Source: Candidatus Latescibacterota bacterium (GTDB taxonomy: Bacteria > Latescibacterota > UBA2968 > GCA-2709665). Taken from it: a DNA stretch of 64,000 nucleotides. The stretch covers positions 2,208,001 through 2,272,000 of the forward strand of contig OZ241917.1 of NCBI GenBank assembly GCA_965203805.1. Reading direction: 5' to 3'. The position numbers were made by a program, and so were the translations under genes. The stretch's first letter is position 1; the number at the start of each line of letters is the position of its first letter. The notes below the pieces were generated by a model. The model ran no database searches, was not told the origin of the DNA, and worked only from the letters and a program-made list of their open reading frames with translations. Shown here piece by piece: positions 1 to 64,000 of this stretch.

Positions 1-144
1 TCCGTCCAGTGTTGGTAAGTTCGGCCTGATTCGGCAACTATACAAACCGTCGATAAATTTCACATCACCGTCAATTGAGAGCAGCCGATTATTCAACAAA
101 ACCACCGGCTATCTCGAATAACTCAATCCAGGGAGGGGCGTCTC

Positions 145-618
145 ATGAGAAGTGTCATGCCAATTTCGGTCATCTTGGTTTTTGCATTATTGCCTGACGC
201 GGTTCAAGCCAGGGACCTGATATTCGGAAAGAGCAAGATCGTCGTCGTCGATCTCGACGGAAAGACAAGACAAAAAAAAGCCATTGTTGCGTGGGGCGAT
301 TCGACTGTATCCTTGCGGTTCAAGGACGGTGACGACTCGGTCCGGTATCGAGAGTATGAAGGTATAATCCGTTACGACCGGATGTCGGACTTGACATATT
401 CGCATACCAAACATTGGAGAGTTGCCAGCGCCATTTTGTTGTCTCCCCTGACGCTCTTTTCACGGCGAAAGCACCATTGGTTTTCGTGGAATTACGTGGA
501 TGATGCAGGCAAAAAACATGCGGTAATACTTCGAATTGACAAGAGGGAAGAGAAGCTCTATAGGCGGCACGTTCCTCTCCTTACAGGCTTGGAATTGGAG
601 ATTGAAATGGAGAATTAG
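145..618 (+). CDS. Secreted hypothetical protein; paralog of 4430-4996
   Basis: GGAGG RBS, signal-peptide-like N-terminus (VQA|R). Shares KK.IV.WGD..V..R, YEG...Y..MSD..YS with 4430-4996. Confidence 0.75.
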   Translation: MRSVMPISVILVFALLPDAVQARDLIFGKSKIVVVDLDGKTRQKKAIVAWGDSTVSLRFKDGDDSVRYREYEGIIRYDRMSDLTYSHTKHWRVASAILLSPLTLFSRRKHHWFSWNYVDDAGKKHAVILRIDKREEKLYRRHVPLLTGLELEIEMEN

Positions 619-887
619 CCGGTCGCGTTTCCAACTGACACCGAGTCAATAGTAGAAAAAAATCCTAAATCCGACTTGGATCAGAGCAGTTTTTAAATGG
701 TCCGGATCGGTAATCCTCTTCAGAACTTCGGATAGTCGAAATCTACCTGCTCCATAGTGCGAACGAAATATGGAAACTCTCCGAACCTACTGATTGACCG
801 GTTCAATTATTGCCACGAGCACTCTAAAGTTCACACTATTACACACCATTGACCCGGCGCCCCGAGCCGCTCCCTGAACATGCGGCG

Positions 888-966
888 CCCTGAGCTTGTC
901 GAAGGGTCGACGGGTCGGCGAAGGGTCAAAATGGCAGCCAAGCGGGGGGCGCTTCGACAAGCTCAG
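888..966. repeat. REP-like inverted repeat pair (CCCTGAGCTTGTCGAAGGG ... CTTCGACAAGCTCAG)
   Basis: CTGAGCTTGTCGAAG at 890-904 and its reverse complement at 952-966. Resembles a widespread intergenic palindrome class. Confidence 0.6.
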
Positions 967-1503
967 CGTCCCCGTACGGGCAAGTCCCTTTCCACCTTAG
1001 GATGAGCTCAAGACGTCACCTATTTGCCGGTCCTGGCAATAACAGTCATTAGGGCGATATCATCACGGCACACCGGGCACCCGCTGCCCAGGCGTCATCA
1101 CCTGTCTGACAGTCTGTTGATAAGGATGCGCATTGCAGCGCTTCCAACGGGACGTCGAGCAATACTCAGGAAGACGCACTGTTTGGCCCGTGGATACAAC
1201 CCAGCAGATGCAACGAACTTTCACCGGGATGGTCGGGAAGTGGTTACGGTATCTCGATCCGGTGTCGTGAAATACCCATGTGACCGTGTGCGGAAAAGTC
1301 GCCATCTATACCTTGCCTCGTTGAGTGCGATCCATTACATTATTGTCATAGATTACAACCCGGTCAGGTACGCGAAACTTCAATTCGAGGACGTCGTTAT
1401 TGCTTTATAGCGAGATGCCGGTGCCCCGGTCGTACTCCGATTCATCTAAGAACGGCAGGCGGGTGTTCGTGACAACACCATTGAATTGGAAGGGGTGGAT
1501 TTT

Positions 1504-1674
1504 ATGTTAGGTATTTATGAGGCGGTCAAGAAGAAAAACCGGGAGAAGGGACGGGAAGAAGGATTTCAGGAGAGGGATAAGTTGATTAGCGAGTGGTATG
1601 AAAGCGAGAAGGCAAAGGGGACTGAAGGTTTCCAAAATCCACCACCGTTTCTCAACAACGGGTCCACTGAGTAA
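1504..1674 (+). CDS. Small hypothetical protein (EKGREEG...W...PPP type)
   Basis: GAAGGGG RBS-like sequence before ATG 1504, charged GREEG motif, followed by a terminator. Confidence 0.5.
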   Translation: MLGIYEAVKKKNREKGREEGFQERDKLISEWYESEKAKGTEGFQNPPPFLNNGSTE

Positions 1675-1695
1675 TCTGCTAAACCCACAAATTGG

Positions 1696-1731
1696 AGCGG
1701 CGGTGAAATTGAGCACCGCCGCTTTCTCTTT
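1696..1731 (+). terminator. Rho-independent terminator
   Basis: AGCGGCGGTG-aaattgag-CACCGCCGCT followed by TTCTCTTT. Confidence 0.7.
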
Positions 1732-1842
1732 GCCCGATTAGGCCACCCCTTTTATAAGGGAATTATATACTTTACTAACGAGTCGGACTTCTGTATATTT
1801 TATTCAAGAGCAGACACCAACCGATCTTGAAAGGACTGAAAA

Positions 1843-2781
1843 ATGGGACATGAAGCTCCGGGAAAAAGGCACAGGCAAGGTATCAGCGTTATCGAACTGG
1901 CCGAGATGTTTCCGACCGAGGACGCCGCTACAGACTGGTTCGTTGCTCAACGCTGGCCGGAAAGCCGTCCTTGCCCTCGCTGTGGGTTTGGTGAGACGAT
2001 GGTCGTTGCGAATTCCAGGCCGATGCCGTTTCGATGCAAGAAGTGTTGGAAATTCTTCTCCGTCAGAACGGGTACGGTCCTGGAACGGTCGAAGGTTTCA
2101 TTGAAAAAATGGGCCTATGCTGTTTATCTCTGCACCACCAGTCTGAAGGGCGTTTCTTCGATGAAACTGCATAGGGACTTGGGTGTTACTCAGAAGACTG
2201 CCTGGTTTATGGCTCATCGCATTCGTGAGGCTCTGACAACTCCCGGCGGTATGTTTTCCGGTCCGGTAGAGGTAGATGAGAGCTACTTCGGGGGCAAGGA
2301 AGGAAATAAACACAGTTCGAAGAAGCTGAGGGCAGGTAGAGGGACGGTCGGGAAAACGGCTGTTGTTGGTGCGAAGGACCGGGAAACCAATAAAGTCAAC
2401 GCCAAGGTTGCGGATGTTGTTGACGGCAGAAACCTGAGGCAGTTTGTATATGATCATGTAGAACCAGGTGCTGATGTTTTTACAGATGAAGCAAATGCGT
2501 ATAAGGGCCTGTCAGGCGTTCACCACAAGCAGGTGAAACATAGTGCTGGCGAATATGTGGACGGAATGGCCCATACCAACGGGATCGAATCCTTTTGGTC
2601 GATGCTCAAACGCGGTTACTACGGAACCTATCACAAGATGAGCGTCAAGCATCTGCACCGGTATGTCTGTGAGTTTGCCGAGCGCCATAACATCCGAGAC
2701 CTGGATACCATCGACCAGATGAAAGATGTTGTCGCAGGTATGGTCGGAAAACGACTGATGTACAGGGATCTGATTGCATAG
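1843..2781 (+). CDS. IS1595-family (ISXO2-like DDE) transposase with N-terminal Zn ribbon
   Basis: CPRCG...CKKC Zn ribbon; VEVDESYFGG, VFTDE, HTNGIESFWSMLKRG, YVCEF..RHN motifs. Confidence 0.95.
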   Translation: MGHEAPGKRHRQGISVIELAEMFPTEDAATDWFVAQRWPESRPCPRCGFGETMVVANSRPMPFRCKKCWKFFSVRTGTVLERSKVSLKKWAYAVYLCTTSLKGVSSMKLHRDLGVTQKTAWFMAHRIREALTTPGGMFSGPVEVDESYFGGKEGNKHSSKKLRAGRGTVGKTAVVGAKDRETNKVNAKVADVVDGRNLRQFVYDHVEPGADVFTDEANAYKGLSGVHHKQVKHSAGEYVDGMAHTNGIESFWSMLKRGYYGTYHKMSVKHLHRYVCEFAERHNIRDLDTIDQMKDVVAGMVGKRLMYRDLIA

Positions 2782-2920
2782 AAATCTTAACGATTAATTG
2801 AGATCTGAAGGTTCTGGATATGGCCCTTTGTCTTGTTGATGTGAATGAGGTAGAACAAGTATGGTAGACCTCTGGGAAAGCACATTAATAAGACAGCGCC
2901 GTATTGCGTTTAGCTAAAAA

Positions 2921-2943
2921 CCCCTGCTCAACGTGAGCAGGGG
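2921..2943. terminator. Hairpin terminator between convergent transposase and toxin genes
   Basis: CCCCTGCTCA-acg-TGAGCAGGGG preceded by AAAAA (U-tract on the minus strand). Confidence 0.7.
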
Positions 2944-2964
2944 CGAAGGTCAGTCGGCTGCCGA

Positions 2965-3270
2965 CTATTGTTTTATGATTCTGTTTAAGTATCGCTCATA
3001 ACCGTTATGCTTGTCCACGTGTAAAACTCGCATCATGTTTTCATCTTTATCGATCTTAAAAGACAATCGATACCTTTTTCCGAGCCTAGCAATCCATACG
3101 CCATTTTGTTGTCTGATATACCTTCCTGGTTTAATCGATTGTGTTTGTGCTTCTTCAAAAAACCGCTTAAGGTTATTCGTCGTCCTTGAATCAAGCCTTT
3201 TGACTGCCTTCTCTACGCTCTTGTTGTGGAACTGGATTTTGCTTATACAAGGGAATTGACTTTCGCACAC
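2965..3270 (-). CDS. RelE/ParE-superfamily toxin-like protein
   Basis: About 100 aa, basic; KAVKRLD...VWIARLGKRYRLSFKID...RVLHVDKH..YE fits the RelE pattern. Confidence 0.65.
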   Translation of the reverse strand: MCESQFPCISKIQFHNKSVEKAVKRLDSRTTNNLKRFFEEAQTQSIKPGRYIRQQNGVWIARLGKRYRLSFKIDKDENMMRVLHVDKHNGYERYLNRIIKQ

Positions 3271-3291
3271 TTTTGCCTCTAATTATTAAGG

Positions 3292-3807
3292 CTATAACGT
3301 GTCGATTAATTCCTGCACTGAATAGATCGCCCCCGTTGACGGTTCTTTCTGGCGTATCAAAACAGTAATCAACCAGTCTGTTTCGTACAGAAGTGCATTT
3401 AATGTATTTAGCTCGATAAGCGTTTTTTTGGGCGTATTAACAACTTGCGGGCGGTCTTTCTCAAAAGAAGATATTAATTCCTCTACGTCTCTTATGGAGC
3501 CTTTAGTTTTCTTGATTTGCTCTTTTATATCTATGTACTGTGATACTTTATCTAAGTCGTCTTTTTTGTGATCGTTGTTTTGCAAGAGGTCATAAAATTC
3601 CTTTTGCACCGCTAAGTACTTACAGACAGCGTTATAATGCTTCTCACATGCTTTTTCCAATTTAATAAACAGCTCTTCGAGCTTTTCTTGGTGGTCTAAA
3701 TACCGAGACAAACGCGAAGTTACACTTGGAGATAAATCCTTAGCAGATCCATTCACCAAAGTAGCTGAATTTACCACATGTGGCAATATGGACATCATGG
3801 GGGACAT
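3292..3807 (-). CDS. Coiled-coil protein, putative antitoxin
   Basis: Immediately upstream of the RelE-like gene. C-terminal G.IYSVQELIDTL resembles antitoxin C-terminal helices. Confidence 0.5.
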   Translation of the reverse strand: MSPMMSILPHVVNSATLVNGSAKDLSPSVTSRLSRYLDHQEKLEELFIKLEKACEKHYNAVCKYLAVQKEFYDLLQNNDHKKDDLDKVSQYIDIKEQIKKTKGSIRDVEELISSFEKDRPQVVNTPKKTLIELNTLNALLYETDWLITVLIRQKEPSTGAIYSVQELIDTL

Positions 3808-3931
3808 ATTAGCCTCTTTTATGGAAATGACGCGGGATTGCGGCTAAAGGTACAATATGCCGTCTTATAATATACGGAATTACAAAATTCACACAAGGAT
3901 GAATATCTCTCAAATTCGTGAGATACTTCTT

Positions 3932-4126
3932 TCAAATGTTCATCACTTCATCTGCAGAATCACGTTTGAGGGAATCCTGCACATCGCTACGAGAAACACC
4001 CGACGCCTTGTGTTTGCCTTGATTTTCTGAATCGCCTTCCAAATCCTTACCCACAGACCGCAACAGAGCCTTGGCCAGTTCTTCCGGTGTCATATTCAGC
4101 GGGGGTATGGAAACAGCACGTCCCAT
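3932..4126 (-). CDS. Small hypothetical protein (PPLNMTPEELAKALLR)
   Basis: GGAGGA RBS before ATG; operonic with 4138-4344. Confidence 0.55.
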   Translation of the reverse strand: MGRAVSIPPLNMTPEELAKALLRSVGKDLEGDSENQGKHKASGVSRSDVQDSLKRDSADEVMNI

Positions 4127-4137
4127 AAATCCTCCTC

Positions 4138-4344
4138 CTATTGCTTAAGCACAGAACTGAGAAACCGCTTTGCCCTATCCTCAGGCTTGGCTTCCTCTTC
4201 TACCTCCTCTTGAGAACCTTCCAGGAACGCCTTTACGACGTTCTTCGAGTCATCTCCTTTGATCACTCGTTCTATCATTTCCCTCGTTCTATCATTTCCT
4301 GTGAAGTAGTCATAGAACCTCCTGTTTCTTGTATTCAGTTTCAA
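4138..4344 (-). CDS. Small hypothetical protein
   Basis: 68-aa ORF with TTG start, stop overlapping the RBS of the next gene. Confidence 0.45.
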   Translation of the reverse strand: MKLNTRNRRFYDYFTGNDRTREMIERVIKGDDSKNVVKAFLEGSQEEVEEEAKPEDRAKRFLSSVLKQ

Positions 4345-4429
4345 ATTATAATCTAAGGGAAATATAACTATTAGTTAGCACAAAACAAACCAGGAAACTT
4401 AATTACTCTACGGGGCGTTAAGTTTTCGG

Positions 4430-4996
4430 TCATCTGTGAAGATCTCTCTTGTCTACCCAAGTGACATTCAAAATTCCATCAGCCGACGCCGCTCTAAGCA
4501 AATTCCGGTACGCCTTTCGCTCTTTCCCGCTCTTCACAAGCATACCTATATGGACTACCTTGCCGTCAGAATTTTTCGCCGTAAAAGACACCCATCTGTC
4601 CCGACTTCCAGCAAAATACTCCCCTGCGCCTACCAAAAGCGCCTCAACAACAGCTTCGCCAATGGGTCTGTTATGGGGCGAATACCTCACATCGCTCATA
4701 CTGGCATAGCTGTACGTCCCTTCATATCCCGGCCATTTCGACCCATCTTTCCAATTCTTGTACCGAATAGCAACCGCCGTATCACCCCAAGTAACAATGA
4801 CCTTTTTGCGAGAATACCATCCGGTTTCATCTTCGACATGCAGCTTGGCTTTCTTGAATACTCTGTGATGCTCAGAGGCAAGAACCCTTTTGGCATTTGC
4901 CTCTAATGAATCAGCCCGAACATCGTTCCCATCAATAGCTTCGACCGATCCCCCAAAAGCTACAACTACCAGTACTGCAAAAACATACCGCCCCAT
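4430..4996 (-). CDS. Secreted hypothetical protein; paralog of 145-618
   Basis: GGAGG RBS, signal peptide (VEA|I), clear by-eye alignment to 145-618. Confidence 0.75.
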   Translation of the reverse strand: MGRYVFAVLVVVAFGGSVEAIDGNDVRADSLEANAKRVLASEHHRVFKKAKLHVEDETGWYSRKKVIVTWGDTAVAIRYKNWKDGSKWPGYEGTYSYASMSDVRYSPHNRPIGEAVVEALLVGAGEYFAGSRDRWVSFTAKNSDGKVVHIGMLVKSGKERKAYRNLLRAASADGILNVTWVDKRDLHR

Positions 4997-5059
4997 CGCA
5001 ACCTCCCCCTACATGTGAGTGTAGACTTCCCCTCGGCACCTGAAAAAGGTGCCAGGTGG

Positions 5060-5196
5060 TTGTCAACGTCCTCGCAGTATGGTTGCGGGAAGGTTCCTGC
5101 TTATTCGCCAGAGACGGGAGCGACCCGCCCCTTTGATAAGAGGCTCTTGTATTCGGCAGGCCACCCGACATGCGGAGGCTGCAAGGACATTGACAA
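5060..5196 (-). ncRNA. Structured RNA, c4/c4-2-like
   Basis: 18-bp closing stem (5060-5077 / 5179-5196) that is fully paired, with two G-U pairs, only on the minus strand. Inner CCUGC-CGAAUACAA...GAAUAA-GCAGG helix/internal loop. Confidence 0.5.
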
Positions 5197-5247
5197 GAGC
5201 CAATATAACATTTTGGCTTGACAAAACAACGGGAATTTTAATGATTT

Positions 5248-5457
5248 TTATGAGAGCAGATTACGAAACCAACCCCTTCTGACTTTGGGATTCTCAGGAA
5301 CAGAGGTACGTGAAACCAATTCCCCAACCTGCAATAGACGAAACCGCGTGCGCGCATCTTCCTCAGAAGTGGCAGCGATACTATGTTCCCAATTGCCTCT
5401 CTGTTTTTCGTTAATATAATTATATCTGAACGTGTACAATTGAAATGAGCCATCCAT
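5248..5457 (-). CDS. Small hypothetical protein
   Basis: AGGAGG RBS upstream of ATG; protein-like sequence (IAATSEEDARTRF). Confidence 0.55.
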   Translation of the reverse strand: MDGSFQLYTFRYNYINEKQRGNWEHSIAATSEEDARTRFRLLQVGELVSRTSVPENPKVRRGWFRNLLS

Positions 5458-5489
5458 CTCAGAACCTCCTTATGACTGGGGAAAACGAA

Positions 5490-5762
5490 ATGGCACAGCA
5501 AAGACGGTCCGCAAAATATCTCATCAGTTTTAGATCCAGAGTAACGCGAGGTTTTACTTACTTCGTCCGAGAGACAGAGGACAACGAATGGTATTGGGTC
5601 TTGGTATGTAACGAGAACGGTGAAACAATCGCGGACTCAGAACAGTGCTACGCCAACAAAAGAGACTGCATATACGGCCTTCGAATTGTAAGAAACTCCG
5701 TAAGTTGCCCAGTGATTGAACAGCCATTCGAAGAAGATGACGACGAAATCGACGACGTTTAA
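5490..5762 (+). CDS. YegP/DUF1508-family protein
   Basis: EWYWVLVCNENGETIADSEQCYANKRDCIYGL matches the W.W.L...NGE.IA.SE.Y..K..C..GI pattern. Confidence 0.75.
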   Translation: MAQQRRSAKYLISFRSRVTRGFTYFVRETEDNEWYWVLVCNENGETIADSEQCYANKRDCIYGLRIVRNSVSCPVIEQPFEEDDDEIDDV

Positions 5763-6179
5763 CATGGCCACTCATTTCCTTTGCCTATCTCCAACAATAG
5801 ATCCCTAATTCTATTAATTTTTTAATATTTCGTTAGCTAAGTATATAATCCCCTTTTATAAAATTCCCGTCGTATTGAGAGGGAACAATGCTGGCGATGA
5901 TGTCCTGTAAAGGGAATTTCCAATATAACAACCAAAACATGCTTCCACGTTTCGTCATTGCAATTTCAGACTCTCTATAGATAGTCACGTCAGGAAATTT
6001 GACTCGTGCCGGGCGTCACGGCCCGTCGATCCGTCAAACGTCCAGCCGGCCGCCCCAATTCGTGATACGTCGACGTCTTCGATATTTACTCCGCTGATGT
6101 TATTGAAAATAAACCGATTATACAAGAAATCCGATGGTTTTCAAGAATAATTCGAATGGAAAGATTCGGGCAAGAAAAT

Positions 6180-6205
6180 AGCCCCGGGAATTAAATCCCG
6201 GGGCT
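6180..6205 (-). terminator. Terminator hairpin downstream of 6229-6549
   Basis: AGCCCCGGGA-attaaa-TCCCGGGGCT with an A-rich run on the left. Confidence 0.65.
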
Positions 6206-6228
6206 TCAAATTAGGTCGAACAAAATGA

Positions 6229-6549
6229 TTATTCATCAAAGGTTTGTTGCACACGAACCAGGGCGAAAATACGAATCAGGTTTAGCAAGAATAAACTTAG
6301 TCCGCCCACGACCAATAAGTGAATAATAGCGCAAATTTCAACAACGAGCGTTTTTTCATCACCCACGTAATATTGACCAAGTAGAAAAATCGAGTATAAG
6401 ACCAAAAGTAAGTGAACCAGAAAAAAGATCACATACATAATAATAAATAAACGGGTTTTTGTGGCTTCCAGAACTTTCTCATTGCCCTTTAAAAGCGCCA
6501 ATATAGAAGCTATAATGGCCATGAGAATGTAAAATTGAACCGGCGGCAA
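6229..6549 (-). CDS. Small integral membrane protein (about 3 TM)
   Basis: Three hydrophobic segments; start codon uncertain. Confidence 0.55.
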   Translation of the reverse strand: MPPVQFYILMAIIASILALLKGNEKVLEATKTRLFIIMYVIFFLVHLLLVLYSIFLLGQYYVGDEKTLVVEICAIIHLLVVGGLSLFLLNLIRIFALVRVQQTFDE

Positions 6550-6560
6550 TAATGCTGTTA

Positions 6561-7158
6561 TTAAACGACCATCTTTTCGAAATCTACGTCTTTCTGACGA
6601 TACTTACCAAAAGCATATTCAGTTAATTTATCGCGCACGCGTTCAGGGACCTGTGTGGTATCGAACAATCTGAATTTCCGATTATGAGCCCCGATCGGAT
6701 GTTTCGAGACGTATGCCGTGCAAGAATCCACAATCTTATAATGTATGTCACTCTCAGGCCGTTGGCCAGGCTCCCGTCGGGAAAATAGCTGAACTCGTTC
6801 CTCATCGACAAAAGTTCTAGTAAATAATGTATTCCCAGCAATATTAAAAAAAACGCCTAACCTCAAATTCAGGATAAGCGTATAATTTTTCACGTATCAA
6901 TCGCACAAAGCGAGAATCATTATACAAAGAACCTTTAACGTCATTTCCATCATCATACAGCTCGATTTTCTCCTTAGATTGTTCCAAAAGATGCAGGGCA
7001 GACTCAATAGCCATTTGATCATTATTGACAGCTTCGCGTCTGGACCTGATACGAAAAATACTATAATTCCAATACATAGCCCAGAGCATGAGTATAGTAC
7101 CAATTAGAATCCAGAGAAGGAGAAGAGATAAAACAAGGATTTCAAGATTCGTCATCAC
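6561..7158 (-). pseudogene. Frameshifted gene: N-terminal TM plus PLD-like domain (joins ORFs 6844-7158 and 6561-6893)
   Basis: A T8 run (A8 at 6846-6853 on +) gives ..RRFF*. Removing one T gives ..RRFFNIAGN.. and continues into the second ORF, which has an HYKIVD motif. Confidence 0.6.
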
Positions 7159-7638
7159 TTCCCTCTACGAACACGTTTGTGCGTTGTTTTTGTACACGTA
7201 ATTTACAGCGCCCGTCTGAGCACGTTAACGTCTCCTTACCGATGACCCCGGCATATCGACAAATTACACATTTACTGAAATAAGTCAATAACGTCGATAT
7301 TTTAACAACGAGTCCCCTCAGCAATCGGGGGTCTATAGGAGCCGAGGCAGCGCAAAACCACATTGCCCCTCAAGGGGGGAGTGATAAAACCCTTAGACGG
7401 ATTCGCGCGTTCACTTGATTCCATTCGGTTGCTGCTGAACGTCGCAAAGGCCCAGCAGAGAAGGAGTGCCGAATACTTGGTATTGTAAGACAAAAACAGA
7501 TTATATTTGTATTACCGACTTTCGTTACGACCTTCAAGTGCATCTCCTTGACCTGCATTTACGCGCACTTCGATGAGCCGTTTCGACAAGGTTAACCCAA
7601 GCAGCGACCGCGTTCCTCCTGAATCAGCTGAATCGTCT

Positions 7639-8910
7639 ATGTCCCAGCAATCCGAAGGTCCCTCCGAAACACCACCCCCTCCGAACGGCGCGCTCGCGCC
7701 GCTGAGCAACCCCGACTATCGCAGGCTGCTGGCCAGCAACGCGCTCTGGTGGCAGTTCATGTGGATGGAAATCATCGTGGCCGGCTGGCTGGTCCTGGAG
7801 CTTACGGACTCGGCCTGGCAGGTGTCGCTGATCGGGTTCTACCGCATGGCCCCGCTGCTGCTGATCGGCTTCGTCTCCGGGCCCCTCATCGACCGGTTCG
7901 GCCGCAGGAGGATCATCATCTTCTCCCAGGCGGTCAACCTCGTCGTCTCCCTCCTGATCGCCCTGATCATCCTGACGGACCGCCTGGCCGTTTGGCATCT
8001 GGCCGTCGGCGCACTCGTGATGGGCACGACCTGGGCCGTGGACTGGACCGCGCGGCGTTCGCTGTTGCCGGATCTGGTGGGCAAGGCCCGAACCATGGAC
8101 GCCATGCTCCTCGAGGGAATATCCCAGAACGTCACCCGGGTTGCCGGGCCCTTTTCCAGCGGCGCCCTCTACGCGACCCTGGAACCGCTTGGCTGCTATC
8201 TGATCCTGACCGGGATCGCCCTGGCGTCTCTGATGATCCTCGGACGGCTCTCCAGACAACCCGCCCTCGAAAAAGCGCCCGCGGACGGTTCCCACTGGAC
8301 CCGGACCGTGGAGGGGCTGCGCTATATCCGACGAAACCCCGCGATTCTGGGGGTCACGCTCATTACAGTCGCCATGAACTTCCTGGTCTTTCCCTACCAG
8401 ACCCTGTTGCCGGTGTTTGCGAGGGACATCCTGAATCAGGGTCCCGTGGGATTCGGCGTACTCGCCTCCGCCAACGGCGTCGGCGCGTTTGCCGGCCTGT
8501 GGATTGTCAGCAGGCTCCGCCGGAGCGTGACGACAACGCTGCTCTATGCGGGCGGTTCGTTTCTGATGGCCGCCGCCGTGGTTGTCTTCGCGACGTCGAC
8601 CGACTTCTATTTTTCGCTGGCGCTCCTCACCCTGTCGGGAATCGGCCATGCGGCCTTCGGCCTTCTCCAAAGCACGATCGTCCTGCTAGCGGCGCGGGAC
8701 GACATGCGCAGCCGCGCGATGGGCGGCATCGTCCTCGCCATCGGCACGGGTCCCCCCGGCCGCCTGAGCGCGGGCGCCGTCGCCGAACGCTTCGGCGCGC
8801 CGTTCGCCGTCTTCGTTGCGTGTGCCATCGCCTCCCTGATCGTCGTTGCGGTGACACTGGCCATGTCGGGATTCCGAAACGCATCGGCCGCGCGTGAGGC
8901 GAACGCATGA
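7639..8910 (+). CDS. MFS transporter (DHA3/MFS_3-like)
   Basis: About 12 hydrophobic segments; GPLIDRFGRRRII motif A; D.MRSR.MG motif. Confidence 0.9.
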   Translation: MSQQSEGPSETPPPPNGALAPLSNPDYRRLLASNALWWQFMWMEIIVAGWLVLELTDSAWQVSLIGFYRMAPLLLIGFVSGPLIDRFGRRRIIIFSQAVNLVVSLLIALIILTDRLAVWHLAVGALVMGTTWAVDWTARRSLLPDLVGKARTMDAMLLEGISQNVTRVAGPFSSGALYATLEPLGCYLILTGIALASLMILGRLSRQPALEKAPADGSHWTRTVEGLRYIRRNPAILGVTLITVAMNFLVFPYQTLLPVFARDILNQGPVGFGVLASANGVGAFAGLWIVSRLRRSVTTTLLYAGGSFLMAAAVVVFATSTDFYFSLALLTLSGIGHAAFGLLQSTIVLLAARDDMRSRAMGGIVLAIGTGPPGRLSAGAVAERFGAPFAVFVACAIASLIVVAVTLAMSGFRNASAAREANA

Positions 8911-8936
8911 AAAAACCGGCCCATCGGGCCGGTTTC
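8911..8936. terminator. Bidirectional terminator
   Basis: AAACCGGCCC-atc-GGGCCGGTTT between convergent genes. Confidence 0.7.
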
Positions 8937-8977
8937 GCCGCCATCCAAAGCGTATAGCCGTTGGCACCGTCGATGAC

Positions 8978-9967
8978 TCACGTCGACAGAATCCGTTCGA
9001 TCTCCCCTTTGAGCGACACCTCCAATCTGGGACCGTACTGCGCCACCACGCGCATCGACGCGTAGTTCGCGAGTTTCGCCGACTGCGCCGCGTCGAGTCC
9101 ATGGGTAATCCCATACAGATAGGCCCCGGCGAACATATCCCCCGCGCCGTTGGTATCCACCGCATCAACGTTGAATCCCGGGGAGTGAAACCGTTCGCCT
9201 CCGTCCCGCACCACCGCGCCGTTGGCCTCACAGGTGACGGCGTATGCGCCAACCATCGTTTCGAGCGCGGCGCAAGCGCCATTCGTATCGCCGGTTTCCG
9301 TAAACGCCTTCGCTTCGTCTACGTTGCAAAAAAGCATGTCCACCCCGCCGGACACCAGCGTTCGCATCCGGTCACCGAACGCGGCCACGATGGATGGGTC
9401 GCTCAGCGTGAGCGATACCCGCGTCTTCCGCGCGCGCGCCTCGGACTGGGCGGCCAGCGCCGCGTCGAACCCTTCGTCCGAGGCGACAAGATAACCTTCG
9501 ATATACAGGTATTCGCTGCTTCCGATCACCTCGGGTTCGAGCTGTTCCGGACCAAACGTACCGGTGATGCCCAGGTACGTATTCATCGTGCGATCGGCGT
9601 CGTCCGTGATCATCACGAGGCACTTGCCCGTAATCCCGTCACCCTGAAACCGGTTGGAAGCCACCCCCGCCGCCTCCAGGTCCCCGAGGTAAAAATCTCC
9701 GTACGAATCCTTCGCCACCTTGCACGCATAATATGCCCTGCCGCCGAAGTCCGCCACGGCGATCATGGAATTCGCAGCCGAACCACCCGACGAGCGCTTC
9801 AGAACGTCATCACCCAGGCGTTCGAGGAGTTCGTGATGCCGGTCTTCTTCGATCAGCGTCATCACGCCTTTCTCGATTCCTGCCGACGCGAGAAAGCCGG
9901 GCGTGACCCGGTACTGAATATCCACCAGTGCGTTGCCCATTCCGTACACGCTAAACGCTCTGCCCAT
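8978..9967 (-). CDS. Adenosine kinase-like PfkB-family kinase
   Basis: GNALVD, GGSAAN, DRTMNTYLG, DTNGAGDMFAG motifs. Confidence 0.9.
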   Translation of the reverse strand: MGRAFSVYGMGNALVDIQYRVTPGFLASAGIEKGVMTLIEEDRHHELLERLGDDVLKRSSGGSAANSMIAVADFGGRAYYACKVAKDSYGDFYLGDLEAAGVASNRFQGDGITGKCLVMITDDADRTMNTYLGITGTFGPEQLEPEVIGSSEYLYIEGYLVASDEGFDAALAAQSEARARKTRVSLTLSDPSIVAAFGDRMRTLVSGGVDMLFCNVDEAKAFTETGDTNGACAALETMVGAYAVTCEANGAVVRDGGERFHSPGFNVDAVDTNGAGDMFAGAYLYGITHGLDAAQSAKLANYASMRVVAQYGPRLEVSLKGEIERILST

Positions 9968-10024
9968 TCGCGCTCCTTGCAAAATCGATTGGATTCCTTA
10001 TCATAATGGCACTCGCGGACGCAG

Positions 10025-10053
10025 GCAGGGGCAGGTTTGAAACCTGCGCCTGC
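10025..10053. repeat. REP-like palindrome
   Basis: GCAGGGGCAGGTTT-g-AAACCTGCGCCTGC, resembling GTAG-class REPs. Confidence 0.55.
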
Positions 10054-10119
10054 AATTGGGAACCCTAACCATAATACAATGAGCCGGATAAGGAAACACC
10101 CTTTTTAAAGGAATCGGAT

Positions 10120-10872
10120 TTGAGCACGATCATTACCTGCAACGTGCGGGGCAAGGTCATCCTCATCGACGTTGAGTCTGAACGCGACGGCGAGGCCTCG
10201 CGCAACCACGAGCTCTGGCGGGCGAATTCCTTCAACGAAAAGGAGCCCGACACCCTGGACTGGATCGATGCCTGCTTTCAACCCGGTGAGACCTTCTACG
10301 ACGTCGGCGCGAATATCGGTCAATACGCGTTGTACGCCGCGCGCAGGCTGGGGGGACACGCCCGGATTCTCGCCTTCGAACCGGAAGCCCTGAACCACGC
10401 CAAACTGAACAGGAACATCCTGCTCAACGACCTGGGTGATGTCGTTACGGCCTATCCCATCGCCGTATCGGACCGCACGGCCATTGAGCACTTCTATTCG
10501 AAAACCTTCGCCCCGGGCGCCGCGCTCCACGCGCTCGGGGAACCCGTTACCCAGGGCGCGGTTCCCTTCGCGCCGCAGAACCGGCAGGGAGCCATGGCCG
10601 TGTCGCTGGACGACCTCACCGGGCGATTCGGCCTGCCCTTTCCCGACCACGTGAAAATCGACGTTGACGGCATCGAAGACAAGATTGTCGCCGGCGCATC
10701 GCGAACACTTGAAGACGCCAGATTGAAAACGGTACTCATCGAAGTCTTCATGTTCGAAGACATGGCCGGAAAGATCGAATCCGCCTTCTTCGCCCGGGGA
10801 TTCTCCCTCGCGAACGCCGTCCCCGTCGACTACACGGAGGGCATTGTTCAAAACCTGGTTTTCAGGCGATAA
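10120..10872 (+). CDS. FkbM-family methyltransferase
   Basis: FYDVGANIG, AFEP, KIDVDGIE motifs. Confidence 0.9.
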   Translation: MSTIITCNVRGKVILIDVESERDGEASRNHELWRANSFNEKEPDTLDWIDACFQPGETFYDVGANIGQYALYAARRLGGHARILAFEPEALNHAKLNRNILLNDLGDVVTAYPIAVSDRTAIEHFYSKTFAPGAALHALGEPVTQGAVPFAPQNRQGAMAVSLDDLTGRFGLPFPDHVKIDVDGIEDKIVAGASRTLEDARLKTVLIEVFMFEDMAGKIESAFFARGFSLANAVPVDYTEGIVQNLVFRR

Positions 10873-10895
10873 TCAGCCTGAAATGAGAAGATACC

Positions 10896-12170
10896 ATGTC
10901 CATCTTTGAAGACGACGTCCTGGAACGCCGCCGGCAGCGAGCTCGCGGGGCGCTGGGAGACAACCCGCCAATTGTGCTCTTCGGCGCCGGAAAGCCCGTT
11001 CAGGTTCCCGGCGGCCAGGACCAGACCTACCCGTTCGTCCCCTACCCCGAATACTACTGGCTGACCGGCTCGAGGCGCTGGGGCGGCGTGCTCGCCTTCG
11101 ATCCTCGGGAGGGCTGGACCCACTTCGTGCGGCCGGTTTCACAGAACGAACGACTGTGGGAAGGCGGCATCGAGTCGGTCGACGGCGAGGACGTCGCCGA
11201 CCTGCCGGGCTGGGCGGAGAAACGGGGCGACCGCGCCGTTGCGGTCATCGGCGGGTCCGTCGAAAACGTGGAGAGCGATCCCCAGCTCGCCTCGCGTCTT
11301 CACGCGTCGCTGGACGGGGTCCGCCGCCGGAAGGACGCCGCCGAAATCGAGCTGATGGAGCGGGCGGCAAATGCGACCGCGGCCGGCCATGCGACGGCCC
11401 GCGACGCCATCCAACCGGGCGTCAGCGAACGCCGCATCCGAATTGAACTCGAAGCAGCAATGTACCGGAACGGCGCCGACGACGTCGCCTTCGACACGAT
11501 CGTCGGCGCGGGAACCCATGCTGCCGTGCTCCATTTCGAACCCGGCGCCCGGACAGTGGAGGCAGACGACCTGGTCCTCATCGACGCAGGGGCGTCCATC
11601 GCCGGCTACGTGGCGGACGTTACCCGCACCTATCCAGCCGGGGACCGTTTCACGCCCAGGCAGCAAGCCATCTACGATCTCGTTCTCGCCGCCCAACTGA
11701 AAGCCATTTCCACCTGTCGGAAAGGCGTGGAATGGCACCAGGTACACCGCGCGGCGGCCGGTGTCATCGCCCTGGGACTCCGGGACATCGGCATCCTCAG
11801 GGGAACACAGGACGACCTCCTCGACAGCGGCGCCATTTCTCTCTTCCTGCCGCACGGCGTCGGCCACATGGTCGGCCTTGGCGTCCGCGACGTGGGCGGC
11901 CGGGCGGCCGGGCGCGAAGTCAGCGTCCATTGCGGCATCCGAATGCGCCTGGACCTGCCTCTGGAGGAGGATTTCGTGATGACCGTCGAGCCCGGCGTCT
12001 ATTTCGTGCCCGCGTTGCTCGACGACCCAGAGCGTCGCGAACGCTTCGCCGGAATGGTCGACTGGGACACGCTGGAATCCTGGCGGACCGTCGGCGGCGT
12101 CCGCATTGAGGACAACGTGCTTATCACCGCCGCCGATCCCCGTATCCTGACCTCCGCAATTCCCAAATGA
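10896..12170 (+). CDS. Xaa-Pro aminopeptidase (M24B)
   Basis: LIDAG, ADVTRT, PHGVGH, TVEPG, GVRIEDNV motifs. Confidence 0.92.
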   Translation: MSIFEDDVLERRRQRARGALGDNPPIVLFGAGKPVQVPGGQDQTYPFVPYPEYYWLTGSRRWGGVLAFDPREGWTHFVRPVSQNERLWEGGIESVDGEDVADLPGWAEKRGDRAVAVIGGSVENVESDPQLASRLHASLDGVRRRKDAAEIELMERAANATAAGHATARDAIQPGVSERRIRIELEAAMYRNGADDVAFDTIVGAGTHAAVLHFEPGARTVEADDLVLIDAGASIAGYVADVTRTYPAGDRFTPRQQAIYDLVLAAQLKAISTCRKGVEWHQVHRAAAGVIALGLRDIGILRGTQDDLLDSGAISLFLPHGVGHMVGLGVRDVGGRAAGREVSVHCGIRMRLDLPLEEDFVMTVEPGVYFVPALLDDPERRERFAGMVDWDTLESWRTVGGVRIEDNVLITAADPRILTSAIPK

Positions 12171-12247
12171 TTCCCGCAAGCACTCCCCAGGGGCTGGTCG
12201 GAGTGCGGCGCCGCGCCGGAACAGTATGTACGATGGTAGAGTAAATC

Positions 12248-13609
12248 ATGCCTGATCCATCCGCTGCCACCTCGCGCGCCCCCGGACCGGCCGGGCTCCC
12301 GTTTCTGGGCTGCGTCCTGCCGTTTCGGAAGGACCCGATCGGGTTTCTGCGGGATGCCTGGTCCACGTACGGCGACGTGGTCCGGATGGACGTCCGGGGC
12401 AAGACGGTGCACCTGGTCACCCGCCCGGAGCACATTGAACACGTGCTGGTGCACGGGAGGCGCACTTATTTCAAAGGTTACGGGTACGACGACCAGAAGC
12501 TGCTGCTGGGAGAGGGTCTGATAACGAGCGAGGGAGACCTCTGGGAACGCCAGCACCGGATCATGCAGCCGTTCTTCACGCCCCGGGGCACGATGCGCTT
12601 TATGGATGTGATGGTGAACGCGATTCGCGATATGCTTGCGCGGTGGGAACCCCTCGCGGGTCGCGATCGTGCGATCCAGGTCGACGAGGAGATGGCGCGC
12701 CTCACGGGGAATATTATCGTTCGCATCCTTTTCAGCAGGGATCTGAACGACGAGGCATCGGGGATCGACGAGGCGTTTCAGTACTGCGTGGGATTCATCG
12801 ACCGGCGTTCCGCCGACCTGATCGCGCTTCCCATGTTCCTCCCCACGCCGGCAAACCGCCGATTCAGGCATTGTCTGAACGCCATCCACCGGTACATCGA
12901 CGAGAGAATCGAGGAGCGGCGTAGCCAACCGGGAGGGGAGGACCTGCTTTCTGTACTGATGGGCGCCCGCGATGAGGAAACGGGCGAACGCATGGACCGG
13001 GGGCAACTCCGCGACGAACTCGTCACGCTCTTCGTCGCCGGATACCAGACGACGATGCACGCGCTCACGTGGACCTGGTACCTTCTGGACCAACACCGGC
13101 AGGTGGCGGGAAGGCTTTGGGAGGAGCAGCGTTCGGTCCTGAACGGATGCGTGCCCGCGATCGAGTCCGTCCATGAACTTCACTACGCCCGAATGGTGTT
13201 CCAGGAAGCGATGCGCCTCTATCCGCCGATCAAAGTGATCGTGCGCGAGGCAGCGCACGACGACGAAATCGACGGGTACCACATCTCCGCGGGCTCGCTC
13301 GTGCTCGTGAGTCCGTATATCACACAACGCCATCCGGCGCTATGGGAGCATCCGGAGACGTTCGATCCCGGACGATTCACGGCCGAGCGGACGGAACGAC
13401 GTTCCCGATACGCTTATCTGCCCTTCAGCGCCGGACCCCGGGTCTGCCTGGGCGGTCATTTCGCCATGCTGGAGGCCGTGCTGGTGCTGTCGATGGTGAT
13501 CCGGGAGTACCGGCTTCAACTCGTGCCGGGCCACCCCGTCGAACCTTCCATGGACGTGAAGACCTGGCCGCTCCACGGGATGCCCATGACGGTTCACCGG
13601 CGGGAATAG
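12248..13609 (+). CDS. Cytochrome P450
   Basis: EAMR (ExxR), FSAGPRVCLG heme motif, I-helix AGYQTT. Confidence 0.95.
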   Translation: MPDPSAATSRAPGPAGLPFLGCVLPFRKDPIGFLRDAWSTYGDVVRMDVRGKTVHLVTRPEHIEHVLVHGRRTYFKGYGYDDQKLLLGEGLITSEGDLWERQHRIMQPFFTPRGTMRFMDVMVNAIRDMLARWEPLAGRDRAIQVDEEMARLTGNIIVRILFSRDLNDEASGIDEAFQYCVGFIDRRSADLIALPMFLPTPANRRFRHCLNAIHRYIDERIEERRSQPGGEDLLSVLMGARDEETGERMDRGQLRDELVTLFVAGYQTTMHALTWTWYLLDQHRQVAGRLWEEQRSVLNGCVPAIESVHELHYARMVFQEAMRLYPPIKVIVREAAHDDEIDGYHISAGSLVLVSPYITQRHPALWEHPETFDPGRFTAERTERRSRYAYLPFSAGPRVCLGGHFAMLEAVLVLSMVIREYRLQLVPGHPVEPSMDVKTWPLHGMPMTVHRRE

Positions 13610-13619
13610 CTGCGCGCTG

Positions 13620-14225
13620 GTTGCTTTTCCCTTTGTTACTTTGTGCCCTTGTGTCAGATGAATGCCGTTCTTGCTGGTCTTACGCTGTGGTCGCGTTTTG
13701 CGACACTCGGAGCGTTGGCATCTTGCCCTCGTCGCGCCATTTATGGTCCTGCTTCACGGCGCACAAGTCGGTGATAGATATCGCGTGCCACGATCGCTAA
13801 CCCGGTTCAGCTGACAACCGACGGCGATTTGCTTCTCTGACTCACGAAAACAAGCCGCTTCGAACGCGGAAACCTGCCTGGAGGGCTACCAGAGCAGAGC
13901 GCGCTGATCCGTCCAGCAACGTCGTTCGATGTGCCACCGAGGGTGTAGGGGCAGCAGATTCTGTGCATCCTGTGAGGGTGTTCGCGCTGTGCATATGGCA
14001 GGCCCCGCGCCCAGCGGCGACTTTTGGTTCCTTTTGGTCGCTTCAAAAGGAACCCGCCGGAGGCAGGGAATTTGGGGAGATGTGGACGTTGAATTTGAAG
14101 TTGATTTTTGTCTTTTGATTCAAGCTGTTCTCTGCCTTTCCCTTTGTGTCTTTGTGTCTTCGTGCGAGCTGATTTTCGATCTTGATTCAAGCTGATTGCT
14201 GACGGCTGACCGCTGAAAGCTGCCT
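13620..14225. repeat. Composite intergenic repeat/MITE-like region
   Basis: CTTTGTG(T/C)C short repeats at both ends, GGAGCGTTGGCATCTTGCCC REP-like arm, GGTTCCTTTTG...CAAAAGGAACC hairpin, GCTGAnn heptamer run at 14191-14222. Confidence 0.5.
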
Positions 14226-14229
14226 TTTG

Positions 14230-15903
14230 CTACGCTTCGTCCACCTCGAGCGTCTGCAGAATCGCATCGGCGTCTTCCTCGATGGGTTCGGCGCTGAGAA
14301 TCCGCCACTTGTACTGGATGTCCCGCTTTCCCGCACCCGCGGCGCGCAGCACCTCGTCTTCCGCCCACCCCGGGCGCATCAGATGGATGCAGGGCGGCGC
14401 CAGCCTTCTCGAGCGGCGTTTTTCGGCATACTCCACGTTGACCTCCGCCAGTGCGCGGTCCAGATAGGGAATCACTTCGTTTCTCAGCAGGTCCCGCGCG
14501 ACCTCTCCCTTGAATTCCGCGTGGATTTCGTACCGGTGCGTTGCCACGTTCGCCACCACCCGGAACTGCTCGACCACGGACACGTCATACCGCCGGCGGA
14601 CCTCCTGCAGCGCCAGCAGCAGATGGTTGACATGCATCTTCTCGCCCGTGATGCTCGTCATGTCGCGGCCCTTGCGAATGAAAGCCAGCATGGGGGCGTT
14701 CCGGTAGAACCCGGTCACCTGTACGATGTCGTTGATGTCGTACCGGTAAAGGCCGCCCGGGGTCGTCAGCAGGACCGCGTAGTTTGCGCCGGATTCCAGT
14801 TCGTGGCTGGAGAGTACGGGTGGGTCCGGGGCATCCATGGCTGCTTCGGGAATGAACTCATAATAGTTCCCGCTGAGCGAGAGAATGCCCGACGCCGTAT
14901 GGTCCTGGTTCGGAACCGTGAAGTGTCCTTCGCTGGCCAGGAAACCCAGGTCGCGCATGGGTACGTCGCCGTAATAGTCCGGAAGTCTTCGTGCCTGCAC
15001 GCCCACGCTGCCGCCCAGCCAGCACCCGATGAGTTTCAGGTCCGGCCAGCAATCCCCCGGACGGAGCGCCCCGACCCGCGCCATCACGTCCTCGAGGAAC
15101 CGCGCGCGCTCAGGGTCCGGCTTCAATGTGGCGGCCAGTTGTCCGGCAAGCTCGGGCTGGTCCGGCAGATCGATGCCCGGGGCGCCATCGTGGACCGCGC
15201 GGACGATGGCTTCCGCGTTTCTGAGTGCGGTTTCCCCCAGTCGGATGAGCGTGCTGGGATTGGGCGTGCCGATGTACGAAACCCGCCTGGCCAGCGCGAG
15301 CCGTGCGGCTGCGAAGTATCGGCGGTCGTAGTCCTTGATCTCGGACACCGCGTAAGGGATCGCGTAGGTGCTTCGGATCAGCCCGGGAATGCGCTGATAG
15401 AGCATCCCGGACGCGCTGCCGTACGGGAGGCCTGAGGGCGTGTGTCCCTCGATTGCCCGGCTGACAATGCCGACGAACGCACCATTCAGGAAGTCCGGAT
15501 GATCCTGAAGCGCGCGATAGATCCACTCCAGCGAGAATCCGGACGCACGGCGCATGGACTCGGGCGTTACCGGGATGTACTTCGGTTCCCCCGTGGTCCC
15601 GCTGGTCATGTTCAGCATCCGCGTGGCGGCCGATGTCAGCACCGCCTGCTCCCCCGCGATGATCCGGTTGACGTAGGGACGCAACCCTTCGTAGTCGCGG
15701 ATAGGCACATGGCGGCGGTAATCGGCTTCGGTGCGGATCTCCGCGAAGCCATGGTCCTTTCCGAATGCCGTGTTGGCATTTCGCTTCATCAGGCGGCGAA
15801 GGAGGTTTTTCTGCACGTCGTGAGGACGTTCCGCCGCCCCATCGAGTTCCCTGGCCAGGCCGTACCCCTTCAGCCGGATGAGTGTCTTGACAAGCCTTCC
15901 CAT
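14230..15903 (-). CDS. GH3 (auxin-responsive) family acyl-adenylate-forming enzyme
   Basis: TSGTTGEPKYIP, ASEG, YYEFIP, GGLYRYDIND, ITGEK motifs. Confidence 0.9.
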   Translation of the reverse strand: MGRLVKTLIRLKGYGLARELDGAAERPHDVQKNLLRRLMKRNANTAFGKDHGFAEIRTEADYRRHVPIRDYEGLRPYVNRIIAGEQAVLTSAATRMLNMTSGTTGEPKYIPVTPESMRRASGFSLEWIYRALQDHPDFLNGAFVGIVSRAIEGHTPSGLPYGSASGMLYQRIPGLIRSTYAIPYAVSEIKDYDRRYFAAARLALARRVSYIGTPNPSTLIRLGETALRNAEAIVRAVHDGAPGIDLPDQPELAGQLAATLKPDPERARFLEDVMARVGALRPGDCWPDLKLIGCWLGGSVGVQARRLPDYYGDVPMRDLGFLASEGHFTVPNQDHTASGILSLSGNYYEFIPEAAMDAPDPPVLSSHELESGANYAVLLTTPGGLYRYDINDIVQVTGFYRNAPMLAFIRKGRDMTSITGEKMHVNHLLLALQEVRRRYDVSVVEQFRVVANVATHRYEIHAEFKGEVARDLLRNEVIPYLDRALAEVNVEYAEKRRSRRLAPPCIHLMRPGWAEDEVLRAAGAGKRDIQYKWRILSAEPIEEDADAILQTLEVDEA

Positions 15904-15906
15904 GAC

Positions 15907-17067
15907 CTATCCCCAACCAAGCGTCGTCACGGTCTCCGCGTGTACGCGCAGGATATCATCGCGCACGTCCACGCCAAGACCCGGACCCCGCATCAGCGGC
16001 GCCGTTCCGCCGCGGCTGAATGCAACCGGTTCTTCGGACACGTCTTCGACCAGCAGCAACTTTCCGTAGGACCCCTCCACAAACGAAACCCCGTCCAGAT
16101 GGGCGGCTACGTGCCGGCCCGCCGCGGAGAGGATCGCGGACTCGCCCACCTGGCACCCCAACTGCAGACCCACGCCGGCGCGGACGGCCAGTTCGGCGAT
16201 CTCCAGCGTGCGTGCAATTCCGCCGCACTTCGATAGACGCAGATTGAAGAAATCGCAGGCTTCCTCGGCGATCAGCGCCTTCGCGTCGGCCACGGTAACG
16301 AGCGATTCGTCCGCCATGATCGGAATCGAGGACCGCGACCTGACGCGCGCGAGGACCGCCGGATCGCCTCGGGGAATGGGCTGTTCGGCGCACGCAACGT
16401 CAAACGGCGCCAGGGCCGCGAGCGTCGCGACGGCTTCATCAGGCGTGTAGGCGCAGTTCGCGTCGACTCGCAGGGAGACGGAGGCCCCCACCGCCTTTCG
16501 TACGGCCGCAACGCGATCGCGCGCGTCGTCGCCGTCGATCTTGATCTTGACGGCCTGAAGCCCGTATTCTGCGCAGACCCTGGCGAGCCGGACCGCGTTC
16601 TCAATCGACCCGCCGGTGATGACGCCGCTGTAAGCGACGGCATCCCGCTTCGGAGGCAGAATCGCTGCCAGAGACAGGTCCTGGCGACGGAGCAGCAGGT
16701 CGATCAGGGCCAGTTCGCAGGCCGTCCTCGCGGCATGCCAGGCGATAACGCCGTCCCCGCCGGTATCGGGGAACGATCGGGCCGCCCCGGAGAGCGCCTG
16801 GAGGGGATCCTGGCTGGGTTCGGGCGCGGTGAAGCGGGAATCCGCGATGGCCGGCCAGAGACAATGGGAAATGTGATCGACGCACGTCTCCACGGTCTCG
16901 CCCGTCACGTACGGTCGCGGCAGGCCTTCGCCATACCCCACCGTGCCGTCGGCGGCCGCGAGGCGCACGACCACCGAGTCCGATCGGGAGCGGACTGAAG
17001 CGCTGTGGCCGAAGGCCTCGACAAAGGGAATACGGAGGGCGAAACAGGTCGCGCCGATGATCTTCAT
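15907..17067 (-). CDS. Enolase-superfamily (MLE/dipeptide-epimerase-like) enzyme
   Basis: GYGE..PR.YVTGET, KIK, RVDAN, EQP, ADES, NLRLSKCGG. Confidence 0.88.
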   Translation of the reverse strand: MKIIGATCFALRIPFVEAFGHSASVRSRSDSVVVRLAAADGTVGYGEGLPRPYVTGETVETCVDHISHCLWPAIADSRFTAPEPSQDPLQALSGAARSFPDTGGDGVIAWHAARTACELALIDLLLRRQDLSLAAILPPKRDAVAYSGVITGGSIENAVRLARVCAEYGLQAVKIKIDGDDARDRVAAVRKAVGASVSLRVDANCAYTPDEAVATLAALAPFDVACAEQPIPRGDPAVLARVRSRSSIPIMADESLVTVADAKALIAEEACDFFNLRLSKCGGIARTLEIAELAVRAGVGLQLGCQVGESAILSAAGRHVAAHLDGVSFVEGSYGKLLLVEDVSEEPVAFSRGGTAPLMRGPGLGVDVRDDILRVHAETVTTLGWG

Positions 17068-17135
17068 CACTATCCTTAAAGCGAGGCGAGGCCACAGCGC
17101 CCCGGCCCCATTTGCTCATATTACGAGACGTACCT

Positions 17136-17201
17136 GGATGGACAGGATCAAAAACGGATCAGGATTTGCAGGATGAAGCAGGATGAAAACCAAGAGCAGG
17201 A
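17136..17201. repeat. Short CAGGAT tandem-like repeats
   Basis: GGACAGGAT, TCAGGAT, TGCAGGAT, AGCAGGAT, GCAGGA in succession. Confidence 0.45.
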
Positions 17202-17329
17202 CAATTGCTCGCTCTTCCAGGCAACAGCGATGAAGCCGTCCGCGATAGGCTGCAAGCCGATACTCCGACCAACCCGATCCAATGTTGCAACGGTTGCCGT
17301 TACGTTCTGCGCTGAAGTTGTCGAATGAT

Positions 17330-17995
17330 TTACCGCAGGTCGATGGCCCGGAGTTCCCGGATCGACGAGATCGTGAAGTCGGGTATTTCCGCGGCGCGCC
17401 GGGGGGTCTGAAACCGAGAAAATCCCTGCTTTACCCGCATCGTCAAACAACCCTGGGATTTGGCGGGTCCGATATCGTTATCCAGCCGGTCTCCAACCAT
17501 CAATACGCCTTCAGGGGCACATCCCGCCTCCGAGATGGCCGCCTGGAATATCCTCGGATCGGGCTTGGAAAGGCCGAGTTCGGCGGATGCGAGAACCATA
17601 GAAAAATGGTCCCGAATGCCCCAATCCGAGAGCCGGTCCTGCGTACCTTCGGACTGGTTGGCGATGACGCCGAGTCTGAATTTCCGCGAAAGCGTATCGA
17701 GAATCTCAGGGACACGGGGATACAATACTTCATGCTCTTTCGCGTATCGCACAGCACTCGCAACGGCGCGGCGCTGTTCCACCGTCATATCGAGCCGCGC
17801 CAGCATGGCGCGAAACGGACTCGGGGCGAAATCCGTCGCGGCATGCTCGCACATCCGCATGAGTTCATCGACCCGATATCGCACGCCGAACTGACCGACA
17901 TGGTCGCACACGTCCATTAGACGTGCCCGGTGCGCCCGGGTTTCGTCCACGAGCGTCCAACCCAGGTCCAGGAATATCCACTCGATGTTGGTCAT
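17330..17995 (-). CDS. HAD-superfamily hydrolase
   Basis: FLDLGWTLVD motif I, KPDP, MVGDRLDND motif IV. Confidence 0.9.
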   Translation of the reverse strand: MTNIEWIFLDLGWTLVDETRAHRARLMDVCDHVGQFGVRYRVDELMRMCEHAATDFAPSPFRAMLARLDMTVEQRRAVASAVRYAKEHEVLYPRVPEILDTLSRKFRLGVIANQSEGTQDRLSDWGIRDHFSMVLASAELGLSKPDPRIFQAAISEAGCAPEGVLMVGDRLDNDIGPAKSQGCLTMRVKQGFSRFQTPRRAAEIPDFTISSIRELRAIDLR

Positions 17996-18247
17996 GGGGG
18001 TGAAACTGCGAAAGGGTGGATAGAGACGACCGATGTGACCGTTACGTATAGAGGCGTATCTGGAAGCCAGTTTTTCTGGCAAGGCAATGTCGAGGGTGAA
18101 CAATCGCCTGTCGCAATCGACATGTTGCCGCGTCCTTTAATACTCCGCTTTTGGATGCGGTCGACGCTGCCGATGCGAAAAAAGACCGGCGGTTCCCGGA
18201 TCATATCGACATTGCACGAAGCGGCCGGTTTCAGTTCCGTCCGACAG

Positions 18248-18276
18248 TTGACAGCCTGTCAGTATTACAATATACT
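18248..18276 (+). promoter_or_regulatory. sigma70-type promoter
   Basis: TTGACA-17 bp-TATACT upstream of the thermonuclease gene. Confidence 0.65.
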
Positions 18277-18316
18277 GTTGCGTTTGCGTTTCTCAAGCCG
18301 TTTCCCGGAGCGTGCT

Positions 18317-18715
18317 ATGGTTTGGATTCTCGTCTTTCTCGCGTCGCTATCGGCGGCTGAAGGCAACCCGGCGATGTCCGCCAGGCACGTGGCGACCGTC
18401 GTTTCTGTCTACGACGGCGACACGATCACGGTTGACGTGGTCCTCTGGCCGGGCCTGACCTGGCGGGGGAAGGTGCGGTTGCGGGGTGTGGATACGCCGG
18501 AAATTCAGACGAAGAGCAGGGCGGAGAAGAAACGGGCGCTGCTGGCGCGGGATTTTGTGCGGGAACGGATCGGGGAAACCATTTATCTGGAGAACGTGAA
18601 ACTGGGCAACTTCGCGGGGCGGGTGGTGGCGACCGTCCGGCTGCAGGACGGGTCAGACCTCGCGAAGGTGTTGATCCGCGAGGGACACGGAAAGGCGTAC
18701 AAGCGGAGACGATAG
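18317..18715 (+). CDS. Thermonuclease (SNase) family protein, secreted
   Basis: VYDGDTI, VRLRGVDTPE, GRVVA, LIREGHG motifs; signal peptide. Confidence 0.9.
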   Translation: MVWILVFLASLSAAEGNPAMSARHVATVVSVYDGDTITVDVVLWPGLTWRGKVRLRGVDTPEIQTKSRAEKKRALLARDFVRERIGETIYLENVKLGNFAGRVVATVRLQDGSDLAKVLIREGHGKAYKRRR

Positions 18716-18844
18716 GGGAGAAGGAAAAAGGAAAAACGAAGAAGGTAGACGTCGCGGTAACTTTTCCGTGTGTGACACGCGCGAATGGGCTGTCGTCGCG
18801 CGCAACGAGAAGCTGAGCGCGGGACCGGCGCGCCGCGTGGTCCT

Positions 18845-19588
18845 CTACTTGAGAGAGATGATTTCGCGCTGGGACGGGGTGAGGCGATCGGCGAAGCCAG
18901 GGCTGAAACGCAGATGCTGCCCGCCCCAATCAGGCATATAGCCGATGCTGTAACAATAGTAGAGCGACCGGCGGGGGCGGCCGGACACGTTCACCGTGGA
19001 CCCGTGCGTGAGCGCTTCGGTAAACAGGATGACATCGCCCGCGCGCGCCGGAACCGGCTGTAAGGGAGGATTATCATTGGGGTGGCCGCCCCAGGGTCTC
19101 GCGAAATTGCTCTTGTGCGCACCGGGGATCGCCGCGAAGCACCCGTCATCGGGCCCGCAATCGATCATTGGGAAAACCGCCTTCGTCAGCGTCGAGACCA
19201 TCTGCCCGTTGCGGCAGTGGTACTGGCATTTCGGAAGGATCGGCGTGCCGTGCATGTGCATCCCGGTATACCCGCCGCCCCAGCGATAGATCGTGTAGGT
19301 GTGGTTGAGACGATAGGGTCCGCCGGTGACGCATTCGACGGCGTCCAGCAGTTCGGGCAGTTCCATTAAGGGAATCAGGGCGTCGTCGCCTTCGATGATG
19401 TTCGAAATATACAGGTTCTCCGGGCTGCGTTCCTGGCCCAGGACCAGCGGCGGGGGGTAATCCGCAGGCTCCATCGTTTCGAAACGGTCCAGCGCGGCAT
19501 TGCAGGCCGCCACCATTTCCGGCGGTACGATCTGCTCCAGAACGATATAACCCTGCAGGTCGAAGAGATATTGCTGCTCCTGTGTCAT
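18845..19588 (-). CDS. Phytanoyl-CoA dioxygenase (PhyH) family protein
   Basis: FDLQGYIV, IPGAHK, AGDVILFTEALTHG. Confidence 0.88.
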   Translation of the reverse strand: MTQEQQYLFDLQGYIVLEQIVPPEMVAACNAALDRFETMEPADYPPPLVLGQERSPENLYISNIIEGDDALIPLMELPELLDAVECVTGGPYRLNHTYTIYRWGGGYTGMHMHGTPILPKCQYHCRNGQMVSTLTKAVFPMIDCGPDDGCFAAIPGAHKSNFARPWGGHPNDNPPLQPVPARAGDVILFTEALTHGSTVNVSGRPRRSLYYCYSIGYMPDWGGQHLRFSPGFADRLTPSQREIISLK

Positions 19589-19638
19589 CCCGCCTCCTCG
19601 TTCACCGGTTCGCTTCAACATTAGACCCGGGGTATCCG

Positions 19639-20817
19639 ATGTCCAATCCGAACGTTTCTCCGCTCGCACAGGATTTCGTCATTGCCGCGCGGGTGCCGGA
19701 TCCAGTGCGGTATTTCTTCCACGACCCCGACCTCACGCGCCTGGACGACGGCACGCTGCTGCTGGCCGCGCCGCAGTGGCACCGGCCGGGCTGGGATTAT
19801 TCCCGCCGGCTCCGACTCCTCCGGAGCGAAGACGGGGGCGTCACCTGGGAGGAACTGCCCGGGCTGCCCTATGAAGAGGCCACCCCCTTCGTACTGGACG
19901 GGCAACTCCTCATGTTCGTCCAGAAAAAATGCCACAAGGACTTCCTTGTTGTAATGAGCGAAGACAAGGGCGAAAACTGGACCGACCCCGTAACCGTGAT
20001 TGAAGGGCCCATCTGGAATATCTCCACGTCCCGTGTTCTGCGCCCCGAAGCGCTCTACTGGACAATGGACTTCGACCTGCCCAACCAGGGGCATGGCGGA
20101 AAGACGATGCTCCGGGTGGACCGGAGCATGTCGCCCCTGGACCCGGGAGCATGGACGCTTTCCAACATCGTGCGGCAGCCGGAGATCCCGGACGCGATGA
20201 CCCGCGATCTCTTTCCCGACGGCAACCGCCCCCAGCTTTCCGGCGGCTGGAGAGATCCACTCGTCTGGCTGGAACCGAACACCGTCGAAGTCAGGGGCCG
20301 TATCCGCGCCTTCTGCCGGTGCGTTTTCGACGAATACGCGGCCGCCCACATCGCCGCGGTTTTCGACTATGATCCCGAGGCGCATCAGCTGAGTTTCACG
20401 CAATTCGCGGCCTGGCCGGGCGCGCAGTGCAAGTTCTACGTCATCCACGATCACTCGGAATCCATGTACTGGATGCTGAGCAACCTCATCACCAACTCCC
20501 AGGACCTTCTGGGCTGGGGCGAGCGGATGCGCGAATCCGGGTATCACGGCGGACCGGGCAATGAACGGCGCTGGCTCTACCTACACTACAGTATCGACTG
20601 CCTGAACTGGTTCCCCGCGGGCTGCGTGGCGCGGTGGCCGGACAACGTCTACCGGAGCTTCATGTATCCCAGTGCCGTCGTGGACGGAGACGACTTCGTG
20701 GTGCTCTCCCGCACCAGCAGGGATTCGGGCGACCAGCACGACGCCGACCTCTGCACCATCCACCGGATCCGAAACTACCGTAGCCTGGCCATGGACCTCC
20801 ACGCGGGCGGTCTTTAG
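19639..20817 (+). CDS. Sialidase/BNR-type beta-propeller protein
   Basis: Asp-boxes SEDGGVTW, SEDKGENW, SIDCLNW. Confidence 0.75.
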   Translation: MSNPNVSPLAQDFVIAARVPDPVRYFFHDPDLTRLDDGTLLLAAPQWHRPGWDYSRRLRLLRSEDGGVTWEELPGLPYEEATPFVLDGQLLMFVQKKCHKDFLVVMSEDKGENWTDPVTVIEGPIWNISTSRVLRPEALYWTMDFDLPNQGHGGKTMLRVDRSMSPLDPGAWTLSNIVRQPEIPDAMTRDLFPDGNRPQLSGGWRDPLVWLEPNTVEVRGRIRAFCRCVFDEYAAAHIAAVFDYDPEAHQLSFTQFAAWPGAQCKFYVIHDHSESMYWMLSNLITNSQDLLGWGERMRESGYHGGPGNERRWLYLHYSIDCLNWFPAGCVARWPDNVYRSFMYPSAVVDGDDFVVLSRTSRDSGDQHDADLCTIHRIRNYRSLAMDLHAGGL

Positions 20818-20827
20818 CCGTACGGGT

Positions 20828-21556
20828 TCAGGTGTTGGCGAGGATCTCCAGATACGCCTTCACTGTATTCGCAAGCCCCATCTCCAGCGCCTCGCCGATC
20901 AGCGCGTGGCCGATGGAGACTTCCAGCACACCCGGTATTGAACAGAACCTGCCCAGGTTCTCCAGGTTCAGATCGTGCCCGGCGTTGACGCCGAGCCCCG
21001 CCTCCTGAGCGACGGCCGCCGCCTTTGCATAGCCCTCGAAAACCTCGTCCGGATTCTCGTTCTCGCGGAACGCCGTCGCGTACGGCTCCGTGTACAGCTC
21101 GATCCGGTCGGCGCCGACTATCGCGGCGCGCGGGATGTCGTCCGAGTCGTAGTCCATAAACAGGCTCACCCGGCTTCCCAGCGCCTTCAACTCCTGAATG
21201 ACGGGCGTCAGGCGGTCGCCCTCCTTCGACAGGTTCCAGCCGTGGTCCGACGTGAACGCGTCCGGCGAATCCGGCACCAGCGTGCACTGCGTGGGGCGGA
21301 CTTCCCGCACGATGTCGAGGTACCCCGCTTCGAAGGGATTCCCCTCGATATTGAACTCCACGTCCGTGACGAGCGCGTTCAGTTCGTACACGTCCGAGGG
21401 CCGGATATGCCGCTCATCGGGCCGGGGATGAACGGTTATTCCGTACGCCCCGGCATCGATGCAGATCTGCGCGGCCCGCGTCACGCTGGGGATACCGATG
21501 GTCCGCGTGTTCCGGAGCAGCGCTACCTTGTTCACGTTCACGCTGAGTCGGGTCAT
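20828..21556 (-). CDS. pdxJ: Pyridoxine 5'-phosphate synthase
   Basis: LSVNVNKVALLRN, GITVHPRPDERHI, NIEGNP, RIELYTEPY, NAGHDL, EVSIGHALI. Confidence 0.96.
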   Translation of the reverse strand: MTRLSVNVNKVALLRNTRTIGIPSVTRAAQICIDAGAYGITVHPRPDERHIRPSDVYELNALVTDVEFNIEGNPFEAGYLDIVREVRPTQCTLVPDSPDAFTSDHGWNLSKEGDRLTPVIQELKALGSRVSLFMDYDSDDIPRAAIVGADRIELYTEPYATAFRENENPDEVFEGYAKAAAVAQEAGLGVNAGHDLNLENLGRFCSIPGVLEVSIGHALIGEALEMGLANTVKAYLEILANT

Positions 21557-21844
21557 CGCAGTCGCCTTTCGTGGATGCCGTTGAGACGTCAGATCCGGCA
21601 GACAACACAAGTGCTTCCTCACCTGGAAATATAGCGCCGATGCAATCCGTTTTCAAGGATCAATCATCCACTCCGAATTGGTGACAGCCTCGAATAACGC
21701 CCTCAGGATTGCCTTACATTGTGATGTTCTTCAGTGGGCAAAACTCTTGCAAGACGGCAACCGGCTCGGTTATATTGATACCCACGCTCGCGTGGAATGC
21801 GAACCGACGTCGACTTTTCCCTTTTGAAATTCCCTGTTACAATT

Positions 21845-22423
21845 ATGTCGAGTCCGCAGCTTGTCGTCATCGGAGGACCCAATGGCGCCGGCAAGAGCAC
21901 GGTCGCCCCACGGCTGCTGAGGGATACGTTTCATCTGATCGAATTTGTCAACGCCGATGCCATTGCGGCAGGACTTTCAGGATTCAGGCCAGAATCAGCG
22001 GCTATCCAAGCCGGGCGCGTTATGTTGCGCCGCCTCCGCCAACTGGCATCGAACCGAACGGATTTCGCGTTTGAGTCCACACTCGCGAGCCGTAGTCTCG
22101 CCCCCTGGATCCGCCACCTCAGACAGGACGGATACGTCTTCCATCTGGCATATTTGTGGTTGCCAGAACCGGAATTAGCGATTGCCAGGGTGGCGGCGCG
22201 AGTCCGTGCCGGCGGCCATCATATCCCGGAGATCACGATACGCCGGCGATACGCTTCGGGTCTTCGCAATTTCTTCGGGTTATATCGTCCAATTGCGGAT
22301 TATTGGCGCTTCTACAACAATGCGGCAGCTTCGGCGCCCCGCCTTATCGCAATGGGAAAAGGTGCGATCGAAGTCGAAGTTCGCGATGTTGAACTGTGGA
22401 AACGCATCAGAAGGGATGTATGA
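21845..22423 (+). CDS. Zeta-toxin-like/COG4185 P-loop ATPase
   Basis: GGPNGAGKST, FVNAD.IA, FAFESTL, RV..GGH.IPE..IRRRY. Confidence 0.85.
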   Translation: MSSPQLVVIGGPNGAGKSTVAPRLLRDTFHLIEFVNADAIAAGLSGFRPESAAIQAGRVMLRRLRQLASNRTDFAFESTLASRSLAPWIRHLRQDGYVFHLAYLWLPEPELAIARVAARVRAGGHHIPEITIRRRYASGLRNFFGLYRPIADYWRFYNNAAASAPRLIAMGKGAIEVEVRDVELWKRIRRDV

Positions 22424-22427
22424 GATC

Positions 22428-22637
22428 ATGGAAGAGTTGCCTCGAAAAGATATCAGCCGGATCTTCGAAGAAGGCACACCGATCGACAACGCTCTGAGAG
22501 AAGCCGTACGCGATGCCCTTTTGCATCACAAACGCAACGGAAATCCAATCGCCGACTGGCAAGACGGAAAGGTGGTGTGGATCCCCGCCGATCAGATCGA
22601 AGTGGACGTGGACGACGACGAGGAATCCGACGGATGA
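22428..22637 (+). CDS. Small partner protein of the zeta-like ATPase
   Basis: AVRDALLHHKRNGNPIADWQDGKVVWIPA is typical of small genes downstream of COG4185 ATPases; ATGA overlap with the next gene. Confidence 0.7.
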   Translation: MEELPRKDISRIFEEGTPIDNALREAVRDALLHHKRNGNPIADWQDGKVVWIPADQIEVDVDDDEESDG

Positions 22638-24076
22638 ATCCAGCCAACCTCCTCTTCATCCTCTCCGACCAGCACACGCGGGACATCACGGGCTGCTACG
22701 GTCACCCCGTGGTACGGACGCCGAACATCGACAGCCTCGCCCAACGCGGGACCCGCTTCACCAGCGCCTATACGAACTGTCCCATCTGCGTGCCGGCCCG
22801 CGCCTCCCTGGCCACCGGGCGATACGTCCATCAGACCGGAAACTGGGACAACGCCTTCGCGTACGACGGCAGTGTGCCGAGTTGGGGGCACCGTCTCAGG
22901 GAGCAGGGATTCCAGGTCGACTCCATCGGGAAACTGCACTTTCGCGCGGCGGATGACGACAATGGTTTCTCGCAGGAAATCGATCCGCTTCACGTCGTGG
23001 ACGGCGTGGGGGATATTCTGAGCTGCATTCGGGAACAACCTCCCTTCCGCAACAAGCGCGGCGCGATCCTGAACGCCGGCCCGGGAGACTCGACCTACCT
23101 GCAGTACGATATCTCGAACGCCGACCGCGCGTGCGCCTGGCTGGCCGAGCATCGCGACGACAACAGACCCTGGGTCCTGTTCCTCTCGTTTGTCTGTCCC
23201 CACCCGCCCTACGTCGCACCGCCGGATCTCTTCGAGTCCTATTCGCCCGATCGGCTTCCCCTGCCCCCCCAGTGGCATCCCGACGACTGGCCCGCCCACC
23301 CGGCCATCCGGCGCTTCCGACGGTTCTTCCACTACGACCGGCCTTTTTCCGAACCCGAGATGCGCAACCTTGCCGCCGCATATTACGGCGCCTGTACTCA
23401 CCTGGACCGTCAGATCGGCCGCGTATTGCAGGCTCTCGACGAACAGAACCTTGCCGACACCACGCGTGTCCTCTACACCTCGGACCACGGGGAATCCCTG
23501 GGCGCGCGCGGCCTGTTCGGCAAGTTCACCATGTATGAGGAGGCCGCTTCGGTGCCGCTTGTCCTCGCCGGCCCGGACGTCCCGGTGGGCCGGATTGCGC
23601 GTACCCCGGTATCCCTGGTGGATTGCTTCCCCACCGTTCTGGAATGCGCCGGCGCCACACTGGAAAGCGAGCGACTCCCCGGCCGCTCCCTCTGGCAGAT
23701 CGCGCGGAACGCCGACGAGAATCGCACGGTCTTCAGCGAGTACCACGCGGTCGGCTCCCGCAATGCCGCCTACATGCTCCGCGATCGAACCTGGAAGTAC
23801 ATACACTACGTGGACGAGCCGCCGCAACTCTTCAACCTGGAAGACGATCCGATGGAAACAACGGACCTTTCGGGTTCTCCGGAGCATCAAACCACGCTGG
23901 TGTCGTTCGAGCGGCGGCTGCGCGGACTTCTGGATCCCGAAACCACGGATGCGCGCGCCAAGGCGGACCAGCTGGCGAAAATCGCGACTTTCGGCGGAGA
24001 AAAAGCCGTTCGGAACCGGGGCGCATTCGACAACTCGCCGGTCCCCGGCGAGGCGCCGGCCTTCCGGGTCCACTGA
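22634..24076 (+). CDS. Sulfatase (choline-sulfatase-like)
   Basis: SDQH, TPNID, CVPAR (CxPxR), GKLH, PHPP, TSDHG. Confidence 0.92.
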   Translation: MNPANLLFILSDQHTRDITGCYGHPVVRTPNIDSLAQRGTRFTSAYTNCPICVPARASLATGRYVHQTGNWDNAFAYDGSVPSWGHRLREQGFQVDSIGKLHFRAADDDNGFSQEIDPLHVVDGVGDILSCIREQPPFRNKRGAILNAGPGDSTYLQYDISNADRACAWLAEHRDDNRPWVLFLSFVCPHPPYVAPPDLFESYSPDRLPLPPQWHPDDWPAHPAIRRFRRFFHYDRPFSEPEMRNLAAAYYGACTHLDRQIGRVLQALDEQNLADTTRVLYTSDHGESLGARGLFGKFTMYEEAASVPLVLAGPDVPVGRIARTPVSLVDCFPTVLECAGATLESERLPGRSLWQIARNADENRTVFSEYHAVGSRNAAYMLRDRTWKYIHYVDEPPQLFNLEDDPMETTDLSGSPEHQTTLVSFERRLRGLLDPETTDARAKADQLAKIATFGGEKAVRNRGAFDNSPVPGEAPAFRVH

Positions 24077-24142
24077 CCGCCCGGCCCGTGTCGATATCAC
24101 ATTTCGGTCTTCCACACTCAACGACCTGACGGAGCCGCTACC

Positions 24143-24895
24143 GTGACCGACGAAGAAAAATTCAGCTTCGACCTGGAGGGCTATCTGGTGGTCCGGAACG
24201 TCCTTGACGCCGGCGACCTGACGCGGCTGAACGCGGCTGCGGAACGGGCCGTGCCGGATTGGGGTGGCTCGGACATCAGCACCGCCGGCCGGGTTTCTCA
24301 ATGGGGGCCGGATTTTCAGGCGCTGATGGACCACGATACGATCGTGCCTTATCTGGTCGAATTGCTGGGTCCCAAATTCCGCATCGACCACGATTACTGC
24401 ATCTTCATGAAAAGAGGTGCGACGCGCGGCGGCCTGCACGGCGGCGAGAAGGACTCCGAGGCGGACCACTGGTACAAATATCGAGACGGCGTGATGCGCA
24501 ACGGACTGACCGTGGTCACCTACTTTCTTTCACCCGCAAGGGCCGGTGACGGCGGATTCGCCTGCATCCCCGGAAGCCATAAATCCAACTTCGTCGACCG
24601 GGTGCCGCGGGACGTTCGGCGCTTCGAACGCGACGCCCATTACGTGGTGCAGCCCGATGTGGATGCCGGTGACGCCCTCATTTTTACGGAGGCGCTCATC
24701 CACGGCACAAAGCCCTGGACGGCCGACCACGATCGCCGCGCCCTGCTTTACAAGTACAGTCCAGGGCACTCGGCCTGGTCACAAGGATATTACAACCCCG
24801 AGGAGTACGCGGACCTGACGGAGCAACAGCGACGCCTTATGGCGCCACCCTCCGTTGGAAGGCGTCCGGATACGATTGGGCTGGCGAACGATTAG
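24143..24895 (+). CDS. PhyH-family Fe/2OG-type protein
   Basis: FDLEGYLVV, LHGG, IPGSHK, FTEALIHG. Confidence 0.88.
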   Translation: MTDEEKFSFDLEGYLVVRNVLDAGDLTRLNAAAERAVPDWGGSDISTAGRVSQWGPDFQALMDHDTIVPYLVELLGPKFRIDHDYCIFMKRGATRGGLHGGEKDSEADHWYKYRDGVMRNGLTVVTYFLSPARAGDGGFACIPGSHKSNFVDRVPRDVRRFERDAHYVVQPDVDAGDALIFTEALIHGTKPWTADHDRRALLYKYSPGHSAWSQGYYNPEEYADLTEQQRRLMAPPSVGRRPDTIGLAND

Positions 24896-25028
24896 CCCGG
24901 TCGCGCCCGTTTCCACCGTCTGTTTCCGGCAGGGTACGGGCGTTGTCATTCCGGAGACGCCTCGTTTCACGCAACGACCCCGGATCGGCCATTCTTCAGA
25001 ATTCATGTATTCGATAGGAGACCCTGCA

Positions 25029-26489
25029 ATGCCCGCGCTCGATCCTTGTCCGCTATTCATCAACGGGGAATGGGTCCTGCCCTCCGGGACGGCAACCGAA
25101 CCGGTCTATAACCCCTCGGAAGGCACGATCATCTCCGCAACCCCCATGTGCGGCGCCGATGAAGTAGACCGCGCCGTCAGCGCCGCAAACACCGCGTTTC
25201 CGGCCTGGGCCGAAACCCCGGCCGTCGATCGCGCCCGCCTCATGTTTCGCTTCAAGGAGCTCCTGGAAAAACACTTCGAGGAACTTTCGCGGATCGTCAC
25301 CCGCGAACACGGCAAGACGCTGGACGAATCCCGGGGATCCGTCCGGCGCGGGATTGAAGTCGTGGAATTCTCTTGCGGGGCGCCCTCTCTGCTGATGGGT
25401 GAAGCCCTGGAGAATATCGCACCCGATATAGACTGCGACACGATCCGGCAGCCGCTCGGCGTATGTGCGGGCATCACGCCGTTCAACTTCCCGATTATGG
25501 TGCCGCTCTGGACCCTGCCCGTCGCGCTGGCGTGCGGAAATACCTTCGTGCTCAAACCCTCCGAGAAGGTGCCGCTCAGCGCGATCCGAATGGTGGAACT
25601 CCTCGAAGAGGCAGGTCTTCCCCGGGGCGTTCTCAATCTGGTCCACGGCGGTCGTGACGCCGTGGATGCCCTGCTCCATCATCCGGACGTGCGCACCGTG
25701 TCCTTCGTCGGTTCCACGCCCGTGGCCAGAACTATCTACGAGACCGCGACCCGAAACGGCAAGCGGGTGCAGTCCGCGGGGGGCGCCAAGAACTATATGG
25801 TCGTCCTTCCCGACGCCGAACCCGACGCCACGATAGACGCCGTCATGGGATCCGCGTACGGATGCGCCGGGGAGAGGTGCATGGCGGGCAGCGTGCTCGT
25901 ATGCGCGCACGATGCCGCGGAGCGGTTTCTGCCCAGGCTGAACGACGCGGCGCGCAATTTGCGCGTGGGCCCTACCGACAGGGATGCCGGCGCGGAGATG
26001 GGTCCGCTGGTTACCCCCCAACATCTCGAAAGCGTACGAGGCTCCATCGGGACCGGCATTTCCGAGGGCGCCGATCTGATCGTGGACGGGCGCGACGTGG
26101 TTGTCGACGACTGTCCCGGCGGTTTCTATCTGGGGCCGACCATCTTCGACCACGTACAGCCCGGGATGCAGATTGCCAGGGAGGAAATCTTCGGTCCGGT
26201 ACTTTCGGTGATGCACACGGACGACCTGGATGCAGCGATCGAAACCTGTAATGACAGCGGTTACGGCAATGCCGCCGTGCTCTTTACCGGGAGCGGAGGC
26301 GCCGCCCGCACGTTCCGTCACCGCATCAACGCCGGCATGGTGGGCATCAATACCGGCGTACCGGCGCCCATGGCATTCTTTCCCTTCTCCGGCTGGAACA
26401 ACTCCTTCTTCGGCGATCTGCACGTCCAGGGTCACGAAGGCGTCTCCTTCTTTACCCGTCAGAAAGTCACCATCAGCCGCTGGGGATGA
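25029..26489 (+). CDS. mmsA: CoA-acylating methylmalonate-semialdehyde dehydrogenase
   Basis: ITPFNFP, KPSE, FVGST, GGAKN, GCAGERCMA, EEIFGPV, GW..SFFGD.H. Confidence 0.92.
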   Translation: MPALDPCPLFINGEWVLPSGTATEPVYNPSEGTIISATPMCGADEVDRAVSAANTAFPAWAETPAVDRARLMFRFKELLEKHFEELSRIVTREHGKTLDESRGSVRRGIEVVEFSCGAPSLLMGEALENIAPDIDCDTIRQPLGVCAGITPFNFPIMVPLWTLPVALACGNTFVLKPSEKVPLSAIRMVELLEEAGLPRGVLNLVHGGRDAVDALLHHPDVRTVSFVGSTPVARTIYETATRNGKRVQSAGGAKNYMVVLPDAEPDATIDAVMGSAYGCAGERCMAGSVLVCAHDAAERFLPRLNDAARNLRVGPTDRDAGAEMGPLVTPQHLESVRGSIGTGISEGADLIVDGRDVVVDDCPGGFYLGPTIFDHVQPGMQIAREEIFGPVLSVMHTDDLDAAIETCNDSGYGNAAVLFTGSGGAARTFRHRINAGMVGINTGVPAPMAFFPFSGWNNSFFGDLHVQGHEGVSFFTRQKVTISRWG

Positions 26490-26492
26490 CCG

Positions 26493-27563
26493 TTGAACAA
26501 ACGCCTGCAGAAAATCTTCCGCGACGTCCTCTCTCTGCCCACGGCGCCTTTTTACGAAGACGCCGTTGCGGCATACATCCGGACCTTCGCCAGGCGGCGG
26601 CGGATCCCGGTCCACGCGGACCGGTACGGTAACGTCGTCCTTCACTACAAGCATGGCGATCAACCGGAACCGGTCGCGCTTACCGCCCACATGGACCACC
26701 CCGGGTGCGAGATCGTCGATGGCGGCGGCCGGGACCTCACCGCCCGCTGGCTGGGGGCGTGCGACCCCCGCCATTTTCCCGGCGGGCGTGTCACCATCGT
26801 CTCGGGCGGCGACGAGATATCCGGCAGAGCGGTGTCCCCGCTGGGCGATGACAAGGTCTTTTCATTGCGCGCCGCACGTCCGCTTCCGCAACCCGACGGC
26901 GCGTACGGCTACTGGCGGCTCAGGCCCGTTGCGTTCGACGGCGACGTCATCCGGACCAAAGGCGCGGATAACCTGGCAAGCTGCGCCGCTATCCTGGCCG
27001 TGATGGACAGGTTGCGACGGGAGAAAGCAAACGCCGACCTTCTGGGCGTTTTCACGCGCGCCGAGGAAGTCGGCCTGCTCGGCGCCGGCGGTATCGTGCG
27101 TGCACGGACCGTCCCCAGGCAGGTGCCGATTATCGTGCTCGAGACCAGCAAGGCCCTTCCCGGAGCCGAAATCGGCGGCGGCCCGGTCATCCGTGTGGGC
27201 GATGCGATGAGCGTATTCGATCCACGGGTCGAATACGCCATACACAGCACCGCACGAGACCTCGGAAAGACAAAGCGGAGTTTCAAATTCCAGCGCCAGC
27301 TGATGAGCGGCGGGGTCTGCGAAGCCACCCTGTACGTTCTGTACAATATGGTTGTGGGCGCCCTTGCCTTCCCCCTTGGCAACTACCACAATATGGGCAG
27401 ACGCTGGCCGGAGGAAGAATTCATCTCCGCGTCCGACGCCGTCCACATGGTCGACCTCTGCCATGCGCTGGCTGTCGACCCGCCCGTCGGAGAAACAAGA
27501 AACCCTATGAAGAAACGCTTTTCCGCCTCGTTCAAATCCAGGGGGAAACGCCTGCTCGGTTAG
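26493..27563 (+). CDS. M42/M20/M28-clan metallopeptidase
   Basis: DRYGN, AHMDHPG, KGADN, RAEEVG, GNYHN. Confidence 0.8.
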   Translation: MNKRLQKIFRDVLSLPTAPFYEDAVAAYIRTFARRRRIPVHADRYGNVVLHYKHGDQPEPVALTAHMDHPGCEIVDGGGRDLTARWLGACDPRHFPGGRVTIVSGGDEISGRAVSPLGDDKVFSLRAARPLPQPDGAYGYWRLRPVAFDGDVIRTKGADNLASCAAILAVMDRLRREKANADLLGVFTRAEEVGLLGAGGIVRARTVPRQVPIIVLETSKALPGAEIGGGPVIRVGDAMSVFDPRVEYAIHSTARDLGKTKRSFKFQRQLMSGGVCEATLYVLYNMVVGALAFPLGNYHNMGRRWPEEEFISASDAVHMVDLCHALAVDPPVGETRNPMKKRFSASFKSRGKRLLG

Positions 27564-27609
27564 CAGGTGTCTCTTCCCGCAGACAGCCTGACCGCGGTCC
27601 CTTGAACCC

Positions 27610-28875
27610 ATGCCATCCTACCTGCACACCCTGCGCCTGTTCAACCGCGACGTCCGGCTGTATCTCGCCGCAACGATCCTCTTCGGTTTCAGCCTTTTCG
27701 GGGGCATTACCTCCCTTCTGCTCAACCTGTACCTGCTTCGTCTGGGATACGGACCCACCTTCGTCGGGTGGGTAAACGCCACCGGCGCGTTCTCCTTTGC
27801 AATTTTCAGTCTGCCGGCCGGGTTCATGGGGGCCCGGTGGGACCCGCGTGTCGTCATGATCGCGGGAATCGGCATCGCCATCGCCGGAAATGGCCTTCTT
27901 TCTCAAGCCGAACTCGTGTCCGCCGGCGCCAGGGACGTGTTCGTTCTGGCCACCAACGCGCTGGGACTGCTGGGTGTGGCCCTCTACATCGTCAACGGCG
28001 CCCCGTACCTGATGGGCGTTACCGGATCGCGGGAACGCAACCACGTTTTCTCCATGCAGGGCGCACTCTTTCCACTCGCCGGCTTCTTCGGAAGTCTCGT
28101 GGGCGGCATCCTCCCGGGCCGGATCGCCTGGCTGATGGACCTCGCACCCTACAATCCCGCACCCTTCCGCTACACGCTGCTCGCCGCTTCCGCCCTGCTC
28201 ATTCCGGCTCTGTTCCTTCTCGTCGCCATGCAGAAACCTCAGATCCGGCAGCCGCGTGAACGCGCGGAAGCATCCGATGCGCCGTTTCCGCTTGGGCTTA
28301 TCGCGCTGATCGCACTCACTTCCCTTCTGCACGTTGCCGGAGAGGGCGCCGTTCGTACCTTCTTCAATGTCTATCTGGACGCCGGGCTGCGCGTACCCAC
28401 CTCTCTGATCGGCACGATCATGGCCACCGGGCAGCTGCTCGCCGTGCCGGCCGCACTGATGCTGCCGTTCTTCACAAGGCGTTTCGGCAATCAGCCCACG
28501 GTTGTACTGGCCGCCCTCTGCACACCCCTTATGCTGATTCCAATGGCCTTCATCCCGCACTGGGTTCCAGCAGGGTTCTGCTTCATGAACATCGTGGCTC
28601 TGGCCGCCATCCGGCGCCCGGCCTTCGTCGTTTACAACCAGGAGATCGTGTCCCCGCGCTGGCGCGCGACCATGTCCGGCGCTTCCTCTATGATGGCGGG
28701 CATCGGCTATTCCGTGATCGCGATGGGCGGCGGCTACATCATCTCCACCGCGGGGTATCGCGCGCTGTACCTTTCCAGCGCGGCATTCACCGCGCTCGGC
28801 ACGCTTGTTTTCTGGGCTTACTTCCGCACCCCTCGGGGCGAATTTGCCCGGCAGGCATCAAGAAACCCTTCCTGA
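27610..28875 (+). CDS. MFS transporter
   Basis: About 12 hydrophobic segments with MFS-like loops. Confidence 0.85.
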   Translation: MPSYLHTLRLFNRDVRLYLAATILFGFSLFGGITSLLLNLYLLRLGYGPTFVGWVNATGAFSFAIFSLPAGFMGARWDPRVVMIAGIGIAIAGNGLLSQAELVSAGARDVFVLATNALGLLGVALYIVNGAPYLMGVTGSRERNHVFSMQGALFPLAGFFGSLVGGILPGRIAWLMDLAPYNPAPFRYTLLAASALLIPALFLLVAMQKPQIRQPRERAEASDAPFPLGLIALIALTSLLHVAGEGAVRTFFNVYLDAGLRVPTSLIGTIMATGQLLAVPAALMLPFFTRRFGNQPTVVLAALCTPLMLIPMAFIPHWVPAGFCFMNIVALAAIRRPAFVVYNQEIVSPRWRATMSGASSMMAGIGYSVIAMGGGYIISTAGYRALYLSSAAFTALGTLVFWAYFRTPRGEFARQASRNPS

Positions 28876-28887
28876 AGGAGACCCGCG

Positions 28888-29781
28888 ATGGAATATCGAA
28901 CCCTCGGAAAGACCGGACTGCGCGTTTCGGAAATCGGATACGGCGCAGCGCAGGTCGGCAATATGAACCTGTCCGAAACCCTCGTGGACCGCGCCCTCAA
29001 CGCGGTTCTGGACGCGGGCATCAATTTCATCGACACGGCCGCGATGTACGGCGTGAGCGAAGAACGGATCGGGCGGTATGTCTCTCATAGACGGGACGAA
29101 TTCATCCTGGCCACGAAGTGCGGCGACTACGTGGGGGAGTCCGATGGCGAACGTCGGATCGTGCGGGACTACAGCCGGGAGGGCATCCTGCGTACGATCG
29201 ACGAGAGTCGAAGAAAACTGAACATGGACGTGATCGATATCGTACAGTTTCACGGGCTGCCGGATCCGGACGACGACGACGAGGTGGCCTTCGAGGCCCT
29301 TCTGGACGCCAGGGAAAGAGGCTGGACTCGGTTTGTTGGCGTGTCGGCAGACGGACCGAGGGCCGCGGCGGCGGCGCGGCGCTGGGCTCTGGACACCCAG
29401 GAATTCACCTACAACATTCTTTACCAGGAATCCGCCGAGGATCTCATGCCGACGTTGAAGGCGCAGCGGATGGGCACCATCATCAAGCGGCCCATTTCCA
29501 ATGCCGTTTGGCAACTGAACGAACGTCCCGAAGGCGACTATATGGGCGGCCCCTGGGACCGGGCGCAATCCATACCTCTGGCCGACCTGGCGGGCGGGAT
29601 GCCCATCCTCGAATTCGTGCTGCGTTTCACGCTTTCGCATCCGGACGTCTGCACCGCCATCATCGGCTCTACCCGTCCCGACCATATCCGAGCCAACGTC
29701 GACGTCTCCGACGGGCGCGAACTGCCCGACGACGTCGTGCGGGAAGCCAGAGCGGCGTTTCGGGCGAAATTCGGCGACTGA
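28888..29781 (+). CDS. Aldo/keto reductase
   Basis: MEYRTLGKTGLRVSEIG, GINFIDTA..YG.SEE.IG, ATKCG. Confidence 0.92.
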   Translation: MEYRTLGKTGLRVSEIGYGAAQVGNMNLSETLVDRALNAVLDAGINFIDTAAMYGVSEERIGRYVSHRRDEFILATKCGDYVGESDGERRIVRDYSREGILRTIDESRRKLNMDVIDIVQFHGLPDPDDDDEVAFEALLDARERGWTRFVGVSADGPRAAAAARRWALDTQEFTYNILYQESAEDLMPTLKAQRMGTIIKRPISNAVWQLNERPEGDYMGGPWDRAQSIPLADLAGGMPILEFVLRFTLSHPDVCTAIIGSTRPDHIRANVDVSDGRELPDDVVREARAAFRAKFGD

Positions 29782-29809
29782 ATCGGGTCGCCGATTTCAA
29801 TGCCTCACC

Positions 29810-29838
29810 TGCCCGGTATTTATCTGCCGGGCGTTTTT
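29810..29838 (+). terminator. Rho-independent terminator
   Basis: TGCCCGGTA-tttatc-TGCCGGGCG-TTTTT. Confidence 0.7.
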
Positions 29839-29895
29839 ATTTGTCTGATATTTAGAGGGTTATCGTCAGATACACGGAATTTTCGAATTTTCCCA

Positions 29896-29924
29896 TTGAC
29901 ATATGACCATTCGAAATGTATTAT
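29896..29924 (+). promoter_or_regulatory. sigma70-type promoter
   Basis: TTGACA-17 bp-TATTAT followed by an AT-rich operator-like tract. Confidence 0.75.
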
Positions 29925-30074
29925 AGAGCGGGCGATAATTTTAGTAATAAAACAATAATTATATATACTCAATTATCGACTGCTTTGCGAACCGGCTGGT
30001 GCAGCTTGAGACCGACGCGCAGCGCGCAGGAGCTGCAGGGGACGCGCACGTTTCACTCAAGGGAGGGCTATCCC

Positions 30075-30470
30075 GTGGATGAGTCCCGCATTCTGGCGAA
30101 CAACAACGAGAACGGGCAACCCACGTGTATCTATCGATGCGGCAAGGGGGGCATCCATGTCTTTTACGGATACGTGAACATCGGCATGCCGCCGGAGCAC
30201 TTTCGCCGGTTTACGGAGGCGGTGGTTGGCGTCCTGAATCGCATTACGGACGGCGATTGGGACGGATACGTGACCCTCCACTACGGCACGACCGCGCTCA
30301 TTCTGCCGCAGGAGGAGTTCATACCGTTCGCCGTTACGATCCGCGAGGCCGCCAAAGCCCTCGAGGTTCCTGAGGCGGGCGACAAGACGAGGCCCCGCAG
30401 ACCTGAGGCCGTTCCGGACCACTTCTGCGACCCTGTCTTTCAGCCGTACGATGGAAACCGTTTGAACTGA
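30075..30470 (+). CDS. Small hypothetical protein with internal duplication
   Basis: GGAGGG RBS and GTG start. Repeats IHVFYG..NIGMPPEHF..F..AV / VTLHYG..ALILPQEEF..F..TI; CxxxC...H. Confidence 0.7.
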   Translation: MDESRILANNNENGQPTCIYRCGKGGIHVFYGYVNIGMPPEHFRRFTEAVVGVLNRITDGDWDGYVTLHYGTTALILPQEEFIPFAVTIREAAKALEVPEAGDKTRPRRPEAVPDHFCDPVFQPYDGNRLN

Positions 30471-30562
30471 AATGTCAGAAGTCAGTGGACGATACCTCGG
30501 GCGAAGCCGGACCCGTACCGGGAAAATTTGACGCACTTTGATGACGTTTGAGGAAATTCGGG

Positions 30563-30591
30563 TTGACATATAAGTCATCGAAGTGTATTAT
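30563..30591 (+). promoter_or_regulatory. sigma70-type promoter of the heme-uptake operon
   Basis: TTGACA-17 bp-TATTAT, spacer similar to the 29896 promoter. Confidence 0.75.
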
Positions 30592-30970
30592 CTTATTTTC
30601 ATAAATTTTATATATATAACAGTTGACAATCCTACGAAATGACCGGCGGATATGCTTAATGTTTGCCCGGTATGCAAATAATCGGGCGTGTTCATCCGGG
30701 ACTTTCGCCATTTCAGCAGTCTTGCGCTCCCCTCGCGTGGTTCTGTACGGATCACCGAACGTCTAACCTTGATTCGTCATTATTCGGGGACGTTAATTCG
30801 AAAATGTGCCTGTGAATAAAGGCGATTTAACTGCTGATTTCCATGATCCTTCAGGTCACTGGACGTGAACGGAAAAAATGTCCTTCCAGACGACCTTTTC
30901 GGCCCGTTTCGGAAGGTTTCGTCGCAGCGACCCGTGGCTGTTTTTGTCGAATTAAGGCTAAGGAGAGCCG

Positions 30971-31864
30971 ATGTTCGGACGGACAATATTGATTCTATTG
31001 GGGCATATCCTCGCGGTAGCCCCGTTTGCTCGGGCCGGTTTCGAAGACGGCGACGGCGGTCGCTCCACCGCCTCGCGCGTCGTATCCGTCGGCGGATCGC
31101 TGACTGAAATCGTCTATGCCCTGGGCGCGACTGACGCGCTCGTGGGAACGGACACGTCCAGCGGGTATCCGGAAGCGGCTACCCGGCTGCCCCAGGTGGG
31201 GTATCAACGGCGGCTCTCTGCCGAGGGAGTGCTGTCGCTCAACCCGACGCTGGTGCTGGCCACCGCCGACGCCGGCCCGCCCGCCGCGATGGAGCAGATC
31301 CGCTCAGCCGGAGTGCCGGTAATGACGGTGCCGAGCGCGCGAACGCCCGAAGGAATCAAGCAGAAGATCCGCACGGTGGCCCGGGCGCTCGGGCGCGAGG
31401 AAAAGGGAGAGGAATTGGCGCGGATCCTGGACGCGGACCTGCTCCTGGCGAAAGCCTACCTGGCCGGAGCCAATATGAAACCGAGGGTTCTATTCATCTA
31501 TGCCCGCGGCCAGGGCACGATGATGGTGTCGGGATCCGGCACGTCGGCGCACACGATGATTCAACTGTCGGGTGCGGAGAATGCGGTTTCCGGATATGAC
31601 AATTACAAACCGCTTACCGCCGAAGCTGTGGTGGCCGCCGGGCCCGACGTGATTCTCATGCTTTCGTCGGGGCTCGAAAGCCTTGGCGGCGTGGACGGCC
31701 TCCTGAAAGCGCCCGGGGTCGCGCTTACCCCGGCCGGTAAGAATCGCCGGATCGTGGCGATGGACGGACTCTATCTGCTAGGATTCGGCCCGCGAACGGG
31801 AAAAGCCGTACTGGAACTGGCTCGAGAATTCCATTCGGAGACGTGTGTTTCCAGGGATCAATAA
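30971..31864 (+). CDS. hmuT: Heme ABC transporter substrate-binding protein
   Basis: GGSLTEIVYALG, VG.D.SS.YP, VGYQRRLSAEGVLSLNP (heme Tyr), YKPLTAEA, LLGFGPR. Confidence 0.92.
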   Translation: MFGRTILILLGHILAVAPFARAGFEDGDGGRSTASRVVSVGGSLTEIVYALGATDALVGTDTSSGYPEAATRLPQVGYQRRLSAEGVLSLNPTLVLATADAGPPAAMEQIRSAGVPVMTVPSARTPEGIKQKIRTVARALGREEKGEELARILDADLLLAKAYLAGANMKPRVLFIYARGQGTMMVSGSGTSAHTMIQLSGAENAVSGYDNYKPLTAEAVVAAGPDVILMLSSGLESLGGVDGLLKAPGVALTPAGKNRRIVAMDGLYLLGFGPRTGKAVLELAREFHSETCVSRDQ

Positions 31865-31865
31865 C

Positions 31866-32996
31866 GTGGACGTCACCGACGAGCTTTCGTCCGGTCCTAT
31901 ACCGAAGCCGTCGGAAGCGGGCATCGTTGCAGACCGCCCGGACCGGCGCAGGAAACGCGCGGTTGCGGTACTTGCAGGGTTGGGCGTTCTGCTGGCCGCA
32001 ATGACCGTAGCCTCTGTCGGCGTGGGAGCGGTTGCCGTATCTCCAGGGCAGATTCTGGCCATGTTCGGCGAACGGATCGGTGTGTGGCTGCCCTGGACGT
32101 TCCAGCCTCAACAGGAGGCGGTGGTAACGGCAATACGTCTCCCGCGCGTGCTGCTGAACGTGCTGGTCGGCGCCGGACTTTCGGTTGCCGGGGCGGCGAT
32201 GCAGGGACTCTTCCGCAATCCCCTCGCGGATCCGGGGCTGGTGGGCGTGTCCAGCGGCGCTGCTCTGGCGGCCGTCTCCGTGATCGTGCTGGGAGCCACG
32301 TTACTGGAGGGTCTCACTTCGGCGCTCGGGATGTTTACGCTTCCCCTCGCGGCATTCGTCGGCAGCGTTGTGACCACCGTGATCGTGTACAGGCTTTCCA
32401 GCGCACAGGGACGTACCGTCGTGGCCACCATGCTGCTGGCCGGCATTGCCGTCAATGCGCTGACGGGTTCCGTAACCGGCCTGCTGACTTTCGCGGCGAC
32501 GGACGAGCAGCTTCGAAATATCACCTTCTGGAGCCTGGGCAACATGGGTGCGGCCACCTGGACGTCCGTCGCCTCGGTGGCCCCTTTCATCCTGATAGCT
32601 GTCAGCCTTCTTGTCCGGTACGCCAGGCCGTTGAACGCCTTCCTGCTGGGAGAGGCCGAAGCGGGACATCTCGGCGTGCCGGTTCAACGTATGAAACGCG
32701 AGATTGTGACCCTGACCGCGCTGGCGGTGGGCGCGTCGGTTGCTGTTACCGGCATCATCGGGTTCGTGGGGCTGGTGGTGCCCCACCTGCTTCGCCTCAC
32801 CGTGGGCCCGGACCACCGCTACCTGATGCCCGGCGCTGCGCTGCTCGGCGCCTCCCTCCTGATGGGGGCCGACCTTGCTGCCCGCACCGTCGTATTGCCG
32901 GCCGAACTGCCTATCGGCATTGTGACAGCCATCGTCGGAGCGCCTTTTTTTCTCTATCTGCTGCTGCGAAGCAAGCAGACGATGAAACTGCTATGA
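31866..32996 (+). CDS. hmuU: Heme ABC transporter permease (FecCD family)
   Basis: IRLPR, QGLFRNPLADPG, EAEAGHLG, IGFVGLVVPH, ELPIG. Confidence 0.93.
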   Translation: MDVTDELSSGPIPKPSEAGIVADRPDRRRKRAVAVLAGLGVLLAAMTVASVGVGAVAVSPGQILAMFGERIGVWLPWTFQPQQEAVVTAIRLPRVLLNVLVGAGLSVAGAAMQGLFRNPLADPGLVGVSSGAALAAVSVIVLGATLLEGLTSALGMFTLPLAAFVGSVVTTVIVYRLSSAQGRTVVATMLLAGIAVNALTGSVTGLLTFAATDEQLRNITFWSLGNMGAATWTSVASVAPFILIAVSLLVRYARPLNAFLLGEAEAGHLGVPVQRMKREIVTLTALAVGASVAVTGIIGFVGLVVPHLLRLTVGPDHRYLMPGAALLGASLLMGADLAARTVVLPAELPIGIVTAIVGAPFFLYLLLRSKQTMKLL

Positions 32997-33856
32997 TCGA
33001 AGCGGAAGCGGTCTCAGTACATATCGGCCGAAAGGCCCTGCTGAATCGCGTCAACATCCAGGTCCGGCCGGGTGAAATCGTTGCCGTCGTGGGTCCCAAC
33101 GGATCGGGGAAGACCACGCTTTTCAGGGTGTTGTGCGGCGACCTCTCGCCGTCCACGGGCGCGGTGTGGCTCGAAGGCTGGTGCCTCGACGATTGGGCCT
33201 CGACGGAACAGGCTCGCAAACGCGGGGTGCTCCCGCAGTCCGCCACCCTGGATTTCCCTTTTACGGTACTCGAGGTCGCGGTTATGGGTCGGATGCCGCA
33301 CCTGGAGGGCTCGGAGGGATCCACAGACTACGCAATTGCGCGCGCCAGTCTGGGTCTGGCGGGGGTTGGCGATCTGGAAGACAGGATTTACCCGACGCTG
33401 TCGGGAGGCGAAAAGCAGCGCGTGCAGTTCGCGCGGGTTCTCACACAGATCGGCGAACAGCCGTCTGATGGCCGGCGATACCTTCTGCTCGATGAACCCA
33501 CATCCAATCTGGATCTCGCACACCAGCACCGGATCCTCTCCACGGCGCGCAACTTCGCCCTTGAGTCAACCGGCGTATTGGCCGTGCTTCACGATCTGAA
33601 TCTGGCCGCGCAATACGCGGACCGCGTCCTCGTATTGAAAGAAGGGGAAGAACTCACTTCCGGTGAGCCGTCGGAGGTTTTCACGGAGGGCGTCATCGAA
33701 CGGGCTTTCGACGTGCGTGTGCGGGTGATTCCCCATCCCACGATGGATTGCCCGCTCATTGTACCGCTGCCCGAGACTTCCGGGAAACCGGGACCGGCCC
33801 CCATTGCCGGCGGCCTGATGACAGGGATCGGGCCCGGAAGAGCGTACGGCCACTGA
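32993..33856 (+). CDS. hmuV: Heme ABC transporter ATP-binding protein
   Basis: ATGA overlap; GPNGSGKT, LSGGEKQRVQFARVL, LLLDEPT, HDLNLA. Confidence 0.93.
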   Translation: MIEAEAVSVHIGRKALLNRVNIQVRPGEIVAVVGPNGSGKTTLFRVLCGDLSPSTGAVWLEGWCLDDWASTEQARKRGVLPQSATLDFPFTVLEVAVMGRMPHLEGSEGSTDYAIARASLGLAGVGDLEDRIYPTLSGGEKQRVQFARVLTQIGEQPSDGRRYLLLDEPTSNLDLAHQHRILSTARNFALESTGVLAVLHDLNLAAQYADRVLVLKEGEELTSGEPSEVFTEGVIERAFDVRVRVIPHPTMDCPLIVPLPETSGKPGPAPIAGGLMTGIGPGRAYGH

Positions 33857-33908
33857 CGCGACCCGCCGAACACCGTTTCGAAAGTCCTGAGACGGATCCG
33901 GCGATAGG

Positions 33909-36335
33909 ATGGAAAAACCAATGTCAAGCGCGAATTCCACGGGTAATTGTCGTCAGTCCAGGCCATCGGCAGCGGTCGACGGACGGGGAGGGTATCTCGC
34001 GAACCACCTTTTCCTGAAGGGATTGAAGGGGTCCGGATGGTTCGTGTTCCTGATCTGCTTCTGTAATGTCGGCGTGGCGAACGACGCTTCGGGTCGTATC
34101 GAGGGCGTGGTGCAGACCGCGGGCGGGATGCCGCTGGCAGATGTCAACGTCTCCGTTTCAGATAAGCCATTGGGAGCGGTGAGTTCCGCCACAGGGCGCT
34201 TTTCTCTGACCGGCGTCTCCGGGGGTGAACATACGGTCGTCGCGAGTCTGGTTGGTTACAGGCGTACTCGTCTGCAGGTCAATGTTGCGGCGAACGCCGT
34301 CTCCAGGGTCCGCATTGTATTGACGCCGGAGACGACCGCGCTCCCCGCGATAGTCGTCACAGGTACCAGGTCGGCGCAGAGTATAGAAGACACGCCGATC
34401 CAGACGCAGGTCATCACCAAACATGAGATTAACGGCACCGGCGTGGTGGACCTGGGAAGTCTCCTGGCGGAACAGACCGGGATTGCCGTGATCTCGGACC
34501 ACGGCACCGGCGTTCAGATGCAGGGGTTCGATCCCGATTACACGCTCATTCTGGTCGACGGCGAACCCGTTATCGGGCGCACGGCGGGGACACTCGACCT
34601 GGACCGGTTCCTGGTGAGTAATCTCGAGCAAGTCGAGATTGTCAAGGGTTCCACGTCCTCGCTTTACGGCAGCGAGGCCCTGGCAGGCGTGATCAACCTG
34701 ATTACCCGCCTGCCGGAAAAACCGTTCTCCGCGTCCATTCGACCACGCTACGGCACCTTCGGCGCTCTGAATTTCACCGGCGAACTGGAGTCCCGACAAA
34801 AGGAATTCGGGATATCGCTATTCGTGGACCGAAGCCGCAGCAGCGGCTACGATCACACGCCGGAAACGGTGTCGCCGACCGCTCCCGAATACGTCGCCTA
34901 CACGGCGAGTCCCAAAGTGGTCTACGAACCGAGCGACCGGGTTACGCTTTCGCTGTCGGCACGGGTATTCCAGGAAAGCCAGCAAAGTCCCGAAGAGATC
35001 AGGTCGCCCGGCGGAAACGTGCTCATCGAGAGGGACGCACGACTGACAGACTGGAATATCAACCCTAGAATCACCTTTCGATGGACACCCGGTCTTCGGA
35101 TAAGCGGCAAGCTCTACACCGCCAATTACCATACCCGAAGCGAGCGGACGCGCGCCGATAGCGGCGAGCCGTACGACATGGCGGCTTTCGACCAGAACTA
35201 CCGCAAAGCCGAAGTGCAGGCCCATTCACTGGTCGGAAGAACCAGCATTGTGACGCTTGGCGCGGGGACGGTGTGGGAGTCAGTAGAGGCGGACCGCATT
35301 ACCGGGGGGCGCCAATCCTCGCGCAGCGCATTCGCTTTTCTCCAGGAAGAGTGGTTGCCCGCGACATGGCTCGACCTGGTCGTCAGCGCGCGCGTGGACG
35401 CGCACAGCGACTACGCGGCAAGGGTTAGCCCGAAAGCCGCGCTCCTTATCAAGTCCCTGCCGTGGCTGCATCTTCGAGGATCCGTAGGCAGCGGCTTCAA
35501 AGCGCCCACGTTTCAGCAGCTGTACCTGGATTTCACCAATCCTTCAGTCGGCTATTCCGTACTCGGCTCTACCTACGTCCGTGACGGGATGGCGCTGATG
35601 CAGGACGAAGGCCGGATTGCCGCCGTGCTTCAGGACACCGAAACGATGGAGCAGATTCGAGCCGAGAGCGCAGTTTCTTTCAACGCGGGCATTGAAGTCG
35701 CACCGGGAGGCCGTGCAACCGCGAAAATCAGCTTCTTCCACAACAACGTGCGGGACCTCATCGAGGCCTCGCCCATCGCCCGGAAGAAGAGCGGCCAGAG
35801 CGTGTTTACGTATTTTAATCTCAACCGTGTCTTCACCCGCGGTGTGGAAAGCGAAGTCAAACTGCGCATTTCCGAAAAGGCCGGGTTGTCGGCGGGTTAC
35901 CAGTACCTGCAGACGGCAGACAGGGACGTGCTGGACAGACTCAGTGACGGCCAGGTTGTGACGGTGGATCCGGAAACCAACAAACTTCGCCGTGTCGAAA
36001 CCCCGGAATACGGAGGACTCTTCAATCGCTCGACCCACACTGCCACGCTGCGCCTTTTCTATCGGAACGAGGTGACCGGCCTCGGCGGCAGCCTGCGCGG
36101 CGTATATCGGGGTCGATACGGCTACCAGGATCGCAACCTGACCAACATCCTCGACGCGCCCGAAGAGTACGCGCCGGGCTACGGTATCTGGCACATATCG
36201 CTTTCCCAGCAGATAAAGGACTTTGCCGCAACGATTCGACTGGGTGTCCGGAACGTGTTCGACGAAAAACGGTTGGACTATGTTCCCTCTCTGCCCGGCC
36301 GCATACTCTATGTGGATCTGACCAGAGACTTCTGA
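33909..36335 (+). CDS. TonB-dependent receptor with N-terminal carboxypeptidase-regulatory-like domain
   Basis: IVVTGTR, ILVDG, VEIVKG..SSLYGSEALAGVINLIT plug motif, GFKAP, GV.NVFD, C-terminal F. Confidence 0.93.
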   Translation: MEKPMSSANSTGNCRQSRPSAAVDGRGGYLANHLFLKGLKGSGWFVFLICFCNVGVANDASGRIEGVVQTAGGMPLADVNVSVSDKPLGAVSSATGRFSLTGVSGGEHTVVASLVGYRRTRLQVNVAANAVSRVRIVLTPETTALPAIVVTGTRSAQSIEDTPIQTQVITKHEINGTGVVDLGSLLAEQTGIAVISDHGTGVQMQGFDPDYTLILVDGEPVIGRTAGTLDLDRFLVSNLEQVEIVKGSTSSLYGSEALAGVINLITRLPEKPFSASIRPRYGTFGALNFTGELESRQKEFGISLFVDRSRSSGYDHTPETVSPTAPEYVAYTASPKVVYEPSDRVTLSLSARVFQESQQSPEEIRSPGGNVLIERDARLTDWNINPRITFRWTPGLRISGKLYTANYHTRSERTRADSGEPYDMAAFDQNYRKAEVQAHSLVGRTSIVTLGAGTVWESVEADRITGGRQSSRSAFAFLQEEWLPATWLDLVVSARVDAHSDYAARVSPKAALLIKSLPWLHLRGSVGSGFKAPTFQQLYLDFTNPSVGYSVLGSTYVRDGMALMQDEGRIAAVLQDTETMEQIRAESAVSFNAGIEVAPGGRATAKISFFHNNVRDLIEASPIARKKSGQSVFTYFNLNRVFTRGVESEVKLRISEKAGLSAGYQYLQTADRDVLDRLSDGQVVTVDPETNKLRRVETPEYGGLFNRSTHTATLRLFYRNEVTGLGGSLRGVYRGRYGYQDRNLTNILDAPEEYAPGYGIWHISLSQQIKDFAATIRLGVRNVFDEKRLDYVPSLPGRILYVDLTRDF

Positions 36336-36491
36336 GCAAACCCGGGCTATTTCCGAGCGGACGCCAAGGCGACCTGACACGTGATGTGTCGCGGAGATTA
36401 AGCCTTACACGCTTTCAACCGGAAATAGAGCCGCATCAACGAGCTTCCCTGAAACGCCTGCAACGTCAACCCCTTTTACAGCGGGAGGTAT

Positions 36492-37733
36492 ATGAAAGGA
36501 TCTCTTGTATTCAGCGCATTTCTCCTGTTCGCGCTGCCGGCGAACGTAATGAGCGAGGACGACGGGTCGGAACCCGTAATGAGAATTACGGGATACGGCG
36601 AACTCATCTACTCGCACTTCGATTACGGCCCCGACCAGAAGAGCAGCCCGTCGGGTTCGCCGCCGGACAGCCGCGCGACCATCGACGTCGCACGTCTGGC
36701 CCTCGAGCTGGAAACCCGCCTGCTTCACGGCGTAGAGCTGGAAGTCGAACTGGAAATCGAACACGGCGGAACCGGGGGCGCACTCGAGATCGAATACGAG
36801 GAATTCGGCGAATACGAAACCGAAGTGGAAAAGGGCGGTGAAGTCATCCTCGAGGAACTCTTCATTGAACGCGAGTTCAGCGACGCCTTCAACATCCGTC
36901 TTGGCCACTTCTACGTTGCCGTGGGTCTTACCACGGAGCAATACCATCCCACGGACTTTTTCGGAACCCGCCGCCCGGAGTCGGAAACCTCAGTGATTCC
37001 CGCAATATGGCACGAAACCGGCATCGAGGTCAACGGCCGCACCGATCGTCTGAGCTACCGGATCCAACTCGTCAACGGACTCGACGCAACGGGTTTCAGT
37101 TCGCAGAACTGGATTGTGGGGGGCCACCAGACGCGCTTTGAGGAGGTCCGAGCATCGAATATGGCGCTTGCGGGCCGGTTGGACTACCGCATCGCGGATG
37201 GCCTCAGCTTTGGCGTATCGGGCTATCGCGGCGACAGCGCCGACAACCGTCCGAAACCCGACATGAAAGGTGTGGATGCCAATGTGTCCATCTTCGACGT
37301 CCACGCCGTGCTGCGGTATAATCGCTTTCGCGCGCAGGGGATGTATCTGTACGGAAGTCTGCAGAACGCGGATATCGTGAGCGAGCGCAACCGGTCGCTG
37401 TCCAATAATCTGGATGTGTTGCGCACGCCCGTGGGCAGCGGCGCCTTTGCGTCTTATGTCGAGGCCGGCTGTGACATTCTGCCCACGCTCACGTCGCGGC
37501 GGGAAGATCAGCTCTATGTGTTCCTGCGATTCGGCAGCTACGACACGATGGCGAGTGTGCCGGAGGGTTTCTTTGACAATCCACGGTTCGAACGTCGAGT
37601 ATATACGCTCGGCCTCAACTACATCCTGGACAACGCGGTGGTCCTCAAGGGCGACTATTCGATGCGTCGACTGGGCGCATCGCGATTCAACGGTGAAAAT
37701 ACCGCCAGTTTCGCAGTAGGCTTTCAGTTTTAA
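36492..37733 (+). CDS. Outer-membrane porin-like protein (iron-uptake associated)
   Basis: Signal peptide, GYGE, ELEIEHGG, IP..WHETG, C-terminal GFQF. Confidence 0.8.
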   Translation: MKGSLVFSAFLLFALPANVMSEDDGSEPVMRITGYGELIYSHFDYGPDQKSSPSGSPPDSRATIDVARLALELETRLLHGVELEVELEIEHGGTGGALEIEYEEFGEYETEVEKGGEVILEELFIEREFSDAFNIRLGHFYVAVGLTTEQYHPTDFFGTRRPESETSVIPAIWHETGIEVNGRTDRLSYRIQLVNGLDATGFSSQNWIVGGHQTRFEEVRASNMALAGRLDYRIADGLSFGVSGYRGDSADNRPKPDMKGVDANVSIFDVHAVLRYNRFRAQGMYLYGSLQNADIVSERNRSLSNNLDVLRTPVGSGAFASYVEAGCDILPTLTSRREDQLYVFLRFGSYDTMASVPEGFFDNPRFERRVYTLGLNYILDNAVVLKGDYSMRRLGASRFNGENTASFAVGFQF

Positions 37734-37753
37734 TTCACAAGGAGGAAACACCG

Positions 37754-38830
37754 ATGAAAGTCGTTAACGTATTTTTCGGTCTCTTGCTTGCCGTTTCACT
37801 CACCGGGTGCGGCGGCGACGACGAAAACCCCGTCGCACCCGAGCCGGAACCCGATCCGCGGTTTGATTTCTCACCTATTCTTACCGACTTCGCCGACAAA
37901 ACGGTTATCCCCATCTACAAGGACCTCTCCGACAAGGCATCGGAACTCCTCGTCGCCGTAACCAATCTCAAGACCAACCCATCGCCCGCCACGCTGTCCA
38001 CCGCCCGCGCGGCCTGGGTGGCCTCGCGCCAGCCATGGGAAAGAAGCGAGGCGTTCCTGTTCGGTCCGGTTGACTTCAAGGGTTATGATCCGGCGTTGGA
38101 TTCCTGGCCCGTAAACCGCGCGGACCTGGAAGCTGTTTTGTCGGGCAGCGATCCCTTGACCAAGACATCCGTCAATAACCTCGAGAACACGCTCAAGGGA
38201 TTTCATACCATTGAATTCCTGCTCTATGACGAGGGCGGCAGCAAGACCGTAGACGACTTTACTTCGCGACAATACGATTACCTCATCGCGGCGACGGAAT
38301 TGCTCGATGAAGCTGCCACAGCGATGCATACGGACTGGAGTGCATCCGGCGGAAACTTCCGCGATCAGGTCGTCAGTGCGGGCGCGGGCAGCAACACCTA
38401 CACCACGCGGAAAGCAGCAATTCAGGAGATGATCAACGGCATGGTCGGCATTGCCGACGAAGTTGGAAACGGCAAGATTGCCGACCCCTTCAATGAACAG
38501 GACACGCGCCTGGTCGAATCGCAGTTCAGCTTTAACTCTCTTCTCGACTTCCAGAACAACATCCGCGGGATCTGGCATGTATATACCGGCGGGTACAATG
38601 TTCAGGCAGTGGGCCTGGACTATTTCGTAAGGACGAAAAACTCCTCGCTCGACACGCGCGTGCAGGATGAAATCAAGACAGCGATTGAAGAAATCGGGAA
38701 AATTTCCTTCCCGTTCCGTGACGCTCTGGCGTCCGACGCAGCACAGATCACGGCGGCCCAGCAGGCCATTGCAAAGGTGCAGGCTACCCTCGAAGGCGAC
38801 GTGCTGCGCCTGGTCAACGCGGAACCATAG
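37754..38830 (+). CDS. Imelysin (peptidase M75)-family lipoprotein
   Basis: Lipobox LTGC, W...R.PWE.SEAF.FGP, DSWP, GFHTIEFLL (GxHxxE). Confidence 0.9.
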   Translation: MKVVNVFFGLLLAVSLTGCGGDDENPVAPEPEPDPRFDFSPILTDFADKTVIPIYKDLSDKASELLVAVTNLKTNPSPATLSTARAAWVASRQPWERSEAFLFGPVDFKGYDPALDSWPVNRADLEAVLSGSDPLTKTSVNNLENTLKGFHTIEFLLYDEGGSKTVDDFTSRQYDYLIAATELLDEAATAMHTDWSASGGNFRDQVVSAGAGSNTYTTRKAAIQEMINGMVGIADEVGNGKIADPFNEQDTRLVESQFSFNSLLDFQNNIRGIWHVYTGGYNVQAVGLDYFVRTKNSSLDTRVQDEIKTAIEEIGKISFPFRDALASDAAQITAAQQAIAKVQATLEGDVLRLVNAEP

Positions 38831-38932
38831 ACCGCCGCGTCCAAACTCCGGAACGCCGATAGGGTACGTTTGCCCTATCGGCTCCGCACTCGCGTCTTTC
38901 CAACCATTTGACCGAAGCCAGGACCGTCTCTC

Positions 38933-40318
38933 GTGAAACCTGCCGGCAAAATTCGGTGTGCCATCGGCGTTTCGCTGCTCGTTTCCGCATGCGGCAGTGA
39001 AGAGACGATTTCACCCGTGCCCGATGAAACCAGACCCCTGTCCGGCGGGCAGGCGACGGTTTTCGACGCCTCCAGTCAGGCATTCGAAATGCCCATCCCG
39101 ACGCTCTCAGCCAACGAACTGGACATGTTTCTTGCGGGCGATGCCACCTTCGAACAGGTCTTCGTCACACCTCCCGCCGAAGTGAACCCTGGCGCCGGTC
39201 CCGTGTTCAGCCACACCTCGTGCGTGGGTTGTCATCTGCGGGACGGGCGGGGGCGAGGCGCATTCGGCGCAGAGCCGCCCTTCGTCGGTTCCATGCTTAT
39301 GCGCGTCAGTCTTCCCGGTCTGTCCACGCACGGCGGCCCCGCGCCTGTTCCCGGCTTTGGCGTGCAGCTCGGAGACCGCGCAAACTATGGCGTTCAGCCT
39401 GAGGCGCGTGTTCAGGTCAGCTATTTCGAAACCGCGGAAAAACTGGCCGACGGCGAAGAGGTTTACCTGAAACACCCGGTCTATCATATCGTTGAACCCT
39501 ATCGGCCGTTGCCCGAAGGGGTGCTGCTGTCGGCGCGCATGGCGCCGCCCGTATTCGGACGCGGCCTGCTGGAAGCGATATCCGAATCTGACATCCTTGC
39601 GCTCTCGGATCCCTCGGATACCGACGGAGACGGAATATCCGGGAGGCCCAATTACGTCCACAATTTCCGAACCGGTCGGACGGAACTCGGGCGCTTCGGC
39701 CTTAAAGCCAACAATCCGGACATTCTGCAGCAGGTCGCAAGCGCGTACAACGAGGACATGGGCGTTACCAGCCCGTACTTTCCCAGAGAATCCGTATGGG
39801 GTCAGCCTCAGCACGACGGCCGCGACGACGATCCGGAAATAACGCAGAAGACGTTGGACATAACGACGTTTTATATCCAGACGCTTGCCGTACCCGCACG
39901 GCGCAACTGGGATGATCCTCAGGTCATTCGCGGAGAAATCCTCTTTGAATCGACGGGTTGCGCAGGCTGCCATACCACGACGTTCCGAACGGGCAGCCAT
40001 GAAATTCCGTCACTATCCGGCCAGGTCATCCATCCCTATACTGATTTGCTGCTGCACGACATGGGCGAAGCGCTTGAAGACAATCGCCCGGACTTCGAAG
40101 CCACGGGGCGCGAGTGGAAAACGCCAGCGCTCTGGGGCCTTGGGCTCACGGAAACCGTCAACGGTTCGCCACCGGGATTCCTGCACGACGGCCGGGCGGC
40201 AACCCTGCTCGAAGCCATTATGTTCCACGGTGGTGAAGCGGAGCGTTCGCGTGAAGCCGTACGCAGATTATCGACTGAAAACAGGGAGGCGTTGCTCTCC
40301 TTCTTACGATCGCTGTAG
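38933..40318 (+). CDS. Di-heme oxidoreductase-like (DUF1111) lipoprotein
   Basis: Lipobox VSAC; CVGCH and CAGCH heme-c motifs; GRFGLKA; YTDLLLHDMG; TP.LWG; LHDGRA. Confidence 0.9.
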   Translation: MKPAGKIRCAIGVSLLVSACGSEETISPVPDETRPLSGGQATVFDASSQAFEMPIPTLSANELDMFLAGDATFEQVFVTPPAEVNPGAGPVFSHTSCVGCHLRDGRGRGAFGAEPPFVGSMLMRVSLPGLSTHGGPAPVPGFGVQLGDRANYGVQPEARVQVSYFETAEKLADGEEVYLKHPVYHIVEPYRPLPEGVLLSARMAPPVFGRGLLEAISESDILALSDPSDTDGDGISGRPNYVHNFRTGRTELGRFGLKANNPDILQQVASAYNEDMGVTSPYFPRESVWGQPQHDGRDDDPEITQKTLDITTFYIQTLAVPARRNWDDPQVIRGEILFESTGCAGCHTTTFRTGSHEIPSLSGQVIHPYTDLLLHDMGEALEDNRPDFEATGREWKTPALWGLGLTETVNGSPPGFLHDGRAATLLEAIMFHGGEAERSREAVRRLSTENREALLSFLRSL

Positions 40319-40537
40319 AACGCCCGATTGGCGCGATTAAAATCGGATGGACGAATCATCCTCGGCACCCCGCCCGACGCAATGCGCCGAGTTGATCGGA
40401 AGATTCCGATCAACTTCCACAGACCACAGTGTTCTGTCCCAGGAATACCTCACGATTCTTGTGCGGATTCATACTGCCTCAGCGGAAGAACTCTGGGAAC
40501 TCATCCCCGGGACTGAACACTCAGATGGGAGGATGTC

Positions 40538-41815
40538 ATGTATATGCGACGTGTGTTTACCGCCTGCATTATCGTCCTTGCAGCGGCGCCGCTTCTCGCG
40601 CAGATGTCTTACGATCCGGATTTCGACGGAAGCGGCGAAGTCGACTTTTCCGATTTTGTCATGTTCGCCCGGGCATTCGGGACAACGGACCCCCAATTCG
40701 ATCTCGACGGAAACGGCAGCGTCGACTTCCCGGACTTTGTCCTTTTCGCCCGGGCGTTCGGAGGCGCGGCCGAGGCCTTAACAACCCCTATAGAGTCGTT
40801 GACGGAGGTCGATGTCCGAGACCTCCCTGCCGATCCGGACCGGCAGGATCATTTCACCTTTTACAGCTTGCGGGACAGCGCCATTGTCTCACGGGCCGAT
40901 TCCAACTCCACGAAGTGGGACCTCGCGTTCAAGTCGACGACGATCCTGATCAACGGCGGCAACAGCGGACCGGGCGAGGGCGGGGCGATCGTGCTGACGG
41001 AAACGGACTACGATACGCTGTCGATGGCGCCCGACTCCGAATACGCGGTCGACCAGGAGGGGCAAGCAGCCATCGGGCCCGCGTGGTACACGTACACCGG
41101 CCCGCCCAACCATCACATCCTGATCAACCCGAACGTGGTGCTGGTCATTCGCACGGCCGACGGACGATACGCCAAGCTCCAATTCACGAGTTATTATAAA
41201 GGCGGCGAGGCGGTTCCTTCATCGCGGGAAGCGCGCGGGCGTTTTCTGAATTTCACCTACACGTACCAGCCCGATGGCTCGCGGTCGTTTGAGGGACCGT
41301 CCATGGAGATCATGACGCTCACCGAGGTCATGGCCCGCGACGTCGCGGCCGACACAGGCAACGTGGGCGCCTTCACGTTCTACAGCCTGCGGGACAGCGC
41401 CATTGTCTCACGCGCGGATTCCAATTCCACGAAATGGGACCTCGCGTTCAGATCCACGACCGTGCTGACCAACAGCGGAACGAGCGGACCGGGAGAGGGC
41501 GGGGCGATCGTGCTGACGGCGACGGACTACGATACGCTGTCGATGGCGCCGGACGTGGCGTATATGATCGATCAGGAGGGTCAACCCGCCATCTCAAGAG
41601 CGTGGTATACGTACACGGGGCCGCCCGGCCACCAGATCCTGATGAATCCGGGCGTCGTACTGGTGATTCGCACGGCGGACGGACGATATGCAAAGCTCAA
41701 GTTCACGAGTTACTATCAGGGCGGCGAGGCAGTTCCTTCCTCCCTTGAGTCAAGATCGCGCTTCTACCATTTCACGTACACGTTCCAACCGGACGGATCG
41801 CGCTCGTTTCGTTGA
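40538..41815 (+). CDS. hmuY: Secreted protein: dockerin/EF-hand-like tag plus two HmuY heme-binding domains
   Basis: Two WDLAF...I..N.G.SG.G.GG ... WYTY ... VIRTADGRYAKL.F.SYY units; N-terminal DFDGSGEVDFSDF / DLDGNGSVDFPDF. Confidence 0.85.
   Translation: MYMRRVFTACIIVLAAAPLLAQMSYDPDFDGSGEVDFSDFVMFARAFGTTDPQFDLDGNGSVDFPDFVLFARAFGGAAEALTTPIESLTEVDVRDLPADPDRQDHFTFYSLRDSAIVSRADSNSTKWDLAFKSTTILINGGNSGPGEGGAIVLTETDYDTLSMAPDSEYAVDQEGQAAIGPAWYTYTGPPNHHILINPNVVLVIRTADGRYAKLQFTSYYKGGEAVPSSREARGRFLNFTYTYQPDGSRSFEGPSMEIMTLTEVMARDVAADTGNVGAFTFYSLRDSAIVSRADSNSTKWDLAFRSTTVLTNSGTSGPGEGGAIVLTATDYDTLSMAPDVAYMIDQEGQPAISRAWYTYTGPPGHQILMNPGVVLVIRTADGRYAKLKFTSYYQGGEAVPSSLESRSRFYHFTYTFQPDGSRSFR
40854..41811 (+). 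repeat. Intragenic tandem duplication of the HmuY domain
   Basis: Near-identical DNA blocks about 40854-41290 and 41373-41811 (FTFYSLRDSAIVSRADSNSTKWDLAF twice). Confidence 0.85.
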
Positions 41816-41841
41816 GTGACAAAACACACAGGAGGCCCGGT

Positions 41842-42174
41842 ATGATTGCTGTTGCCAATCGCATCTACATAACTCCGGAATACGCCGAACAATTCGAAGA
41901 TCGTTTTCGCAACCGCGCGCATCTCGTGGACGGCATGCCCGGATTCATTTCCAACAAGGTATTGAGACCCACGAAGAGCGATCAGCCTTACGTGGTCCTG
42001 ACTTTCTGGGAATCACGGGAGGATTTCAAGAACTGGGTGAATTCCGAGGAATTTCAGAAGGGGCACGCCAGATCCGGAACGCTGCCGAAGAAAGCGTTCT
42101 CTGACGCCAGTCACCTGGAGATTCACGAGGTCTTTCTGGATACCGAACGGAAAGCCGCGGAAACGGTTTCATGA
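41842..42174 (+). CDS. IsdG/HmoA-like heme-degrading monooxygenase (ABM family)
   Basis: GGAGG RBS; VANRI, F..R, PGF, WES, W..SEEF..GH (Asn-Trp-His triad). Confidence 0.85.
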   Translation: MIAVANRIYITPEYAEQFEDRFRNRAHLVDGMPGFISNKVLRPTKSDQPYVVLTFWESREDFKNWVNSEEFQKGHARSGTLPKKAFSDASHLEIHEVFLDTERKAAETVS

Positions 42175-42297
42175 GATATACGTGCGCGAATTGAACGAAG
42201 GTCAATAAACGAACCGTCACCCAGCGCACGAAGGTGGATGATTCCTGCAAGACAGACAAGGGGCTACGAGCCATTACTCGTAACCCCTTGTTTATTA

Positions 42298-42338
42298 TGG
42301 TCGGGGAGGCGGGATTCGAACCCGCGACCCCCTGCTCC
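42298..42338 (-). repeat. Duplicated 3' half of tRNA-Pro (att-like direct repeat)
   Basis: 41 bp identical to 42545-42585, including T-arm and CCA. Confidence 0.9.
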
Positions 42339-42359
42339 GTCTTTGCTATCCCAAATAGG

Positions 42360-42389
42360 AATCGCCCCCGGTTCCAACCGGGGGCGATT
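42360..42389. other. Perfect GC-rich hairpin
   Basis: AATCGCCCCCGGTT-cc-AACCGGGGGCGATT. Confidence 0.75.
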
Positions 42390-42544
42390 CTCACCACCTA
42401 GGCACATTCGCGCTTTCAGTGGTTCGATCAAATTTAGCGTTAATTGACGATCATGTCAAGGCAAAAGGGTTGCAATTGTGACGTTTGTCTCAACCCGATA
42501 GAACAAGGGACTGCGCCAATTTGAAATAACCCCTCAGTTTTCTA

Positions 42545-42621
42545 TGGTCGGGGAGGCGGGATTCGAACCCGCGACCCCCTGCTCCCAAAGCAGGTGCTCT
42601 GCCGGACTGAGCCACTCCCCG
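42545..42621 (-). tRNA. tRNA-Pro (anticodon TGG)
   Basis: CGGGGAG/CTCCCCG acceptor stem, CCTGC-TTTGGGA-GCAGG anticodon arm, GGTTCGAATCC, CCA end. Confidence 0.97.
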
Positions 42622-42918
42622 TCCAATCGTGCCAGGTCAAAATATCTGTTCGGAATATCCACAAAACCACTGTTTCGAGCAAGAAAAAAGGTGGAATAGA
42701 TGGACAGGTTTTTGCCATCGACGACAAACCTGGAGGCACCCCCGACGGACAAAGACAGGTCAACCGCAATCCTCATCCAATCTGTAACGCAAGGTCCGCA
42801 GCGCCCCCGTTTCCAGGCTCCTTGAATTTCACTTGCCGCTTCCGGCACGTCAAGGTAATTTGACGTGCGATTAACCTCCGATTCGCATCTCATACCCTGC
42901 CCAGCGGTCTTTTCCCCA

Positions 42919-44052
42919 ATGCCCGACAAACCGGTACTCATCATCGACGGCCATCTGGACATGGCCTTCAACGCGCTCTTCTACCGGCGCGACCTCACGC
43001 AACCGGTGCACGTGCTGCGCGAACGGGAGGACGTTGTCCGCGCGGGCCTTTCGACACACAAGGATTCCCTCGAAAGACGCGCAGGACTCCAGGACAAACG
43101 CTACACCGTCACCGTTACGCTGCCTGAGATGCGCAAGGGTCACGTGGGCATCATGCTCTCGACGATCATGGCCCGCGTCCAGGCCCCGTCCATCGACTCC
43201 CACAACTCCGTCCGCGCCCAATCGGTCGCCTACGCCAGGGGCCAGAGCCACCTCCACTACTACAACGCCCTCGCACGCCGGGGCGAAATCACGTTCATCA
43301 GGAACGCCGGCGACCTGGACGTATGTGTCTCATCCTGGGAAAATCCGACGGACACCACGCCGATCGGCCTGATCCTCACCGCGGAGAGCGCCGACCCCAT
43401 CCTGGGTCCGGACCAGGTCGCAGAATGGTGGGACGCCGGCCTGCGCTCGGTCTCTCTCACCCACTTCGGCGCCAATACGTACGGCCACGGAACAGGCACC
43501 GTCGGCGGACTCTACCCCCCCGCCTACCCTCTGATGGACGCCTTCAAGGACGCGGGTATGGTGATCGACCTCACCCATGCGTCGGACCTCAGCTTCTGGC
43601 AGATCCTGGACTACTGGGAAGGCCCGGTCCACGCCAGCCACTGCAACTGCCGCGCACTGGTTCCCGGACAGCGTCACCTCAGCGACGATATGATCCGCGC
43701 CATCGTGGAACGCGGCGGCGTCATCGGCATGGTCTTTGCCGAACAGATGCTCAGCCCCGCCTGGAACTGGGACGATCCGTCGACGCACTACGCCACTGCA
43801 ACCCGGCCGATGAATGCCGTTGTCGAACACGTCGACCACGTCTGCCAGTTGACGGGCAACAGCAACCACGTGGCGATCGGCACGGACCTGGACGGAGGAT
43901 TCGGGCTGGAACTCTCACCCACGGACTACAACACGATCGTCGATCTCCAGCGTTTTCCCGACATCCTGGAAACCCATGGGTACAACGCAGAAGCCATCGA
44001 CAACATCTGTCACGGGAACCTTATCAGGTTCTTCAAGGAAGCGTGGACCTGA
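42919..44052 (+). CDS. Membrane dipeptidase (M19) family
   Basis: DGHLD, ESADP, DLTH, ASHCNCRAL, R.LSD, GTDLDGGFG. Confidence 0.9.
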   Translation: MPDKPVLIIDGHLDMAFNALFYRRDLTQPVHVLREREDVVRAGLSTHKDSLERRAGLQDKRYTVTVTLPEMRKGHVGIMLSTIMARVQAPSIDSHNSVRAQSVAYARGQSHLHYYNALARRGEITFIRNAGDLDVCVSSWENPTDTTPIGLILTAESADPILGPDQVAEWWDAGLRSVSLTHFGANTYGHGTGTVGGLYPPAYPLMDAFKDAGMVIDLTHASDLSFWQILDYWEGPVHASHCNCRALVPGQRHLSDDMIRAIVERGGVIGMVFAEQMLSPAWNWDDPSTHYATATRPMNAVVEHVDHVCQLTGNSNHVAIGTDLDGGFGLELSPTDYNTIVDLQRFPDILETHGYNAEAIDNICHGNLIRFFKEAWT

Positions 44053-44119
44053 TGCCGGTTCTCTCACCGGGCGCCCGCCTATTCCGGGCGGCGGGCTGAT
44101 TACATCAAAAAGGGTTGAA

Positions 44120-45202
44120 ATGTCGAACCGTCCGTACCTCATCGCGGACAGCCACCTGGACCTCGGGTTCAGCGCCATTCAGGTCAATCGGGACCTCACG
44201 CAGCCGGCCGCGACCGTTCGCGTCCACGACGCCGAGCCCGTGATGCGCAGCTTCGGAAGCTGCACCGTCACCTTCCCGGAACTTCGCCGGGGCAACGTGG
44301 GCATCGTCTTCGGCACCATGATGTCCCGTACCGACCCCAACGACCGCTGGACACGCACGGGCATGTACTGCCAGGACCAGTGCCACGGCGTGGGCCGGGG
44401 CCACCTGGCCTATTACCAGGCGATGGAGCGCGAAGGCGTGATTCGCTTCATCCGCAATTCGCGGGACCTGGACGAAACGGTCGCCGCGTGGGAGAACCCG
44501 GCCCCCGATACGCCCATCGGGCTGGTGGTGGCCATGGAAAGCGCCGACCCCATCCTGGACCCGTCGCAGGTTCCGGAATGGTACGATCTCGGGCTCCGAA
44601 TCGTGAGTATCTCCCACTACGGCGTCAGTTCCTACTGTCACGGAACGGGCACCGAGGGCGGCCTGCTGGAACGCGGCAAACCCCTGCTCGCCGCCCTGAA
44701 GGAAGCGGGGATCATCGTCGACCTGACCCACACGACGGACCAGGCCTTCTGGGAAATCCTGGACGTCTACGACGGTCCCGTGGCCGCATCCCATCACAAC
44801 TGCCGCGCGCTCACCCCCGGACAGCGCCAGCTCACCGACGACATGATCGGCGCCATCATCCAACGTGGCGGCGTGATTGGCGCCGCATTCGATGCCTGGA
44901 TGCTGGATCCGGAATGGAACCGTGACATCCCCTGCTGGGCGCAGAACACGAGAGCCACCCTCGAGACCGTCGCCAATCACATCGACCACGTGTGCCAACT
45001 CGCCGGCAACGCACGGCACGCCGGCATCGGAACCGACCTGGACGGCGGATTCGGGCAGGAACAGTCCCCGCGCGACCTCAACACCATCGCCGACCTTCAG
45101 AACCTGGTCGGCATCCTCCAGCGCCGTGGCTACAGGGAACCCGACGTTCGCAACATCCTCTCCGGCAACTGGGTCCGATTTCTGAAGGAAGTGTGGGAGT
45201 AG
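44120..45202 (+). CDS. Membrane dipeptidase (M19) family, tandem paralog
   Basis: DSHLD, ESADP, DLTH, ASHHNCRAL, GTDLDGGFG. Confidence 0.9.
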   Translation: MSNRPYLIADSHLDLGFSAIQVNRDLTQPAATVRVHDAEPVMRSFGSCTVTFPELRRGNVGIVFGTMMSRTDPNDRWTRTGMYCQDQCHGVGRGHLAYYQAMEREGVIRFIRNSRDLDETVAAWENPAPDTPIGLVVAMESADPILDPSQVPEWYDLGLRIVSISHYGVSSYCHGTGTEGGLLERGKPLLAALKEAGIIVDLTHTTDQAFWEILDVYDGPVAASHHNCRALTPGQRQLTDDMIGAIIQRGGVIGAAFDAWMLDPEWNRDIPCWAQNTRATLETVANHIDHVCQLAGNARHAGIGTDLDGGFGQEQSPRDLNTIADLQNLVGILQRRGYREPDVRNILSGNWVRFLKEVWE

Positions 45203-45212
45203 GTTACAAAGC

Positions 45213-45956
45213 ATGTCGGCAACCTGCGAAACATCAACATCCCCGGATAGCCAATCCCCGGACCGCGCGGCTCGGAAGGCGGGGGTCCTGCTTCTGCTTA
45301 CCGTGTTGTTTACGATCTCCATGATATACACAAGGGTAACCGCCGACGCCGACCGGACAACGCTGCTCGAGTCTCTGGCGGCAATCGCGCAACGCCCGGT
45401 GATGTACAACCTTTCGGGATTCACCCGACTGTTGTCAGGCGTGACGTTCCTGGCGGCGGGCCTGCTCCTGCTGCAAACCTGGATTATCAGGGGAGGTTGG
45501 GCGACCCGGGCGGTGCCCTGCCTTTTCGTGCTGTCGGGTGCGTTAACCGCCGCTTCCGGCGCGTGCACAATCCTTTTGGCGGTTCATCCGGCAATCGGAA
45601 CCGTTTCATCCGCAGGTTCTTCTGCAGGAACCTACCTCACGGTGCTGGAGTGGACGTCGGGCCTGCGGTGGCTGACCGGCGCTGCGGGTTTCTCCGCAGC
45701 GGGAGTCGCACTGGCAGCAGCTTCCAGATATCAATGGCGGGTGGGCGGCACGCTACGCAAGATTGCGCCGGTTTCGGCGGTGCTGGGGGTGGGGATGCAA
45801 ATCATCTGGATCGATGCCGGGACGAACATTCACCCCATAGTGGGGACATTCTTTTTGATCTGGCTCATCGTTGTCGGATCCATGTTGATCAGCGGGCGGG
45901 TCGAACGCCAATACAGGACGACCTATCTTCACGAGAGTAGACCCGCACGGCGGTGA
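45213..45956 (+). CDS. Hypothetical integral membrane protein
   Basis: About six hydrophobic segments; operonic spacing. Confidence 0.7.
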   Translation: MSATCETSTSPDSQSPDRAARKAGVLLLLTVLFTISMIYTRVTADADRTTLLESLAAIAQRPVMYNLSGFTRLLSGVTFLAAGLLLLQTWIIRGGWATRAVPCLFVLSGALTAASGACTILLAVHPAIGTVSSAGSSAGTYLTVLEWTSGLRWLTGAAGFSAAGVALAAASRYQWRVGGTLRKIAPVSAVLGVGMQIIWIDAGTNIHPIVGTFFLIWLIVVGSMLISGRVERQYRTTYLHESRPARR

Positions 45957-46057
45957 CGCCGCCTCCGTCCAGGTAATCAACAGGATCGCGCTTCGAACGC
46001 CGAGGTCAGGCGCCACCGTAACACCATTGAAATTCCCCGTTCTCAACCCGCTACGGT

Positions 46058-47527
46058 ATGCCCTCCAGACCTAATCTGCTTCTCATTACAACCGACCAGC
46101 AGCGCGGCGACTGCCTTGGATGCGACGGCCATCCGGTACTGGAAACCCCTTATCTGGATGAGCTGGCGGAGGGCGGGGCGCGCTTCAACCACGCCTACAC
46201 CTCCGTCCCTTCCTGCACGCCCGCGCGCGCGGGTATCCTCACGGGGATGGACCAGTGGAACCACGGCCGGCTTACGATGACGGGCGCCGACCCGCTCGAG
46301 TATCCGGCCACGCTGCCTGCCGAACTCGCTCACGCGGGTTACCATACCCAGGCCGTGGGCAAAATGCACTTCCACCCCCAGCGCAGACTCTACGGCTTTC
46401 ACCACATGGTCCTGGACGAGAGCGGGCGGCGAATGGGCAACTTCGTCAGCGACTACCACATTTTCTTCGAAAAACACAAAGAGGGCGAATACGGTTACCG
46501 GGACCACAGCGTGGACTGGAATTCATGGATGGCCCGCCCGTCCCATTTGCCGGAACACCTGCACCCCACCCATTGGACGGCATCCGAGGGTATCCGGTTC
46601 CTCGAAAACCGGGACCCGACCAAACCCTTTTTTCTCTGGTTGTCGTTCGCCCGCCCCCATTCCCCGTACGACGCACCGCAGACGTACTACGACATGTACA
46701 TTGACAATCCCGATGTGCCCAAAGCGGCCGTGGGAGCGTGGTCGGCCCGGTACGACCGGCAAATCGCCGACGTAAACGCCCCGCGCACCCGCCGCACCGA
46801 TGCCGAAACCCATCGCGCACGCGCGGCGTATTACGGCAACATTACCTTCATCGACCATCAAATCGGCCGCGTCCTGCACGAACTGCGGAGACGCGACCCA
46901 GCGGCAGCGGCAAACACCCTGATCCTGTTCACGTCGGACCACGGCGACATGATGGGCGATCATCACCACTGGCGAAAAACCTACGCGTATGAAGGCTCCG
47001 CCCGAGTCCCCTTCATCCTCAAATACCCGGACACCTGGGAAATGCCCCGCAACAGAACGCTGGCTCAACCAGTAGAACTAAGAGACATCATGCCCACGTT
47101 CCTCGATGCCGCAGACGTCGCCGTCCCCGAATCCGTAGACGGCGGCAGCCTGTTGAATCTCTCTCGAGGCGACAAAGAAGGCTGGCGGGCGTTCGTTCAG
47201 GGCGAGCACACCACCTGTTACGACAGAGAACACGGTATGCAGTACGTTACCGACGGCCGGGAAAAGTACATCTGGTTCCACCACACCGGGGCCGAGCAAT
47301 TCTTCGACCTCGAGGCCGACCCACTGGAGTGCAACGACCTCGCGGCCGTTGCCGATCGACAATCACGCATCGACGTCTGGCGCGGACGCCTGGCCGAAGT
47401 CAACGAAACGCGCGGCGACCCGCGGGGCCGGAACGGCGAACTCGTGCCCCAGCCCGGCGGCGCGCTGTCGCTCTCGCCCAACTACGAGAAATGGAAACAG
47501 CGCGCGAAAGCGCTGGAACGCGGGTAG
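46058..47527 (+). CDS. Arylsulfatase
   Basis: TDQQRGD, CTPAR, GKMH, PHSPYD, TSDHG. Confidence 0.93.
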   Translation: MPSRPNLLLITTDQQRGDCLGCDGHPVLETPYLDELAEGGARFNHAYTSVPSCTPARAGILTGMDQWNHGRLTMTGADPLEYPATLPAELAHAGYHTQAVGKMHFHPQRRLYGFHHMVLDESGRRMGNFVSDYHIFFEKHKEGEYGYRDHSVDWNSWMARPSHLPEHLHPTHWTASEGIRFLENRDPTKPFFLWLSFARPHSPYDAPQTYYDMYIDNPDVPKAAVGAWSARYDRQIADVNAPRTRRTDAETHRARAAYYGNITFIDHQIGRVLHELRRRDPAAAANTLILFTSDHGDMMGDHHHWRKTYAYEGSARVPFILKYPDTWEMPRNRTLAQPVELRDIMPTFLDAADVAVPESVDGGSLLNLSRGDKEGWRAFVQGEHTTCYDREHGMQYVTDGREKYIWFHHTGAEQFFDLEADPLECNDLAAVADRQSRIDVWRGRLAEVNETRGDPRGRNGELVPQPGGALSLSPNYEKWKQRAKALERG

Positions 47528-47642
47528 CACCGGTTCTATGCCGAGGAGGTATGGCCGGTGATGCTCGAGGAGGTTGCGAGGGACGCCGGATAGGAAAAAA
47601 ACGGCGGGGTCGCGCCGTGCGCCAACATTGTAAGAGGAGATC

Positions 47643-48116
47643 ATGCCTGTGAAATACTGGCTGATGAAGTGCGAACTCAACGAATGCAGCTTCGAAGACC
47701 TGAAGCACAACCGGCCCGACAGCACCGGAAAGTGGCGGGGCGTGCGCAACTATCAGGCCCGGAATTTCATCCGCGACGACATGCGGACGGGCGACGTCGT
47801 CCTATTCTACCAGTCCAACTGCGACGAACCCGGTATCGCCGGCCTTGCTGAGATCGTTCGGGCGGCCTATCCCGACCCCTCGGCCTTCGACCCGGAAAGC
47901 AACTATTACGACGACAAGTCCACGCCTGACGATCCCCGATGGTTCTCGGTGGACGTAAAATGGAAAAAGGCCTTCGAGACGTACGTGCATCTCAAAGACC
48001 TGAAGGCGAATCCCAAACTGAAAGAAATGCTTGTTGTCCGGAGGGGCCAGCGTCTGTCCATCCAGCCCGTCAAAAAGAGGGAATTTGAAATCGTCTGTGA
48101 AATGGGTGGGATCTGA
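47643..48116 (+). CDS. EVE-domain protein
   Basis: YWLMK.E, W.GVRNYQARN, FYQS, RLSIQPV. Confidence 0.93.
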   Translation: MPVKYWLMKCELNECSFEDLKHNRPDSTGKWRGVRNYQARNFIRDDMRTGDVVLFYQSNCDEPGIAGLAEIVRAAYPDPSAFDPESNYYDDKSTPDDPRWFSVDVKWKKAFETYVHLKDLKANPKLKEMLVVRRGQRLSIQPVKKREFEIVCEMGGI

Positions 48117-48184
48117 TCCTCCGCACCCCCTGTTGTTTTATCCGCCTGCCCGTCCGCACAACCCGTTTATACGACACAATCCTA

Positions 48185-49021
48185 TCACGGCGCTTGTGGA
48201 ACTTCCACCGGCAGATCCAGCCGGTCGCCCCATTCCTTCCACGACCCGATATAGTTGCGCACATTCTCATATCCCAGCAGGCGCAACGCCAGGTACGAAT
48301 GGGAGGAACGGTACCCGCCCTGTCAGTAACACGCCACCGTCTGCTCCGGCATCACACCCGCCCGCTCGTACATTGTGCGCAACTGAGCCGCCGGCTTGAA
48401 CGCGCCGGACTCGTCCAGGTTGTTCAGATACTCGATATGCACGGCATCGGGCACGGCGCCGGCCCGGGCAGAGCGTGCCACCCGTCCAAAATACTCGTCG
48501 TCGCTGCGCGTATCCAGCGGCACGAAATCCGTACTTTCGAGGGAATCCCGAATCTCCTCGTAGCCGATATGGCGCCCCGCCACCGGCGCAACTTCGAATG
48601 TGGCCGCGTCCGGGACCGGGGCCTCCCGTGTCGTCGCGTATCCCGCCGCCGTCCAGGCCCCCAGCCCGCCATCCAGCACATGTACGTCCGCGTGACCCAG
48701 ATATTCGCAGATCCAGAAGCCGCGCGCCGCCCGCATCCCCGAGTCGTTCTCGTAAAACACCACCGTGGCATCGGAGTCGATCCCCCGGCTTCCCATCAGA
48801 TACGCCAGGGTCCACATGAAAGCCTCGAAAACCTCCTGTTCAGTGTTGTTCAGACTGATTCCGTAGAGGTCCAGGTGCAGCGCCCCCGGAATATGTCCCG
48901 CTACGTATTCGTGGGTGGCCCGGACGTCCACAATGCACGTCGATCCGTCGTGGAGGCGGCCCCGCAACTGCCGCGGCGTCATCAACAGTTCGGGATTCGC
49001 ATATCCTTTTTCATCCATCAC
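48185..49021 (-). CDS. Tandem-domain rhodanese/sulfurtransferase, probable selenoprotein (UGA at 48323-48325)
   Basis: GHIPGA, VLDGG..AW, then VACY-TGA-QGGYRSS...[16 protein letters not shown] in frame to the stop at 48185. Confidence 0.85.
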
Positions 49022-50082
49022 CGTCCCTCCTGCTCGAAATAGGCGTCGATTTCAATGCATCTCCCGCCCTGCCGCGCCGAATCCCATCCGGCCAGGATCG
49101 GCGCGAGGGAAAACAGGCCGTCGTGATAATCGTTCAGGATGCCCTCGCGGCGCCCCGAACGCACGGCCTCCACGAAGATCCGGTCCTGCTCGTACCATGG
49201 GTCGAAGTCCTCGTCCCGATAGACCGTCTCTCCGTTCAAGTCGATTCGATCGTAATTGAATATCTCCATCCGCCCGCCCTCGAAAAAAAACGTGAACCAG
49301 GGCTGCGGCGTTCCCGACGGGTCCGCCCGCACAAACGTCATCGTCATCGTCGCGCCGTTATCCATCAGGAAGTGGAATGACGACGAAAGCGGTTCGCTGA
49401 AGACGTCGGACTTTTCACAATAGAACGCCTGGACGCTCTCAACCTCCAATCCGGTCATGAACCGGGTGTAATCCACGGCGTGCACGCCCCAATCCAGGGC
49501 CGGACCGCCCGACTTGCCCATCTGGTACCACCACGACGTCCGGTCGTTCCGCGACTTCAACCGGGGCAGCCCCCCCACGGACCGAAACACCGCGTGTACG
49601 ATCCGCTTCTCCGACAGAATGCGACGCGCCTCCTGGAACAGCGGCCGATACCGTTCCCGAAAACAGACCGTGCTCAACACGCCCGCTTCTCGAATCGCCC
49701 GGTCGATTTCCAGAGCCACGTCCATCCGAATCGCTTGGGGCTTTTCGCTGAACAGATGAATCCCCCGGCGCACGGCTATGACTTCGACGTCCGTGCGCGC
49801 AAAAGCCGGCACGACCGAAAAGAGAACGTCGAACCGCTCGTTCTCCACCATCTCGCGCCCATCGGCATAGACCGCCGGAATGCCAAAGCGCTCTGCCGTG
49901 CGACTCAGGGCGTCCGCGTCCACGTCGCATGCCGCCACGACGTCCACGCCCAGCTTTTTCAGGTTCGGAATATGGGTCTGGTTCGCCCATGACCCTGTGC
50001 CGTAAACCGCCGCTCGGACGGGCCTTCCGGCTATGCTCGCCGATTCCGCCGGGAGGTCGTTTTCGTTCGGTCGCCCTGACAC
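49018..50082 (-). CDS. Gfo/Idh/MocA-family oxidoreductase
   Basis: YGTGSWA, ACDVD, HLFSEKP, SGG..DWGVH.VD. Confidence 0.9.
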   Translation of the reverse strand: MSGRPNENDLPAESASIAGRPVRAAVYGTGSWANQTHIPNLKKLGVDVVAACDVDADALSRTAERFGIPAVYADGREMVENERFDVLFSVVPAFARTDVEVIAVRRGIHLFSEKPQAIRMDVALEIDRAIREAGVLSTVCFRERYRPLFQEARRILSEKRIVHAVFRSVGGLPRLKSRNDRTSWWYQMGKSGGPALDWGVHAVDYTRFMTGLEVESVQAFYCEKSDVFSEPLSSSFHFLMDNGATMTMTFVRADPSGTPQPWFTFFFEGGRMEIFNYDRIDLNGETVYRDEDFDPWYEQDRIFVEAVRSGRREGILNDYHDGLFSLAPILAGWDSARQGGRCIEIDAYFEQEGR

Positions 50083-50086
50083 ACCC

Positions 50087-51364
50087 CTACCCCCTGGCAA
50101 GGGACTCCGCCGTCTGCACGATGGTTTGCTCCTCACCCTGGAATCTGGCCGGTTCACCGTAATAGGGGTACGCGTTGGGTTCGTACCCGCCCTCCTCGTA
50201 TTGCCGGTCGGTACAGAGGTATCCGATCTCGTCGTTCGCATATCCCACCGGCCACACGTCGTCGGCGTCCACCAGCCCCCTCAGTCGTTTTTCGATCGCG
50301 TGACCGATTTCCTGTACCGGCTCGCCCGGTATGGTGACCCACGTCAGCGGGCCCACCGCCATCAACTGCATCTCCGTCGAGCGGCTGTCGGGAATTCCGC
50401 CGTTTTCGATCATCTTCAAGACCCCGTTCGCCCACGGCCCGGTCAGCAGGCGGCCTCTTGCGCTTTCGTCGTCCGCCATCTCCCGCAGTTTTTCGATCGG
50501 ATCGTGTTCGCCGAATGCGATCTTCACGTCGGAACGCCGCGCGTTCAACTGCGAGGACCGCCGGGTCTTCAGACTCCCGGCCACGCGCACCACCTCACGG
50601 CCCAACTCCTCTCCGCACGCATCCAGTTCAGCCTTGCTGGCCGACTTGAAGCGCGCGGTGTCCGGGTCCACCACGGCCGGGCGAATATTGCCGAAGCATC
50701 CTGCCAGGTATAAGGCCTTGCATCCGATTGACTCCTCGATCACCGTGCGTGCGATTCCCGCATAGTCCGGCGAAATATAGCCCTCGGACCCGCTCTTCGT
50801 TGTGGTGTGGCAGGAATAGTGAAACAGCACCGCCAGCGGCGCCCCATCCTCCGCCTCCACAAGAAGCACGCGGACGCGACGGTCCACGATGCCGCCGAAG
50901 TTCAGCATCATGCCGGACGTGCCCGGCAGCGGCCTGCGGCAGATATTGAAGTGTGCCGAACCGCAGCCCACCCCGAACCGGACCGGTCTCAAATCCGCCG
51001 CCGCCCGCGCGATGCTGTCCGCGGTTGCGATCTCGATCCTTTCCAGCCACCCGTCGGGCGGCTCCATGCCCAGCGAAGGCAGCGTGGCGGGCGCCGAGTG
51101 CGTGTGGCTGCACGCCACCATCACGTGATCGCCCGGGATACCGCATGCCTCCCGAACCCGCGCCCGAATCCGGTCGGTGGTCTCCTTTGCCACGCCGATG
51201 ACGTCGAGGGTCGCGACCGCCGTCCTCGTCTCCCCTTCTTCGAACACGATCGCACGGACTTCCAGAGGGTACAGCACCGAATGCGAGGGATTCGAGCTCC
51301 AGTGGCCCTGAAGTACGGGACCCGGCTCGGGCGTGATGTCCGCCACCGCAACACCGCTTTTCAT
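50087..51364 (-). CDS. Neutral-ceramidase-like N-terminal domain hydrolase
   Basis: DITP, CSHTHSAP, YSCH, ISPDYAG, G..GN, IPGEP, GYAN..GY....Y..GGYE. Confidence 0.8.
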   Translation of the reverse strand: MKSGVAVADITPEPGPVLQGHWSSNPSHSVLYPLEVRAIVFEEGETRTAVATLDVIGVAKETTDRIRARVREACGIPGDHVMVACSHTHSAPATLPSLGMEPPDGWLERIEIATADSIARAAADLRPVRFGVGCGSAHFNICRRPLPGTSGMMLNFGGIVDRRVRVLLVEAEDGAPLAVLFHYSCHTTTKSGSEGYISPDYAGIARTVIEESIGCKALYLAGCFGNIRPAVVDPDTARFKSASKAELDACGEELGREVVRVAGSLKTRRSSQLNARRSDVKIAFGEHDPIEKLREMADDESARGRLLTGPWANGVLKMIENGGIPDSRSTEMQLMAVGPLTWVTIPGEPVQEIGHAIEKRLRGLVDADDVWPVGYANDEIGYLCTDRQYEEGGYEPNAYPYYGEPARFQGEEQTIVQTAESLARG

Positions 51365-51435
51365 GGTTTTCTCCTCCTTTGACGTGTCGGGAAGACGAGG
51401 TTCAAGATCGACAACCCTATGGTTGCCGGGAAATT

Positions 51436-51687
51436 TTACGAAACCGCGACCGCAATGGCGTCAAGTGAATCTCTGGCGATTCAGGCGTGTGCATAGGCGG
51501 CACAAGCCCGAATATCATCCGGTTCCAGTTCGGGGTAATCCTCCAGGATGGCATCGGTCGACACGCCCTTTGCCAGCAGGCCAAGGACAATCTCGACCGA
51601 TATTCTCATATCGCGAATAATAGGTTTTCCGCCAAAAACACCAGGACGAGCAGTAATTCGACTAAGCAGATCAGTATTGCTGGTCAT
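51436..51687 (-). pseudogene. DUF433 antitoxin with premature TGA; partner toxin absent
   Basis: RI...PGVFGGKP.IR..RI.V..VL, DYPEL..DDIRAC..YA. TGA at 51481-51483 is followed in frame by IARDSLDAIAVAVS*. Confidence 0.7.
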
Positions 51688-51870
51688 GTCAACTCCGATG
51701 TTTGGACGGAAAAACGGCCTGCGGCTATCGTTTCGGAATATAACACACACATAGCTGAAAAAAAAGTCCGAGGGGCCGTGATTCTTCCTGTCCGGGCCTC
51801 GCTCGAACCCACAAAAAGCCGGCCTGTCCAACTCCTGACAGGCCCGCGCCACATCTGTTTCAGGGGAGGG

Positions 51871-51960
51871 TCAGCTGGTGTGTTTCCGCACGGTGCGTTT
51901 CTCCATCCACCCGTAAATCACCGGCAGCAGGATCAGGGTCAACGGGGTCGAAGCAATTGT
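51871..51960 (-). pseudogene. C-terminal remnant of an RND efflux permease (CusA/CzcA-like)
   Basis: TIASTPLTLILLPVIYGWMEKR..* resembles the last RND TM helix (ST.LTL..LP..Y.W); terminator hairpin follows at 51821-51844. Confidence 0.55.
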
Positions 51961-52090
51961 CAAATATAGCGACGTCGGGACGAGAGGACTCGCCCCGACA
52001 TCGGTAACTGCCTCCGCCGCGGCTGCTTGCCGTCTACCGGCTGCGCCTCGCGCGCGGACCGCATGTTATGTCAACCGGTCAACAGCGCCT

Positions 52091-52816
52091 TTAGTACGCG
52101 AAACCGAGACCGACGCCGCCCCAGACCTGGGTTAGCTCGCCTCCGTCTTCAACGATGTCTTCGATCCTGCGAATGATGCCGATGGTCGCAGAGGCTGAGA
52201 AAAGGCTTCGACTTGCACTCAGTGAAACCGAACTGCCGACGTGATTGAATTCGAATTTTCCGGTGGTGTCGCTGTATCCGATGTCGCCGGACACCCCAAC
52301 CGAAATGTCACCCTCGGAAGTCAGTTGGACTTCATGGCCGATACTGCCGTTGAGATACCAGTAATCGAACTGGCCCACGTCGCGGTAGAGCAATAGAGAC
52401 GGTGACAGGATATTGTCCAGGTTCAGGCCGGCGAAAAACTCCGTGGTGATTCTGTCGCCTTTGTCCAGGCTCGGAAAGGTGTATTGAATCATCCCCACGG
52501 TAAGCCCGACGTCCTGGTACTGTTCTCCCAGGCTGCGGTCGTAAGTCAGCGTGAAGTCGAGTTCATCGCCCGCGTCCTGAATGCTCCGTTGTTTCAGAGC
52601 GGCGGAACCCCAGACGTTGAACGCAAATCCGGATTCGCCGAAACCAATCGTGAGCGAAGGCTGCGCGGTGGGCTTGTTCGTGAAGCCGACGCCGCGGAAG
52701 ATATAATGCGAGACAAGATCCACGCCCCCCTCGACGGAGACGTTCCCGATCTGTGCGAATGCGGGACTGGCAAGCAGGCTGAGGGTGAGAACGACGAGTA
52801 GCGTACGAGTTGGCAT
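52091..52816 (-). CDS. TorF/TIGR02001-like outer-membrane porin
   Basis: Signal peptide, SHYIFRG, QP, NVWGS, ELD, aromatic C-terminus. Confidence 0.75.
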   Translation of the reverse strand: MPTRTLLVVLTLSLLASPAFAQIGNVSVEGGVDLVSHYIFRGVGFTNKPTAQPSLTIGFGESGFAFNVWGSAALKQRSIQDAGDELDFTLTYDRSLGEQYQDVGLTVGMIQYTFPSLDKGDRITTEFFAGLNLDNILSPSLLLYRDVGQFDYWYLNGSIGHEVQLTSEGDISVGVSGDIGYSDTTGKFEFNHVGSSVSLSASRSLFSASATIGIIRRIEDIVEDGGELTQVWGGVGLGFAY

Positions 52817-53015
52817 GTTCTTGATTCCTCCATTCTGTTTCGGTGATGTCCCCAATGGATCACACCGGGACGGTATGTTGACGGTACTCTATCGGCGGTT
52901 TGAGAGGAGATCCAGGGGGAAGTCAACGTGTCTGGCCTGCAGTCCACGCGACGTGAATCGTACGGCCTGGTATGGAATTTATCAAGAACGGATGTTTTGC
53001 ACATCAAACCGTTTA

Positions 53016-53044
53016 ATCTTAGGGTCGCGAGGGTTCAATGTCAA
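53016..53044 (-). promoter_or_regulatory. sigma70-type promoter of the porin gene
   Basis: TTGACA-17 bp-TAAGAT on the minus strand. Confidence 0.65.
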
Positions 53045-53076
53045 GATGAATTTTCGTTTGGTGGCACGGCTGTGAC

Positions 53077-53607
53077 CTATTCGGACCGGCCGCCGATTCG
53101 TGAATGTCGGGACCGGATATCCAGCAGGACGTTTCCCCGGCTGTCTTTAAGGACAAGCGTTGTCTCGTACTTGTCATCCCCCGAAAATCGATTGACGATC
53201 TCTCCTTCTATGCCCAGACCGAAATCCACGTATTTCCACGTCATTGTCTCGGTCTTTTCGTCCCACGCGCCAATCCAGAAACTGCTATTGCCTTCGGAAT
53301 CGAACGCCCACTTGTGATACTGGCCGCTCTCTGCGTCGAAACGTTGGATTTCACGTGTTTGGGTATTCCCGGTATGGCCGGATATCTGCTGGTATTGATT
53401 GCCCAGAATCCACTCTCCGGTCGACGCGCCGGGCAATTCACTGCCAACAAGCGTCCAGGCAGCGGGCTTCACATTGGTGTGATGTTTCCAGGTTCCCTGC
53501 CATCTGTTCAGGACGTTTGCATCCATCGATTCTTCAGCCGCTCCGGAACCGACAGCCACAATCACCAGGAAACCAACGGCGGCCGCCGCCCGGTATACCG
53601 TATTCAT
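53077..53607 (-). CDS. Secreted beta-barrel-type hypothetical protein (DUF1579-like)
   Basis: Signal peptide; L..W.GTW, WILG, FD...Y..W.FDS.G, G.WD....TMTW. Confidence 0.7.
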   Translation of the reverse strand: MNTVYRAAAAVGFLVIVAVGSGAAEESMDANVLNRWQGTWKHHTNVKPAAWTLVGSELPGASTGEWILGNQYQQISGHTGNTQTREIQRFDAESGQYHKWAFDSEGNSSFWIGAWDEKTETMTWKYVDFGLGIEGEIVNRFSGDDKYETTLVLKDSRGNVLLDIRSRHSRIGGRSE

Positions 53608-53736
53608 ATACCATTCCTTTCAGAAGATGATCATCAGCGCCATTTCCGAACCCGGACCCATGAAGCCATCGAAGCAAGGAGCTGTTCCATGGGTATCGAT
53701 ACAGAACCCGCGCTTCCGCCCGCTTTGACACAAGGC

Positions 53737-55929
53737 CTACCTGACGAACAGCATGTCCCGGTACGTGGGCAACGGCCACAAATCGTCCGGAATGACTTTC
53801 TCCAGGCGGTCAGCCACGTCCCGCACCGCGTCCATCGCCGGGATCACATTGTCGCGCATGTGGACCACCTTGGACGACATCTCGTCTCCGCCGAGTTCTC
53901 CGTTTTGCTCGTCGAGTTCGTCCAGCGCATCGCTCAATTCATCGATAAGGCCGGAAACCCCCTTGATGCTGCTTTCAAGACCCGTTGTGGAGCCGCCCGC
54001 CTCTTTCGTTCCGTTTCGCGCCGACGCGAGCTGCGTCAGGTAGGTGACCGCAGCAGGCAGGATCATGCAGCGGGCTATATGCGCCGCCGTTTCGCCTTCG
54101 ATGTTGATCTTGATGAAGTACTGCTCGGTGAGCACTTCCAGCCTGGCCCCCAGTTCGCGCGGCGTCAAGACGCCGTACTTGTCGAAGAGTTCCTCGTTCT
54201 TGGGCGATGCGAGCGCATCGAGCGCATCGACTGCCGATCCCGCATTGTACAGCCCTCGTCGCGCGGCTTCCTCGACCCACTCGGTTGCGTAATTGTCGCC
54301 ATTGAAAATGATCCGTTTGAAAGACGGGATCTCGTTGGCCAACAGCGTCCAGAGCGCATCCTCGATCGAGGTGCCGGCGTCGACGATCGGCTCCAGCAGC
54401 TCCGTCCAATGGTCGATCGCCTCCGCGACGATCGTGTTGAGGACCGTTGCCGGCAGCGATATATTCGCGGACGAGCCGACCGCGCGAAACTCGAACTTGT
54501 TCCCGGTGAAAGCAAACGGAGACGTGCGGTTGCGGTCGCCGGAATGGCGCGCAAGGTCAGGGAGAACATTGACTCCCAGGCCGAGGAGGCCATCGTGTTC
54601 CCGCTTCTCCGCCTTTCCGGATTCCTCAAGCTGGTTGAAGATGTCTTCGAGCTGGCTCCCCAGGAACACCGAAATGATCGACGGGGGGGCTTCGTTGGCG
54701 CCCAAACGGTGATCGTTCCCCGCGCTTGAGACGCTGGCCAGGAGCAGGTCCTGGTGCTGCTCGACCGCGCTCATCACCGCTGTACAGAAGAACAGAAACA
54801 CCAGGTTGTCGTGCGGCGTGTCGCCCGGATCCATCAGGTTACGGTCCGATGTGCCAAAGGACCAGTTCAGGTGCTTGCCGCTGCCGTTGATCCCTGAGAA
54901 GGGCTTCTCATGCAAAAGGCAGATGAATCCATAGTTGCGTGCGCTTCGCTCCAGGACCCTCATCATCAGCTGCTGATGGTCCGACGCCACGTTCGCGTTC
55001 TCGTAGACCGGCGCCATCTCGTATTGCCCCGGCGCCACCTCGTTGTGGCGCGTCTTCATCGGCACGCCCAGCCGGTACAGGTCCATCTCGATGGACTGGA
55101 TGCACGCAAGCACCCGCTCGTGGATCTGTCCGAAATAGTGGTCGTCGAGTTCCTGCCCCCTCGGAGGCTTTGCCCCGAAAAGTGTCCGGCCCGCGGTCAT
55201 AAGGTCGGGTCTACGGTAGTAGAACTCACGGTCGACGAGGAAGAACTCCTGCTCGGGACCGAGGCTGGCCGTTACCATCCCGGCGTCGATACCGAAGAGC
55301 TTGAGCGCTCGTCGTGCGACCCGGTCGAGGGCGTCCATCGACCGGAGCAGGGGGATCTTGGCATCCAGACTCTCGCCTGTCCAGCTGGAAAAGGCAGTGG
55401 GAATGCACAGGTAAGTGGCAGACTCGCCGCCCATGATGAACGCCGGCGAGGTTGGATCCCAGGCCGTGTAACCGCGCGCTTCGAAGGTGGCCCGTAAGCC
55501 ACCCGAGGGGAACGACGACGCATCCGGCTCGCCCTGGACGAGTTCCTCGCCGCCGAATTCGGTGATGGCGCGTGCATCGGCGCCCACCTTCAGGAAAGAG
55601 TCGTGCTTCTCGGCGGTGTGCCCCGTGAGCGGCTGGAACCAGTGCGTGTAGTGGGTTGCGCCCAACGAGAGCGCCCAGTCTTTCATCGCCGCCGCCACCG
55701 TGTCCGCGATATCGGAATCGAGTTGCTTTCCGTGGTGAATCGTCCGGACGAGCTGCTTGAAGACGTTTTCCGGAAGCCTGGACTGCATTTCGCGCAGTCC
55801 GAAAGTTTCTTTGCCGAAGATGTCAGGCAGGAGGTCCCGGTCGCCCGATCGGGACTCCGGCTTGCGGTCCCAGGTCTTGGCGGCGCTGACGGAGTCGAAA
55901 CGTCTCTGAATCCTCATTGTGAAGGCCAT
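53737..55929 (-). CDS. glnA: Glutamine synthetase type III
   Basis: GATHYTHWFQPLTG.TAEKHD, GEPDASSFPSGG, HEKPF.GINGSGKH, HRLGANEAPP, DRNRTSPFAFTGNKFEFRA, WPLPTY. Confidence 0.96.
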   Translation of the reverse strand: MAFTMRIQRRFDSVSAAKTWDRKPESRSGDRDLLPDIFGKETFGLREMQSRLPENVFKQLVRTIHHGKQLDSDIADTVAAAMKDWALSLGATHYTHWFQPLTGHTAEKHDSFLKVGADARAITEFGGEELVQGEPDASSFPSGGLRATFEARGYTAWDPTSPAFIMGGESATYLCIPTAFSSWTGESLDAKIPLLRSMDALDRVARRALKLFGIDAGMVTASLGPEQEFFLVDREFYYRRPDLMTAGRTLFGAKPPRGQELDDHYFGQIHERVLACIQSIEMDLYRLGVPMKTRHNEVAPGQYEMAPVYENANVASDHQQLMMRVLERSARNYGFICLLHEKPFSGINGSGKHLNWSFGTSDRNLMDPGDTPHDNLVFLFFCTAVMSAVEQHQDLLLASVSSAGNDHRLGANEAPPSIISVFLGSQLEDIFNQLEESGKAEKREHDGLLGLGVNVLPDLARHSGDRNRTSPFAFTGNKFEFRAVGSSANISLPATVLNTIVAEAIDHWTELLEPIVDAGTSIEDALWTLLANEIPSFKRIIFNGDNYATEWVEEAARRGLYNAGSAVDALDALASPKNEELFDKYGVLTPRELGARLEVLTEQYFIKINIEGETAAHIARCMILPAAVTYLTQLASARNGTKEAGGSTTGLESSIKGVSGLIDELSDALDELDEQNGELGGDEMSSKVVHMRDNVIPAMDAVRDVADRLEKVIPDDLWPLPTYRDMLFVR

Positions 55930-56311
55930 CCTTATGAAATGGTGTGGGTGCGCGCATGTGGTTCTCAGCCACGTCAGCGCGGCAGGTGTTTAACGCTCTG
56001 GAAGCTGAAATAGCGGCGTCCGGTTGAGCGGCGGTAGTCCTTCTGAGGACTCCGATTGTTGGACCCGAATGGCGGTAAGACGGTCTGAGAGACCGAGCTG
56101 ACCGGAGTCTGATTCATGAATAAGGCGGAATTGTCGGTTTCGCAAATACTAAGGAGCGGCGTCTGTATGGAAGTAGAGCGCATTGATCGGGTGTATTCAA
56201 ACGTGTAGTCGCCGCGTCTGAAGCGCGATTCGGGATCGTGTTCTGCATCGAATATCATCGGGCCAACAGGTGTCCTCCCTGCGCGTCCGGGCACTCACGT
56301 CCCGTGATCAG

Positions 56312-57787
56312 CTATTCGAACCAATATGAAAAGAACTCCGCCTGTCTGACGTAGAACTTGAGCCGGACTTCTCTGCCCTTCAGCGCATTCAGATCCGCCC
56401 GCTCCAGCCACGTCAGTCGGTGGGCCGTCGCGTCGGCGTCGAGCCTGGCGCACCGGACCATGGCATATTCAGGCGCGTGATACCCGTCCTGTTCGATCAC
56501 GGACGCCGAAAGTTCCCCGCCCGCGGCATCCGCGTTGACATAAAGGCATCCGCCCGGACAGACGAACGGCGCCGTCACCACCCATCCGGCCTGCTCACCC
56601 GCGCACAGACTCACGAATCCGTCTCGCCTCAGCTTGGCCAGGCCCGGAAGCTTGACGTATGACAACCCGTGGCCGTGTACGCTCATCCCGTAATAAAACC
56701 AGAGTTCGTCTCCTACGAACACCGGCGAGTTGGAGGGCCAGGCAATCCCGGAGTCCAGCCCGCCGGGCGTCGTATCCAGAAAGGGTACGCGCCCTTCCGA
56801 CCGGTTCCAGTGAACGCCGTCCCGGCTGGTTACCAGTTCGACGTAGCAGCGTCCCAGCATTGCGGAATGGGCCGGCCAATCCGGCAGCCGGTACGGAAAC
56901 CGCTTGGGTCGTTCTTCGGAATACCCTTCGTGTACGCACAGCAGTCCCAGGTACATCCCCTCGTAAAAGGAAACGCCGATTGTCTGAAACTCGGTACCTG
57001 CGGGGTCGTCGCCGTCCGGAGCAAGCACGGTCTCGAGCTCCGTCCACGCGGTCATGTCCTCGCTTTCGCTTCGTGCAATCAACCGAACCGAGGTACCTTC
57101 GGGGTCGATCGGCCCATCCGGACACGCGACCTGGGGGCGGAAATACGCCACGTACCGCCCGATGCCCCCGTCCCAACCGGCCAGGCAGTTCAACCCGTCG
57201 GAATGTCCGATCCGGCTCGGCACGCGCACCTTTTCCGGACCGGACCAGGACACGCCGTCCGGCGAAAAGCTGATGCTGGACGGGTAATACAGCATCTTGT
57301 ACCTGCGGGTTTCGTCCGCCTCGTGTTCGTCGATGACGACGCAAGGCAGGCTCCCCGGAGGCTCGAATAAGACGTTGTTTTCGGTGCTTCCGTTGATTTC
57401 GACCCGCCCCAGCGCCGGGAGCCGCCAGTGAATCCCGTTGTGCGACTCCGCGTAGGCCACCACCGGCGTCCCGCCGCCGTACCCGAAGTCCCTGATCCCC
57501 GGCGGCTTCGTCTGATAATACATCTGAAACAACCCGGAGGAGTCGCGGACGACCGACGTGGGGGTCAGGTTGTCGTTCGGTTTCTCAACGCCTCCCTCTC
57601 GTGGTACCTCGTCCTCCTCATACCTCACGCCCTCCCTCGCGTCGTGGAACCGGTTCCCCACCAGCAACGGATTCCCCACGTATTTGACCGGGGCGTTATA
57701 ATTGCGGCAAACGCGAAACGTCTCCGCGACCCCCTCGTCATCCAGAAACAACTGGCGATTGGCGCCGACATGCATCGAATATCGCAT
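56312..57787 (-). CDS. GH32-like five-bladed beta-propeller protein
   Basis: QLFLDD, YAES.NGIHW, S.DG..W repeats, LR.DGFVS, LYVNA. Confidence 0.7.
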   Translation of the reverse strand: MRYSMHVGANRQLFLDDEGVAETFRVCRNYNAPVKYVGNPLLVGNRFHDAREGVRYEEDEVPREGGVEKPNDNLTPTSVVRDSSGLFQMYYQTKPPGIRDFGYGGGTPVVAYAESHNGIHWRLPALGRVEINGSTENNVLFEPPGSLPCVVIDEHEADETRRYKMLYYPSSISFSPDGVSWSGPEKVRVPSRIGHSDGLNCLAGWDGGIGRYVAYFRPQVACPDGPIDPEGTSVRLIARSESEDMTAWTELETVLAPDGDDPAGTEFQTIGVSFYEGMYLGLLCVHEGYSEERPKRFPYRLPDWPAHSAMLGRCYVELVTSRDGVHWNRSEGRVPFLDTTPGGLDSGIAWPSNSPVFVGDELWFYYGMSVHGHGLSYVKLPGLAKLRRDGFVSLCAGEQAGWVVTAPFVCPGGCLYVNADAAGGELSASVIEQDGYHAPEYAMVRCARLDADATAHRLTWLERADLNALKGREVRLKFYVRQAEFFSYWFE

Positions 57788-58052
57788 CGCGAATCCGTGG
57801 GAATTTAAACCACACGAGAACGTGTGCAGCCCGTGGGCATTTCGTCTATCCTACCCTGCAACGGGTAATTTGGTTTCGAAGGCGAGGCTTGTCAATGGCT
57901 ATAACCATCCACGAAAGAAAAAGGTCGGGGAAACCCCGACCTCGGAGGCGGCTGCCGCCTTGCTCTTTGCGACCGGCCGACCATTGCCTTACAATCAACC
58001 CGCACCCGACGTTAACTGAACATCACCAGCGGCGAACCGGCGGTGCGCTTTC

Positions 58053-60608
58053 TCACCCCCCGGCGCTCAGCCCGAAGACCGCGGCGAAGAGGATGAAATC
58101 CGCAAAGCTGATCTGTTGATCGCCGTTCAGGTCCAGGTTCGCGTCGTAATTCGGATCGCCCGAGCTTGTGCCGAAACTGCGGGCAAGCAGCACGAAGTCC
58201 CCGAACCCGACGATGCCGTCGCGGTCGAAGTCGGCGCGTCTGGGGTCGGTCACCGGAGCATCTACGTAGACCGGTCTTCCTCGCACCGCGATCCCCCGGG
58301 GCCCGTCTTCCAGCGTGAGCGTCTTGCGGACGAATCCCGAGGCCGCGTCGAAAAACAGGAGTTCGTTCGAATCCTGGTTGGCCGCGTAAACGGTTTTTCC
58401 GTCAGCGGACACGGCGACGTCGCGCGTTTCGCGGCCGCGCGACGCCCACTTTAGAATAACGCGATTCAGTTCGGTATTGATCACCAGAACCCTGGCATTG
58501 GTCCGGTCCGTGGCATAGAGGCGCTTCCCGTCCGGTGAAAGGGCAAGCCGGAAGACGCTTGCGGATGGCTGATCGATTTCGCTGACGACCTCGTGGGTTT
58601 CGGTATCGATAACGGAAACGCCGGCCCCGTTCCCGCTGCGTCCGAACCGGGATACGTACAGCCGTTCTCCCGAATGAGAAAGCAGCAGCGACCGCGGCGA
58701 TTCCGCGACGTCGATCCGCTCGACGACCCGACCGGCTTCGATATCCACCACCATCACCTGGTTCCCGTCGATATCCGCCGCATACAGCCACTCTTCGTCC
58801 GGCCCTACGGCGATGCCGAACGGTCCTCGTGTATTTTCCCCTTCGCCGGCGACAGGCGTGGAAATGCGTCGACTCTCTCTAAGGCTGCCCGCGTCCACCA
58901 CCGACACGGTCTGATCCGCGGCATTGCTCACGTACACACGCGACCCGTTTCGAGGCATCGCCAGGTCCAGTGGTTCGCGGCCCACCCGTGTCACCAGAAC
59001 TTCGTGCGTGGAGGTGTCGATCGCCATCAGCTTGTTCTGCGCGCCGTCAGTGTCGGCGCCGTTGTTGGCAACGTACACAAACCGCTCGTCGGGTGTCAGC
59101 AGAACGCTCAAAGGGTCGCCGCCCAGCGGTATCCGGGCCACCTCGCGATCCAGGCCCGTGTCAAACACGGCCAACTGCCGGGAGCGGCGCAGCGCCACGT
59201 ATACGACCGGCTCTCCGGAAAGCGCGAGCACTTCAAACCGGAGTTCCGGCAGTTCCTCAGCCGGATAGACCGTCTCGTTGCCCTCGCTGTCCTGCGCCCG
59301 AAACCGATAAGAAAACACCGTACCGCGTTGGCTGCCTGGAAACTCTGCGGAATAAAGCCGTCCATGTTCGGGCTGTAACGCCAGCGTCCGGACGGGTCCG
59401 CCGTCGGTCCGGTAGTCCACCTCCGCCAAGGAAATCGGATCCTCATCCAGAATGCGGACGTGCAGCCGGTACGGGCCGGCCGGGCTCGGCGTATTGTTCG
59501 GAAGAACGGTCGGTTGAACGTCCGGAAAACCCGGAAGGGCGGTTCCCAGGGTAAAGTCGACCTCCGCCACGCTCCTGCCGGGGGCTATCCGAACCGCGTC
59601 GGCGACGTCCCGAATCGCACGGTTGTCGTAATACTCCTCCGGGAAGCCGGATTCGAACTCCCTGTAGATACCGCTGAAATTCCGCGTGGTGACCGATCCG
59701 CCCACCGGCTCGATACCCACGTGATACTCACCCGGCGGCAGGCCCTTGATTTCATACTCCCCGTCCCCACCGATCCCCCGGTTTTCACCTGCAGTACCCG
59801 AAAGGACGCCCGCGGCGAACTCACCCGTATCGGCGCGGTAGGCCACCACGTGCACGCCGAATGCGCCCGCGCCGTCCCGGCGTGCCACCCGGCCCGAAAT
59901 CGAGCCCGTGGAAATTCTCGCCTCGGTGGATGGATAGAGCGCCGCAATCCCGGCACGGTCGTCCGTCGTCAGGGTACGTTCCTCTCCGAAGTAGAAGGGA
60001 TACATCGACGGACGAACGGATCGGTCTCCGGCCAGCGGCGAATGGGCAAGACCCAGCAGGTGGCCGATCTCGTGGACCAGCACATCCTGCATATCCACCA
60101 GACCGCTCTCCTGGTCGGGATTCCCCACGGAATAGGAATAGTCGCGCCCATTGAAGACGATATCCACGTCCGTAATATGTCCCTGGACGTCCCAATTCAT
60201 CCGTGCGAACGCGATCACTCCGCCGCCGCCGCGGTCCGGGAAATTCCGGGCGCTCCGGTCGAAGGTAATGACGTTCTTGCCATCAGTTGACGACACCTCC
60301 AGATCGGCGACGCCGCGGTTCCTGAACGCGGCGACTGAAATGGGAACCTCCTCCCAGGCGACGAAACTGTCCCGCACCAGGCGTTTCACATGGTCATCGA
60401 AAAAAGGAAACTGGTCGATCTCAAGCCAGAATTCGATCGCCCGTGCTTTACCGGCCGGCCAGCGCACCGTGACGATCTGGCGCTGGTTGTTCCGGTGCAT
60501 CTGGAACACGTAGGAAAATACGGGAGCAGCCAGGAAGCAGCCCGCCACAACGGCCACAATAAGCCAGACAAAAAACGGTCGTGTTCTGGTCCCGAATCCG
60601 CGTCTCAC
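58053..60608 (-). CDS. Matrixin (M10) metalloprotease with YVTN beta-propeller and C-terminal dockerin/EF-hand tag
   Basis: HEIGHLLGLAH, Met-turn SMYP, YVAN/YVSN repeats, DFDRDGIVGFGDF / DLNGDQQISFADF. Confidence 0.88.
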   Translation of the reverse strand: MRRGFGTRTRPFFVWLIVAVVAGCFLAAPVFSYVFQMHRNNQRQIVTVRWPAGKARAIEFWLEIDQFPFFDDHVKRLVRDSFVAWEEVPISVAAFRNRGVADLEVSSTDGKNVITFDRSARNFPDRGGGGVIAFARMNWDVQGHITDVDIVFNGRDYSYSVGNPDQESGLVDMQDVLVHEIGHLLGLAHSPLAGDRSVRPSMYPFYFGEERTLTTDDRAGIAALYPSTEARISTGSISGRVARRDGAGAFGVHVVAYRADTGEFAAGVLSGTAGENRGIGGDGEYEIKGLPPGEYHVGIEPVGGSVTTRNFSGIYREFESGFPEEYYDNRAIRDVADAVRIAPGRSVAEVDFTLGTALPGFPDVQPTVLPNNTPSPAGPYRLHVRILDEDPISLAEVDYRTDGGPVRTLALQPEHGRLYSAEFPGSQRGTVFSYRFRAQDSEGNETVYPAEELPELRFEVLALSGEPVVYVALRRSRQLAVFDTGLDREVARIPLGGDPLSVLLTPDERFVYVANNGADTDGAQNKLMAIDTSTHEVLVTRVGREPLDLAMPRNGSRVYVSNAADQTVSVVDAGSLRESRRISTPVAGEGENTRGPFGIAVGPDEEWLYAADIDGNQVMVVDIEAGRVVERIDVAESPRSLLLSHSGERLYVSRFGRSGNGAGVSVIDTETHEVVSEIDQPSASVFRLALSPDGKRLYATDRTNARVLVINTELNRVILKWASRGRETRDVAVSADGKTVYAANQDSNELLFFDAASGFVRKTLTLEDGPRGIAVRGRPVYVDAPVTDPRRADFDRDGIVGFGDFVLLARSFGTSSGDPNYDANLDLNGDQQISFADFILFAAVFGLSAGG

Positions 60609-60611
60609 GAC

Positions 60612-61004
60612 TCAGTCCTGTTGAATAAGCACGGGATCGGGCGATTCCTGATCCACGTACCACACCTCATGCCGGCCGTTACCGTTCAGGTCCGCCCGCG
60701 CTTCCGCAACGAACGTGGATCCCTCCACCGTTACCCGGTAACGGAATCTGCCCGGCACTTCGTTCAATTTAAGGATCTGTCCGTTTTTTTCACTGTCAAT
60801 CGGCAGATAAGTTCCGAATTCCTTCAAGTGAGCGCTTTCCAGACGATAGATCAATTCGAGGTGCATCCGTGCCCGCGTGCGTTCGCTGTCTTCCGGAGAC
60901 TGGGCGGTGAGACGGTAGATCATCAGGCCGCAGAACAGAAACAGCAGCACGACCGGTACTAGATGCTTCCTTATGAATAGACCACGTTCCGTTGTTTCCG
61001 ACAC
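60612..61004 (-). CDS. Type IV minor pilin-like (PilE/ComP-like) protein
   Basis: N-terminal TM, AR..L..I...E..H...FGTY, F.AEA.ADLNGNG....W.VD; no G|FTLIE cleavage motif. Confidence 0.55.
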   Translation of the reverse strand: MSETTERGLFIRKHLVPVVLLFLFCGLMIYRLTAQSPEDSERTRARMHLELIYRLESAHLKEFGTYLPIDSEKNGQILKLNEVPGRFRYRVTVEGSTFVAEARADLNGNGRHEVWYVDQESPDPVLIQQD

Positions 61005-61006
61005 CG

Positions 61007-62710
61007 CTAATTCTCCGTGGCGAGTCCCGACTCCGACTGGACTTGAATGTTCAGGAGCGTCTCGGCTGCAGTCTCCCACCGGGGGACGACCTCAATCGTA
61101 TCCTGAAGCGCGGCAATGGGTTCGGCCGGGACAAAGGGACTGGCCACGCCACGGCTCCACGTACGGTTGCCGTCGACGTCTCCGAAGGCCAGCACCCGGT
61201 AACGCCCGGGCAGAAGGGCGTCGAGATAGTAGGAAGAATCGCCGGGCGCTACGACGACCGCCCGCGTCCGTTCAGACCCTGAAAGGGATTGCACCTGTAC
61301 CACGATCCGCGTATCGGAGGGTGCAACAGCACCACTGACGGCGCCCTGGTCCTCAGGCGACGCAATCGTAAACCGAAACGCAATCTCTCCTTCCGCGGGG
61401 TTTCCGGAGACATCCGAAAGCCTTTCGGCCTGACCGCGAAGTACGTAGGTCTTCCCAATGACCCAGGCGTCGGCCGGCCGAAACGCAAACCGGTTGGGCA
61501 GCGGCCACGAGACCCGTCCCTCAGGGGCGTCCGTACTGTCGGACCGCACCCAGAACTCCGGGTGCGCAACGGGCGCCATCGCCTCACTGAAATCGATTTG
61601 CAACACGACGTCTTGCGATGTATTCCGTGCGCCAATTTCAGGATGGACACGAACCGGATCGGGCGCGCGCCGGTCTGGCTGCCCCTCACCGCGCACCGTC
61701 GCCGTTTCGCCGGGAGGGATCGTATTTCCGAAGCGGTCGGCAATCCCGTCCAATTCCACGTGGTATTCCATTCCGGCGGCCTGTGGCGCGGTAACCAGCC
61801 AAACCCGGCTGGAATCCCTCGCGTCCGGATAGACACCCTCCACCTCGAGGAGCCCGTCGCCGCCGGAAATCCGGGGCGGCGACAGCAGATTCACGGGTTC
61901 ATCAAACCGGAGGGCAAGCCGTCGCCGATCGGGCGTCCGCGCCGAAACAAAACGGGGCGGTACGCTGTCGCGCACCGCCATCTTCAGCAGACCCAATTGC
62001 ACGCGGCGATCCCCCGATCCGAGGGTGACATCGCCAGGGGGTACCGCGAGCGATTCGCCCGAGGTATACGCCTGGTCGCGATCGCCGTCGCGGAATGCGA
62101 ATACACGGTACCGCCCCGCCCCTAATCGGACAAACCGATAGGTTCCGTCCGCGCCGGGCTGTGTCACATAAGCCGGAGGGTCGGCTACGGGATCGGGGTC
62201 GTTGTCTCCGGTCAGATCATACGCCCATACGAAGACCTGCCCACGCTGTCCGCCCACCGGGAGAACGCGTCCATGGATCTCGCCGCCATCCAGCCGTTCA
62301 CCGGTGGAGAATGCGAAGCTGTAGGACGCTTCCATTCGGTTGTACGACTCGTCTGAACTGGCGGCCCCCACGGACACCACGTAGGTCCGTTCCTCGCGGA
62401 GGCCTTCGTTCGGACGGATTTCAAGCTCCTGACCGCGCCATTTGAAATCCGGATCGGCGGAAAAGCGCGGAGAGATGAAAATCGCACGCGTCACCGACCG
62501 ACGGTCCATGCGTTCGCTGAACCGGATGCGGATGCGGGTCTCCGTTCCCACACCCACGGAATCGGCGGCCGGCATCGTGCGGACAACCCGCGGCGGGATG
62601 ACGTCCTTTGGCCCTCCGGGAGGCGGCATAGGGCTGGCGCACGCTCCCGCGAATAGCGGGGCGAGACCGATCAGAACGCGCGCCGCCTTTTCCCGGATGG
62701 ACTTTATCAA
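61007..62710 (-). CDS. Ig-like (Big_5/SbsA) repeat lipoprotein
   Basis: Lipobox AGAC, PPGGPKD..PP, repeated I.FSE.M motifs. Confidence 0.8.
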   Translation of the reverse strand: MIKSIREKAARVLIGLAPLFAGACASPMPPPGGPKDVIPPRVVRTMPAADSVGVGTETRIRIRFSERMDRRSVTRAIFISPRFSADPDFKWRGQELEIRPNEGLREERTYVVSVGAASSDESYNRMEASYSFAFSTGERLDGGEIHGRVLPVGGQRGQVFVWAYDLTGDNDPDPVADPPAYVTQPGADGTYRFVRLGAGRYRVFAFRDGDRDQAYTSGESLAVPPGDVTLGSGDRRVQLGLLKMAVRDSVPPRFVSARTPDRRRLALRFDEPVNLLSPPRISGGDGLLEVEGVYPDARDSSRVWLVTAPQAAGMEYHVELDGIADRFGNTIPPGETATVRGEGQPDRRAPDPVRVHPEIGARNTSQDVVLQIDFSEAMAPVAHPEFWVRSDSTDAPEGRVSWPLPNRFAFRPADAWVIGKTYVLRGQAERLSDVSGNPAEGEIAFRFTIASPEDQGAVSGAVAPSDTRIVVQVQSLSGSERTRAVVVAPGDSSYYLDALLPGRYRVLAFGDVDGNRTWSRGVASPFVPAEPIAALQDTIEVVPRWETAAETLLNIQVQSESGLATEN

Positions 62711-62884
62711 CGGGCCGCTAATGTTCTGTCCCGGAAATAAGTTGCCTGAATTCGGCCGTGGGAAAGCAACAATTCTCTAAAGGCGTTTAGACGGAAGCCG
62801 TGAGACGGGAGATGATATGAGTGCCTGAAGAACGGGTAGACGTAAGAAGTGAGACGGGAGAGATTGTCTGCCCTGTATGGGACA

Positions 62885-63790
62885 TTAAGCTCTCGGATGC
62901 GCCTGCCGATAGGCCTTCTTTAGCCGTTCCACGCTAACGTGGGTATAAATCTGCGTGGTAGACAGGCTCGCGTGCCCAAGCATTTCCTTCACCGCATTCA
63001 GATCGGCGCCCCTGTCCAGAAGATGGGTGGCGAACGTATGCCGCAGGGTATGCGGCCCCAAACGGCCCCTGCCCGTCGCCATTTCGAGATGCCCCACAAC
63101 CCGGTCCTGAACCCCGCTGGCGCTCAACGCCCTGCCGGTACGGGTGAGGAAAAAATGCCGCCGGTCAGCCTCTCGCGCATCGGCTGGCAGCAGTTCGGAC
63201 CGGCGGGCGAGGTACCTGCGCAGGGCTTCCCGGGCCGGCGCGCCCACAGGCACGAGTCGCTCCCTTCCGCCCTTTCCGGTCACACGCACGGTCCCGCTGT
63301 CCAGATCCAGACTATCCAACCTGATGTCCGCCAGTTCACGCAGCCGGATGCCGGAACTGTAAAACAATTCCAGAATCGCCCGGTCCCGCAGACCCAACGC
63401 GGTATCCGGCGACGGATTCTCCAGCACCCGATGCACCTCCGAAAGATCCAGATGGACCGGCAGGGTCTTCTCCTGCCGGGGCGGACGAACCTGCAGCGCC
63501 GGGTTCTTTTCCAGATGGTCCAGGCGGCAGAGCCAGGCAAAAAACGTGCGCAAGGATGCCAGCTTCCGTGCGATTGAACGTCGGCCGAATCCGGCGCCGT
63601 TCAGATATCCGAGGAACGCCCGAACGTCCTCACGCGCGACCGGTCTCACGTCCGGCTGTTCAACGCGCCGGCGTACCTGCATGAAAGAAACGAACCTTTC
63701 GAGGTCCGTCCGGTAGGCCGTGCAGGTGTGCGGCGACAGTCGACGCTCGTTGGCGAGATGACGGAGAAATTCGGCGATCAACTGCTGCAT
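62885..63790 (-). CDS. xerC: Tyrosine recombinase XerC
   Basis: ERRLSPHT..AY..DL, RDRAILELFYSSGIR..EL, GKG.RER.VP, PHTLRHTFATHLL, LGHASLSTTQIYTHV. Confidence 0.92.
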   Translation of the reverse strand: MQQLIAEFLRHLANERRLSPHTCTAYRTDLERFVSFMQVRRRVEQPDVRPVAREDVRAFLGYLNGAGFGRRSIARKLASLRTFFAWLCRLDHLEKNPALQVRPPRQEKTLPVHLDLSEVHRVLENPSPDTALGLRDRAILELFYSSGIRLRELADIRLDSLDLDSGTVRVTGKGGRERLVPVGAPAREALRRYLARRSELLPADAREADRRHFFLTRTGRALSASGVQDRVVGHLEMATGRGRLGPHTLRHTFATHLLDRGADLNAVKEMLGHASLSTTQIYTHVSVERLKKAYRQAHPRA

Positions 63791-63910
63791 GTACGATATC
63801 TCTCCAGGGTGGACGTCCCGCTGTGCCGGAACCACGTGCGCGATCCTGCCGACGGATCTCGCGGCGGGATGCGAACCGCCGCGGCCGTTCCAGGGGGATC
63901 CCCCCGCGGG

Positions 63911-64000
63911 TTACGCTTTTTCGTCCTCGGGCGCGGAAACGGCACGCCGGCATTTCAGGCACCGGAGCGACGTCCGGCCATTCCGGCCGGTATGCTCAGC
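63911..64000 (-). CDS. 3' end of an upstream gene, probably the DNA topoisomerase I C-terminal Zn ribbon (partial)
   Basis: AEHTGRNGRTSLRCLKCRRAVSAPEDEKA* has CxxC; topA commonly precedes xerC. Confidence 0.45.
   Translation of the reverse strand, partial: AEHTGRNGRTSLRCLKCRRAVSAPEDEKA

Follow-up and report, generated by a model that had tools for sequence, protein, structure and literature searches.

A nine-gene cluster from a sponge/coral-associated Latescibacterota bacterium is a mosaic of two separable iron-scavenging cassettes: a set of heme genes and, inserted into it, a triad encoding a porin, an imelysin and a di-heme DHOR (DUF1111) protein. With a probability of about 0.6, we favor the explanation that the cassettes provide two parallel, co-regulated uptake routes encoded in one transcription unit, and not one fused pathway. 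The initial annotation had not recognized the combination as described, and our literature search likewise found no paper describing heme genes together with the triad.

Cluster organization and transcription

The cluster lies in a window of 64,000 nucleotides (the whole stretch of DNA that was analysed), and its features are listed in Table 1. The initial annotation had reported nine genes in one orientation. This observation was confirmed for the coordinates and strand of every gene, and all nine identities, including that of the porin, were borne out by domain matches and a 16-strand fold, while the interpretation as a whole is partly supported. Successive genes are spaced by -20, -4, 52, 156, 20, 102, 219 and -4 nt. 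The Latescibacterota host is uncultured. A partial copy of the 3' half of the tRNA-Pro gene can be read in the sequence at about 42298-42338.

Table 1. Features of the cluster and its borders (positions in the window).
Feature	Position	Strand	Evidence
Small conserved gene, probable tenth (heme module)	30075..30470	+	homologs adjoin heme genes elsewhere
Sigma-70-like promoter, TTGACA-17-TATTAT	30563..30591	+	11/12 consensus positions
AT-rich box, candidate operator	30606..30621	+	conserved, directly downstream of -10 hexamer
Dispersed repeat, ~200 bp	30762..30961		blastn copies across genome
hmuT, periplasmic substrate-binding protein	30971..31864	+	Peripla_BP_2, E 4.5e-40
hmuU, ABC permease, start codon uncertain	31845..32996	+	FecCD, E 8.2e-92, domain from residue 49
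hmuV, heme-type ABC ATPase	32993..33856	+	NCBIfam NF010068, 313.5 bits (cut-off 261)
TonB-dependent outer-membrane receptor	33909..36335	+	CarboxypepD_reg (N-terminal), Plug, barrel
16-strand porin, triad gene 1	36492..37733	+	AF2 barrel, Foldseek matches
Imelysin lipoprotein (Cys19)	37754..38830	+	Peptidase_M75, E 1.1e-65
Di-heme DHOR/DUF1111 lipoprotein (Cys20)	38933..40318	+	DHOR, E 5e-105, two CxxCH motifs
Secreted tandem HmuY protein	40538..41815	+	HmuY, E 5.7e-32, two stretches
IsdG-family (ABM) protein	41812..42174	+	ABM, E 9.2e-23
Intrinsic terminator	42258..42297	+	13-bp stem, 6-nt loop, then GTTTATTA (sequence reading)
tRNA-Pro (TGG), cluster boundary	42545..42621	-	ARAGORN, Rfam

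In our reading the nine-gene region is one transcription unit that extends from the sigma-70-like promoter to the intrinsic terminator. TTGAC and GTATTAT of the promoter are invariant in 6/6 aligned relatives, including the triad-only genomes L004 and L006, in which the same terminator hairpin closes the cluster. Upstream of the heme-only loci of L085 and L086 the promoter pattern recurs. In the alignment of six sequences ten columns of the AT-rich box do not vary, and the box occurs only once in the genome. A search for a classical Fur box (<=4 mismatches) gave no match at or near the promoter and this box; the genome encodes one Fur-family protein, and expression of the cluster would probably respond to iron. 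RNA-library contigs (run X19) fall on hmuU and the receptor, porin, imelysin, DHOR and HmuY genes, and one of them joins imelysin to DHOR; DNA carry-over is possible in these contigs, which do not show strand or transcript ends. Internal promoters could lie within the spacers of 156, 102 and 219 bp, and several relatives share a hairpin-like element upstream of the porin gene.

Between the promoter and the ribosome-binding site of hmuT sits a dispersed repeat; blastn against the genome gives 81 further matches. Among the matches listed (n=39) identity is 81-94%, most copies start at 30761-30766 and many end at 30957-30962. The repeat is absent from L003, L005, L018, L004 and L006, and in a related strain (run X15) 123 other letters replace it. 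It carries a terminator-like hairpin (30921-30941) and could weaken or rewire transcription in the window strain.

Gain, loss and linkage of the two cassettes

A neighbourhood conservation search revealed the same nine-gene order in L003, L005 and L018, and the combination is therefore not a chance neighbourhood. The locus has common flanks, with MFS and aldo-keto reductase genes upstream and tRNA-Pro and two M19 dipeptidase genes downstream (for L003 and L006 the downstream pair did not appear within range). Between these flanks all nine genes are present in the window, L003 and L005, heme genes only in L085 and L086, where receptor and HmuY genes are 35 bp apart, and the triad only in L004 and L006. 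The L017 locus is decayed, with receptor and imelysin each reduced to a 75-aa remnant. HmuY is absent genome-wide from L004, L006 and L017. The promoter, the leader and the first codons of hmuT run straight into the porin gene in L004 and L006, indicating that the triad-only genomes arose by deletion, and there the DHOR-proximal spacer continues into the same terminator.

The heme pathway had initially been described as fused to the iron module. Since the same locus can hold either module by itself, this wording is overstated, while the linkage behind it stands. In a survey of 168 Latescibacterota genomes for the porin ortholog and HmuY, both were found in 24, and they are 4.2-10.3 kb apart in 24/24, in at least four gene orders. 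This linkage challenges a parallel, uncoupled reading and is what one integrated machine would predict, in which the triad contributes to the use of heme iron; DHOR and imelysin might, for example, strip or re-oxidize heme iron outside the cytoplasm, or they might condition the hemophore/receptor step. The position of the triad in the window, exactly between the receptor gene and its HmuY partner, fits this idea, as does the heme-triad link outside the phylum, in L075 (Poribacteria) and, in divergent orientation, in L076 and L078. However, congeners retain either cassette without the other at this locus, 33/57 porin genomes of the phylum lack any HmuY, nine genomes have HmuY and no porin ortholog, and no heme gene lies within 10 kb of the triad in 57/80 loci. 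Furthermore, the linked genomes are related and hence not independent samples, and shared iron-starvation control would suffice for clustering. We therefore regard an integrated machine as quite unlikely. With 33/57 porin genomes devoid of HmuY and cassettes standing alone, the modules are in part unlinked in relatives, which goes halfway towards what the initial annotation had named as evidence against itself.

The heme cassette

All families of a heme pathway from capture to degradation are present, so that the set appears complete, as had been proposed. Judged from family membership, the secreted tandem HmuY protein would capture heme, the TonB-dependent receptor would bring it into the periplasm, HmuT would hand it to the HmuUV ABC importer, and the cytoplasmic IsdG-family protein would open the ring and release the iron. 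Nine genes had been counted and all were confirmed, but a probable tenth member, whose 131-aa product may accompany this cassette, travels with the heme module. It was read from GTG 30075 (the longest ORF form begins at 29916). The product has no signal peptide and no Pfam or NCBIfam match; its AF2 model (pLDDT 72) has a PUR repeat as best Foldseek match, a weak one (E 0.07, TM 0.46). Homologs adjoin the heme genes in two other arrangements: in L012, L014, L055 and L087 they lie directly upstream of the TonB-dependent receptor gene, whereas L003, L005 and L086 have them upstream of hmuT. They fall into ten protein clusters, several of which have a called length of 131 aa.

Some features of the transport proteins would also suit import of cobalamin or another tetrapyrrole in place of heme. 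For HmuT and HmuU, BtuF- and BtuC-type models head the NCBIfam rows, all under their cut-offs, as is every NCBIfam row of HmuT. The best row of the receptor, TonB-hemin (132.3 bits, cut-off 317), is hardly above TonB-B12 (130.5 bits), and the HmuY domains have no bis-His pair. On the contrary, HmuV, whose ATG overlaps the stop codon of hmuU, exceeds the cut-off of the equivalog named "heme ABC transporter ATP-binding protein", HmuY-family domains belong to the cassette, and a heme-degrading-type gene is always alongside, either ABM with its N-W-H triad or HemS/ChuX. No riboswitch was found upstream of the cluster, and a cobalamin riboswitch was absent even at E up to 1. We consider a substrate other than heme highly improbable.

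Proteobacterial HemR/HmuR-HemS-HmuTUV loci encode a receptor, a binding protein, a permease, an ATPase and a cytoplasmic heme-processing protein. The heme cassette has a similar part list, and other lineages carry it with HemS/ChuX instead of the ABM gene (13/80 vs 7/80 loci), whereas the HmuY-type hemophore is an addition. A HmuY-family gene adjoining a receptor with an FCB-type N-terminal domain resembles P. gingivalis HmuY-HmuR (PMC2671838), to which the heme-only relatives with their 35 bp gap may also be compared; the inner-membrane step here is an HmuTUV ABC importer. The hemophore candidate consists of a signal peptide, two EF-hand/dockerin-like repeats (EF-hand and dockerin_GC matches under cut-offs) and two HmuY domains that differ from each other at few positions; its PDB matches are 8b6a and 3h8t (HmuY). 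Compared with the P. gingivalis protein (PMC2671838), it is a tandem of two shorter domains (by about 30-40 residues) and has a type-I signal peptide and the repeats in place of a lipid anchor. One His is kept and the His134/His166 pair is not, and with the shorter domains this makes heme binding putative.

The ABM protein, which likely starts at ATG 41842, is a candidate heme-degrading enzyme. N16, W75 and H85 are present, at intervals of 59 and 10 residues, and correspond to the N-W-H triad of IsdG-family oxygenases (HmuQ, IsdG/I, MhuD, HmoB; PMC5557675). It matches TT1380 (1iuj, E 6e-36), B. subtilis HmoB, MhuD, IsdI and IsdG in the PDB, is nearest to the uncharacterised Thermus TT1380 and scores below the cut-off of the HmuQ model (57.9 vs 130 bits). 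The type had been called largely Gram-positive, which does not agree with PMC5557675, where 292 of the 852 IsdG-like proteins from bacteria are proteobacterial.

The porin-imelysin-DHOR triad

The triad is a conserved core unit. It is complete in 77/80 loci, which span some ten phyla (Latescibacterota, Gemmatimonadota, Calditrichota, Eisenbacteria, Kapaibacteria, Poribacteria, Ignavibacteria/Chlorobiota, Armatimonadota, Myxococcota, Thermodesulfobacteriota and Alphaproteobacteria), with the order porin-imelysin-DHOR in 74/77. This, and its occurrence alone at the same locus, agrees with its initial designation as a separate module. The porin, one of a family with at least 1294 relatives, is a 16-strand barrel in the AF2 model (pLDDT 72.5, pTM 0.75), matching OmpM1, BpsOmp38, OmpF/C and OprP with a Foldseek probability of 1.0. 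Its Glu-rich segment (residues 82-128) is invariant, including E86, E88, E90, E99, E103, E104, E107, E109, E111, E113, E117 and E121, and is modelled with low confidence (pLDDT <50 at residues 91-115). The imelysin matches 3n8u, 4ecg and 7xrx by sequence; G149, H151 and E154 of its GxHxxE motif (residues 149-154) do not vary across 19 sequences. A signal sequence with a Cys within the first 40 residues is present in nearly all of the 19 orthologs (in L057 the Cys lies further on). The heme motifs of DHOR, CVGCH (residue 97) and CAGCH (residue 343), are invariant in 21 sequences, and a Cys follows the signal sequence in 20/20 orthologs; a sequence search found no solved structure.

The module had been called periplasmic. 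Both imelysin and DHOR are lipoproteins, and complex modelling docks the imelysin on the long-loop face of the porin, normally the outer face of porins; both points make this location putative. At model level the predicted interface is supported by three runs with ipSAE values of 0.77, 0.77 and 0.71 (0.00 for the best of three controls), at least 74% of contacts in common and a partner pLDDT of at least 92. The ipSAE mark is reached by 116/157 solved complexes and 2/215 mismatched pairs, a rough calibration since own alignments were used.

As second cassette, the triad would handle inorganic iron. The porin may contribute a glutamate-rich wall or loop, the GxHxxE site is predicted to face the porin mouth, and the DHOR lipoprotein would be the source of redox chemistry; we infer the direction of this step, and the triad may sit at the cell surface or in the periplasm. 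The triad is a separate module, as initially proposed, but not a complete uptake system alone, because no annotated locus encodes an inner-membrane permease and the genome lacks FTR1/EfeU. Fe2+ would cross the inner membrane by a transporter encoded elsewhere; with two genomic copies and no FTR1/EfeU, FeoB is the obvious candidate.

EfeUOB is a ferrous iron transporter with an imelysin-like (EfeO M75) domain and a heme-containing redox partner, EfeB. The triad likewise pairs an imelysin-like domain with a heme redox partner outside the cytoplasm. Unlike EfeUOB, it includes a porin and a c-type di-heme DHOR instead of EfeB, its imelysin scores far under the NCBIfam EfeO cut-off (23.9 vs 270 bits), and the host has no EfeU/FTR1. 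According to Xu et al. 2011 (PMC3143127) and Price et al. 2016 (bioRxiv 10.1101/072470), P. aeruginosa PA4370-PA4373 (the icmP operon) and V. cholerae VC1264-VC1267 are iron-regulated and encode imelysin, DUF1111, imelysin and DUF1513. As described there, these operons share with the triad a GxHxxE imelysin lipoprotein and a di-heme DUF1111 protein, the lack of an EfeU-type permease, frequent ferritin-type neighbors and a proposed outer-membrane location and iron role. Compared with them, the triad has one imelysin, no DUF1513 and, as first gene, a conserved 16-strand Glu-rich porin, the predicted imelysin binder; the word "porin" is absent from the text of PMC3143127. Legionella LbtU, a TonB-independent outer-membrane siderophore receptor without periplasmic domain (PMC5378763), may be likened to the porin by description only, as a plug-less beta-barrel serving iron supply; the porin matches no Pfam or NCBIfam model.

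Alternatively, the triad could be an outer-envelope redox or metal module that does not import iron and is merely co-located with heme genes, serving, for instance, to handle manganese or copper, to remove peroxide, or to export and detoxify iron. The missing permease and FTR1/EfeU would fit such a role, the Pfam label of DHOR is putative peroxidase, and Price et al. (bioRxiv 10.1101/072470) regard ferrous iron as an uncertain substrate and report chlorite and metal-sensitivity phenotypes. The neighborhood argues against it: heme genes adjoin the triad in 20/80 loci, ferritin lies within 10 kb in 14/80, and PepSY_TM and FMN_bind genes are upstream in 6/80. Moreover, the invariant GxHxxE corresponds to the imelysin/EfeO-type site to which a role in iron uptake is attributed, and published imelysin operons are Fur-regulated (PMC3143127). 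We consider a module without iron import unlikely and prefer two parallel uptake routes. The triad is a widespread but unstudied gene set, and the single-cassette relatives reveal how the parts of the cluster fit together.

Gene content of the locus

Open reading frame listing and translation placed nine forward-strand genes exactly where the initial annotation had claimed them (30971-42174), and its gene identities were right as judged by Pfam and NCBIfam profile searches and, for the porin, by a fold model. The genome that carries them is one contig of 5.87 Mb, 99.8% complete. Among public genomes, Candidatus Latescibacterota MAGs are the nearest to it, and sponge, coral and marine metagenome runs hold near-identical DNA. 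The label "hybrid" was also apt, since the operon is a mosaic of two independently viable iron cassettes that have been brought together repeatedly. One is the heme cassette (hmuTUV, TonB-dependent receptor, HmuY and ABM genes), the other a triad of porin, imelysin lipoprotein and di-heme DHOR/DUF1111 lipoprotein. The more novel element is this conserved porin-imelysin-DHOR unit with its predicted porin-lipoprotein complex. A literature search outside subscription journals found no paper on the nine-gene combination, in agreement with the earlier suggestion that it had not been described.

Genes of the heme/iron locus in the window
Gene or product	Position	Strand	Supporting match or motif
hmuT	30971-31864	+	Peripla_BP_2
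hmuU	31845-32996	+	FecCD
hmuV	32993-33856	+	NF010068 heme ABC ATPase, 313.5 bits, cut-off 261
TonB-dependent receptor	33909-36335	+	CarboxypepD_reg + Plug + barrel
413-aa protein (porin)	36492-37733	+	without family match
Imelysin lipoprotein	37754-38830	+	GFHTIE at residues 149-154
DHOR/DUF1111 lipoprotein	38933-40318	+	CVGCH and CAGCH
Two-domain HmuY protein	40538-41815	+	PF14064, two stretches
ABM / IsdG-like protein	41812-42174	+	ABM, E 9.2e-23

Within the heme cassette, the HmuV ATPase exceeds the cut-off of the heme ABC ATP-binding equivalog. For HmuT and HmuU, whose ligand may be heme, B12 or a siderophore by family, all NCBIfam equivalog rows stay below cut-off, with BtuF- and BtuC-type rows at the top. 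FRAP/NPNL-type motifs of the receptor were considered as well and set aside, since they are not known to discriminate. The HmuY protein clearly passes the gathering score of its family (111.4 versus 27 bits), and its domains reach 54.8 and 48.0 bits singly in a genome scan. In Porphyromonas gingivalis HmuY the axial heme ligands are His134 and His166 (PMC2671838). This pair is not kept in the HMMER alignment of the two domains, where the second histidine has no counterpart. Each domain has one "GPP(G/N)H" loop, which HMMER places at His134 or, shifted by 4 residues, at His166. The domains thus differ from P. gingivalis HmuY in being shorter and in having a single His-bearing loop each. Other heme ligand pairs, for example with Met, are possible, and heme binding by this putative hemophore is plausible from its sequence. 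Pairwise alignment of the two domains reveals few differing positions, which indicates a recent duplication; HmuY of close relatives has one domain and about 250 aa.

The HmuY protein carries a type-I signal peptide together with two EF-hand/dockerin-like repeats, whose scores stay under the Pfam and NCBIfam family cut-offs. A dockerin at its N-terminus was considered and rejected, because all matches fall below the cut-offs and the gene is absent from the Dockerin_1 matches of the genome. Elsewhere in the genome, Dockerin_1 ORFs that exceed the Pfam cut-off are present (24 matches at E <= 0.01), and two ORFs, one of 1797 aa, carry cohesin domains (examples of dockerin/cohesin ORFs on its contig, C1, are C1:3329699-3330061 and C1:3837822-3838127). 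These ORFs suggest a cohesin-dockerin display system in the symbiont.

The ABM protein is closest to Thermus TT1380 (E 6e-36), followed by B. subtilis HmoB, MhuD, IsdI and IsdG. It keeps N16, W75 and H85, which align with the same residues of B. subtilis HmoB and are spaced by 59 and 10 residues. In PMC5557675, Asn, Trp and His define the IsdG family, which has an ABM/ferredoxin-like fold, and N41/W100/H110 of LFO1 show the same spacing of 59 and 10. That paper also describes the family as common in Proteobacteria and Actinobacteria, and calling IsdG "largely Gram-positive" was therefore wrong. The protein scores under the HmuQ equivalog cut-off (57.9 versus 130 bits) and likewise below those of the other NCBIfam heme oxygenase rows.

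A small ORF upstream (30075-30470) encodes a 131-aa protein without signal peptide or family, which accompanies the heme cassette in three gene orders; its protein family counts 10 clusters only. Its AF2 model consists of two beta-beta-beta-beta-alpha repeats. The likeness to PUR repeats (E 0.07) is too weak to name a function, and ESM Atlas returned no match. Going by the model, the protein may be a nucleic-acid-binding regulator.

Association and loss of the two cassettes

The window's nine proteins were mapped by tblastn onto 80 loci centred on porin relatives, the best 80 of 516 confirmed. Porin, imelysin and DHOR are all encoded in 77 of the 80 loci, from about ten phyla, and 74 of these 77 have them in that order. 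The full triad is missing from three loci: L027, whose sequence stops just behind imelysin; L060; and L017, which carries a deletion. In this neighbourhood comparison, which had been suggested earlier as a check, the triad is the conserved unit, and heme genes lie nearby in a minority: receptor and HmuY genes occur within the same 20-kb locus in 20/80 and the hmuT/U pair in 18/80.

Where both cassettes meet, they do so in several ways. The order of the window (hmuTUV-receptor-triad-HmuY-ABM) recurs in L003, L005 and L018. In L012 and L014 the triad is followed by small ORF-receptor-HmuY-ABM-hmuTUV, as it is in L087 with a 4.5-kb insert. Twelve loci show triad-receptor-HmuY-HemS-hmuTUV (L052 among them ends at HmuY), and the triad and heme genes are divergently oriented in L076 and L078. 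A HemS/ChuX gene (E 2.4e-77 to 1.5e-85) replaces ABM in lineages that lack the latter, with HemS in 13 and ABM in 7 of the 80 loci.

Ferritin genes are located within 10 kb of the triad in 14/80 loci, and in L007, L010, L011 and L053 two of them lie directly 3' of it. In one sister genus (L007, L011, L012, L014, L015 and L055, at about 7300-9860) genes for a porin paralog, 25% identical, FMN_bind and PepSY_TM precede the triad on the same strand. These genes and the ferritin genes are another iron-related add-on to the triad. A poribacterial locus (L075, 9953-20884) has porin-imelysin-NUDIX-DHOR, then ferritin (- strand), Rieske, an ABM homolog, PepSY_TM, a TonB receptor and HmuY.

Closely related genomes present the locus in four states. 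These share an upstream flank of MFS transporter and aldo-keto reductase genes and, except in L003 and L006, where the retrieved sequence stops short of it, a downstream flank of tRNA-Pro and two M19 dipeptidase genes. The nine-gene state is found in the window, L003 and L005, and with the same order in L018 from a sister genus. L085 and L086 have the heme genes only; the receptor stop lies 35 bp from the HmuY start, and the junction sequences hold no triad remnant, so that the triad may have been either inserted or lost here. L004 and L006 have the triad only. In both, the porin signal peptide directly adjoins the hmuT promoter, leader and first hmuT codons. At the 3' junction the DHOR-HmuY spacer breaks off after its first ~90 nt and continues with the terminator found behind ABM in the window. 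These junctions mark L004 and L006 as deletion derivatives of the nine-gene form. In the decayed state (L017), all that is left is the final 75 codons each of the receptor and imelysin genes. HmuY is absent genome-wide from the triad-only and decayed genomes. Among the 15 genomes of the window's genus the four states number 3, 2, 2 and 1, and neither module is present in 7. The idea of a fused pathway is contradicted by this series, since each cassette is found alone at the same site in congeners.

Across 168 Latescibacterota genomes, a porin ortholog (E <= 6e-188) is present in 57 and HmuY in 34. Both occur in 24 genomes, in every case (24/24) on one contig and 4.2-10.3 kb apart. The porin ortholog occurs without HmuY in 33 genomes and HmuY without the porin ortholog in 9; one genome is undecidable because it is fragmented. 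The modules, whose unlinking in relatives had been named as grounds for refutation, are hence separable, yet linked in all genomes that have both. This linkage holds across at least four arrangements; the genomes are related and not independent, so we make no statistical claim.

In the window, the M19 membrane dipeptidase genes are two adjacent paralogs directly downstream of the cluster (42865-44052 and 43976-45202) and are conserved in congeners. A partial copy of the tRNA-Pro 3' half (42298-42338) directly follows the terminator; the full tRNA-Pro gene (42545-42621, - strand) comes about 200 bp later. L006 has a similar partial copy, and L004 has the full gene at that place. The partial copy may have been left by an old integration or rearrangement event that took place at the tRNA gene.

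Promoter, terminator and RNA-library coverage

A strong sigma-70-like site (TTGACA-17-TATTAT) lies at 30563-30591. Its TTGAC and GTATTAT are invariant in 6/6 aligned loci, and L085 and L086 show the pattern as well. Downstream of it follows an invariant AT-rich box (30606-30621) that is unique in the genome. No classical Fur box with up to 4 mismatches was found at or near the promoter, nor does the AT-rich box match one, and Rfam (E up to 1) revealed no riboswitch upstream of hmuT. A structured leader was rejected: RNAalifold on seven leaders gave -1.49 kcal/mol without covariation. The cluster ends in a hairpin with a 13-bp stem and a T-rich run (42258-42297), and the same hairpin closes the triad-only loci. 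The heme-only and triad-only states leave each cassette between the same promoter and terminator, the strongest sign that the promoter drives the cluster in its entirety.

Spacers of 156, 102 and 219 bp and a recurrent hairpin-like element before the porin gene count against a simple operon. In a coral metatranscriptome library (X19), contigs fall on hmuU, the receptor, porin, imelysin, DHOR and HmuY genes, and one contig (38607-39254) bridges imelysin to DHOR; DNA carry-over is possible for all of them. Being assembled from one RNA library, these contigs report presence in the library, as distinct from transcript ends, strand or level, and silence does not follow from stretches without cover (e.g., 31093-31954 and 32817-33678). 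Another run, X21, contributed next to nothing.

The pre-porin element is located at 36400-36450 in the window and about 100 nt upstream of the porin gene in L007, L009, L012, L014, L016, L017 and L020. It reads GCGCCAGAGAG...CTCTGCGC in the sister genus, has another sequence in the window and is missing in L005 and L018. A dispersed repeat of ~200 bp (30762-30961) is inserted between promoter and ribosome-binding site, 10 bp ahead of hmuT. Blastn matched it at 81 other places of the 5.87-Mb genome, with 81-94% identity among the 39 matches listed. This repeat, with its terminator-like hairpin (30921-30941), counts against a simple operon in this strain only; relatives and the strain of sequencing run X15 lack it at the hmuT site.

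The porin-imelysin-DHOR unit

The porin belongs to a family of at least 1294 relatives, of which a minority carry precomputed PF07396, PF07642 or PF13609 labels. The window's protein has no Pfam match at E <= 0.01, phosphate-selective porin O/P (PF07396) included. A PDB sequence search with it returned no match, and ESM Atlas returned generic "porin" clusters only. Its AF2 model comprises 16 long strands (pLDDT 72.5, pTM 0.75), with residues 91-115 modelled poorly. Foldseek retrieved 338 matches to this model at E <= 0.001, with probability 1.0 to general porins. The top matches are OmpM1, BpsOmp38, Omp-Pst1, OmpF/C and OprP (target-normalised TM 0.57-0.72). By its model, the 413-aa protein is a general 16-strand porin fold. 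E86, E88, E90, E99, E103, E104, E107, E109, E111, E113, E117 and E121 are invariant in an alignment of 20 sequences. Along strands 81-90 and 117-130, glutamates take turns with L, V or I, and by this pattern they probably line the pore.

Imelysin and DHOR are both well above their family cut-offs (Peptidase_M75, 222.5 versus 23.5 bits; PF06537, 352.3 versus 22 bits). All 19 imelysin sequences compared share G149, H151 and E154 of the GxHxxE motif, and the CxxCH sites of DHOR, at 97 and 343, are invariant in 21. DHOR has no solved relative by PDB sequence search. Both are lipoproteins in the window as predicted from their sequences; a signal sequence followed by Cys is found in nearly all of 19 imelysin orthologs and in 20/20 DHOR orthologs extracted.

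Operons of imelysin and DUF1111 are iron-regulated in many Gram-negative bacteria, and PMC3143127 and bioRxiv 10.1101/072470 leave their mechanism and outer-membrane component unexplained. In the latter, DUF1513 is proposed as the outer-membrane part; the word "porin" is absent from the text of the former. The locus differs from the known systems in several respects. The FTR1-type permease EfeU belongs to EfeUOB, whereas a profile search of this 99.8% complete genome found no FTR1/EfeU permease (PF03239); two FeoB are present. PA4370-73-type operons include two imelysin-like genes as well as a DUF1513 beta-propeller. In contrast, the genome has a single imelysin (one Peptidase_M75 match), and no DUF1513 protein is encoded among the nine genes or their annotated neighbours. 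In the papers on imelysin with HmuY that we examined, the systems lie at separate loci, and our literature search, subscription journals being outside it, found none describing a porin-imelysin pairing.

We predicted a complex of porin residues 22-413 and imelysin residues 35-358, each with its own alignment, in three runs with three controls. The ipSAE values were 0.77, 0.77 and 0.71, against 0.00 for the best control. The ipSAE mark is reached by 116/157 solved complexes and 2/215 mismatched pairs, counts that are only rough here because own alignments were supplied. The runs have at least 74% of contacts in common, and the pLDDT of the partners is at least 92. On the porin side the interface consists of long loops only (48-55, 204, 294-313, 357-365 and 396-399); on the imelysin side it comprises 107-146 and 252, ending three residues before the GxHxxE motif. 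The model supports binding of imelysin by the porin. The long loops of classical porins face outward, and imelysin would, by this likeness, be a surface lid.

We tentatively propose, at a probability of roughly three in ten, that the triad is an unrecognised TonB-independent outer-membrane iron machine. In this mechanism, a surface-exposed imelysin lipoprotein would cap the outer, long-loop face of the plug-less porin, its GxHxxE metal site would feed the Glu-lined channel, and the di-heme lipoprotein would set the redox state of the iron.

The locus suggests that imelysin/DUF1111 systems have as their outer-membrane component an acidic porin, dedicated and highly conserved, and the predicted complex offers a concrete, testable porin interface near the conserved site of imelysin. 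The genome series, with both cassettes, either alone or remnants behind one promoter, is a ready-made deletion analysis of gene interdependence. Here a Bacteroidota-type hemophore, an ABC importer and an IsdG-type oxygenase occur together in an uncultured sponge/coral symbiont lineage. If the proposed mechanism is true, a "lipoprotein lid on a porin" iron route would be spread over at least 500 genomes from about ten phyla, and the triad would supply the missing outer-membrane component and a mechanism for systems unexplained since 2011. Its repeated recruitment beside heme uptake genes would then mark the triad as a general iron-starvation partner.
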